Below are positions 1 through 32,000 of a stretch of 32,000 nt of DNA, piece by piece (positions within the stretch are counted from its first letter, which is position 1; every line of letters begins with the position of its first letter). The position numbers and the translations under genes were made by a program. The notes under the pieces were generated by a model. The model was not told where the DNA came from. It was given only the letters and a program-made list of their open reading frames with translations, and searched no databases. The stretch comes from Promethearchaeum syntrophicum. Lineage in GTDB: Archaea; Asgardarchaeota; Lokiarchaeia; Sigyniarchaeales; Promethearchaeaceae. The stretch is from NCBI RefSeq assembly GCF_008000775.2, contig NZ_CP042905.2, positions 1,980,001 to 2,012,000 on the forward strand. Reading direction: 5' to 3'.

Positions 1-1512
1 CCAAATTCAGGTAGATTTTCTATTGGTAGTAAAAGCCCACTTACAAGAGGTATAAAAGAAGCTAATGTTGGGGGACTTGCTCCCACGCTTTTATGTAAGA
101 CTGGCATAAAAGCAATTATTTTTGAGGGAAAAGCATCCAATTGGCAGTTATTGAAAATCGAAGATGAGAAAATCGAATTAATTAATGCCGACCCTTATAT
201 TGGAATGAATAATTATGAATTAGATTTAGAACTTTCTAAGCGATATGAAGGCAAAATTGGTGTTTTTAGTATCGGAATTGCAGGAGAGAAGCAATTAAAA
301 GCTGCTTCAATTGCTTCCATGGATCTTGAAGGATATCCTTCACGTCATGCAGGAAGAGGAGGTTTAGGGGCTGTAATGGGATCAAAAAAGTTGAAAGCGG
401 TAGTCATAATTCAACCGAAAAAAAACCAAATTAGTTATCATGATAAAAAATCTTTCCAACAAGTTGCATTAAAATGGGGAAAACACCTTCAAGAAACTAA
501 AAAAGGATTCTCCAAATTTGGAACGTTAATGGGATTAATGACGATGGATAGTGTACATGGTCTACCAACTCAGAATTTCCGAAGCGGCTCTTTTAAAGAT
601 GCAGAAAAAATCTCAGGGGAAGCTTTACACGAATATCTATTGCAAAATAATGGAAAATTTAGTGTTTCTTGTAGCCCGGGATGCATGATTCGGTGTTCTA
701 ATATCGTTTTTGATAAGAAAGGAAACCATATCACATCTAGTTTAGAGTATGAAACTGTTGCACTAAATGGTTCAAATTTACTAATTAATGATATCGAAAA
801 ACTTGCAATTATTGATCATATTTGCGATGATTTAGGTTTGGATACAATTGAAGTTGGAAACACATTAGCCGTTTTTATGGAGACCGGAATTATTAAATGG
901 GGTGATGCAGATGGTTGTATTGCTTTACTTAAACAAATAAACAACGAGGATAAAAATGCTTTACTTCTTGGAGATGGTGCTGTTGCAGCAGGATCCGCAT
1001 TTAATGTTACACGTGTTGCACAAGTTAAAGGTCAAGGGCTACCTGGGTATGATCCTCGTACATTTAAAGGAATGGGAGTTACTTTTTTAACAAGTCCAAT
1101 GGGGGCAGATCATACAGCGGGAGCTGCAATTGTCAGTCGAACTCCTGATTCGGACCTTGATTACGGAAAGCTTCATACTCCTAAAAATAAGGTAGAATTG
1201 TCAAAAAAATTGCAAATTTTTACGATGATTCTTGATTCTATGGGACAGTGCTATTTTATCGGACCCCATATTAAAAATATGCCAAAAATTGCTGAAATGC
1301 TAAATGCTCGATTTGGATGGAACTTAAGCACAGAAGATTTAATAGATATGGGAAAAAAATGGCTGGTTATTGAACGCGATTTCAATGTCAAGGCTGGTTT
1401 AGGTGCTACGGATAATTTCCCTGCGTTTATTCAAGAAGAAACTCTTCAAGATCTACCAAATAGATCATGGGACATTGAACCAAAAGAAATATTATCCTTT
1501 TGGGAAAAATAA
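1..1512 (+). CDS. aor: Aldehyde:ferredoxin oxidoreductase family (tungstopterin enzyme), 5'-truncated by the window edge
   Basis: Frame 1 is open from base 1 (PNSGRFSIGSKSPLTRGIKEANVGG... precedes the listed Met), so the ORF continues upstream. Family-typical strings are GRGGLGAVMGSKKLKAVVI, EYETVALNGSNL, CDDLGLDTIEVG, VKGQGLPGYDPR, TSPMGADHTAG and the Cys cluster CSPGCMIRC. Confidence 0.85.
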   Translation, partial: PNSGRFSIGSKSPLTRGIKEANVGGLAPTLLCKTGIKAIIFEGKASNWQLLKIEDEKIELINADPYIGMNNYELDLELSKRYEGKIGVFSIGIAGEKQLKAASIASMDLEGYPSRHAGRGGLGAVMGSKKLKAVVIIQPKKNQISYHDKKSFQQVALKWGKHLQETKKGFSKFGTLMGLMTMDSVHGLPTQNFRSGSFKDAEKISGEALHEYLLQNNGKFSVSCSPGCMIRCSNIVFDKKGNHITSSLEYETVALNGSNLLINDIEKLAIIDHICDDLGLDTIEVGNTLAVFMETGIIKWGDADGCIALLKQINNEDKNALLLGDGAVAAGSAFNVTRVAQVKGQGLPGYDPRTFKGMGVTFLTSPMGADHTAGAAIVSRTPDSDLDYGKLHTPKNKVELSKKLQIFTMILDSMGQCYFIGPHIKNMPKIAEMLNARFGWNLSTEDLIDMGKKWLVIERDFNVKAGLGATDNFPAFIQEETLQDLPNRSWDIEPKEILSFWEK

Positions 1513-1566
1513 TCACACAATGTTTTTAGAGAAATATATTTAAGTATATCATCCGAAATATATTAT

Positions 1567-2310
1567 ATGGCCACAACCGTCTTTTTACAAGTCTATTTGA
1601 TATATGGTTTGATTTTTATAATGTTTTCTTACTTTGCGATTAAAGCGTTGATTAGAACACGCAATAGGATATCGATTACTTTGTCTCTTGTTTTCATAAT
1701 TCCTGCTTTGGGAATATTGACAAATATTTTATATAGAGCTATTGATACCTACCAGTTTAATTTAATTGGAAATAAAATCACAATCATTTTATCTTGTTTG
1801 GGATTAATAAATATTTATTTCTTCGTTGAACTCGTTAGCAAATCACAAGCTAGTTTTCCAATATGGAAGCAAATCTTAATATTTGTAATCTATGCTGTAT
1901 TATTATCCGTTTTATTCTTTATACCAAACGGAGTTGAGTTTGAATACAATGGTGTTCCGGGAATAGATGGATATAATAATCGGGATACCATTGATTTAGA
2001 TTTAGGGGTTCCCGTCTGGACTACAGCTTTCTTTTTGTATGGGTTAATCCTCTCTCAAATTGTAATTATTTGGTTGATAGTACTTGTAGTTCAACAATAC
2101 AAAGAATTTGGTAAAGAAAGTGTATATGGGAAAAAATATATTCGTACTGTGATCGGAATGATTCTTATGGATGCAGTCATTGTTGGCAGTTTTATATTTA
2201 ATTGGTTAAATATTCCTGTAGGTCGGACAATTAATTTAGTTGTGGGTATTTTTATATTTCCTGCTGCAATTTTACTTTATCTGGGTTTAAAACAGGAAAA
2301 AGAAGCATAG
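1567..2310 (+). CDS. Integral membrane protein with about 7 predicted TM helices, function unknown
   Basis: 247-aa ORF with an ATG start. I count seven hydrophobic segments by eye (VFLQVYLIYGLIFIMFSYFAI, ISITLSLVFIIPALGILTNIL, ITIILSCLGLINIYFFVELV, ILIFVIYAVLLSVLFFI, VWTTAFFLYGLILSQIVIIWLIVLVV, IRTVIGMILMDAVIVGSFIF, INLVVGIFIFPAAILLYLGL). No family motif recognised. Confidence 0.6.
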   Translation: MATTVFLQVYLIYGLIFIMFSYFAIKALIRTRNRISITLSLVFIIPALGILTNILYRAIDTYQFNLIGNKITIILSCLGLINIYFFVELVSKSQASFPIWKQILIFVIYAVLLSVLFFIPNGVEFEYNGVPGIDGYNNRDTIDLDLGVPVWTTAFFLYGLILSQIVIIWLIVLVVQQYKEFGKESVYGKKYIRTVIGMILMDAVIVGSFIFNWLNIPVGRTINLVVGIFIFPAAILLYLGLKQEKEA

Positions 2311-2312
2311 AA

Positions 2313-2339
2313 TTTTTTATTTTTATTCTTTTTTTTTTA
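2313..2339 (+). terminator. Oligo-T tract, candidate archaeal intrinsic terminator
   Basis: ttttttatttttattctttttttttt lies directly after the stop at 2310. Archaeal RNAP terminates at oligo-T runs. Confidence 0.35.
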
Positions 2340-2594
2340 TTACTTTTGATGCATTCGTTTAGATTTTTTTTTGAAAGCAGTAGTTAAAAACATTAATAAT
2401 GATAATCTCATTTATTGGGATTTCCTTTATTGAGCAATTTTTCCATCTAAATGTAAAAGGCAAGAAAAAATCGAATCTAAAAATCAATTGAAAAATCTAA
2501 GTGGTCAGTTTTAACTACAATTTATATATAGAGAAATTTAAATATGTATAGCAAAAAAAATGGAAATATTCGATTATAGACTAAGTGAATAAAA

Positions 2595-4562
2595 ATGAAA
2601 ATAAAAATCAAATTCTTAACAATAATAATTGGTTTCTTGTTGGGATGCTCAACAATTCTCTCGAGCGTTAACCCAGTGTTTTTTTCTTCAATAATAAAGG
2701 GTGAATTTGAATTACAACCGAATTCTGCAGCACCAGTCTGGGACGAAATAGGGATCGTGATAAATTCCAACTTGGATTTTGTTTCCGAAGCTACAACTGG
2801 TGACGGTTCAGTAGGAAATCCTTGGAGAATTCATGGTAAATATATAAATGCATCAAACGGGGTTGGTATAAACATTACACATACAACTGATTATTTCGTG
2901 GTGGAAGATAGCGTTATTAAAAATGCTTCACATGGGATTTACATTAACAATGTGTCAAATGGGATATTAAAAAATATTACGATTTATAATTGTAGTGAGA
3001 CGGGAATCTTTTTAGATGGTCAATCAAACACTTTTTTTAATGGTGTTCATGAAATTGAGATAAGAGAAAATGTAATTCATGGTATTTCGGGGGCTTCAGA
3101 GAACTCGGGAAACGGAATCCGACTTGATTGGGAGTGTAAGAATAATTACATCTACAATAATACCATATACGATAATTTTGGTACTCAGAACGGAACCGGA
3201 AATGGTATTTACATTGTGGGGGATGCTTTAGATGGTGGTGGGTGTAACAATAACATCATCGAGAATAATTTGATATATGATAATACTGCAACTGTTGCAA
3301 GAAAGGCTGGTAACGGGGTTTTCTTCGATGGAGACTGTATAAATAATGAAATAAAAGGCAATACAATCTTCGGAAGCTCAAGTGTATCCGGTTTTTGGTC
3401 TGGGAATGGAATTTGCTTTTTACAACATTGCTCAGCTAATACTATCTCCAACAATACGATTTATGATAATGAAGGAGGGGTTGAGGGCATTCCATTACAA
3501 GATGGATATTCTGGTAATGGGATTTCAATTTTCTCCGATAACGACTATACAGATATAATTAATAATACAATTCACAGTAGTCATGGAGGAACAAGTAGTT
3601 ATCAAGGGAATGGTATTTATATTACTGACTCGACCAATTGTAATATCAAGGATAATATTATCTATGGAAATATGGCCGGAGATGGGACAGATTCAGGTAA
3701 CGGAATTATGACTCAATTCGCAACCAACCTCAATATTTCAAACAATTATATCTATGAAAATTATGGAAATGATAAATATTATACGGGTAACGGTATTCTT
3801 CTCTCTAGTTATTCTGATAATAGTTATATTGCAGAAAATATAATTCGGGATAGTATTGGTGGAACAAATCAAAGTGGCGGTAATGGGATAATTCTCACAA
3901 ACAGTAATGATAGTATAATTACGCAGAATAATATATCATATTGTACTGGAGATTTTTATATTGAATCAGGATCCGGGATTTTAATCCGAGTTGGTGATAA
4001 TATCAACATTAGTTATAATAAGATAGACTTTTGTTCGGGTTACGCGGTGGAACTTGGATTCTCAGAAAATTGTAATGTAAGTTATAATTCATTTTACGGG
4101 AATGGTGAATATCCTTGTATTTTGAGTTATGTGGATAACATCATTACTCCGAATTATTGCTTGTTTTTGGGCACAATATTGAATTATGTTGATACAGGTA
4201 ATTGGGATGGGATAGCTACTTTAAATTGGACTGGGCCATCATGGGCAGAGTTTTATTACGTCTTTAGGTCGACTTCAGAAATTACTACTGAGAATTATAT
4301 GAATTTAACCCCTATTGCAACTGTGACAACAACAACCTTCACGGATAACTTAACGGAAGAGGGCACATATTATTATGCGATACTGGCAGCAAATGCAACT
4401 TTAAATGGAACTATCTCCAATTGTATTGCAGGAGAAATCCTCATTGCAACCTCAGGAAATGAAATCCCGTTTTCCATCCTTCCGGGATTATTGATGGCGG
4501 TTGTATTTGTTGTGTTTAAAACCTATTGGCTGAAAAAAGTTAAAAAAGTTAATTGCTCCTAA
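2595..4562 (+). CDS. Secreted or anchored right-handed parallel beta-helix (PbH1/NosD-like) surface protein with an FN3-like module and a C-terminal membrane anchor
   Basis: N-terminal signal peptide with a lipobox-like LLGCS. There are nine GNGI and one GSGI at about 30-residue spacing (hand-counted residues 172, 202, 239, 269, 307, 338, 368, 398, 428, 458), embedded in NNxIxxNxIYxN coils. Many N-x-S/T sequons. The C-terminal segment reads PFSILPGLLMAVVFVVFKTYWLKKVKK (hydrophobic helix plus basic tail). Confidence 0.8.
   Translation: MKIKIKFLTIIIGFLLGCSTILSSVNPVFFSSIIKGEFELQPNSAAPVWDEIGIVINSNLDFVSEATTGDGSVGNPWRIHGKYINASNGVGINITHTTDYFVVEDSVIKNASHGIYINNVSNGILKNITIYNCSETGIFLDGQSNTFFNGVHEIEIRENVIHGISGASENSGNGIRLDWECKNNYIYNNTIYDNFGTQNGTGNGIYIVGDALDGGGCNNNIIENNLIYDNTATVARKAGNGVFFDGDCINNEIKGNTIFGSSSVSGFWSGNGICFLQHCSANTISNNTIYDNEGGVEGIPLQDGYSGNGISIFSDNDYTDIINNTIHSSHGGTSSYQGNGIYITDSTNCNIKDNIIYGNMAGDGTDSGNGIMTQFATNLNISNNYIYENYGNDKYYTGNGILLSSYSDNSYIAENIIRDSIGGTNQSGGNGIILTNSNDSIITQNNISYCTGDFYIESGSGILIRVGDNINISYNKIDFCSGYAVELGFSENCNVSYNSFYGNGEYPCILSYVDNIITPNYCLFLGTILNYVDTGNWDGIATLNWTGPSWAEFYYVFRSTSEITTENYMNLTPIATVTTTTFTDNLTEEGTYYYAILAANATLNGTISNCIAGEILIATSGNEIPFSILPGLLMAVVFVVFKTYWLKKVKKVNCS
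3108..4002 (+). repeat. Protein-level repeat array of about 30-residue beta-helix units, each ending in GNGI
   Basis: GGA AAC GGA ATC (GNGI) first occurs at 3108-3119. Ten copies follow at spacings of 30, 37, 30, 38, 31, 30, 30, 30 and 30 residues by hand count. Confidence 0.7.
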
Positions 4563-4597
4563 ACAAAATAGACCCACAGCAAAAATCTAACCATTTG

Positions 4598-4606
4598 GGC
4601 TTTTTT
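4598..4606 (+). terminator. Short oligo-T tract downstream of the beta-helix gene
   Basis: gggcttttttcc lies about 40 nt after the stop at 4562. Confidence 0.3.
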
Positions 4607-4624
4607 CCGATTCTATACTCCTTT

Positions 4625-4643
4625 AAAAAATTGAGAAAAAAAA
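4625..4643 (-). terminator. Oligo-T tracts (minus strand) immediately after the giant gene stop
   Basis: The plus strand reads aaaaaattgagaaaaaaaa, giving T8 and T6 on the minus strand directly downstream of the stop codon at 4644-4646. Confidence 0.4.
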
Positions 4644-7600
4644 TTAAATATCTGGCATCAAATTAAGGAGGGTGGCAATAACTTCTCCCATTTCAGTTAG
4701 GGAATTCCCTTCATTTATTAATTCCTTTGAAAGTAGCGAAGTTATAATTGGCACAACAATTGCAATTTTAGTATTTTTCTTAAGGTGTTTTTCGCTTAGT
4801 GGACCACTCTTATATAATTCTTTTAGAACTAATCTTTCACTATGGGTTAAAGGATCAATCATAGGTTTAAATTGTTCGATGAGATATTGTGTTCGAGGAT
4901 TCACCGCAAATAGAACTTGTTCTTGTCTTAATTTTTCAATCACATTAAAGGTATCTACTTCTTTCCTACCATAACCGGCCATTCTCACTATCATTTCTCG
5001 TAAACGGAATGCATTATTAAAAGATGATTCAGCTTCTTTTATAACTAGCGCAGTTGTAGATTTCTTTTTAACATTGCTTAAATGACTCTTAGCTTTTGAA
5101 GGGATTACATTATGTGGATAAAGCAAATATGCAAATAGAGTCTTTTCAATTAATTCCAAAATCGGCTCAGGACTGGGGATTTGTCCAGAGAAATGTTCTA
5201 CTGTGGACAAATATTTTGTCTCAAATTCGGCATTAAATTGTCTAATTTTGGAGCGTAAAGTAGGACTTGCTGATTTTAATAATAAAACAGCTGTTCTGAC
5301 ATAATATCCTTCAATTACAACAATTTTAAATTGCTGGTAGGATAATTCTTCAAGACCTGTTTTTTTATCACCTATCGCAGCAAATGCGTTCTGTTGAGAA
5401 TCTTCTACCCTATTTCCAATTTCTTTTCCAAAAGTTGATATTGCTGATAAAAATCCACTAATTAATGTTGAATCAATAGGCAATTCAGTGAAAGTTTGTG
5501 AAAATATGCTGGTGCTTGTTTCTTTATGCATAATTAATACATATTGCATATTTTCGATATCTCCAAATCTTCGATGGATATCCAGTAATGCTTTTCTTTG
5601 TCGATTTCGCTTAGGAACTACATAACCTCTATAAATCCCTGCAGAAAGAATTACTACTACCCCAATCCCAATTAAAATTGCTTGAATATTATCAATTATT
5701 AAAATTCCATAGTTTACCACTCTTACTTCATAGTCAATATCTGTATCAGAAGAACTTACACCCGCAAAAATCCCTGATGTCACGAAAACAATTTCTACAG
5801 TAAATTCACCAGTATCATCAAATTGAATTGTTTTTTCAGCAATTCCTTCCTGATTAGTCACCGCTGTATATTGTGATTGAATAATCGAATCACTATCCTT
5901 GACAATAAAAAGGATATTTTTCCCTTCAATACTTACATTGAAATCGTCAGTGAGTCTAACAGAAAAAGCAAATTCACCCGCAAATTTTTGCTGCAAATTA
6001 TTAGATAACATAATCAAGTGCGTAACCATTTGGGGTAAAATTGTAAAATTCATATAAATGACATCACCTGCAATTTTATCTGTCCCTGTGAATATAATTG
6101 TGATGTTTAGCCAAGTACCAGAATCTAAAGAAATTGTATACGGAACCAAAATACTAGCGTTTTCATCAAAGAATCCAGTATAAACTTCATTATCACTATC
6201 ATAATCATATATTACTTCAAATGGTAAACCATAAAAAGTCTCGTTAGTTGATGATGAAACGAAATTTGCAGATATATTCAACTGAATCTCTTGACCCATT
6301 GTAAGAGTATCTGCCAACTCGGTAACATTTAGAACTACATCCCATTTTGGTAACACATCAAAGGTTTTCTCCACACTTGCATACTCTACTGTAGATGTTC
6401 CGGCATAATCCATGAAAAATGTAATATTATCATGGCCATCTGCAATATTAGCTAAATAATAGCTTAACGAACCATTTTGATCTACTGCAATCTGCTGAAT
6501 AAATGTTGGATTAAGAAAATTTCCATCGTACCAAGAGATTAAAGTTAAATAAATCCCAGAATATTGTGTGACGTCTGTAATATTTATTGTTCCATCAATA
6601 GTTATATCATAACCAACTCGTTCTTCGGATGTGTAAATTAAAGATAATGAAACAGGGATTTTTCCCAATATTGTTTTTATTGTGGAATTTAAGGAACCCT
6701 TAACAGTACTATTTCCATAGTAAGTTACGTTTATTTCGATCGAGTCATCTGCGTAATTATAGGGGACGATTTGTGAAAAAGTCGCTATTCCATTTGAATC
6801 TGTTGTTTCTACAATATTGAAAATATCTGTACTTGCATAGGTTATGGTGATAAAAAGATCTGAATCAGGAATTGATGAACCATTAATCATCATTAAATTG
6901 AATTGAATATCTAATGATGAACCTATCCGAATATTCTCAGGCACATTTAAATAGATTTTGGTTGAATTCTTGGAAAATATTTCTAATCCAATTTGAATCC
7001 ACGAAGCATTTGCACAATTATATTTTGAAGCGTTGACCATAAAATCATAAATACCCGGTAGAACATATTCAGTTTCAGTTTCTAAAACGATCTCTGTATG
7101 ATAAACTCCTGAAAAGATGAATGAAAAATTCCCAGATAATGCAATTGAACTATTACTTGCATATATTAATGCCCAAGTTAGATTCGCATCATTTAACGGT
7201 AAAGGGTTAGATTGATCGAGAACATTTCGATAATTCGCATAAAATTCAAAATTTCCTCCTTCATATAACTCCACACTAATACTTGTTGCATCAATATCAG
7301 TCAGAATTGGAAGAATTTCCGTTGATATTTCAATGTAAGTTGAATCATAACCATCAACTGAAGCAGATATAGTAAGGGTATAATTGTATTGTCCAGAATC
7401 CGTAGCATTTAATCCAGTTGCGTCTATGGTGATATTATAGAGACCTTTATCTACAATATTTTGTGTTTCTCGATATACTTCAATGCCATAAAAAACATTT
7501 TCGCTTCCATTGAATTTACCTGATATTATTGCATTTTCCAGTGGGAATTGGTTTGTATGATTTGTTATATTAACCTGAATAATTGAACGCGAAGCATCAT

Positions 7601-10505
7601 TTACATAAGGTATGTTATACGAATCCATATAAGCAGAAAAAATGCTTGTATTTGTTGCCCCGTAAGTAATATTTAAATTAATAGGATATCCAGTCAAGTT
7701 TATCCATGAATTCAACCTTTGATAATCGAAGAACGGTTTTCTTATCATTATATACACTTCATAATCATCAACAGGGACGGAACGCGTTTTAAAGCTAAGA
7801 GTATAATTACCTTCTGCATTTAAAGAGGGGTCTTCATAAACTCTATCAATTAAATATACATAAGGTGGCCAATCAGTCCCCCATGTATTATTTGTTGCAT
7901 TATTATAAATTCTAACATAATTTTCAGCAAAAGATAAAGGTGTGCCATCAGATTGTGAAAAACTAAAATAAAATTCACCCAGATCTCCCGAATTAATTAT
8001 ACCTGGTTCGCTTTTTAATGTAGCAATAGAAGTCCGCCACATTTCAAAATATGTCGTTCTAACACCAATTCGTAATGTTTGAGATGTGCTAGCGTTTGTA
8101 TCATTCCACATTCCAATTATTTGATAATTACCAACACCCATTGAGTCATTTACTATCCATGGGGTAGTTAAATTATCCGATTCGGATGGAAAATATTTTG
8201 GAAAATTATTTAACCATGCACCTGAAGCATTTCTAATACTTATATTATAATGTCCTTCATCGGGGCTAGTTTGGTTTGCGATGATGTTTGTGTTATTAAG
8301 ATTATAGAATCTAGGGGATATTCCAGACAGATGTTCAATTTTCAAATTACTTAAATAATTTGGAGAGGTAAAAGATGCTATCCAAGTTCCATTAATATAT
8401 GATCCTTCATCTTGGGGGCTCTCTGCCGTTGCATCAGCAATAGTAAGATTTTGATAATGTCCAGAATTTGCTGTTCCGTTTGTACGGATCCCTTGAGCAT
8501 AATTTGGATTACGCCTTCCTAATGGGTCCCATCCACCAGTCCAATTCCAATCTACTGAATTTTTTCCTAAATTATCCCAAGCTGGAAGATCATTTATTGT
8601 AAAATTATATCCAATGGGATTATAATTTTCTAGTAAAAAAATATCAATTAACAATTGATCAAAGGTAATTGAATTGTTGAAGGTTACATTCCATTGAATT
8701 CTGTAGATAGGCTCGTCATCAATATCATTAACAAAGTAACTTGCTTCTGCCTTATTCTCATTCAATTTGTTTATATACATTAAACTCTCAAATTCTAGTG
8801 TTGATCCGTTATAATCTGGATTGGTAACTTGAAATGCTAATATAAACTCATTTTTAATATCATCATACGGATCTTTTGTAGTTATTTCAAATTCCGTTTG
8901 AGAATTCCAATCGGTTCCATTATATCGCTGAAATCCTGCGGTTGCTAAATTATCCACTTTATAAATGGGTTTTAATGAAATATTGTCAAACATTACAAGA
9001 AAATCATCTTTATAAGTTTTAAATGGGTTTAAATTAATTATCCCAATTGCAGAACTAATCGTATCGTTTGAATTTAGAATATTTTTAAAACGGGAAGTCA
9101 AATTATATTGGAAGTTAACTGTTTGTTCCACAGATCCAGATGTAAAATCATCATTTAACCAACTTAGGGGGTAGAAAATTTCTTCACTTGTCCCTGAGTC
9201 TCCAAGAAATGCAAATAACAACCAATAATTCAAATCCGTGGATGTTTTGAAATCTTTTACAGAACATTCAAAACTTAATTCTCCGATTTTATACTGATCT
9301 TCTTCAACTGCCCTGATAGCTATTAAATCAAAAATAACCCTAACCTCGTCATCAGTTTCGTCAATATTTTCCATCCAAATCCCAAAATTTAGGGAATGAT
9401 CAACCAAATTTGAATTTATTATATCAGTTATATCAAAAATCCGATATATAAAATCATGTGTTCCAATTTTAGAAGTTTCATTATCATATTCAATAGTTGT
9501 GGCTGAGGCATTACTGTTTGGGACTCCATTGGTATCTACTCTACCATCAACATAGTTTCCATCAACCTGACAAATCACTGCGAAATTATCACCTTCTTCA
9601 TATCCAAGGTTTTCTACTCTCCACCCCACAATTAACTCTACTTTTTTTGGTAAAAATGAAGTTTCCCACCCAAAATTTGTTTCCCATGCAATAGAGGGAT
9701 TTCCTAAAGTGTATTGGCTAGTTCCTGCTTTAATATAAGCACCTAAATTACCAACATTCCATTGAAGATCAACAGTAGCGGTCTCGGTTACACCTCCATA
9801 AGGGTTGTCGTAATTTTTTCCCCATTCCGGATCTTCATTGAATTCTTCCCATATTGGATGTTGTGTATCCCCATTATAGATAAAGTCGGTTTCCCATATA
9901 GAATGATCATCGCTAGGTTTTGATATTTCTTGAGTCCATTCTGAATATGCTTGATAGGGAACTAGAGGATTTTCAGGTTCCCCAATACCCTCAATAACTA
10001 ATTTTTCATTGGAGATATAATTGTTAAAACCAAAACTAGAATCACTATCTTTTGGATAATTTGTAACTGCAGTCCATGGGTCTCCGATAGTAATATTGTT
10101 ATCATTTAATAATTCATGAGATTTATATAAGGCTGAGATATTAAGATGCTCTTGTTCAAAAATCCATCCTTCTGGAACTTCAAGAGTCATATTTTCATTA
10201 TCAATATCTAGAATTGATTTTTGACCATGTTGCTGATCAATGAATGGTGCTTGACTAATAATCGATTCTGAAACATTAAATTGAGAAACATTATTACCAA
10301 TAATTGTAATTGGTTCAATAATTGGCGCAATTTCTTCCTGTGTTTGTGGTGAATATGTCAAATCTTGTTCCTCTGAAACCAAATCATTTTCGGAAATATT
10401 CTGAATATTTCCCATATTTGTATAAATGTTCAATGGCAAGAAACAAAATAGAAACATGAAAACGTTTAATATTTTCATGAATTGCTTTATCTTTTTATTT
10501 TTCAT
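4644..10505 (-). CDS. Giant (1953 aa) type-I single-pass surface protein: signal peptide, a roughly 1570-aa glycoprotein-like ectodomain, one TM helix and a 328-aa cytoplasmic tail
   Basis: An uninterrupted 5.9-kb ORF. The N-terminal signal peptide is MKNKKIKQFMKILNVFMFLFCFLPL. I hand-count about 60 N-x-S/T sequons. Beta-sandwich-like modules recur with a T(D/N)xxG signature (TTDSNGIATFSQ, AVDQNGSLSYY, VTNQEGIAEKTIQF). The TM helix ILIIDNIQAILIGIGVVVILSAGIY is followed by RGYVVPKRNRQRK. Confidence 0.85.
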   Translation of the reverse strand: MKNKKIKQFMKILNVFMFLFCFLPLNIYTNMGNIQNISENDLVSEEQDLTYSPQTQEEIAPIIEPITIIGNNVSQFNVSESIISQAPFIDQQHGQKSILDIDNENMTLEVPEGWIFEQEHLNISALYKSHELLNDNNITIGDPWTAVTNYPKDSDSSFGFNNYISNEKLVIEGIGEPENPLVPYQAYSEWTQEISKPSDDHSIWETDFIYNGDTQHPIWEEFNEDPEWGKNYDNPYGGVTETATVDLQWNVGNLGAYIKAGTSQYTLGNPSIAWETNFGWETSFLPKKVELIVGWRVENLGYEEGDNFAVICQVDGNYVDGRVDTNGVPNSNASATTIEYDNETSKIGTHDFIYRIFDITDIINSNLVDHSLNFGIWMENIDETDDEVRVIFDLIAIRAVEEDQYKIGELSFECSVKDFKTSTDLNYWLLFAFLGDSGTSEEIFYPLSWLNDDFTSGSVEQTVNFQYNLTSRFKNILNSNDTISSAIGIINLNPFKTYKDDFLVMFDNISLKPIYKVDNLATAGFQRYNGTDWNSQTEFEITTKDPYDDIKNEFILAFQVTNPDYNGSTLEFESLMYINKLNENKAEASYFVNDIDDEPIYRIQWNVTFNNSITFDQLLIDIFLLENYNPIGYNFTINDLPAWDNLGKNSVDWNWTGGWDPLGRRNPNYAQGIRTNGTANSGHYQNLTIADATAESPQDEGSYINGTWIASFTSPNYLSNLKIEHLSGISPRFYNLNNTNIIANQTSPDEGHYNISIRNASGAWLNNFPKYFPSESDNLTTPWIVNDSMGVGNYQIIGMWNDTNASTSQTLRIGVRTTYFEMWRTSIATLKSEPGIINSGDLGEFYFSFSQSDGTPLSFAENYVRIYNNATNNTWGTDWPPYVYLIDRVYEDPSLNAEGNYTLSFKTRSVPVDDYEVYIMIRKPFFDYQRLNSWINLTGYPINLNITYGATNTSIFSAYMDSYNIPYVNDASRSIIQVNITNHTNQFPLENAIISGKFNGSENVFYGIEVYRETQNIVDKGLYNITIDATGLNATDSGQYNYTLTISASVDGYDSTYIEISTEILPILTDIDATSISVELYEGGNFEFYANYRNVLDQSNPLPLNDANLTWALIYASNSSIALSGNFSFIFSGVYHTEIVLETETEYVLPGIYDFMVNASKYNCANASWIQIGLEIFSKNSTKIYLNVPENIRIGSSLDIQFNLMMINGSSIPDSDLFITITYASTDIFNIVETTDSNGIATFSQIVPYNYADDSIEINVTYYGNSTVKGSLNSTIKTILGKIPVSLSLIYTSEERVGYDITIDGTINITDVTQYSGIYLTLISWYDGNFLNPTFIQQIAVDQNGSLSYYLANIADGHDNITFFMDYAGTSTVEYASVEKTFDVLPKWDVVLNVTELADTLTMGQEIQLNISANFVSSSTNETFYGLPFEVIYDYDSDNEVYTGFFDENASILVPYTISLDSGTWLNITIIFTGTDKIAGDVIYMNFTILPQMVTHLIMLSNNLQQKFAGEFAFSVRLTDDFNVSIEGKNILFIVKDSDSIIQSQYTAVTNQEGIAEKTIQFDDTGEFTVEIVFVTSGIFAGVSSSDTDIDYEVRVVNYGILIIDNIQAILIGIGVVVILSAGIYRGYVVPKRNRQRKALLDIHRRFGDIENMQYVLIMHKETSTSIFSQTFTELPIDSTLISGFLSAISTFGKEIGNRVEDSQQNAFAAIGDKKTGLEELSYQQFKIVVIEGYYVRTAVLLLKSASPTLRSKIRQFNAEFETKYLSTVEHFSGQIPSPEPILELIEKTLFAYLLYPHNVIPSKAKSHLSNVKKKSTTALVIKEAESSFNNAFRLREMIVRMAGYGRKEVDTFNVIEKLRQEQVLFAVNPRTQYLIEQFKPMIDPLTHSERLVLKELYKSGPLSEKHLKKNTKIAIVVPIITSLLSKELINEGNSLTEMGEVIATLLNLMPDI
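4647..4850 (-). other. C-terminal winged helix-turn-helix-like module of the giant protein
   Basis: LTHSERLVLKELYKSGPLSEKHLKKNTKIAIVVPIITSLLSKELINEG follows the MarR/ArsR-type wHTH pattern LTxxExxVLxxLxxxGPLSxxxL. An earlier stretch, FRLREMIVRMAGYGRKEVDTFNVIEKLRQEQVLFAVNP, may be a second winged helix. Confidence 0.45.
5190..5549 (-). other. Longin/roadblock-like alpha-beta sandwich domain in the cytoplasmic tail of the giant protein
   Basis: The pattern is beta-beta-alpha-beta-beta-alpha: YVLIMHKETS, SIFSQTF, STLISGFLSAISTFGKEIG, LSYQQFKIVVIEG, YVRTAVLLLK, PTLRSKIRQFNAEFETKY. It aligns by eye with the standalone ORF at 26873-27292. Confidence 0.5.
5631..5705 (-). other. Single transmembrane helix of the giant protein
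   Basis: A 25-residue hydrophobic stretch (residues about 1601-1625) with a cluster of Arg/Lys on its C-terminal side, which by the positive-inside rule places the tail in the cytoplasm. I checked the codon mapping against the sequence: AGA for Arg1626 is tct at 5628-5630. Confidence 0.7.
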
Positions 10506-10705
10506 AATGGATTAATCCCCTATATCTATATCAAGATGATTCAAACTACCCTCGTAAATTAAATAGCGAATCACTTTGTAATAATAAATTTCTATATTTC
10601 TTATTGAGAATTTAGTTCAATTAAATTTATACCTTAACGAAAAAAAAAGGAATACAAAATTAGAGTAAAGAAAAATTGAAAAACTGCAAAAAATTCATTT
10701 CCATA

Positions 10706-11395
10706 ATGGAGAATTACAAGAAAGAATTCATAAGTTTCATGATTGAATCTGGTGTGTTATTATTTGGTGATTTTATAACAAAAAGTGGACGTGAAACACC
10801 CTATTTTATCAATACTGGAAATTATAATACAGGAAACCAAATGAAGAAGCTTGGAAAGTTTTATGCTGCAGCAATAGATGAGAATTTCAGTGCTGAAGAA
10901 GTACAAGTTTTATTTGGTCCCGCATATAAAGGTATCCCTTTAACCATAACAACATCTATAGCATTAGGTAATGAATCCAATAGAGATATCTCTTTTTGTT
11001 TTAATCGAAAAGAATCAAAAGATCATGGGGAGAGAGGGAATTTTATTGGAAAGAAATTGGAAAACGGAGATAAAATAATTATTGTAGAAGATGTTTTAAC
11101 TTCTGGTATTTCAGTACGTGAATCAATTTCAATGCTTAATAAAGCTGCATTTATTCATATCCTTGGATTAGTTGTTTCGGTAGATCGAATGGAAAGAGGC
11201 CGAACTCAAAAAAATGCTTTGAAAGAAATTCGAGATCAATACAATATTAAAACATGCGCTATAGTAACCCTTGATGAAATTATCGAATTTCTTCATAATA
11301 AAGAAATAAATGGTAAAGTATACATTGATGATGAAATGAAAAACAAGATTGATGAATATAGAGCTAAGTACGGTGCAATTGATGAAGAAATCTAA
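10706..11395 (+). CDS. pyrE: Orotate phosphoribosyltransferase
   Basis: Matches the E. coli-type PyrE as I remember it: FGDFITKSGRETPYFINTGNYNTG, LFGPAYKGIPL, FCFNRKESKDHGERGN, IIIVEDVLTSGIS, VDRMERG. The ATG at 10706 (MENYKKEF...) is preferred over the TTG at 10676 listed in the track. Confidence 0.93.
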   Translation: MENYKKEFISFMIESGVLLFGDFITKSGRETPYFINTGNYNTGNQMKKLGKFYAAAIDENFSAEEVQVLFGPAYKGIPLTITTSIALGNESNRDISFCFNRKESKDHGERGNFIGKKLENGDKIIIVEDVLTSGISVRESISMLNKAAFIHILGLVVSVDRMERGRTQKNALKEIRDQYNIKTCAIVTLDEIIEFLHNKEINGKVYIDDEMKNKIDEYRAKYGAIDEEI

Positions 11396-12041
11396 AATAA
11401 ACATTTCAAAGAAACAAAAAAAGGAAGCAATTCTTGCAGTGCTAATGGTCGTTATAGCAGTCGGAGGAACATTTGGGTTTCTAGGAATTTTGAGGTTAAC
11501 TCTAAAAACAGATAATCCTCTGGTTGTTGTTACATCAGAATCGATGGTCCCTACTATAGATGTTGGAGATTTATTGGTTATTCAAGGTAAAGATCCTGCT
11601 GAAATTGAAAATGAGACAATAATTCTTTATGATTCCCGAGGTTTATGGCCTAACCGTTATGTAGAAGAGCCAATTGTACATAGAGTTGTAGACAGATATG
11701 AAAATGAAACTGATGGTAAATGGTACTTTATTACTAAAGGAGACAACAATGACGATACAGATCCTCCAGATGGTGCATTTGGCTCCGAAATAGCCGTTCC
11801 AGAAGAAAGAGTTATCGGAATTGTAAAAACGATTATTCCGAAAATTGGGTTAGTTAAAATATGGATGGATAGTACTCCAGGGATTTCAACAATAATTCTA
11901 GTCGGACTGAGTATTGCTTTATTAATAAGCATTATTTGGGATATAACCCATCCAGAAGAAGATAAAAAAGAAGATAAAGAATTAGAAAATGAAGCAAATA
12001 TTGAATCCGAAGAAAAACCAGAAGTTGACTTAGGAATTTAG
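11382..12041 (+). CDS. Signal peptidase I, archaeal/eukaryotic Sec11-type (S26B), copy 1
   Basis: N-terminal TM anchor, catalytic Ser box SESMVPTIDVGD, the His in EPIVHRV, a GDNNDDTD box and a C-terminal TM helix with an acidic tail. The ATG at 11382 (MKKSKINISKKQKKEA) aligns with the start of copy 2 and overlaps the pyrE stop by 14 nt. Confidence 0.85.
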   Translation: MKKSKINISKKQKKEAILAVLMVVIAVGGTFGFLGILRLTLKTDNPLVVVTSESMVPTIDVGDLLVIQGKDPAEIENETIILYDSRGLWPNRYVEEPIVHRVVDRYENETDGKWYFITKGDNNDDTDPPDGAFGSEIAVPEERVIGIVKTIIPKIGLVKIWMDSTPGISTIILVGLSIALLISIIWDITHPEEDKKEDKELENEANIESEEKPEVDLGI

Positions 12042-12122
12042 TTTTCCATTAGTTCTAAAAAATAGAAAATTTTTTTTTGCTAGTTCTTTTCTTTATATCA
12101 CAAGCATTAAGTTGTGAAAAAG

Positions 12123-12806
12123 ATGAAAAAGCCCAAAAAGACTATAGCAAAGAAACAAAAAAAGGAAGCATTTACTACATTATTGCTGATTGTAATGGCT
12201 ATTGGAGGCACTTTTGCTTTTATCGGTATTCTAAAAGTAAGTTTAAAGACAGAAAACCCTCTGGTTGTAGTAATTTCAGATTCAATGGAACCGACTATAG
12301 ATATTGGAGATATGTTGGTCATTCAAGGAAAAAACCCCGCTGAAATTGAAAATGGAACTATAATTCTTTATGATTCTCGGGATTTATGGCCGAATTTTTA
12401 TGTACCTGAGCCAATTGTACATAGGGTCGTTGAGAGATATTATAATAATTCCGATGAGAAATGGTATTTCATTACACTAGGAGACAATAATGACGATACC
12501 GACCCTCCAGATGGACCATTTGGAGATGAAATTCCAGTTCCGGAAGATAGGGTTATTGGAACAGTGAAATTAATTATTCCAAAAATTGGGAAAATCAAAA
12601 TGATGTTAGATGAAGCTAATGATGAAGTTCCTGGACTAACTACGATAATTCTCTTCGGGTTGAGTATTCTTCTAATTTTAAGTATTATGTGGGATTTAAC
12701 TCATCCAGAAGAGAAGGAAGATAAAAATTTAATAAAGCAGAAAGAATTAGAAGATAAAAAAAATGTTACACCTTTAGAAAGGTCAGAAGTTGATTTGGGA
12801 ATTTAG
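12123..12806 (+). CDS. Signal peptidase I, Sec11-type (S26B), copy 2 (tandem paralog)
   Basis: SDSMEPTIDIGD, EPIVHRV and GDNNDDTD are all retained, with the same TM-catalytic domain-TM-acidic tail layout. The start is ATG 12123 (MKKPKKTIAKKQKKEA); GTG 12114 is possible. Confidence 0.85.
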   Translation: MKKPKKTIAKKQKKEAFTTLLLIVMAIGGTFAFIGILKVSLKTENPLVVVISDSMEPTIDIGDMLVIQGKNPAEIENGTIILYDSRDLWPNFYVPEPIVHRVVERYYNNSDEKWYFITLGDNNDDTDPPDGPFGDEIPVPEDRVIGTVKLIIPKIGKIKMMLDEANDEVPGLTTIILFGLSILLILSIMWDLTHPEEKEDKNLIKQKELEDKKNVTPLERSEVDLGI

Positions 12807-13618
12807 TTTTTTGTTAGATTCATAAAAAATGTTGAAATTTTTTTTGTGATTTCATTTCCTTGAACATCTAAAGTCATGCTATGACCAGAATCATTAAACC
12901 ACGCGATTTCTATAGGTCCCTTAACATTCTCTTTAATTATTTCTGTAACGATTGGGTTAATGCCTGTATCATTCTTTGAATGACAGACCAAAATAGGGCA
13001 TTTTATTTTACTCAGATTTTTTTGCACATTTTTGGCTAATTTTCGCAATTCATTCGCTGATTTAAAACTTTCAAAGGGGTATTCCTCATTGAAAAATTTT
13101 TGATTTCTCTCTTTCTTGCGGAAAATATTCATAAATCCGATAAGAGGACTAAGAAAATTAACTAAGATTGGTAGTTTAATCGCAGGAGCTGTTACTGCAC
13201 AACCATCAACACATCCTTCAGAGGCTGCATTAAGAGCTAATGCTCCTCCCATTGATTGACCATAAATGAAAACTTTTTTATAAATTTTCTTGGCTTTATT
13301 AATTTCGTGACGAACTGCAGAAATCCAGTCTGTATATTTAATTTCAGATAATATTTTTTTAGCGATTTGATTATCTTTGAATCCATGTCCAGGTAATAAA
13401 GGTCCAGCAGAATCTATACCACTTTGAAAAATAGCATCTCCAACAGGTTTTGATTCAAATGTTGTAGCTGTCCATCCGTGAAGGCAAATTACGACTGAAT
13501 TATTTTCAATTCGATTCTTTTCATTTTTTAACCAAAAAGAATTAGAATATTGAAGAAGGGTTTCTTGATTATTCCCAATTTTTCCGTCGAATGCGGACAT
13601 CCAAAATCTATTTTTCAT
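12803..13618 (-). CDS. Alpha/beta hydrolase (carboxylesterase or monoacylglycerol-lipase-like)
   Basis: Nucleophile elbow GQSMGG, an oxyanion-region HGWTAT, a candidate Asp in HSKNDTG and a candidate His in DSGHSM. The 271-aa size is typical. It has a 4-nt convergent overlap with the upstream signal peptidase gene. Confidence 0.75.
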   Translation of the reverse strand: MKNRFWMSAFDGKIGNNQETLLQYSNSFWLKNEKNRIENNSVVICLHGWTATTFESKPVGDAIFQSGIDSAGPLLPGHGFKDNQIAKKILSEIKYTDWISAVRHEINKAKKIYKKVFIYGQSMGGALALNAASEGCVDGCAVTAPAIKLPILVNFLSPLIGFMNIFRKKERNQKFFNEEYPFESFKSANELRKLAKNVQKNLSKIKCPILVCHSKNDTGINPIVTEIIKENVKGPIEIAWFNDSGHSMTLDVQGNEITKKISTFFMNLTKN

Positions 13619-13671
13619 ATTGGATTATAGGTCACCACATTTTTTTAGTTCTTCTTAATTAGAATTTTATA

Positions 13672-14610
13672 ATGGAAAAAAAAAAGGAACGAAAAAATAA
13701 ATATATCCCTAATTTAGCAGAATTTTATTTCAAACCAGATTATGATTGGTCGATTGAAGAAGCTAAAAAATTATTTAGTAGTAAAAAAAATAAAAACTTG
13801 GATAAAATTTTTTATAAAGATTGTGTTGACGGAATGCGAGATCTTCTTCCTGAATCAATAGATTTAATAATTGCTGATCCGCCTTTCGGACTTGATTTCA
13901 CAGGAAAAGAATCACTATACAATAGGAATTCCGAGTATGTAGTTGATGGATATCAAGAGATAAAAATTACAGATTATAAAAAATTTACATCGCGTTGGAT
14001 TCTGGAAATACCACGAATTCTTAAAACTCATGGATCCGCATATATTTTTTCTGGATGGACAAATTTACTTCCTATTTTGCAATCAATTGAAGAATCCGGA
14101 TTAATTTTACGAAATCATCTAATATGGCAGTATAATTTTGCAGTTTTTACGAAAAAAAAATTTGCGAGTAGTCATTATCATATTTTATATGTTGTAAAAG
14201 ATGAAAAAAATGTCTTCTTCAATCGAATTAAGCATTATGAAACGGATACATGGACAATTTCGAGGAAATACAAACCAAATCAAACAAAAAATGGAACTAA
14301 ATTACCCAATGATTTGGTTCGAAAATGTATAAATTATAGCAGTAAACCCGGAGATTTGGTCTTGGATCCTTTTACGGGTAATGCAACAACTCAAATTGCT
14401 TCCAAGGGAGAGTTTCGTCATTATATTGGGTTTGAAATCAATAAAAATGTAAGAGAGACCATAGAGAACAATCTTGATTCAATTAAAGAAGGGGAAAACT
14501 ATAAACCGTATCATGAAAGAATTTCTTCAATTGAAGAGTTGGCTAAAAAATATCCTAAAACGTATGATGTTTATAAAAAAAAAATAATAAAAGACTCTAA
14601 TATTTCTTAA
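13672..14610 (+). CDS. DNA methyltransferase, beta-class N6-adenine/N4-cytosine (N6_N4_Mtase family)
   Basis: The catalytic motif IV, IIADPPFG, lies N-terminal to the AdoMet motif I, LDPFTGNATT, which is the beta-class permutation. The lead-in YKDCVDGMRDLLPESIDLI is typical. Confidence 0.8.
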   Translation: MEKKKERKNKYIPNLAEFYFKPDYDWSIEEAKKLFSSKKNKNLDKIFYKDCVDGMRDLLPESIDLIIADPPFGLDFTGKESLYNRNSEYVVDGYQEIKITDYKKFTSRWILEIPRILKTHGSAYIFSGWTNLLPILQSIEESGLILRNHLIWQYNFAVFTKKKFASSHYHILYVVKDEKNVFFNRIKHYETDTWTISRKYKPNQTKNGTKLPNDLVRKCINYSSKPGDLVLDPFTGNATTQIASKGEFRHYIGFEINKNVRETIENNLDSIKEGENYKPYHERISSIEELAKKYPKTYDVYKKKIIKDSNIS

Positions 14611-15781
14611 AAAATGTACTTTTAATTACAATAGCAATTCCTACTCCGATAATTAAGATCCCTGTTCCGATTACATATGGATTGCTAAAAAAAGTCTCTT
14701 TACTTGAAAATTTCTCAATAAAACCTAATGTAGGATCGAAGGTTTCGTATACATATTGTAAAGCTGTTCTTCCAGTTATTTCCAAACTTTCTTCTGAAAT
14801 ATTTTCGATTGTGTCACCAGAAGTATGATGATACGGCCAACCACAATTAAGATTATCAAATTCGATGATTAAATCTAGGGTTGGGATACCTTTTTGAGCA
14901 AATGGAACATGGTCATCAATATAAGTTCTAGTTGCACCATTCAGGGGAAAATTAACTTCGTAGCCTAATGAATTTCCAATTTTAAAAACCTCGTCAGTAA
15001 GATCATCATTACTATGACTTTCACGAATAAATTTAAGATTAGTTCCGCCAACCATATCAAAAAGAATAAAAGAATGAATAGTATCTAATGATTGACCTTC
15101 TCTGAAATAAATATTGGGTTGATTTTCCATCTCTTCAACCATCCATTCACTTCCTTCACACCAATCCCATCCATTTATTCCAGAAATTCCACGACTTTCT
15201 CCTTGATCTTCTGCATCAAAGAAAACAAACCAAAAAGAAACATTCCAATTAATTTTTGCTTCTGCTATTACACGTGCCATTTCCATCATCACAGCTACAC
15301 CACTACCCCCATCATTTGCTCCATCTATTGGTTCTGAACGTAAAGAAGAGTTAGGATCTTTTTCAGCAACCGCTCGGGAATCATAATGAGATGCAAATAT
15401 TACAATTTGAGATTTATTTGGATTTATTCGCGAAATAATATTATTACATTGAAATCCATTGATTGAAAAATTATATAATGCAGATTCTCCATATTTTTGC
15501 ATTTCTGAGCTTATATTTTTTGCACAATCAAAACTTCCGTTTGAACCAGGTATTCTATCTCCAAAAGAAAGTTGTGTTTCAATATTATTATAGGCAAATG
15601 AAGAATTAAATTCATCCGCTAAAGTTGTGTTCAAAAATGGTTGACTATTTAATGGTTTATCTTCTAGAATTTGTAAATAAGAATCAATTGGTGTTATTAA
15701 CGAAATAGACATACTTAAACTGACAATTATAATTAAATTAATGAGGAAAAATCTAAAAAATCGAATCAATTTTTTCTTCAT
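14597..15781 (-). CDS. M28-family metallopeptidase (aminopeptidase or glutaminyl-cyclase-like), membrane-anchored
   Basis: FASHYDSR, DGANDGGSGVAVMMEMARVI, FVFFDAEDQG and YHHTSGDT match the M28 zinc-ligand regions. There are N-terminal and C-terminal hydrophobic anchors. Confidence 0.7.
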   Translation of the reverse strand: MKKKLIRFFRFFLINLIIIVSLSMSISLITPIDSYLQILEDKPLNSQPFLNTTLADEFNSSFAYNNIETQLSFGDRIPGSNGSFDCAKNISSEMQKYGESALYNFSINGFQCNNIISRINPNKSQIVIFASHYDSRAVAEKDPNSSLRSEPIDGANDGGSGVAVMMEMARVIAEAKINWNVSFWFVFFDAEDQGESRGISGINGWDWCEGSEWMVEEMENQPNIYFREGQSLDTIHSFILFDMVGGTNLKFIRESHSNDDLTDEVFKIGNSLGYEVNFPLNGATRTYIDDHVPFAQKGIPTLDLIIEFDNLNCGWPYHHTSGDTIENISEESLEITGRTALQYVYETFDPTLGFIEKFSSKETFFSNPYVIGTGILIIGVGIAIVIKSTFFKKY

Positions 15782-16650
15782 ATATATTATTAAGAAAGAA
15801 GGTAATTTTTATTTTGACTTCTTTTCAACTAAAAAAAAATAGCATTTCTTCTAATTTATGATACAATTCTAGTTAAAAATTAAAAAAAGATAGATTAGAG
15901 CTAGGCCTATCTGTCGGATTAGACACTACGCGGAGAATATTTATTAAAAAATTAATAAATGCATTGAATTACATTCAATTTATTCTATGGCTAATTCGAT
16001 CGATTAACCTAACCCTATATAAATTTAAGAGTTCAAATATTTAAAACTATCTGTCATTTCCTTTCTGTAATGAGTATATTGTACAATAATTAAGACCGTG
16101 TTTTTTCCTACAGTGAGAATAATTGTTAGTTTTTTCGATTAGAGAATAAAATTTAAAGAAAAAAATGATTAAGCCCGTATTTTTGAAATTTTTTTCTTCA
16201 ATCTTAAGGATGAAGATTTAAAAAAAACACAGTCATCCTTCTGAATTTATTAACGAGGCAATAAAATTTTTCAGAACGGAAGAAAAAATCATTAATTTTC
16301 TTCGGATATTATTATTTTCTATGCAAATTGATCATAGATTTCCTAAAGCCATAAGGTGATTATTTCAATAAAATTCGATATTTTAAAAATATTATAGGTT
16401 AAATTTTAAGATCATAACAAAAAATCTGTAATTTTCGATATGTGGGATAATTTGGGAATTATTAATTTTTCTCAAGGTATGTGGTAAATACTTTAATGCC
16501 CTTCACAAAAACAATATTTCTCGATCAATTTGATGTTTGAATTTTACATTTTTATCGTGATTTTCATTTTTATCGGGTGCTATCTAAAATGAAAAACCAA
16601 GCAGAAAAAAAATAGAAATTTTATTCAAGAATTTTAAATTGATTTTATCA

Positions 16651-17409
16651 ATGTCACATTTTTTTGATCCACAAACAAGCTTAGCTATAGATATCATTAA
16701 AAAATCTAAAAATATTGTTGCTTTTACAGGAGCAGGAATATCCACAGAAAGTGGAATTGCAGATTTTCGTTCACCTGGAGGATTATGGAGCCAATTCGAT
16801 CCTGACAAATACGCCGATTATAATGTATTTTTACAAAATCCGGAATTTTATTGGAAATTGGAAAGGACATTGGGAAAAATATTCCAAAATGCAAAACCGA
16901 ATAAAGCTCATAAAGCACTTGTAAAGTTGGAGAAAAAAGGGAAATTAAAAGCCATAATAACCCAAAATATCGATAATTTGCACCAGAAAGCGGGTTCAAA
17001 AATTCCAATAATAGAATTACATGGAAATGCACGTAATGCTAAATGTCTGGATTGTGGCCAAGAAATATCTCGTAATTATATAAATAAAAATCTAAAACAC
17101 AGTAAAAATATCCCTGTTTGTCCTTATTGTAGTGGGAGAATAAAAACCAATGCTCTATTATTTAATGAACCTTTCCCCGAAGAAATCATGAAAAAAGCAA
17201 TTTCTTTGGCCGAAAACTGTGATTTAATGTTAATTTTGGGTTCCTATTTATCAGTTTTTCCTGCAAATCAGATTCCTCTAATAGCAAGAAAAGCAGGTGC
17301 ATCATTAATTTTTATTAATTATGAACCAACTCATTTTGATAAATATGCTACTTTAAGAATGCTGGGAGAACTCGGGTCCTATTTACCTTTGATTGTAGCG
17401 GGTGTTTAA
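16651..17409 (+). CDS. cobB: NAD-dependent protein deacylase, Sir2/CobB sirtuin
   Basis: FTGAGISTESGIADFRSPGGLW, ITQNIDNLHQKAG, ELHGN, and a zinc ribbon CLDCG...CPYCSG. The ATG at 16651 (MSHFFDP) is preferred to the TTG at 16639. Confidence 0.88.
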   Translation: MSHFFDPQTSLAIDIIKKSKNIVAFTGAGISTESGIADFRSPGGLWSQFDPDKYADYNVFLQNPEFYWKLERTLGKIFQNAKPNKAHKALVKLEKKGKLKAIITQNIDNLHQKAGSKIPIIELHGNARNAKCLDCGQEISRNYINKNLKHSKNIPVCPYCSGRIKTNALLFNEPFPEEIMKKAISLAENCDLMLILGSYLSVFPANQIPLIARKAGASLIFINYEPTHFDKYATLRMLGELGSYLPLIVAGV

Positions 17410-18172
17410 TTTGGCAAAAAAAAAGAAAAATACTGCTGGAAAAGTGGATGAACATTATTGGGATTCTATGGATTTATTAAGTGATAATGATAGAGAAGAA
17501 TATTACTCATCTAAAAGCACCTCTTCTAAAGCTACAACGATGAAAAACGAAGCACTACATGATGAAAAAAGTGAATTCCAAGGAAAATTAAGAAAAATCT
17601 TTTTTCCCGAAGAATATAAAACTCCACAAAAGGAAGAGTACGAGCCTAAAGATTATGTTTATATTCAAATGAAATTAAATATTGAAAACCTCCCTAAAGA
17701 GTTTCTAAAAGAATTAGATGAGTTTCGAGTAAGTGGAATTTCAATAAGAGAATGTGATGAAGATTGTCTTCCAATTTTTGTTAAATTATATAATCGTTCG
17801 TTTATGTTAGGAAGTGACCCATATAGTCCTGCTACCGAAGAACAGTTTCGAGTAATTTTAAAAGATGAAACAACTGTTGTCTTAATTGGTTCTAAATCAG
17901 GTGAAGATGTTGGCTTTATCATAATTGACATTTTTTCAGAAAATGAAAGTGATGAACGAGATATTGGAGTGATTGCAGGATTAGGGACAGATCCAAGATG
18001 GCAACGTCAAGGAATTGGGCGATATTTAGGAATTGCTTCATGGGATTACTTTAGAAAAAAATTTAATTTAAAAGAATTGAGATGTGAAGTTTACGAAAAA
18101 AATTTGCCTTCATATAACTTGATTAAAAGTCTTCATTTTGAAGAATATGGGAAAAAATCATATAAATTTTAG
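17402..18172 (+). CDS. GNAT-family N-acetyltransferase with a disordered K/E/S-rich N-terminal extension of about 100 aa
   Basis: The acetyl-CoA motif A is RWQRQGIGRYLG, preceded by VGFIIIDIF and GVIAGLGTDP strands. The GTG start at 17402 overlaps the sirtuin stop by 8 nt. An alternative ATG lies at 17468, so the start is uncertain. Confidence 0.7.
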   Translation: MFNLAKKKKNTAGKVDEHYWDSMDLLSDNDREEYYSSKSTSSKATTMKNEALHDEKSEFQGKLRKIFFPEEYKTPQKEEYEPKDYVYIQMKLNIENLPKEFLKELDEFRVSGISIRECDEDCLPIFVKLYNRSFMLGSDPYSPATEEQFRVILKDETTVVLIGSKSGEDVGFIIIDIFSENESDERDIGVIAGLGTDPRWQRQGIGRYLGIASWDYFRKKFNLKELRCEVYEKNLPSYNLIKSLHFEEYGKKSYKF

Positions 18173-18187
18173 GGATTCTGAATAAAA

Positions 18188-19354
18188 TTGAGTGTCTTTC
18201 TAAATAAGAGAGCTAAAGGAAAATTAAGAATAGAAAAACCATCTCAAAAACCATTTTTATTCCATCAAAAACTGCCTGAATACAAAATTACCCCTTTAAT
18301 TTCTTTAAAATCCTTAGCAAAAAATTTAAAAATTGGTAATATCTGGGTAAAAGATGAATCAAATCGTTTAGGACTGCCCGCTTTTAAAATTCTTGGGGCA
18401 TCTTGGGCAGTATATCGGAATATCGAAGAAAAATTCAATATTCATAGTGAAAATAACGAAAATTTTCCAGAATTTATTAAAAAAATTAAAAAAATTCCTT
18501 CTATCACCTTAATAACCGCAACTGATGGAAATCATGGCCGTGCGGTAGCAAGGATTGCTAAATTATATAGTTGGAACGCAAAAATTTTCATGCCTGAAGG
18601 ATCTAAAGAAGCAAGAATAAATGCAATATTATCTGAAGGTGCGCAAGTTATTATAGTTAAGGGAGATTATGACTTGGCAGTTCAAGAAGCTGCAAAACTT
18701 GAATCCAAACTTAATTGGGTTATTCAAGATACAGCCTATGAAAATTACGAAAAAATTCCCAAATGGATTATTGAAGGATATTCTACTCTATGTTGGGAAA
18801 TTGATAATCAACTTTCTCATTCTAAAATTGATTTGATTTTCATTCAAATCGGAGTCGGAAGTCTAGCGTCGGCCATTATTAAATTCTATAAGCATGAAAA
18901 CTATAATGAAAGTCCAAAAATTTTAGGAATCGAACCCTTAGGGGTAGCTTGTGCTAAAGAATCCGTCAAAGCAGGAAAAATTGTAACAATCAATGGCCCT
19001 TATAACTCCATTATGGCGGGATTGAATTGTGGGACTATTTCTAAAATATCTTGGCCACTAATTTTAGCTGGAATAGATGGTTTTATTGAAGTTAGTAATG
19101 ATTTTGCGATTAAAGGAATGAAAACATTTTCAAATGACGGAATCATTTCTGGTGAAACGGGAGCTTCTGGATTGGGAGGTCTTTTGGAGCTTACAGAACA
19201 AGATAATGGGAAGTTATTTAGACACCAATTCAATTTAAATGAAAATAGCAATGTCTTAATTTTTTCTACTGAAGGTGCCACAGATCCGGATTTTTATAAT
19301 AATGAAATAAAAAAGTCTAATATTTTTGAAAAAAAGTACTTAAAATCTTGTTAA
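18188..19354 (+). CDS. dpaL: Diaminopropionate ammonia-lyase (PLP-dependent, YgeX/DpaL type)
   Basis: Colinear with E. coli YgeX as I remember it: VKDESNRLGLPAFKILGASWA (PLP Lys), TATDGNHGRAVA, IQDTAYENYEKIPKWIIEGYSTL, IQIGVGSLA, IMAGLNCG, ISGETGASGLGGLL, FSTEGATDP. Only a TTG start is available. Confidence 0.85.
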   Translation: MSVFLNKRAKGKLRIEKPSQKPFLFHQKLPEYKITPLISLKSLAKNLKIGNIWVKDESNRLGLPAFKILGASWAVYRNIEEKFNIHSENNENFPEFIKKIKKIPSITLITATDGNHGRAVARIAKLYSWNAKIFMPEGSKEARINAILSEGAQVIIVKGDYDLAVQEAAKLESKLNWVIQDTAYENYEKIPKWIIEGYSTLCWEIDNQLSHSKIDLIFIQIGVGSLASAIIKFYKHENYNESPKILGIEPLGVACAKESVKAGKIVTINGPYNSIMAGLNCGTISKISWPLILAGIDGFIEVSNDFAIKGMKTFSNDGIISGETGASGLGGLLELTEQDNGKLFRHQFNLNENSNVLIFSTEGATDPDFYNNEIKKSNIFEKKYLKSC

Positions 19355-19916
19355 ATAAATCTTTTTCAAATATATCTGGTAAAAAATCTGGGATAACCTG
19401 AAGTATTAAATTATTAGCATATATAGATTTTTCATTTTTATTTAGAGCAATTTTGGTATAATTTTGAAAGTTCAAAGATATGTAGGGATATATATTCTGC
19501 ATTTTTTTAATCACTGAACTAATATCTGGATATTTTATTCTTTTATCTGTTATGCTACTTTTTGGAACAATAGGAAAATTATTCAGAAAGATGGATGCCT
19601 TGGGATGGATATATTGAAGGTTTCGTATCATTTCTAATGGTTCAAGGGCAATCATTAAATCTATACTCTTATTCGAGGGGACTGGTGCAATATATTGGGT
19701 GTTTTCTTGAATATCCGAAGGTTTAGCTTTAAAAAAATAACGAATTAAGCAGTATGTGGAACCTTCTCGTTGAGAAACTCCACGATTTTCGATTGAGATT
19801 AAGTTTGCTAGATGAGATAAACGCATAGCATATTCTCGGAAAAATTTTCCCATAGTCATAACACCTTGCCCACCAACACCTACTATCATTATATTATAAA
19901 AGCCATCTTTAATCAT
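19317..19916 (-). CDS. iorB: Indolepyruvate:ferredoxin oxidoreductase, beta subunit
   Basis: N-terminal IMIVGVGGQGVMT, a size of about 200 aa, and a 4-nt overlap (ATGA) with the upstream iorA. Confidence 0.8.
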   Translation of the reverse strand: MIKDGFYNIMIVGVGGQGVMTMGKFFREYAMRLSHLANLISIENRGVSQREGSTYCLIRYFFKAKPSDIQENTQYIAPVPSNKSIDLMIALEPLEMIRNLQYIHPKASIFLNNFPIVPKSSITDKRIKYPDISSVIKKMQNIYPYISLNFQNYTKIALNKNEKSIYANNLILQVIPDFLPDIFEKDLFNKILSTFFQKY

Positions 19917-22009
19917 TCGTTCTGGTCCTCCCTTTTCTTTTTAACTATCGCTTTTACGGGGCAAATTTCTATGCAACTTAAACAATGTTCACCTATACAA
20001 CGTGAACTATCAATTTGGTAAATATCTTCATATTCTTGAATAGCAGTACAACCCAATCTCTCAAAACATTCATTACATTTGGTACACGTATCTTCAATTT
20101 GCACTACAAATTGAGAAAATTGTTTTTCTTCTGATTTCTTACTTCTTTTTAGTCGTCTACTTTTATTTAAAGCACATTCTGCATTAACTAAAGCAAATTT
20201 TAAACCTGATTTAGTGAATAAGTCCTGAAATTGTGAATTCATTTGACTGATTGAATAACCATCCATGATTTCGATTGGAAAATCGCCCATAGTTTGTAAA
20301 ATTTCAAAGATCGAAAAGTTTCGGTAATTTCTACTCTGTTTATTTCCTAATTGGAGTAATTCTGATGGAGTAGATGGTGATATTTGATGCCCCGTCATTG
20401 AACAAAAATAATTATCTAAAATTAAAACCAAAACATCTGAATTATCTTTGGCAAGGTTGTATATTGGTTGAATTCCAGTGTGAAAAAAGGTACTGTCACC
20501 AATCATTGCGATTAAATGTTGTTTTTCTGAATTAATTACTCTTGCTACACCATTTGCGATACCTACCCCAGCACCCATGCAAATTAACCAATCCATAGTG
20601 CTATATGGTTTGGACATACTTAGAGTATAGCAACCAATATCTCCACCAAAGATTGGTTCACGCCCAGATTCTTTTTGGTATTTATCTACTGCTTTTCTTA
20701 AAGCATAAAAGACATTACGATGAGAACAACCTGGGCAAAAGGTAGGTTCTCTTACAGGAAGATTTTGCTGTAATTTAACAATATCTTCCTGGATTTTGTT
20801 TAAGAATTGCTTAAATTCCTTGAAATGAAATGATTCGTTATTTATTTTAATCATACTGCCTAAAGCTTGTATAATAATATCTAGGGATAATGCACCATCT
20901 TCGGGAAATATCTGTTTTCCCAAGATTGGAATAAGAATCCCATTATCAAAAAGAATGTTTTTAATCTGCAGTTCCAAAAATGATTCTTGCTCTTCAACAA
21001 TTATTAGAAATTCTAAATGGAATTCTTCAATAAAATCTAAAATTTGTGTAGTTTTTACAGGATATGATAATTTTATTCTTAATCGGGGTATATCTACCTT
21101 CAAATCGGAACAAAATTCTTCGACATATGCCCAAGATATGCCACTAGTTATTATTCCAACATTGACGGATGTATTTTTTGTTTGTTTTTTATCTGAACTA
21201 TTTAAAACCTGATTTTGTTTATGCAATTTGTTTTTTTTATTACCTTTTATCGAAAAATAATCTTTTAAATTCTGATCAGAAAGTCCTTCTTCTTGAATTA
21301 GCTTAATCTTCGAGTTTAATGCTTTTTGGTGTATTCCTGCCCAATGAATTGCATTTAGATATTTATCAAAATCTTTCTGGAAAAACCGCTTAGATTTAGG
21401 TTTTAACTCTTGATCTGGATTTTGAAAATTCACTAATCCCGAAGCATGATTTAGCCTACTCGGGGAATAAATAAGAACTGGAAGATCCCAAGTTTCTGAT
21501 AATTTAAAGGCTAATTTAACAAAATCCTTACATTCCTGAATTGATGATGGCTCCAAAATCGGAAGTTTCGAGTGAAATGAAAATAATCTTATGTCTTCAG
21601 CATTAGTAGAAGAAGAAATTTCGGGATCTCCACCACAAATTATTACTAATCCTGCTTTTCTTTTTCCATCTATTCCTGAATACATAACGGAATGAAGCGC
21701 GTCAGCGATTAAATTCATTCCAAGATGTTTAAACGAAACTGCTGCCCTTACTCCACTCCAACTTGCTCCTACAGCAGCTTCAAAGGCAACAGTTTCATTC
21801 AAAGATAGATCGAAATTAATTAACTTATTTGTACGCGCATATTTTTCCCATATATCTCCTATTTCTGAAGTCGGAGTTCCTGGATATGTTGCTAAGAATT
21901 GAGCTCCCGCTTCATATAGACCTCGCGCATAAGCTTCATTTCCCGTCAAAATTAAAGATTTTTGGGAGTTTTCAGTAAAAAGATCTTGGAATGATTTTGG
22001 ATGAAACAT
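19913..22009 (-). CDS. iorA: Indolepyruvate:ferredoxin oxidoreductase, alpha subunit
   Basis: TGNEAYARGLYEAGAQFLATYPGTPTSEI, a TPP region GGDIGCY...GDSTFFHTG, and C-terminal ferredoxin Cys motifs CTKCNEC and CLSCIEICP. It contains a K/N-rich low-complexity insert (KGNKKNKLHKQNQVLNSSDKKQTKN). Confidence 0.9.
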   Translation of the reverse strand: MFHPKSFQDLFTENSQKSLILTGNEAYARGLYEAGAQFLATYPGTPTSEIGDIWEKYARTNKLINFDLSLNETVAFEAAVGASWSGVRAAVSFKHLGMNLIADALHSVMYSGIDGKRKAGLVIICGGDPEISSSTNAEDIRLFSFHSKLPILEPSSIQECKDFVKLAFKLSETWDLPVLIYSPSRLNHASGLVNFQNPDQELKPKSKRFFQKDFDKYLNAIHWAGIHQKALNSKIKLIQEEGLSDQNLKDYFSIKGNKKNKLHKQNQVLNSSDKKQTKNTSVNVGIITSGISWAYVEEFCSDLKVDIPRLRIKLSYPVKTTQILDFIEEFHLEFLIIVEEQESFLELQIKNILFDNGILIPILGKQIFPEDGALSLDIIIQALGSMIKINNESFHFKEFKQFLNKIQEDIVKLQQNLPVREPTFCPGCSHRNVFYALRKAVDKYQKESGREPIFGGDIGCYTLSMSKPYSTMDWLICMGAGVGIANGVARVINSEKQHLIAMIGDSTFFHTGIQPIYNLAKDNSDVLVLILDNYFCSMTGHQISPSTPSELLQLGNKQSRNYRNFSIFEILQTMGDFPIEIMDGYSISQMNSQFQDLFTKSGLKFALVNAECALNKSRRLKRSKKSEEKQFSQFVVQIEDTCTKCNECFERLGCTAIQEYEDIYQIDSSRCIGEHCLSCIEICPVKAIVKKKREDQNE

Positions 22010-22124
22010 GTAAAATACAATTCTTATTTATTTACATTGGTTTTTTAATAAATTGATTAATTTTTCATGGAAAAAATTAGAAACAATATTAAACATATTT
22101 AATTGAATATGGAAGTGAATACCA

Positions 22125-22520
22125 ATGACTGAAAAAAAAGATGAATCCATGATGTTGTCCAGAATGCGGACACTGCTTGCTTTAGAAAGGAATTTCCTTG
22201 CTGAAGAGCGAACTGCCTTAGCAGAATTCAGAACTGGATTAGCTTTAATTTTAATTGGCCCCCCAACGAGTATAATATATATTTCATCTTCATTACAAAC
22301 TTCAACTGCTTTATGGATGAACATTATTCTATATATTTTCATCGGTTTAATCGTGATTTGGGGCATTTACATGGCTGTTCGGGCATATAACAAAGCAAAA
22401 ATGTTACGCTATGAACGAAAGAAAATAAAAAATAGAGAAAAACAAATATTTGATTCTTCTCCTGAAGCTCAAGATTTACTAAGGGATTGTTTATTTGAAG
22501 AAGATTTTTGTAAAGATTAA
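22125..22520 (+). CDS. DUF202 (YidH-like) small membrane protein
   Basis: LALERNFLAEERTALAEFRTGLALIL matches the DUF202 signature ERTxLAxxRTxLAL and is followed by hydrophobic helices. Confidence 0.7.
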   Translation: MTEKKDESMMLSRMRTLLALERNFLAEERTALAEFRTGLALILIGPPTSIIYISSSLQTSTALWMNIILYIFIGLIVIWGIYMAVRAYNKAKMLRYERKKIKNREKQIFDSSPEAQDLLRDCLFEEDFCKD

Positions 22521-23434
22521 ACTGTAAAGTTGAATTTTGGAGAAGATATTTTTGTTATTTTTCTATTTGAATTAAAAATGTAAACAAAATCAATAATCGG
22601 ATTATTCTCTAAGGGCCATGTATATAGTTTGAGATAAGTTTCAAAAAAGAGGATGAATTTTTTTACCTCATGTGGATTCATACCAAAATTATTTCCCTTT
22701 TCTTTTCTGAGTTCTTTTTCTTGTTGTTGACGAAACTGAATAACATTTTCTACCGATTCTGCCAACAAAACAATTTTTAAATCCATGAAATTATATGAAT
22801 CACTTAAATCATTCACTTGGGAGTTAAGATATTGATCAATTTTAGATAAATTCTCTGCGGAAATTGGTTGCGCAAATGTGAAAACTCCCTCAATTATAAC
22901 AAAATCAGGTTTTTTCTTAACAATCTGCCATTTATTTTCGGGAAATCTGTCATCTATGCTTTTATCAAATTTTGGAATTGAGATTGAATTCTCCCAGTGA
23001 TTTAAAGATTCAAAAATCCTTTTCACTAGCGGATTATCATACATTAAGCGCGATTCTAAAGATGGATCAATATCCTTTGCGAGTTCTAACCTCTCTTCTT
23101 TGGTTGGATATAAGTCATCCATAGAAAAATTAATTGTATAATACCCTTGATTTTGGAGAAGTAAAGATAAAAATCTAGCTAATGTTGTTTTTCCTGAACC
23201 GTTGACCCCCGCAATCCCTAAAACTACTGTATCTTTCTTTTCCTTCAAGATTTCTAACATTTGCAAATAAATCGGAACAAATTGAAATTTTAATAATTCA
23301 ATTAAGTCTTCTATTTCCAATATTAAATTTAATTTTTCCAAACAATTCTGAAAGAGAATAATCTTATTTTCATTTATAAAATTTTCAGATTTAAGAATTA
23401 ACTCAGAAAAATCTTTATGGTTCATAAAACTCAC
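22517..23434 (-). CDS. P-loop kinase, D-glycerate-3-kinase (GLYK)/yeast TDA10-like branch of the uridine-kinase/PRK superfamily
   Basis: Walker A GIAGVNGSGKTTLARFL, then FSMDDLYPTKEERLELA, IPKFDKSIDDRFPE and DFVIIEGVFTFAQP. These parallel the remembered TDA10/GLYK blocks (SxDDFYLT, PKYDKS..GDR, ILEGWFLGF). Confidence 0.55.
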   Translation of the reverse strand: MSFMNHKDFSELILKSENFINENKIILFQNCLEKLNLILEIEDLIELLKFQFVPIYLQMLEILKEKKDTVVLGIAGVNGSGKTTLARFLSLLLQNQGYYTINFSMDDLYPTKEERLELAKDIDPSLESRLMYDNPLVKRIFESLNHWENSISIPKFDKSIDDRFPENKWQIVKKKPDFVIIEGVFTFAQPISAENLSKIDQYLNSQVNDLSDSYNFMDLKIVLLAESVENVIQFRQQQEKELRKEKGNNFGMNPHEVKKFILFFETYLKLYTWPLENNPIIDFVYIFNSNRKITKISSPKFNFTV

Positions 23435-23459
23435 AAATTTCGCTAAAACGGTTATTTAG

Positions 23460-24401
23460 CTATTTAGAATTATTCTTATTATTATTCCCATTATTACTCT
23501 TATTGGGAATTTCTTCTGATTTCTCAAAATTAAATAGATCTTCCAAGATTTTTTGATTTAACCCTAAGAGATTAGAAATTTCATCGCGAAATTCAGTAAG
23601 ATTGTCTACGTCTGTTTGAATTGATTTATATTTTTTATTCATTTCCTCAATATTTTTCTTTTTTTTCTCATATTCGCTATTTAAATTGTCGATGAAACCA
23701 CTAAATTTATCTAAAACCTGTTCATTGTATTTCATTATATTGTTTTTTAACAAAAACTGACTGCTGAAATTATCAAAGGTTCCTAATAATTCTTTAATTA
23801 ATGAGCCCATCGAAATGATAGTATCTTGTTTTTTATTGATTTCCCGCTTAAATAATTTGAATTTAACTTCCAAATCTTCATATTCGTTTTCCAATGAACT
23901 CTTTTTTTGCTCTAAATCTTCAATCTCTTCGCTTAGATTCGAGATATTTGTCCTTTGTATCTGTAGTTGTTCGTTTAAAACAGTAATCTCATTTTCTTTT
24001 TTTTCTAGAAGATTGTTTGCATGAGATACTTCAGATTTTTTTATTTCTATGCTATTTTTTACTGCTTTTCGCTCAGCTTGTAAGCTTTCCAGTTTTTTAC
24101 TTGTAGTTTTTTCTTCTTCCTTATTTTTTTTGATTGATGCATTCAATTGTTTGACTGTTTTTTTTAATTTTTGTTTTTCTGTTCTTAGTTCCTCTATATC
24201 ATTTGATTTTTCTTTTACCAGCTCATTTAGAACAATTAAATCGGTTTCTCGTTTTGAGTATTCTTTTTTTGATGAAGCTATTTTTTCTTCAAATTCTTTC
24301 TCTCTTATTTGAAGGGCATTAATTGTGAATTTTTTATCTCTAATTTCTTGAATATCGGAAGAATCGCCTTCAGTATCATCAATAGTAGTCTTTTCACTCA
24401 T
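23460..24401 (-). CDS. Coiled-coil protein (acidic head, long K/E-rich heptad rod, Asn-rich tail), function unknown
   Basis: 313-aa ORF. There is a continuous heptad-like K/E/L/I pattern over about 250 aa. The head is MSEKTTIDDTEGDSSDIQE and the tail is NKSNNGNNNKNNSK. It lies 25 nt upstream of the kinase gene on the same strand. Confidence 0.65.
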   Translation of the reverse strand: MSEKTTIDDTEGDSSDIQEIRDKKFTINALQIREKEFEEKIASSKKEYSKRETDLIVLNELVKEKSNDIEELRTEKQKLKKTVKQLNASIKKNKEEEKTTSKKLESLQAERKAVKNSIEIKKSEVSHANNLLEKKENEITVLNEQLQIQRTNISNLSEEIEDLEQKKSSLENEYEDLEVKFKLFKREINKKQDTIISMGSLIKELLGTFDNFSSQFLLKNNIMKYNEQVLDKFSGFIDNLNSEYEKKKKNIEEMNKKYKSIQTDVDNLTEFRDEISNLLGLNQKILEDLFNFEKSEEIPNKSNNGNNNKNNSK

Positions 24402-24506
24402 GTTTCTATTTCCTTGATATATCTATAGGACATTTATTTCATCATAAAAATAAACTTTATTATCTTAACTATTTTTTACAAAGTATTAATTTTTATCATC
24501 CTTTTA

Positions 24507-24526
24507 AAAATCTAAATTTAGATTTT
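24507..24526. promoter_or_regulatory. Perfect 20-bp palindrome in a divergent promoter region, candidate operator
   Basis: aaaatctaaatttagatttt is its own reverse complement (10/10 pairs checked by hand). It ends 27 nt upstream of the ATG at 24553 and sits in the 151-bp divergent intergenic region. Confidence 0.3.
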
Positions 24527-24552
24527 AAATTTAATCAAATACAGGGATTATT

Positions 24553-24987
24553 ATGAATTGGAAAACAACTTTAATCAAAAGTTTAGTCTATCGAGTAATC
24601 ACAATTACTTTAGGTTTATTAACTGCATTTATCATAACCGGAGATTTTGAGACAGCCTTAGGTTTATCTTTAATAACAGAATCCATTCAATCGCTTAATT
24701 ATTTTGGTTTTGAATCACTATGGGGCTATTTTTATGAAAAACGTATTAGAGAAGATATTAAAAAGGAGTTTAGAAAAAGAGAAATTGATTTGAAAGTATC
24801 AATCGAAATGATAATAGATATTACAAAAGGATTCTCAGAAGTGGATACCTTTAATCCAAAAATTTACAATTCCTTAATCAATTTTTTTGATAGCTCCATA
24901 ACTAATCGAAATTTAAAGGATTTTAATTCAGAATTAATAGAAGCAAAAAAAAATTTCGTTGCTTTAAATCAAGGAAGAGATTTTTAA
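24553..24987 (+). CDS. DUF2061-like membrane protein with a C-terminal soluble extension
   Basis: LIKSLVYRVITITLGLLTAFIITGDFETALGLSLITESIQSLNYFGFESLW resembles the two-helix DUF2061 consensus (KxxxYRxxxxxxxxxxxxxxTG...YxxHExxW). Confidence 0.6.
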   Translation: MNWKTTLIKSLVYRVITITLGLLTAFIITGDFETALGLSLITESIQSLNYFGFESLWGYFYEKRIREDIKKEFRKREIDLKVSIEMIIDITKGFSEVDTFNPKIYNSLINFFDSSITNRNLKDFNSELIEAKKNFVALNQGRDF

Positions 24988-25021
24988 GAAGTGCATCAAT
25001 CATGCTTATACATTGAAGATA

Positions 25022-25246
25022 TTAATCGGAGGCAGTTATTACTAATAGAATAATCCCAAAAATTATTCCCCCTCCCCCTATCCAAAAACAAACGGTAGTA
25101 AATGTCTGAATTGCGGCGGGAAGTGGATCATAAATCATATGTAGCGAAGAATTGCTCCAAAATGATAAAAGTAGCCATGTCAAAGATCCAACAAACAAAT
25201 ATATTACATGTTCTAATTCTAGCTCCCAATCCCAGATGTTGGTCAT
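25022..25246 (-). CDS. Small two-TM membrane protein (74 aa), hypothetical
   Basis: Two hydrophobic helices (VIYLFVGSLTWLLLSFW and FWIGGGGIIFGIILLVI). It lies 65 nt downstream of, and on the same strand as, the dolichol-kinase-like gene. No homology recognised. Confidence 0.4.
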   Translation of the reverse strand: MTNIWDWELELEHVIYLFVGSLTWLLLSFWSNSSLHMIYDPLPAAIQTFTTVCFWIGGGGIIFGIILLVITASD

Positions 25247-25311
25247 GAAATAAACCTCTAAATTTCTATTGTTTTTAGTATAAAAAAGATTTTGTAATAT
25301 TCTTATATATT

Positions 25312-26520
25312 TTAAATATGGATTAATGGACTATAAGGAATTCCCAAAGCGGTTAAAAGAACGAAAACTAAGGAAATCATTATCGGCATTAAAATATTAT
25401 CTGAAATCTCTAAGGGTTTTGGCGTAATTAAATCAGAAAGGACAAAAACAACTATACTGCCAACTAACGCATATATCCACCCTACAAAAATAATCATTGT
25501 TCCGAAGGCAATTATCATTCCTGCAATAGTGCCTTCAATCGATTTCCCATTCCAAAAATATCTCCTATGTCCAAATTTCATCCCAATTATACTTGCTATC
25601 GGGTCTGCGAAGGATCCTAAGCACATTGCAGCTAAAAACGGAAATGGAGGTAAAATCCATGCGGCTATAAAGTAGCCCGTTGCAAAATGTGTGTAGGATC
25701 CAAACGTATTCTTTTCCTTTTCGCGCATGATTGACTGTACTTTTTTTTGAAATAGAAAAAATATATGACCCGATAATCGGGTAAGCTCGATAGTGAACAT
25801 AAATATAACCATACCATACATAAATATGATTATCGTGCTTTGTCCCATAGGGGGTGTTTTTCTTATAAAAATATTTTCAATGAAGCTGGTTCCATCTGTG
25901 TATTCAAAATAACCCTCTAAAAGTTGTTGATAATGTTCAACCCATAAGTCTCCGTTAACTTGCGTAACTAAATATTGTCTTATTGCAAATAAAATAGAAA
26001 TAACTAAAATAAAAACAAACACATGCCAAAATTTCCGTCTGTAATCGATTTTTTGCTTAATTTCTCCTGAAATTTCAAGCGTATTCACAACAGGCTCTCT
26101 AATAATTTCGACTTTTTTTGCACCCCGAGAGTATTGGATAATATTCACAATAATCCCAATAAGAAGATAGGACACAGGAATTGCAGATAAAATAATAGCC
26201 GGATGATCTTGTTTCCTGAGAGTCCATTGAAATCCAACCCGAATATAAATTAGAAAAATAACAATGATAAGAATAATGGCCATAATTACTAAATTTAAAG
26301 GTTCACCATAAGTAGATTCAAAACCATGATTTGTCTTCGTTTTTTCTCTATTCTTAAAATTAATAATCATAGATTGAATCCCTTTTGTCAATAATGCAAT
26401 AAAAGTTATCAATAATGAACTATAAACAATAATCTGCATAAAAACAACAATTAAGACTGCCATAATTCCACCTATTAAAAAATTGAACAATTTAAATTGA
26501 AAATACTTTTTATAAATCAT
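25312..26520 (-). CDS. Polytopic membrane protein with a C-terminal dolichol/polyprenol-kinase-like domain (CTP-dependent, Sec59/VTE5/CdsA superfamily)
   Basis: SFADPIASIIGMKFGHRRYFWNGKSIEGTIAGMIIAFG matches the DxxAxxxGxxFGxxK...KSxEGS motif block of that superfamily. There are about 10 hydrophobic helices. Confidence 0.55.
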   Translation of the reverse strand: MIYKKYFQFKLFNFLIGGIMAVLIVVFMQIIVYSSLLITFIALLTKGIQSMIINFKNREKTKTNHGFESTYGEPLNLVIMAIILIIVIFLIYIRVGFQWTLRKQDHPAIILSAIPVSYLLIGIIVNIIQYSRGAKKVEIIREPVVNTLEISGEIKQKIDYRRKFWHVFVFILVISILFAIRQYLVTQVNGDLWVEHYQQLLEGYFEYTDGTSFIENIFIRKTPPMGQSTIIIFMYGMVIFMFTIELTRLSGHIFFLFQKKVQSIMREKEKNTFGSYTHFATGYFIAAWILPPFPFLAAMCLGSFADPIASIIGMKFGHRRYFWNGKSIEGTIAGMIIAFGTMIIFVGWIYALVGSIVVFVLSDLITPKPLEISDNILMPIMISLVFVLLTALGIPYSPLIHI

Positions 26521-26573
26521 AATATTTTTTATAAATCATAAATATTTTCATAAGTATATAGGAGAAAGTAAAG

Positions 26574-26861
26574 ATGACTGAAGAAAATGAGAAAAATTCT
26601 CTGGAAAAATTAAATAAAGCTTTTTTAGATTTTACTGAAAGTGTGTTCGGAGAATCTGGACGTGAATTCATAGAAAAAACCCAAACCCAAGTAAATGAAT
26701 TTAATGTTGCAGCTATTAAGGCTTTTGTTGAATTTGGAGATCAAATTCTTGAAAATACTCAATTAGGTGAAAATGAAATGGTCCAAAAATCGTCTAATAC
26801 CGTTAAAGATCTATTACGACAATATAATCTGTTAGAAGAAGAATCTGAAGAAGATTTTTAA
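26574..26861 (+). CDS. Small acidic helical protein (95 aa), hypothetical
   Basis: ATG-started ORF 53 nt from the divergent neighbour, with a strongly acidic C-terminus (LLEEESEEDF). No motif recognised. Confidence 0.45.
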   Translation: MTEENEKNSLEKLNKAFLDFTESVFGESGREFIEKTQTQVNEFNVAAIKAFVEFGDQILENTQLGENEMVQKSSNTVKDLLRQYNLLEEESEEDF

Positions 26862-26872
26862 AAAAAAATTAA

Positions 26873-27292
26873 TTACCATCCTTTTAAGTCATTAAATTTA
26901 AGCTCAATGATACGATCTATCATTTTGCCAAGCTGTTGGGTTTCGGGTGCTCGATCTTTAAATGATTGTTTTGCTTCCATGAATATTGTTGTAGCCAGCT
27001 GTCGTAATTGCTTCATTTTCTGTTCTCCATGATAGAAAAACACAAAGAATATCTGTTTTTTTATTGAAAAAAATTCCTTGGATATGACAATAATTTTGCT
27101 TGTATTTTTGGGTTGAACATTTTCTCCAAAAGTAATGGTTGCTATATCCTGTCTGAATAGAGTTTTTCCTATGGTCCCTACCGCGGATAGTAATCCACTT
27201 AATAGAGCTGCATCTATCCCCTCAAAATCGAATTCTCGGGAATAGAAGGGAATCCCCGAATCATCACTTATTAACAAACACTTTAATGGCAT
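26873..27292 (-). CDS. Standalone longin/roadblock-like domain protein (139 aa)
   Basis: The protein begins directly with a beta-strand: CLLISDDSGI, PFYSREF, helix DAALLSGLLSAVGTIGKTLF, strands IATITFG, KIIVISKEF, IFFVFFYHG, then C-terminal helices. This is a longin-type order. It is paralogous by eye to the tail domain of the giant protein. Confidence 0.55.
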   Translation of the reverse strand: MPLKCLLISDDSGIPFYSREFDFEGIDAALLSGLLSAVGTIGKTLFRQDIATITFGENVQPKNTSKIIVISKEFFSIKKQIFFVFFYHGEQKMKQLRQLATTIFMEAKQSFKDRAPETQQLGKMIDRIIELKFNDLKGW

Positions 27293-27497
27293 TTTTGTAT
27301 GTCTTCTTTTTATTATGTGTATTAAAATTGGTTTCCTTATTTTTAAATTTATTACTATAGTATAGTGTTTTACTTAATTGCCTAAATATACTCCTATCTT
27401 TTTTGAACTCTCGAATAAGTGTGGGTTAACTCGACAAAATTGAACTTCATAATTTAACCCATAATTATTTATACATTATTGTTTATTATTCTCTCTA

Positions 27498-28526
27498 ATG
27501 ACATTTAATTCTAACACCGCTTATCTTCAAAATTGGGAAAACTTCTCTTTACTTGGTAACTTGATGAAAAAATACTCCTTAGCAAGCTTGATTTCAATAG
27601 GAGTATCTATTATCGGTAGTATTATCACTTTCATTGTATTTTTAATACCAATGATTGCAATTGATTACGATTCAGTTGATGCCATCTATGCAGCCACAAT
27701 AGGAATGGGTGGAGTCGCCATATTTTTTACTGCAATTGTTGGTTTAATTTCAATTTATCGGTTTGTAACGCATATCCAATTTCTAATACAATTAAAGAAT
27801 GCAAGTCAATCTACAGGAGATTTAAACCTAAATAAAGTTTATAAAATGGATTTATGGTCAATCATTGCTTCAGGATTGACCCTTCTTATAATGATAATTG
27901 GTGTAATTATCCTTTCTTTTCTAATAACTTCGATAGGTGATATGGACCCTTATTCAGCTATGAGTCTCTACTTTTTATCTCTCTTGGGATTTTTATTTGT
28001 AATATTAATTGCTTTTGCTATAACAATAGTTTTTCAAATCCTATCCGTTGTTGCTTTCGAAAAATGGGGTCAAAATATTAAAGCAACCAACTTTCGGAAC
28101 CGGAATGCAATAAATCTTGTAGACGGAATCAATTTCATGAAATTTGGTAAAATTATCTTAATTGCTGCAGCTCCAATTTCAATTATTTTTTCATATATGG
28201 GCATTATTGCTTTTTTGGGTGGAACGGTTATGTTTCAAATCGGTGTCATGAAAACAGGTAAAAACATTGTTGAGTTTTTTGATGGATACGGAAATTACAT
28301 TTCAACTCAAGGTACTGCGTCTCCACAAATCTCAAATATAAACACTATACAACAACCCATGGAAACGAGACCTAATCCTACCTTAAACCCTAATTCTTTT
28401 GGAAATCCATCATCAGGAAACACAACTATAAAACCACAAGCCCAAGAATTCTGTCCATTTTGCGGTTCAACAGTAGAAGATAGAAATACCATATTCTGTG
28501 CAAACTGCGGGAGGAAATTGGTTTAA
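27498..28526 (+). CDS. Polytopic membrane protein with a P/N/S/T-rich linker and a C-terminal zinc ribbon
   Basis: About 6 hydrophobic helices, then a linker ASPQISNINTIQQPMETRPNPTLNPNSFGNPSSGNTT, then CPFCGSTVEDRNTIFCANCGRKL (CxxC-x11-CxxC). Confidence 0.7.
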   Translation: MTFNSNTAYLQNWENFSLLGNLMKKYSLASLISIGVSIIGSIITFIVFLIPMIAIDYDSVDAIYAATIGMGGVAIFFTAIVGLISIYRFVTHIQFLIQLKNASQSTGDLNLNKVYKMDLWSIIASGLTLLIMIIGVIILSFLITSIGDMDPYSAMSLYFLSLLGFLFVILIAFAITIVFQILSVVAFEKWGQNIKATNFRNRNAINLVDGINFMKFGKIILIAAAPISIIFSYMGIIAFLGGTVMFQIGVMKTGKNIVEFFDGYGNYISTQGTASPQISNINTIQQPMETRPNPTLNPNSFGNPSSGNTTIKPQAQEFCPFCGSTVEDRNTIFCANCGRKLV

Positions 28527-28578
28527 TCTTTTTTTTTTTATATTTTTTATATCGAGAACTTTTTATGGTAGAGTTAAA

Positions 28579-29808
28579 ATGGGTCGAAATTATAATTATA
28601 GGAACACAATTCAGAATATTTTCCAAGAGAAAAACCTACAAAGGATAATTTTAGATATTCTTGATGAATTATTTAAAATAACCAAGACGGAAATGCCAGA
28701 ATTCTTAGGAAAGAAATATTGGAATTCAGTGTTAAAATTCAACATATCGCGAGAAAAAGATATCCCAAAAGGACTACATTTCGAAATAAATATAAACGCC
28801 CGTAAAAAACTGGGGGATCAAAAATATAATCTAATAATTGCCCAAATCCAACCCTTTGCAGAAAAACTCATGGAAAATTTACCAACAATTACTAATATTC
28901 AATCATGTGTGAATATCACACCCGCTTTAAATTTTACACCAAATCTAAAATCCTTAAAGATAAATTTTTGCCCAACTTTATCAGAAATTCCACCTAATAT
29001 CGAGTTATTGTCCAATCTGCAGACTTTATTTATTTCATGTTGCCCGAAATTTTTAAATTTACCCGATTGCCTTCCAAATCTGCCAGAATTAAACACAATC
29101 ATTTTGGAAGATCTACCAAAACTTATTTCTCTTCCCTCATCACTGGCACAAATCCCAAAACTATCTCTTATTCAAATATATGAGTGTAATAATCTTCAAT
29201 CCCTTCCCTCATCACTATCAAAAATCCCGTGGCTTAAATTGAATATGAATTATTGCGATCACTTCAAATTTGCTTATGATTTCCCAAAATCACTATGGAA
29301 TTCAATTCACATCAAATATTGTCACTCTGAGGAAACTTATTTATCTCCCGAATACGCTAAATTTAGAACAGATATAGAGACTTTTAGAGATAGTTGTGAA
29401 CGAGGTCGACCTTTACATAATGATGAACGGGATCAGAAATTATCTTGGCAAAAAGTCGAATTGTGGCTTCCAAATATTCCCTCATCAGCATTTGAAGAAC
29501 TCAAATATTGCATTGCCTACATAGTTCAAGTTCTTGGAGATGAAATACATCCCCCCAATTCAGGTCAATTAAGGGGTACATATCCCAATTATTGGAAAGA
29601 TTTCCTACCTAATATTTCATTTTTCGATGAAGATTTCTGGAAAAAACATGGTTATATGTCTCAATCTGTAATTCAAATGCTCGAAAATTGGGTAATTTAT
29701 TATCGATCCAGACCTAAATTGCAGCATTTTTTAATGAATATTATATCTGAAGAAAGAGGATTTTTTAATGTTCATATTAATGACCGCAATATAAATCTGT
29801 TAAAATAA
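28579..29808 (+). CDS. Leucine-rich-repeat protein (Cys-containing LRR type) with an unknown C-terminal domain of about 170 aa
   Basis: LRRs lie at about 28876-29329: LKSLKINFCPTLSEIPPNIELLSNLQTLFISCCPKFLNLPDCLPNLPELNTIILEDLPKLISLPSSLAQIPKLSLIQIYECNNLQSLPSSL. The ATG at 28579 (MGRNYNY) is preferred; the track start at 28498 lies inside the previous gene and a poly-T tract. Confidence 0.75.
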   Translation: MGRNYNYRNTIQNIFQEKNLQRIILDILDELFKITKTEMPEFLGKKYWNSVLKFNISREKDIPKGLHFEININARKKLGDQKYNLIIAQIQPFAEKLMENLPTITNIQSCVNITPALNFTPNLKSLKINFCPTLSEIPPNIELLSNLQTLFISCCPKFLNLPDCLPNLPELNTIILEDLPKLISLPSSLAQIPKLSLIQIYECNNLQSLPSSLSKIPWLKLNMNYCDHFKFAYDFPKSLWNSIHIKYCHSEETYLSPEYAKFRTDIETFRDSCERGRPLHNDERDQKLSWQKVELWLPNIPSSAFEELKYCIAYIVQVLGDEIHPPNSGQLRGTYPNYWKDFLPNISFFDEDFWKKHGYMSQSVIQMLENWVIYYRSRPKLQHFLMNIISEERGFFNVHINDRNINLLK

Positions 29809-29993
29809 AGTTTGACATTCATGATATGTTCCCGCCGATGGGATGCAACTCCTTGGGATTTGTAAAAGCGTTTTTTGTTCTTCTTGGATCATCGCTAATT
29901 TTTGGATGGTCAATTTTTTTATTTTCCAATTCTATTAGTTTATTAAATTAGTTAGAAATAAATATATAATAAAATCAAAATGGCGGGATAAAA

Positions 29994-31133
29994 ATGAGTC
30001 AAATCTTAAATGAAAATGATAGGAAGACGTTGAATTCTCTCGGTTCTCCCGTTTCTTCTCAAGAAATTAAGGAAGACAACTTATATTTAAGCTATTATAT
30101 TGAGAACGGGGATGTAGATACAATTATTCTTTGGGGCACATTTGTAAAACCCAACACTGCTTTCGGACATTTTCAATTAAGAGGTAGAAAAAAGCCCAAC
30201 CATATTCGTTTAACATCTTATGATAACACTGAAATACTAAAATTATTAACATGTTTCCATCATTTGGGCTCTCTTCATTTCTTTTTTTTCTTCGAATCAA
30301 CAGACTCACTTGAACTAATTGGAAATCTTAAATATCTTAGGAAATTATCGATCACAAACGATAATTCAATAAAATTACCCAATTCTTTAGAAAAACTTTC
30401 TAATCTCACTGATTTGGCAATTACAATTACAGAAAAGCCTTTTCCTTTTTCGGATTCACTAAAAAATCTCCAGAATCTTGAGAAATTTCATATCGGCACC
30501 GATCTCAAAAAATTTCCAGAATTCGTTTTGAATTTTAAAAAATTAAAATCCCTAAGCTTAGCATCAAATTCATTACTTTATATTCCTCCTTCCATAGGTG
30601 ATCTCCGAAATCTCCAAAAATTGAACTTATACAATAATAAAATATCATCGCTCCCACACACTATCGAAAACTTGCAGAATCTCACTCACATTAACATCGC
30701 ACGGAATAATTTTACCACAATTCCCGAATATATTAAAAACCTAAAAAATCTCAAATCGATCGATATAGACAAAAATCCGTTTGTTTCTCTTGAATCATTT
30801 AAATTTCTTTATTCCAATCGTAAATTAATTATAAATGGTAAACAGTCCATCGGTAGTCTCAATATTCCAAAAAAGATAAAAAATTTGTGGTTTGATGGAA
30901 AATATGATGAAATAATGCAATATTATACCCCTCCCATTACTGAAATAGCTCAAAAATATGCTCAAGATCCTAAATCTCTCACTGGTCTTGAATTTGAACG
31001 TCTGGAAACTGAAGCTACGAACGAGGTGCGCGATATTTTAGAACTATCCTTGCCTAAAGACGACTCAATGTTAAAAATTATAAATGATAAATTAAAATTT
31101 GGCTTAAGAAATGGCCTAAAATTAATGAGATGA
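29994..31133 (+). CDS. Leucine-rich-repeat protein (typical 23-residue LxxLxLxxNxLxxLPxxI repeats, ROCO/Shoc2-like LRR class)
   Basis: LRRs lie at about 30306-30789: LKSLSLASNSLLYIPPSIGDLRNLQKLNLYNNKISSLPHTIENLQNLTHINIARNNFTTIPEYIKNLKNLKSIDIDKNPF. Confidence 0.85.
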   Translation: MSQILNENDRKTLNSLGSPVSSQEIKEDNLYLSYYIENGDVDTIILWGTFVKPNTAFGHFQLRGRKKPNHIRLTSYDNTEILKLLTCFHHLGSLHFFFFFESTDSLELIGNLKYLRKLSITNDNSIKLPNSLEKLSNLTDLAITITEKPFPFSDSLKNLQNLEKFHIGTDLKKFPEFVLNFKKLKSLSLASNSLLYIPPSIGDLRNLQKLNLYNNKISSLPHTIENLQNLTHINIARNNFTTIPEYIKNLKNLKSIDIDKNPFVSLESFKFLYSNRKLIINGKQSIGSLNIPKKIKNLWFDGKYDEIMQYYTPPITEIAQKYAQDPKSLTGLEFERLETEATNEVRDILELSLPKDDSMLKIINDKLKFGLRNGLKLMR

Positions 31134-31163
31134 CTACTACTAAAATCTTTCAAAATAATTAAC

Positions 31164-31186
31164 AAAAAAAAAAAATTTAAAAAACT
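31164..31186 (-). terminator. Oligo-T tract (T12 on the minus strand) downstream of the SCP2-like gene
   Basis: The plus strand has an A12 run at 31164-31175 followed by tttaaaaaa, about 25 nt beyond the minus-strand stop at 31201-31203. Confidence 0.4.
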
Positions 31187-31200
31187 AATATTGCTGGAAC

Positions 31201-31719
31201 TTAATCTACTTCGCGTTCAATATAATCAAAGAAATCATAAATCCATGCCCGAGGTTTCGAGGCTAACTTCAAACTACCGTCAACCTTGCAATCTCCACTG
31301 AAGAACTCTGCGTCTGTGTTTGGATTACCTTTCATTATTTTTAATTGACAGGCAGGGGTCCAATCCATCCAGATTACATGCTTAACTGGTTGAACCGCTG
31401 CTGGATCATATGTTCCTGTATACATTGCGAGTTTTTGTTCTTCCGGAGTGAATTTAAGGATAAATTTCTTTTCACTACCCCGAACTTCAATAAAATAAGC
31501 AAGAGATTCATATTCTTCGAGATCACTTTCTAAATTTTCCCAATATTCCTGTTTATCTTCATCATCTGATTTTTTAGATGCAAGTGCTGCACCTACAATA
31601 GCTTTGAAGAATACTTCGGCATCTAAAGTCCCGTCGAATGTTCCGGTATCGAATTTTTTCACATATTCATCGATAGCGCTTATCATTTCTTCTGGTGTAA
31701 ACCATTTAGTAATTTCCAT
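31201..31719 (-). CDS. SCP2 (sterol-carrier-protein-2)-like lipid-binding fold protein, tentative
   Basis: The C-terminal block VIWMDWTPACQLKIMKGNPNTDAEFFSGDCKVDGSLKLASKPRAWIYDFF resembles the SCP2 consensus end (..f..l..Gklnp..Af..GklkieGd..la.kl..lf). Confidence 0.45.
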   Translation of the reverse strand: MEITKWFTPEEMISAIDEYVKKFDTGTFDGTLDAEVFFKAIVGAALASKKSDDEDKQEYWENLESDLEEYESLAYFIEVRGSEKKFILKFTPEEQKLAMYTGTYDPAAVQPVKHVIWMDWTPACQLKIMKGNPNTDAEFFSGDCKVDGSLKLASKPRAWIYDFFDYIEREVD

Positions 31720-31874
31720 TTTTTAAGATCACCTTGTAATAAAATAGATTTTAACCTATTTAGGTTGTTTGAAAAATATGCGGTAGCGTATAAAAAGCTT
31801 TTTTTCAGAATCCCATAGGAAAGAGTAAAAAGTTTAAAATATCGAGAAAGGGTAGAAAAAAAATCTAGAATGAA

Positions 31875-32000
31875 ATTAGAGATCGATTAAACCTTTCGAA
31901 ATCATACCATTTATCATATCATCGAATATTTTATCGATATTTTTACCAATTCGTGCTGAAGTTTCAAGATATCCGATATTAAGTTCATTTGCAAGGCTTA
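31875..32000 (-). CDS. 3' end of a Ras-superfamily small GTPase (G5 ETSA box), cut by the window and possibly frameshifted
   Basis: The minus-strand translation is NFNIGYLETSARIGKNIDKIFDDMINGMISKGLIDL*, with the stop at 31875-31877. It matches the (I/L)ETSAK-x-G-x-N(V/I)-xx-xF region of Ras/Rab/Arf-like GTPases. There is no C-terminal Cys (no prenylation box). In this frame a TAA sits at 31998-32000. This ORF is not in the supplied track because it is under 60 aa. Confidence 0.55.

Follow-up and report, generated by a model that had tools for sequence, protein, structure and literature searches.

The minus strand of the window (the whole 32,000-nt stretch of DNA analyzed in this study) carries an ORF at positions 4644–10505 that encodes a 1953-aa protein of Promethearchaeum syntrophicum MK-D1 (QEE16527.1/WP_147663402.1). 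In GenBank, RefSeq, and UniRef, QEE16527.1 is named a carbohydrate porin. I rejected this name because it has no support of any kind: no porin-type match was obtained in Pfam, NCBIfam, or PDB, and the presence of one transmembrane (TM) helix also conflicts with a porin, which is an outer-membrane beta-barrel. Loki cells have a single membrane (PMC9834061). QEE16527.1 is absent from the main text of the paper on the MK-D1 glycoproteome. Scanning the window for tRNAs and Rfam families gave no matches. What kind of protein does this gene encode?

In the hydropathy profile, only two hydrophobic peaks were found, at aa 9–27 and aa 1601–1625. The former belongs to a signal peptide that spans roughly the first 30 residues (positions 10416–10505, minus strand, as are all features of this gene), having a basic n-region, MKNKKIK, followed by the hydrophobic core. 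The latter, ILIIDNIQAILIGIGVVVILSAGIY (5631–5705), is a single TM helix with a Kyte-Doolittle peak of 2.46. Between them lies an acidic, N/S/T-rich ectodomain (aa 31–1600; 5706–10415), and a 328-aa tail with a basic start, RGYVVPKRNRQRK, follows the TM helix (aa 1626–1953; 4647–5630). This anatomy and its coordinates agree with the original prediction, which was made from the letters of the sequence and described a 1953-aa ORF with a signal peptide, an ectodomain of about 1570 residues, one TM helix, and a 328-aa tail. The ectodomain has 60 N-X-S/T sequons as compared with 25 ± 4.5 in shuffled sequences, and the tail has none. In 19 orthologs, the ectodomains have 947 sequons in total (about twice the shuffle value, with enrichment in all 19), while the tails have 20 as compared with 31.6 expected. 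In the same orthologs, the TM helix is followed by four to eight K/R residues within 20 residues and preceded by zero to three. The confinement of the sequons to the ectodomain and the enrichment of K/R after the TM helix both indicate, at the level of sequence, that the ectodomain lies outside the cell and that the tail is cytoplasmic, as had been presumed. The ectodomain appears to end in Ig-like/macroglobulin-type beta-sandwich domains. The membrane-proximal one (aa 1512–1572; 5790–5972) was matched by Pfam Big_1 with a sub-threshold E-value of 3.7e-4 in the window protein. Among 12 orthologs, Big_1 was found in 11 (best 2.7e-9), MG4 in seven, and MG2 in three.

The tail is a cassette of predicted modules. 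A basic juxtamembrane helix comes first, then a roadblock/longin sandwich and a helical connector, and last two winged-helix (wH) modules. The basic segment next to the membrane, with the N-terminal helix (tail aa 1–27; 5550–5630), has a net charge of +5 and an invariant Pro6. The predicted roadblock/longin-fold core (tail aa 28–145; 5196–5549) contains the most conserved motif, D..LISGFLSAISTFG, and a low-confidence loop at tail aa 67–95. The helical connector (tail aa 146–190; 5061–5195) carries a family-wide motif, W.G...F...L.E..F..SL..PH, with LLYPHN in this protein. The winged-helix-like module 1 (wH1; tail aa 191–258; 4857–5060) has a conserved FAINPRT sequence and an AlphaFold2 (AF2) pLDDT of 87–94. 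The winged-helix-like module 2 (wH2; tail aa 259–328; 4647–4856) is MarR/TrmB-like with an acidic wing.

In the AF2 model of the tail (mean pLDDT 79, core pLDDT 79–94), which was made from a shallow alignment of nine sequences, the secondary structure elements are H7–27, E28–35, E41–46, H54–76, E95–98, E101–107, E111–117, and H123–139. Thus, the beta-beta-alpha-beta-beta-alpha pattern read by eye over tail aa 28–147 in the original prediction holds, with one more strand and an N-terminal helix added by the model. The result is a five-stranded alpha-beta-beta-alpha-beta-beta-beta-alpha sandwich, as in the roadblock/longin fold. All of the 50 best Foldseek matches in PDB are longin or roadblock domains, including those of AP sigma/mu, zeta-COP, TRAPP Bet5/Trs23, the Rag C-terminal domain, LAMTOR, and MglB; the E-values are modest (2e-4 to 1e-2), with a TM(target) of up to 0.63 and a high rmsd. 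The Roadblock/LC7-MglB-LAMTOR domains and the longin domains (TRAPP Bet5/Trs23/sedlin, AP sigma/mu-N, zeta-COP, and Rag C-terminal) are the only structural matches of the tail. Like them, the domain is an alpha/beta/alpha sandwich with its elements arranged as beta-beta-alpha-beta-beta-beta and its central helix conserved. It also has both the N-terminal and the C-terminal helix of full-length roadblock proteins (PMC10933270). On the other hand, the tail lies below every Pfam threshold for these families. It had no match at E ≤ 1 to the Pfam longin/roadblock HMMs (Robl_LC7, Longin, Sybindin, Sedlin, and MAPKK1_Int), and no significant family emerged when the tail, the whole protein, and each of four different profiles were compared with Pfam, NCBIfam, and the PDB sequences. 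Neither Pfam nor NCBIfam covers the cassette.

A standalone 139-aa paralogous protein, DSAG12_02376, is encoded in the same window (26873–27292, minus strand). BLASTP aligned it with the tail over 41 aa (E 4e-6), and a profile-profile comparison of the two families using hhalign gave a probability of 94% and an E-value of 8.7e-8 over 43 columns. The homology noticed earlier between these two proteins is thus real by sequence, and its extent is limited to about 43 residues corresponding to beta1-beta2-alpha1. The 139-aa family is named Roadblock/LAMTOR2 in UniRef and has no match in Pfam; therefore, the chain of homology from the tail to roadblock proteins rests on the UniRef label. The tail's own relatives gave sub-threshold Pfam matches to Sybindin (1.1e-3), Longin (3.7e-3 and 0.011), and MAPKK1_Int (0.073), all of one clan. 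May the fold assignment be an artefact, in which AF2 and Foldseek placed an unrelated alpha/beta domain near longin by chance? The shallow modeling alignment, the Foldseek E-values of only 1e-4 to 1e-2 with a high rmsd, and the absence of a direct HMM match leave some room for this. Against it, one superfamily accounts for the whole set of top Foldseek matches, the homology to a roadblock-labeled family was obtained independently from sequence, three different longin/roadblock Pfam models surfaced in the relatives, and the order of strands and helices matches the fold exactly. An artefact is therefore very improbable. As modeled, the first tail domain belongs to the roadblock/longin fold class, as the original prediction had proposed, and I read the tail cassette as a new membrane-anchored variant of this class.

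Is the protein common in Asgard archaea? Full-length orthologs (27–43% identity, 1908–2043 aa), aligning end to end, were found in 29 species-level genomes, and every informatively named genome among them is Asgard. They include L. ossiferum and MAGs labeled Sigyn-, Hod-, and Hermodarchaeota. Thus, a survey proposed in the original prediction, for orthologs keeping the order of ectodomain, TM helix, longin domain, and winged helix, found them. The mean identity to the orthologs is 0.46 in the longin part, 0.39 in the tail, and 0.26 in the ectodomain. These comparisons indicate that the protein is conserved across Asgard lineages and that the tail is its most constrained part. A profile search with the cassette collected 1068 clusters at E ≤ 1e-3, mostly having the ectodomain-TM-cassette organization. 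In nearly all of the best 150 of these clusters, a TM helix closely precedes the cassette, and the ectodomain length varies. Nearly every family member has its TM helix about 25–30 aa before the cassette, and most full-length members have an N-terminal hydrophobic segment at the position of the signal peptide. The wide family retains wH1 (profile positions 2–240), and wH2 is missing from most members. TM-less proteins were also found: a leucine-rich repeat (LRR) protein with the cassette, a tandem double domain, a PCI protein with the domain and a wH, and 203-aa soluble proteins that join the longin-like domain to a TrmB-type wHTH. The cassette thus appears behind many different ectodomains as well as with soluble LRR, PCI, or wHTH modules. 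As the TM-less versions show, it is a portable, cytoplasmic module. The tandem duplication of the domain in a soluble relative fits a dimerizing fold. The Asgard-wide orthology, the conservation of the tail, and the large cassette family with its soluble members had all been overlooked in the original prediction. The scan of genome contigs for family loci took in only the close family, because the distant alignment has no conserved stretch of 7–10 columns.

The protein has a Sec signal peptide, a sequon-rich extracellular region, and a C-terminal TM anchor, which are features of surface glycoproteins. Archaeal S-layer-type glycoproteins with a C-terminal anchor are likewise built from a signal peptide, an Ig-like ectodomain rich in sequons, and one TM helix that anchors the C-terminal end. 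Is it then a structural envelope protein, whose tail only anchors or oligomerizes it (for example, by a tie to lokiactin or by clustering in protrusions) with no signaling or GTPase role? It would then count among the still unidentified "complex surface proteins" that S-layer-less Lokiarchaeia carry. The strong sequon enrichment, the Ig-like/MG-type stalk domains, and the length of about 1.9–2.0 kaa kept across Asgard lineages are in keeping with this, and an ortholog lies at 5.708–5.721 Mb of CP104013.1 in L. ossiferum, which has no S-layer but has such surface proteins (PMC9834061). Asgard cells have no ordered S-layer (PMC9834061), and MK-D1 yielded no S-layer candidates (PMC11284389). However, conservation is highest in the tail rather than in the ectodomain, and the occurrence of the cassette in soluble LRR or PCI proteins is unexpected for a mere anchor. 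S-layer anchors have, as a rule, very short cytoplasmic tails. The tail of the Asgard protein is a folded cassette of 328 aa, better conserved than the ectodomain, and therefore does not fit this rule. I consider the purely structural explanation rather unlikely.

As for the two wH-like stretches noticed at the end of the tail, they were recovered at the fold level. A separate AF2 model of the C-terminal 179 aa (pLDDT 87) shows the three-helix and hairpin pattern twice, and its best Foldseek matches are MarR-type wHTH proteins and the tandem-wH protein ScpB, with E-values of only about 0.1. The modules have the wHTH fold but neither a MarR HMM match above the cut-off (E 0.081; 13.3 bits versus 24.6 in the window protein) nor a conserved basic helix or wing. 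It had been suggested that the tail could be a DNA-binding module. Then the protein might be a membrane-tethered transcription regulator, binding DNA either in the tethered state, like ToxR or CadC, or after regulated proteolytic release of the tail, with the longin-like domain as a ligand-binding or dimerization sensor. The resemblance of the C-terminal module to MarR/TrmB-type wHTHs and the 203-aa relatives with a TrmB-type wHTH would suit such a regulator. Two S24/S26-like peptidase genes also adjoin the gene, possibly by coincidence. In contrast, the wing of wH2 is acidic or neutral, its recognition helix is variable among 19 orthologs, and its net charge is about −1. Because of this wing and this variable helix, DNA binding by the membrane-tethered wH2 is judged unlikely from its sequence. 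Moreover, the absence of wH2 from most of the wider family, the sub-threshold level of every Pfam wHTH match, and the protein-binding types of the wH domains in relatives (PCI and UFL1/DDRGK-like) all speak against a regulator, which seems improbable. Another thought is that the tail acts in cis as an adaptor for sorting or vesicle biogenesis, recruiting ESCRT or other membrane-remodeling machinery to bring the glycoprotein into protrusions or extracellular vesicles, with the tandem wH modules as in ESCRT-II and the longin domain as in coat adaptors. In structure, the tail indeed comes closest to longin domains, namely those of AP sigma/mu, zeta-COP, and TRAPP; one relative has a weak EAP30 match (0.071), and Asgard cells make protrusions and vesicles (PMC10933270 and PMC9834061). 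However, the wH modules have no significant link to ESCRT-II, no ESCRT genes were found nearby, and analogy is the sole basis of this proposal. I regard such an adaptor as hardly probable.

Does the cassette serve a small GTPase? The original prediction proposed that the protein could couple to a GTPase-type module and spoke of neighboring small GTPases. A neighboring GTPase was rejected for the window, in which no small GTPase gene was found; the sole P-loop ORF (22517–23434) is kinase/AAA-like and has no DxxG or NKxD motif. No small GTPase adjoins the gene at 29 ortholog loci or at the loci of soluble relatives, and no GTPase domain is fused to the cassette among the family members inspected. 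A survey of gene neighbors, as had been suggested, gave no conserved neighborhood: synteny among the 29 loci and the window is limited to the genus level (PRTase and S24-like peptidase). Genomic association, as a proxy for the GTPase-platform class, was seen neither as fusion nor as adjacency. Certain roadblock/longin domains have non-GTPase roles, as in SNARE longins, dynein LC7, and profilin-like proteins. The GTPases of MK-D1 have no prenylation cysteines, and as a rule their genes do not share operons with roadblock (RB)/longin genes (PMC10933270). Roadblock/longin domains are known to form dimers that serve as platforms for GTPases (Levine 2013, as cited in PMC10933270). In platforms such as MglB, Ragulator, TRAPP, and Mon1-Ccz1, the domains pair as homo- or heterodimers by way of the central helix and the edge strand. 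By analogy, the tail domain probably dimerizes, and coupling of the tail to a small GTPase can be inferred only from the same analogy.

Ragulator and SRalpha-SRX/SRbeta dock a small GTPase at a membrane via a roadblock/longin platform. They may serve as precedents for a membrane-held platform, with LAMTOR1 anchoring the roadblock dimers in Ragulator. They have a separate lipidated or TM anchor subunit and no ectodomain, whereas the anchor, the platform, and the extracellular part form one polypeptide in the Asgard protein. Longin SNAREs (Sec22b, VAMP7, and Ykt6) also have a cytosolic longin domain and a single TM anchor in one chain, but in the reversed order (longin, SNARE motif, and C-terminal TM helix), being tail-anchored and lacking an ectodomain; conversely, a SNARE coiled coil is missing from the Asgard protein, whose wH modules have no SNARE counterpart. 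Asgard-specific shuffling of longin and roadblock domains is likewise seen in NPRL2-like longin proteins and GTPase-RB/longin fusions, including a longin domain with a small C-terminal domain. Such fusions are described in Liu et al. (bioRxiv 2020.10.19.343400) and Tran et al. (PMC10933270), and the architectures in their main texts are cytosolic, with GTPase, two-component, TRAPPC3, and DENN partners. No giant ectodomain-TM-longin-wH-wH protein appears in these two main texts. Unlike roadblock/longin families, the cassette has a TM helix directly upstream, a 1600-aa extracellular region before it, and two wH modules after it. A literature search found no description of this architecture, in line with the original statement that no characterized archaeal protein is known to have it.

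Taken as a whole, my tentative explanation, held with a little less than even confidence, is that the gene encodes a conserved, Asgard-specific type I surface glycoprotein whose cytoplasmic roadblock/longin cassette is a dimerizing docking platform. In this view, docking or output would be the task of the cassette, as the constant module, and input or adhesion that of the variable N-terminal part. The cassette may pair with itself or with free roadblock/longin proteins, and the dimer would form a platform on the inner face of the membrane to which a cytosolic partner is recruited. As this partner, a small GTPase would be the most attractive; Asgard archaea have many of these, and they carry no lipid anchors. 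The winged helices would most likely be protein-protein scaffolds rather than DNA binders. A broader and more doubtful idea is that the family forms a large, Asgard-specific class of single-pass receptors, in which diverse ectodomains are mounted on a membrane-fixed roadblock/longin platform for recruiting or regulating small GTPases devoid of lipid anchors, or free RB/longin partners.

Asgard genomes encode small GTPases and roadblock/longin proteins by the dozen, and what these proteins do in the cell is unknown. The GTPases have no lipid anchors of the kind that bring eukaryotic GTPases to membranes (PMC10933270), and the cells, which have no S-layer, bear unidentified complex surface proteins on protrusions touching partner organisms (PMC9834061). 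With a cytoplasmic roadblock/longin cassette as its best-conserved part, this conserved giant surface glycoprotein is a concrete and testable candidate for a membrane dock of the GTPase/roadblock machinery and for a physical connection from the cell surface to the interior. If the receptor reading is true, the eukaryotic logic of membrane protein, longin platform, and GTPase, as in Ragulator-Rag, SR, and cargo-adaptor-Arf, would have a prokaryotic forerunner here, and the receptor class could mark membrane regions such as protrusions and contacts with syntrophic partner cells. The cassette represents a large family that lies outside Pfam and NCBIfam and is mislabeled as a carbohydrate porin in the MK-D1 record. 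Defining this family would improve the annotation of every Asgard genome.

The giant gene on the minus strand (4644-10505) encodes a protein of 1953 aa, whose public records (QEE16527.1 / WP_147663402.1 / UniRef100_A0A5B9DCC9) carry the name "carbohydrate porin". This name is not supported by any search and is probably an annotation error; the full-length protein has no porin-type Pfam match and zero NCBIfam or PDB sequence matches. A 100-aa ORF on the plus strand (4672-4974), antisense within the tail-coding region, is most likely spurious, given the strong minus-strand conservation of the tail.

By hydropathy, the giant protein has only two hydrophobic segments, a signal peptide at aa 9-27 and a segment at aa 1601-1625, which maps exactly to nt 5631-5705, where the original prediction had placed a single TM helix. 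The tail is encoded by nt 4647-5630. Acidic residues lie before the helix and RGYVVPKRNRQRK after it; in 19 orthologs, the 20 residues that follow the helix include four to eight K/R, against zero to three on the preceding side. The ectodomain has 60 N-X-S/T sequons versus 25 +/- 4.5 expected from shuffled sequences, while the tail has none. The same 19 orthologs have 947 sequons in their ectodomains (about 3.2 per 100 aa, roughly double the expected number) and 20 in their tails versus 31.6 expected. Thus, an N-out, C-in orientation is well supported, and independent support comes from relatives of the cytoplasmic cassette which have neither a TM helix nor a signal peptide. The ectodomain itself gave only weak Pfam matches. 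In 12 orthologs, the membrane-proximal region matched Big_1 (11 of 12, best E 2.7e-9), MG4 (seven), and MG2 (three). These are the only domains assigned in the ectodomain, and they are consistent with a stalk built of Ig-like beta-sandwiches.

The tail was modeled with AlphaFold2 on a nine-sequence alignment (mean pLDDT 79). The elements are H7-27, E28-35, E41-46, H54-76, E95-98, E101-107, E111-117, and H123-139, with a low-confidence loop at residues 67-95 and further helical and hairpin elements after H123-139. This predicted alpha-beta-beta-alpha-beta-beta-beta-alpha order is the same as the topology of full-length roadblock proteins in Asgard roadblock crystal structures (PMC10933270). In a Foldseek search of the model against the PDB, eight matches had E<=1e-3, and all of the best 50 were longin or roadblock domains (AP-1/2/3 sigma and mu-N, TRAPP Bet5/Trs23/sedlin, zeta-COP, the C-terminal domains of RagA/C, LAMTOR, Fuzzy/Inturned, dynein LC7, and MglB), with target-normalised TM-scores up to 0.63. 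The expectation that the first tail domain is of the longin/roadblock type is supported by both the predicted topology and the structural matches. The E-values are modest but the best 50 are unanimous, and an artefactual fold is very improbable. The Pfam search with the tail sequence gave nothing but MarR (E 0.081), and profiles of the cassette family found no longin or roadblock match among PDB sequences. Scattered sub-threshold Pfam matches in cassette relatives fell on three models of one clan, Sybindin (1.1e-3), Longin (3.7e-3 and 0.011), and MAPKK1_Int (LAMTOR3, 0.073). All in all, the architecture and fold class described here are very likely correct.

The tail had also been aligned by eye to a standalone 139-aa roadblock-family ORF (26873-27292, minus strand). 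The homology is real (BLASTP E 4e-6 over 41 aa; 94% probability and E 8.7e-8 between the profiles of the two families), but it is limited to beta1-beta2-alpha1. This ORF is 100% identical to DSAG12_02376 of Promethearchaeum syntrophicum MK-D1, a cultured Asgard archaeon; it matches no Pfam or NCBIfam model and is very well conserved in Promethearchaeota (43 database matches with 58-100% identity at full length). Its neighbours are an acidic ORF of 95 aa and multi-TM proteins of 402 aa (25312-26520) and 342 aa (27498-28526, TM plus zinc ribbon), with no adjoining GTPase.

The two winged-helix-like modules (wH1 and wH2) proposed for the tail were borne out at the fold level only. When the C-terminal 179 aa were modeled separately (pLDDT 87), two helix-helix-helix-hairpin units emerged, and Foldseek ranked MarR-family wHTH proteins and ScpB, which has tandem wH domains, highest (E about 0.1). 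Wing residues of wH2 are acidic or neutral in the alignment of 19 orthologs (e.g., IDDLNQISETG), its recognition-helix position is variable, and wH2 has a mean net charge of about -1; the strongly conserved FAINPRT motif lies in wH1. Since most of the wider family lacks wH2 and the tail is tethered to the membrane, sequence-specific DNA binding, as once suggested for the tail, is unlikely. A membrane-tethered transcription factor is improbable.

Is this architecture conserved in other archaea? In a pattern and tblastn scan with one genome for each GTDB species, 29 full-protein ortholog loci were found, among them loci of 'Ca. Lokiarchaeum ossiferum' and of MAGs labelled Sigynarchaeum, Hodarchaeota, Hermodarchaeota, and Promethearchaeota; one MAG labelled Bathyarchaeota supplied two contigs. 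The orthologs are kept over the whole protein (1908-2043 aa, 27-43% identity, about 1800-2050 aligned residues). Averaged over 17 orthologs, identity rises from 0.26 in the ectodomain and 0.27 in the TM helix to 0.39 in the tail and 0.46 in its roadblock/longin part, so the cytoplasmic cassette is the most constrained region. That the protein is purely a structural component of the cell surface, with a tail that does no more than anchor it, is a rather doubtful alternative. The gene neighbourhood is conserved within the genus only. On the plus strand at 10676-12806, a PRTase-like gene and a tandem pair of paralogous 230-aa ORFs that weakly match S24/S26 (signal-peptidase/LexA-type) peptidases are divergent from the giant gene. 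In two Promethearchaeum sp. MAGs, the PRTase gene and the first of the peptidase-like ORFs also adjoin it, an arrangement not kept in more distant Asgard genomes. A convergent gene (2595-4562, plus strand) encodes a 655-aa right-handed beta-helix/NosD-like protein, which may be another secreted or surface protein and is absent at the corresponding position in one of these MAGs (L002). Between the M28 peptidase and SIR2 genes, about 850 bp (15782-16638) contain no complete ORF of at least 40 aa, and tRNA and Rfam scans run over the whole window gave no match in this stretch.

When 1.84 billion cluster representatives were searched with the cassette profile, 1068 proteins matched at E<=1e-3, 612 of them at E<=1e-10. 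Among the non-fragments of the best 150 of the 1068, nearly all combine an N-terminal hydrophobic segment with a TM helix that lies 25-30 residues upstream of the cassette. The best 150 range from about 800 to 2833 aa in total length. Many of these match profile positions 2-240 only (the roadblock/longin domain, the connector, and wH1), some with about 200 further residues. The informatively named members looked up are Asgard throughout (Promethearchaeota, Lokiarchaeia, Helarchaeota, Sigynarchaeota, and Thorarchaeota); the one exception is a MAG protein with the label 'Deferrimicrobium'. Proteins without a TM helix also carry the cassette or its first domain: behind LRRs in P0091 and P0214 (514 aa, full cassette), in two tandem copies (aa 20-149 and 215-322; possibly a covalent pseudo-dimer) in P0126 (424 aa), between a PCI domain and a UFL1/DDRGK-type wH in P0192 of Helarchaeota (723 aa), and with a TrmB-type wHTH in P0217-P0219 (203 aa). 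These combinations are the hallmark of a portable cytoplasmic module, with variable 'input' parts placed N-terminal to it. The C-terminal winged helices of P0192 match the UFL1 (E3_UFM1_ligase, 1.1e-10) and DDRGK (1.9e-6) models, an unexpected juxtaposition of UFMylation-type modules with a longin-like domain. In P0214, from a Sigynarchaeota-like genome (L028/L036), the longin-wH-wH cassette is fused straight to the LRR, and more LRR genes lie near. The window also has two LRR proteins (28498-29808 and 29994-31133, both plus strand).

The analyses established the topology, fold class, conservation pattern, and modularity of the giant protein. As dimers, members of the roadblock/longin superfamily serve as binding platforms for small GTPases (Levine 2013, as cited in PMC10933270). 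From this known behaviour, the cassette would dimerise and form a docking platform fixed to the inner face of the membrane, a reading which is plausible but tentative. A small GTPase is an unlikely partner, although the link is attractive because MK-D1 GTPases lack lipidation cysteines (PMC10933270). The neighbouring small GTPase(s) assumed in the original prediction are not among the window ORFs, and none was found at the ortholog loci or beside soluble relatives; the link is not supported by any genomic association there. Since the GTPase genes of MK-D1 generally do not share operons with roadblock/longin genes (Tran et al., PMC10933270), the missing neighbour is weak evidence either way. 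The sole P-loop ORF of the window, a 305-aa protein (GVNGSGKT) with weak PRK/uridine-kinase and AAA matches, is not a small GTPase; it follows a 313-aa coiled-coil protein, and the two together span 22517-24401 on the minus strand. A cis-acting sorting adaptor, as another role for the protein, is improbable.

Roadblock and longin domains are known classes, famously expanded in Asgard archaea. The ectodomain-TM-roadblock/longin-wH architecture is not described in the main texts on Asgard roadblock/longin proteins and ESPs, or in those on Asgard cell architecture and the MK-D1 glycoproteome. Three aspects appear to be new: the size and Asgard restriction of the cassette family, the tail as the conserved core of a giant surface protein, and the covalent wiring of a roadblock/longin platform to a giant extracellular region via one TM helix.

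Follow-up and report, generated by a model that had tools for sequence, protein, structure and literature searches.

The 5.4-kb stretch at the right-hand end of the 32,000-nucleotide Promethearchaeum syntrophicum MK-D1 sequence analysed here (the window) is a three-layer composite and not a single GTPase/LRR module. The first layer, conserved across Lokiarchaeia, comprises genes for an SCP2-fold protein, a longin-fold protein, an acidic protein, a kinase-family enzyme and a small transmembrane (TM) protein. The second consists of additions made in the genus Promethearchaeum, a Zn-ribbon gene beside the longin gene and a longin–GTPase (LG) gene upstream of SCP2. The third is a plastic hot-spot between the SCP2 and Zn-ribbon genes, which in MK-D1 holds both LRR genes. 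A Lokiarchaeia-wide block is thus split in Promethearchaeum by variable inserts, both LRR genes among them. Judging from fold, family and synteny, we give about an even chance to the reading in which the conserved core serves lipid handling, with the longin protein as an adaptor, and the LRR proteins are bystanders, carried as cargo of the variable hot-spot.

The genes correspond by exact matches to DSAG12_02373 to DSAG12_02381:

25022..25246 (-), DSAG12_02373, small acidic TM protein, 74-aa ORF
25312..26520 (-), DSAG12_02374, polytopic membrane protein, superfamily CTP_transf_1 / CTP-dependent polyprenol (dolichol, phytol) or diacylglycerol kinases
26574..26861 (+), DSAG12_02375, acidic protein, 95 aa, pI 4.2
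26873..27292 (-), DSAG12_02376, standalone longin-fold protein, 139 aa
27498..28526 (+), DSAG12_02377, Zn-ribbon polytopic membrane protein, 342 aa
28579..29808 (+), DSAG12_02378, LRR protein 1 (LRR1), 409 aa
29994..31133 (+), DSAG12_02379, LRR protein 2 (LRR2), 379 aa
31201..31719 (-), DSAG12_02380, SCP2-fold protein, 172 aa
31876..32000 (-), DSAG12_02381 (WP_147663426.1), 3' end of a longin–Rab-like GTPase, full protein 346 aa

An initial annotation had listed the last seven of these ORFs, and all were found on the strands and, within one base, at the positions it gave. The single shift concerns the GTPase fragment, which is present as described; its stop codon lies at 31878-31876, so that the fragment spans 31876-32000 (not from 31875) and the gap to the SCP2 gene is 156 nt and not 155. 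The conserved block runs further left than that annotation, which therefore missed DSAG12_02374, the conserved partner of the acidic protein, and DSAG12_02373, the final gene of the block.

A gene block conserved across Lokiarchaeia

Synteny was compared over about 30 related loci. The conserved order is SCP2 ↔ longin ← acidic protein ↔ polyprenol-kinase-family membrane enzyme → small TM protein, where the SCP2 and longin genes are divergent, the longin and acidic-protein genes convergent and the acidic-protein and kinase-family genes again divergent, with the small TM gene after the kinase-family gene. Outside Promethearchaeum, SCP2 and longin are immediate, divergently oriented neighbours in L002 and L023 (both of the Lokiarchaeum ossiferum lineage), in L004, L007 and L008, in L017 and L027, in L018 (Harpocratesius repetitus) and in L028. 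The acidic-protein gene comes next in all of these loci, and the kinase-family and small TM genes follow wherever the contig allows, with block proteins at 45-63% amino-acid identity. Wherever a related locus carries DSAG12_02375, this gene adjoins longin, one small extra ORF lying between the two in the L. ossiferum lineage; the acidic–kinase pair is also retained in L009/L022, where a longin gene was not detectable. Orthologues of DSAG12_02373 lie 3' of the kinase-family gene in L004, L005, L007, L008, L014, L017, L018, L023, L027, L031 and L032.

Does this order reflect a shared function? The five core genes alternate between strands and hence form no operon. It is possible that they are functionally unrelated and that their adjacency is residual regional synteny, an alternative that we regard as rather unlikely but that carries real weight. 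MK-D1 encodes 74 small GTPases in 4.32 Mb, so that by our own arithmetic about 16% of its genes are expected to have a GTPase within 5 kb on either side. Longin/roadblock and LRR genes are likewise plentiful in this genome, Lokiarchaeial genomes in general are dense in all these classes, 130 Roadblock/longin-superfamily asCOGs have been reported across Asgard archaea, and most ESP genes are reported to lie outside conserved neighbourhoods. The clustering of the seven genes is therefore not, by itself, beyond chance, and the caution already voiced in the initial annotation, that genes on both strands and in several transcription units might cluster by coincidence, was sound. Within the core, three of the four junctions tolerate insertions (that of SCP2 with longin in Promethearchaeum, that of the acidic-protein with the kinase-family gene in L. 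ossiferum, and that of the kinase-family with the TM gene in L004), and the housekeeping genes POR, MOFRL and PolB also stay nearby in several lineages, evidence that part of the Lokiarchaeial gene order is retained in the absence of any functional link. Against coincidence, four adjacencies in a row persist in no fewer than six lineages, at protein identities of ~45-63%, whereas the genes on either side of the block change from lineage to lineage. Furthermore, shared regulation would fit the short divergent intergenic regions (~110 nt between the kinase-family and acidic-protein genes, ~270-470 nt between SCP2 and longin), and the SCP2 and polyprenol-kinase families each independently point to lipids.

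Additions in Promethearchaeum and a variable hot-spot

The Zn-ribbon protein DSAG12_02377 has ~5-6 hydrophobic segments, a low-complexity linker and a C-terminal CxxC-x11-CxxC that scores below threshold for Pfam Zn_Ribbon_1 (21.6 bits vs 25). It is 38-51% identical in L005, L014, L024, L025, L030, L031 and L032, where neighbouring genes reach 73-96%; L032 carries two tandem copies, and no homologue was detected in L002, L004, L007, L017, L018 or L023. By these comparisons the gene is limited to the genus Promethearchaeum, fast-evolving and sometimes duplicated.

The second addition, DSAG12_02381, reads ...ELNIGYLETSARIGKNIDKIFDDMINGMISKGLIDL* at its 3' end in the window (Pfam Ras, 19.7 bits). 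Extending the sequence, as had been suggested, recovered the complete gene on L001, encoding 346 aa in which a longin-like domain at the N terminus is joined to a Rab-like GTPase domain (G1 GDPGVGKT, G3 DLAGQ, G4 NKCD, G5 SAR; no C-terminal Cys). The protein scores 91.6 bits against TIGR00231, and the profile of its N-terminal domain matches PDB 8yqg, 'Longin domain' (E 0.005). Tran et al. (2024; Commun Biol 7:273) list it in their supplement with the 'LG' architecture, in the Rab-like group, and Imachi et al. (2020) count it among the Rab-type ESPs. Proteins of LG architecture are widely distributed among Loki-, Hel-, Hermod- and Sigynarchaeia. The GTPase–SCP2 pairing itself was seen in no locus outside Promethearchaeum, and even within the genus it is broken by an insertion in L031 and lacking in L032.

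Both LRR assignments hold. LRR2 is a clear LRR protein (Pfam LRR_14 68.7 bits, LRR_8 62.7 bits) with typical 'LxxLxLxxNxLxxLP' repeats. LRR1, whose ATG start agrees with NCBI QEE16548.1, is borderline in Pfam (LRR_R13L1-DRL21, 26.7 bits vs cut-off 27) but matches the LRR regions of the NCBIfam XopL/XopAC models (E 3e-11); its repeats contain Cys and resemble the plant RPS2 / R13L1 type, and it has a further C-terminal half besides them. At 24% identity (E = 0.02), the two are not recent duplicates. The sole LRR1 orthologue detected, in L032, is 79% identical, inverted and beside a giant 8409-aa gene; LRR1 is missing from L005/6, L014, L030 and L031. No relative has an intact LRR2 orthologue at the syntenic position, and L014 retains a 45-aa 3' remnant straight after the SCP2 gene. 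Most congeneric genomes thus lack these two LRR genes there, and the contents of the hot-spot vary from locus to locus. Only the Zn-ribbon gene separates SCP2 from longin in L005/6, and a 141-aa ORF accompanies it in L030. In L014, the LRR2 remnant is joined by a 1022-aa gene, a PIN/RHH pair (toxin–antitoxin) and the Zn-ribbon gene. L031 has DUF285 between the GTPase and SCP2 genes and CitMHS beside the longin gene. L032 holds the giant gene, inverted LRR1, a toxin-antitoxin pair and both Zn-ribbon copies, with neither SCP2 nor GTPase within 10 kb.

The initial annotation had proposed that these genes might work together at the membrane as a GTPase unit resembling either a split ROCO or MglA/MglB, with the Zn-ribbon and SCP2 proteins as effectors; the Rab-like GTPase would then be regulated by the LRR and longin proteins. 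Every domain it named is truly present, the GTPase's own longin domain shows that longin–GTPase coupling exists in the lineage, and an LRR gene lies inside the block in L004 and the LRR1 orthologue near it in L032. Nevertheless, synteny largely refutes the unit, which we consider very improbable. The LRR genes are missing at the syntenic position in L005/6, L030 and L031, LRR2 is being lost in L014, and outside the genus the position holds no LRR gene other than an unrelated one in L004; the Zn-ribbon gene is genus-restricted, both strands are used, and 150-200-nt AT-rich gaps separate genes. No protein of the region contains a COR domain, so a 'split ROCO' lacks its defining feature and fails. 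The GTPase is Rab-like and not MglA-like, and the 139-aa protein has longin topology without the roadblock/MglB N-terminal helix, which leaves the MglA/MglB reading as an analogy only. In MK-D1, moreover, GTPase genes are generally not in operons with RB or longin genes (Tran et al., 2024). What survives of the proposed linkage is the conserved tie between longin and SCP2, extended to the acidic, kinase-family and small TM genes; the placement of the LRR, Zn-ribbon and GTPase genes is not conserved across Lokiarchaeia.

The core proteins and a possible role in lipid handling

The 139-aa protein DSAG12_02376 was modelled by AF2 with moderate confidence (pLDDT 67, pTM 0.67) as beta-beta-alpha-beta-beta-beta-alpha-alpha. 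Foldseek against the PDB matches zeta-COP, AP sigma and mu N-terminal domains, TRAPP longins, Sec22b, SRX, LAMTOR, MglB and the Lokiarchaeal longin 8yqg (E from 8e-5, TM 0.5-0.6). Sequence-profile searches gave no match and place it in no Pfam longin family. The model supports the earlier longin-like call and predicts a longin fold rather than roadblock topology. Among the 43 homologues found, all those that bear a source name come from Promethearchaeota, and the family is restricted to Lokiarchaeia. An AT-rich promoter-like motif upstream of the longin gene is common to different genera.

It could be that the locus concerns GTPase regulation alone. The longin protein would then join the longin domain of the LG GTPase, or some other member of the set of 74 GTPases, in a heterodimeric platform with GEF or GAP activity like TRAPP, Mon1-Ccz1 or FLCN-FNIP, and SCP2 and the kinase-family gene would be unrelated neighbours. 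The structural neighbours of the confirmed longin fold include the TRAPP, Mon1/Ccz1, GATOR1, LAMTOR and MglB platforms, and AF2 predicts LG dimers via longin domains (Tran et al., 2024, supplement). A longin-fused GTPase also lies within ~5 kb in Promethearchaeum, and a different one, a 469-aa longin-Rag/Arf-roadblock-type protein 3-4 kb beyond SCP2, in L004, L007, L008 and L018. We nonetheless judge this alternative improbable. The two nearby GTPases belong to different families (~21-22% identical), and neither the 10 kb around SCP2 in L. ossiferum (L023) nor the 12-kb contig L002 showed a detectable GTPase. [quoted passage not shown]

DSAG12_02380 was modelled with high confidence (pLDDT 96.3, pTM 0.91), and its best PDB structure matches are all SCP2, UbiJ-SCP2 or AF1534. 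The family profile finds SCP2 as top PDB match (E 0.05), and 22 of 31 family members match PF02036. Since the MK-D1 protein itself scores below the Pfam threshold, as does DSAG12_02374, family membership of both rests on relatives and structure. The SCP2-like call is upheld: DSAG12_02380 is an acidic single-domain SCP2-fold protein, a candidate lipid binder, and probably the single SCP-2 homologue that one preprint counted in MK-D1. Homologues of SCP2 are found outside the block as well (L009/L022, L010/11, L016, L019-L021).

DSAG12_02374 likely starts at 26463, giving 383 aa, a protein that NCBI names 'diacylglycerol/polyprenol kinase family protein'. Used as the query itself, it finds no match in Pfam, in NCBIfam or among PDB sequences. 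Its homologues at E<=1e-3 number 740, PF01148 is matched by 10 of 32 aligned family members (best E 2.4e-7), and the family consensus includes F-D-x2-AS-x2-G-x-RFGKHK...KSxEGTIAG...SDNLLxP. DSAG12_02375 is probably helical, with no family above threshold, and DSAG12_02373 has one C-terminal TM segment (48-74; pI 4.15).

In the lipid-handling reading, the conserved core would act on isoprenoid lipids of the membrane. There, a polyprenol-type lipid would be phosphorylated or activated by the kinase-family enzyme, whose hydrophobic substrate or product would be bound or carried by the soluble SCP2 protein. Tethering or regulation of these steps at the membrane may fall to the longin protein, probably as a dimeric platform like other longins. 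Regulation could pass through one of the many longin-fused GTPases, which in Promethearchaeum would be the adjacent LG Rab-like protein and in other genera possibly the LGR Rag-like protein ~3.5 kb away.

Comparison with known systems

DSAG12_02376 shares its topology with eukaryotic longin platforms (sigma-adaptins/zeta-COP, TRAPPC1/C4, Sec22b, SRX, Mon1-Ccz1) and with 8yqg at TM 0.5-0.6. Unlike these platforms, it is standalone, falls outside the Pfam longin families and has no SNARE, adaptor or TRAPP partners nearby. DSAG12_02380 has the complete alpha/beta fold of SCP2 / non-specific lipid-transfer proteins (PF02036; UbiJ-SCP2, Archaeoglobus AF1534), and its C-terminal G-x-P-N-T-D-A-x-F-F-x-G-x-x-x-V-x-G region aligns with theirs, but it is longer (172 aa vs ~120), strongly acidic and below the Pfam threshold. 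To our knowledge, sterols are not expected in P. syntrophicum. DSAG12_02374 carries the D-x2-A-x3-G...K-S-x-E-G...D-N motifs of the dolichol kinase / phytol kinase / CdsA-CarS superfamily in its C-terminal ~170 aa and differs in an extra ~200-aa N-terminal polytopic region.

As in ROCO (LRR-Roc-COR) and MglA/MglB systems, LRR, Ras-superfamily GTPase and roadblock-superfamily folds all occur here within 5 kb. Differently to ROCO, there is no COR, and the LRR and GTPase genes are separate, non-conserved neighbours on opposite strands; differently to MglA/MglB, the Rab-like GTPase has its own fused longin, and the small protein, of longin and not roadblock type, shares no operon with that GTPase. 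Among Asgard LG fusions, DSAG12_02381 is itself a published MK-D1 member and not new; its adjacency to the SCP2 gene within Promethearchaeum is an addition, unreported by Tran et al. (2024) and Liu et al. (2021). No mention of the SCP2–longin–acidic–kinase block was found in the searchable Asgard literature. The Asgard ESP neighbourhoods described so far include an ESCRT cluster and an operon of a LAMTOR1-like protein, a Rab-like GTPase and DENN (Liu et al., 2021). The present block likewise places a roadblock-superfamily protein in a conserved neighbourhood, but its partners are SCP2, an acidic protein and a polyprenol-kinase-family enzyme, and it is confined to Lokiarchaeia and not co-directional.

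Genes of the region and their conservation in Lokiarchaeia

ORF calling in Promethearchaeum syntrophicum MK-D1, the first Asgard archaeon in culture, found the seven ORFs of the initial annotation at the positions proposed there, and the 139-aa, 172-aa and other products of the window match DSAG12_02373 to DSAG12_02381 exactly. The 3' end of a GTPase gene is present at the window's edge (reading ...ETSARIGKNIDKIFDDMINGMISKGLIDL*). It had been taken to begin at 31875, but its stop codon lies at 31878-31876, so the fragment begins one base later, and the distance to its co-directional SCP2-like neighbour is 156 nt instead of 155. The G+C content of the window is uniform, at ~31%. The genes are listed below, together with DSAG12_02374, which lies beyond the coordinates of the original finding.

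Genes of the region (window positions, strand, product)
25312-26520 (probable start 26463), minus: DSAG12_02374, putative kinase-family membrane protein
26574-26861, plus: DSAG12_02375, acidic protein of 95 aa
26873-27292, minus: DSAG12_02376, standalone longin-fold protein of 139 aa (longin-139)
27498-28526, plus: DSAG12_02377, Zn-ribbon membrane protein
28579-29808, plus: DSAG12_02378, leucine-rich repeat protein (LRR1)
29994-31133, plus: DSAG12_02379, leucine-rich repeat protein (LRR2)
31201-31719, minus: DSAG12_02380, SCP2-like protein of 172 aa (SCP2-172)
31876-32000, minus: DSAG12_02381, 3' end of the longin-Rab-like "LG" GTPase

The window proteins were mapped by tblastn onto 31 related loci from assemblies, GTDB genomes and metagenomes; a metagenome scan with the longin alignment gave only six short contigs, which provide adjacency data and no long context. 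Outside the genus a core persists at ~45-63% protein identity, in which the SCP2 and longin genes are directly adjacent and divergent and the gene for the 95-aa acidic protein is convergent with the longin gene. On contigs that reach far enough, the acidic gene has a divergent partner encoding a ~380-aa membrane protein, after which comes a gene for a ~73-aa TM protein. This arrangement is found in Lokiarchaeum ossiferum (loci L023 and L002), Harpocratesius repetitus (L018) and loci L004, L007/L008, L017/L027 and L028, and the genes flanking the block differ among lineages. What is kept outside the genus is this block and not the seven-gene set. Upstream of the longin gene, an AT-rich stretch resembling a promoter is shared between genera.

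In the L. ossiferum lineage, an extra ORF of 106-108 aa lies between the longin and acidic-protein genes (L002 6305-6625, L023 8944-9270). An ArfGap identity for the 106-aa ORF of L002 was rejected as probable noise (16.5 bits vs a cut-off of 28.7, E 0.009), because the equivalent L023 ORF has no cysteines for an ArfGAP zinc finger. In a more distant Promethearchaeota MAG (L009/L022, 15545-17661), the acidic/kinase-family pair persists and the longin gene was not detected; here the kinase-family gene and a convergent gene for a 178-aa Ras/Roc-type GTPase overlap at the 3' end of the former, at the site occupied elsewhere by the small TM gene.

Locus-tag and accession searches of the literature found no study of DSAG12_02373-02381 beyond listings of the GTPase, and the SCP2-longin-acidic-kinase-TM block was not found described in the literature searched. 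The component families are each known, and the block adds a modest variation to a theme already described, roadblock-superfamily proteins in Asgard neighbourhoods. Asgard longin, roadblock and small-GTPase proteins number dozens and, according to published analyses, almost never lie in informative gene neighbourhoods, so that there is no way of assigning targets to these regulators. A longin gene beside that of the apparently sole SCP2-type candidate lipid binder of MK-D1 and that of a putative polyprenol-kinase-family enzyme, in several Lokiarchaeial genera, offers a small, concrete set of proteins for testing; since MK-D1 and L. ossiferum are both in culture, the core block is directly testable.

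Proteins of the core block

Searches by sequence alone (Pfam, NCBIfam and phmmer/hmmsearch against the PDB) yielded no usable annotation of the MK-D1 proteins of 139, 172 and 402 aa, and folds and families were therefore taken from AlphaFold2, Foldseek and relatives. The longin-139 query has no Pfam, NCBIfam or PDB-sequence match, and no curated longin family was matched either by 20 aligned relatives searched against Pfam or by the family profile searched against the PDB. Its AlphaFold2 model, from a 20-sequence alignment, is of moderate quality (pLDDT 67, pTM 0.67) and has the topology beta-beta-alpha-beta-beta-beta-alpha-alpha, with a beta-strand from residue 3 and two helices at the end. 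Foldseek matches in the PDB are headed by zeta-COP (5mc7, E 8e-5), AP sigma (TM ~0.6), AP mu N-terminal domains, TRAPP longins, Sec22b and SRX; further down come LAMTOR, MglB and the Lokiarchaeal longin 8yqg. At this pLDDT, the "longin/roadblock-like" call stands for the longin arrangement and falls for a roadblock with an N-terminal helix. The UniRef label "Roadblock/LAMTOR2 domain" is, judged by the modelled topology, which is longin and not roadblock, right at superfamily level only.

The SCP2-like call was borne out by a model with pLDDT 96.3, for which the top 20 PDB structure matches are all SCP2 domains. The MK-D1 query has no Pfam match; PF02036 is matched by 22 of 31 relatives (E<=0.1, best 1.6e-5), and the family profile reaches SCP2 in the PDB at E 0.05. 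On the model, SCP2-172 is a candidate lipid carrier. MK-D1 has one SCP-2 homologue, left uncharacterised, according to a 2025 preprint (PMC12139934); this gives no accession, and the protein is presumably SCP2-172. One SCP2 per genome does not hold outside MK-D1, since one Promethearchaeota MAG carries the SCP2-like gene as a tandem duplicate (L019 9684-10879) and L. ossiferum has two copies (L016, L023), of which only that in L023 adjoins the longin gene.

DSAG12_02374 has no direct family match in Pfam or NCBIfam as a query. Among its homologues (740), 10 of the 32 aligned match PF01148 (CTP_transf_1), three of them above the 24-bit cut-off, and the alignment shows little or no variation in the motifs D-x2-AS-x2-G-x-RFGKHK...KSxEGTIAG...SDNLL-x-P. 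These motifs are typical of dolichol and phytol kinases. The NCBI name is now "diacylglycerol/polyprenol kinase family protein". Between the kinase-family and acidic-protein genes, at 26504-26548, lies a tandem 19-nt repeat, TTTTTATAAATCATAA(T/A)AT, which resembles duplicated TATA-like elements from promoters facing opposite ways; because it falls within the 5' end of the 402-aa version of the ORF, the 383-aa start (26463) is favoured.

Do these genes work together? The best-supported reading of the sequence comparisons and models is a conserved Lokiarchaeial neighbourhood that would be centred on lipids, overlaid by genus- and strain-level insertions. On the folds, families and synteny described, its lipid-related members would be an SCP2 carrier and an enzyme of the polyprenol-kinase family, joined by a longin-fold adaptor and a small acidic protein. 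A stronger form of this reading, which we consider improbable, is that the Lokiarchaeia-wide SCP2-longin-acidic-kinase-TM block works as a unit for transferring and phosphorylating lipids, in which the longin, under control of a longin-fused small GTPase, couples the soluble carrier to the membrane enzyme. If true, GTPase-controlled lipid transport at membranes would have a forerunner in prokaryotes. Alternatively, the shared order may be residual regional synteny without functional linkage, a serious rival even if still on the unlikely side.

The LG GTPase and the variable site

The remainder of the GTPase gene was recovered on a 3.9-kb Logan contig (L001) identical to the region; an RsmB-type methyltransferase gene lies upstream of it. 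The protein has 346 aa, with an N-terminal domain of ~170 aa followed by a Rab-like G domain carrying G1 GDPGVGKT, G3 DLAGQ with the switch II glutamine, G4 NKCD and G5 SAR, and scores 91.6 bits against TIGR00231 (cut-off 42.5). The C-terminal Cys prenylation motif of eukaryotic Rabs is not present, the C-terminus (...MISKGLIDL) having no cysteine. A profile of the N-terminal domain matches PDB 8yqg "Longin domain" (E 0.005); hhalign found no relationship between this domain and the standalone longin family (probability 0.5%); the two are not recent paralogues. The GTPase is already published, as a Rab-type ESP, cd00154 (Imachi et al., 2020), and as WP_147663426.1, with "LG" architecture, in the Rab-like alignment group (Tran et al., 2024). 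More than 260 homologues share its architecture across Lokiarchaeia and other Asgard lineages. In congeneric locus L005 (4650-8078) the gene is tandemly duplicated; the products, of 355 and 348 aa, share 71% and 81% identity with that of MK-D1, and an unannotated 355-aa gene separates the two copies.

Within the genus, the LG GTPase gene lies upstream of the SCP2 gene; outside it, no GTPase adjoins the core in the loci compared. In L004, L007, L008 and L018, a 469-aa longin-Rag/Arf-type GTPase, 21-22% identical over its full length to that of MK-D1, is encoded 3-4 kb beyond SCP2, and in L. ossiferum no GTPase was detected within 10 kb. Given 74 small GTPases in the 4.32-Mb genome, we calculate that chance would place one within 5 kb on either side in ~16% of cases, and the link to the core is suggestive at most. 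MK-D1 GTPase genes are generally not in shared operons with RB or longin genes (Tran et al.), and most Asgard ESP genes have no conserved neighbourhoods (Liu et al.). An oligo-T run follows the GTPase stop codon, TATA-like AT-rich elements precede the SCP2 start, and the spacing of the two genes is not constant in the genus, ranging from 124 to 264 nt, with an interruption in L031; on these sequence features they are probably separate transcription units.

The Zn-ribbon membrane protein contains 5-6 hydrophobic segments and a low-complexity linker, and its zinc ribbon scores below threshold. Its gene is intercalated beside the longin gene in Promethearchaeum and, at 38-51% identity vs 73-96% for its neighbours, is fast-evolving. 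LRR2 scores 68.7 bits against LRR_14 (gathering score 40) and 62.7 against LRR_8 (27). LRR1 is borderline (26.7 vs 27), although XopL/XopAC models match it through their LRR regions (E 1e-9 to 3e-11), and the two LRR proteins are not recent duplicates of one another. At the syntenic position, L005/L006, L030, L031 and the loci outside the genus lack the LRR genes.

Content of the variable site and its surroundings in Promethearchaeum
MK-D1, between SCP2 and Zn-ribbon genes: LRR2 and LRR1
L005/L006, between SCP2 and Zn-ribbon genes: empty
L030, between SCP2 and Zn-ribbon genes: 141-aa ORF
L014, 2500-6747: 45-aa remnant of the LRR2 3' end, 1022-aa gene without family match, PIN-like (183 aa) and RHH-like (107 aa) toxin-antitoxin pair
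L032: giant 8409-aa gene, inverted LRR1 orthologue, toxin-antitoxin pair, two Zn-ribbon copies
L031: DUF285 between GTPase and SCP2; CitMHS beside the longin gene

In L032 (1-6521), a congeneric MAG, the LRR1 orthologue is 79% identical and follows the 8409-aa call, which runs off the locus; after it come the PIN-like/107-aa pair and the tandem Zn-ribbon paralogues, and neither SCP2 nor the GTPase was found within 10 kb. The content of L014 is evidence of gene replacement at the site. Because the content differs in this way among Promethearchaeum loci, the LRR genes are variable strain-level cargo and not components of a module.

Poly-T/poly-A-rich stretches of 42 nt, 71% complementary, exactly bracket the LRR1-LRR2 segment (28530-28571 and 31134-31175). 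A search for mobile-element boundaries around the segment yielded these "inverted repeats" alone, and they were not taken as evidence of a transposon; being of low complexity, they could be terminators with oligo-T tracts and not the scars of an insertion. To the left, between the small TM gene and an AAA_15-like gene (23460-24987), are genes for a 313-aa coiled-coil protein, with weak coiled-coil matches only (TMF, ATG16, ZapB-like), and a 144-aa DUF2061 membrane protein. As tblastn finds neither in any fetched locus, including congeneric L005, L014, L031 and L032, they look like another MK-D1-specific insertion. Further left, a giant ORF (4644-10505, minus; 1953 aa), with only a sub-threshold Big_1 Ig-like match, probably encodes a surface protein and adjoins a gene for a beta-helix/NosD-like protein (2595-4562).

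Comparison with ROCO and MglA/MglB systems

The seven genes had been proposed to form a split ROCO-like or MglA/MglB-like GTPase unit at the membrane. In ROCO proteins, COR directly follows the Roc GTPase domain. The MK-D1 GTPase, in contrast, ends ~20 aa after G5, and COR was absent both from Pfam scans of the region's proteins and from the precomputed Pfam list of the GTPase family. The LRR and GTPase genes are separate and on opposite strands. The split-ROCO reading fails because there is no COR domain and the LRR genes are not conserved; a lead that was tempting but wrong, the LRR genes being strain-level cargo, is thereby removed. Nor does the MglA/MglB reading hold, given the topology of the fold, the class of the GTPase and the way the genes are arranged. 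MglA-type GTPases adjoin their regulator in one operon, whereas 4.6 kb and four genes separate the gene of the Rab-like DSAG12_02381 from that of the longin. The MglB roadblock is alpha-beta-beta-alpha-beta-beta-beta, opening with an N-terminal helix, whereas the longin-139 model starts with a strand.
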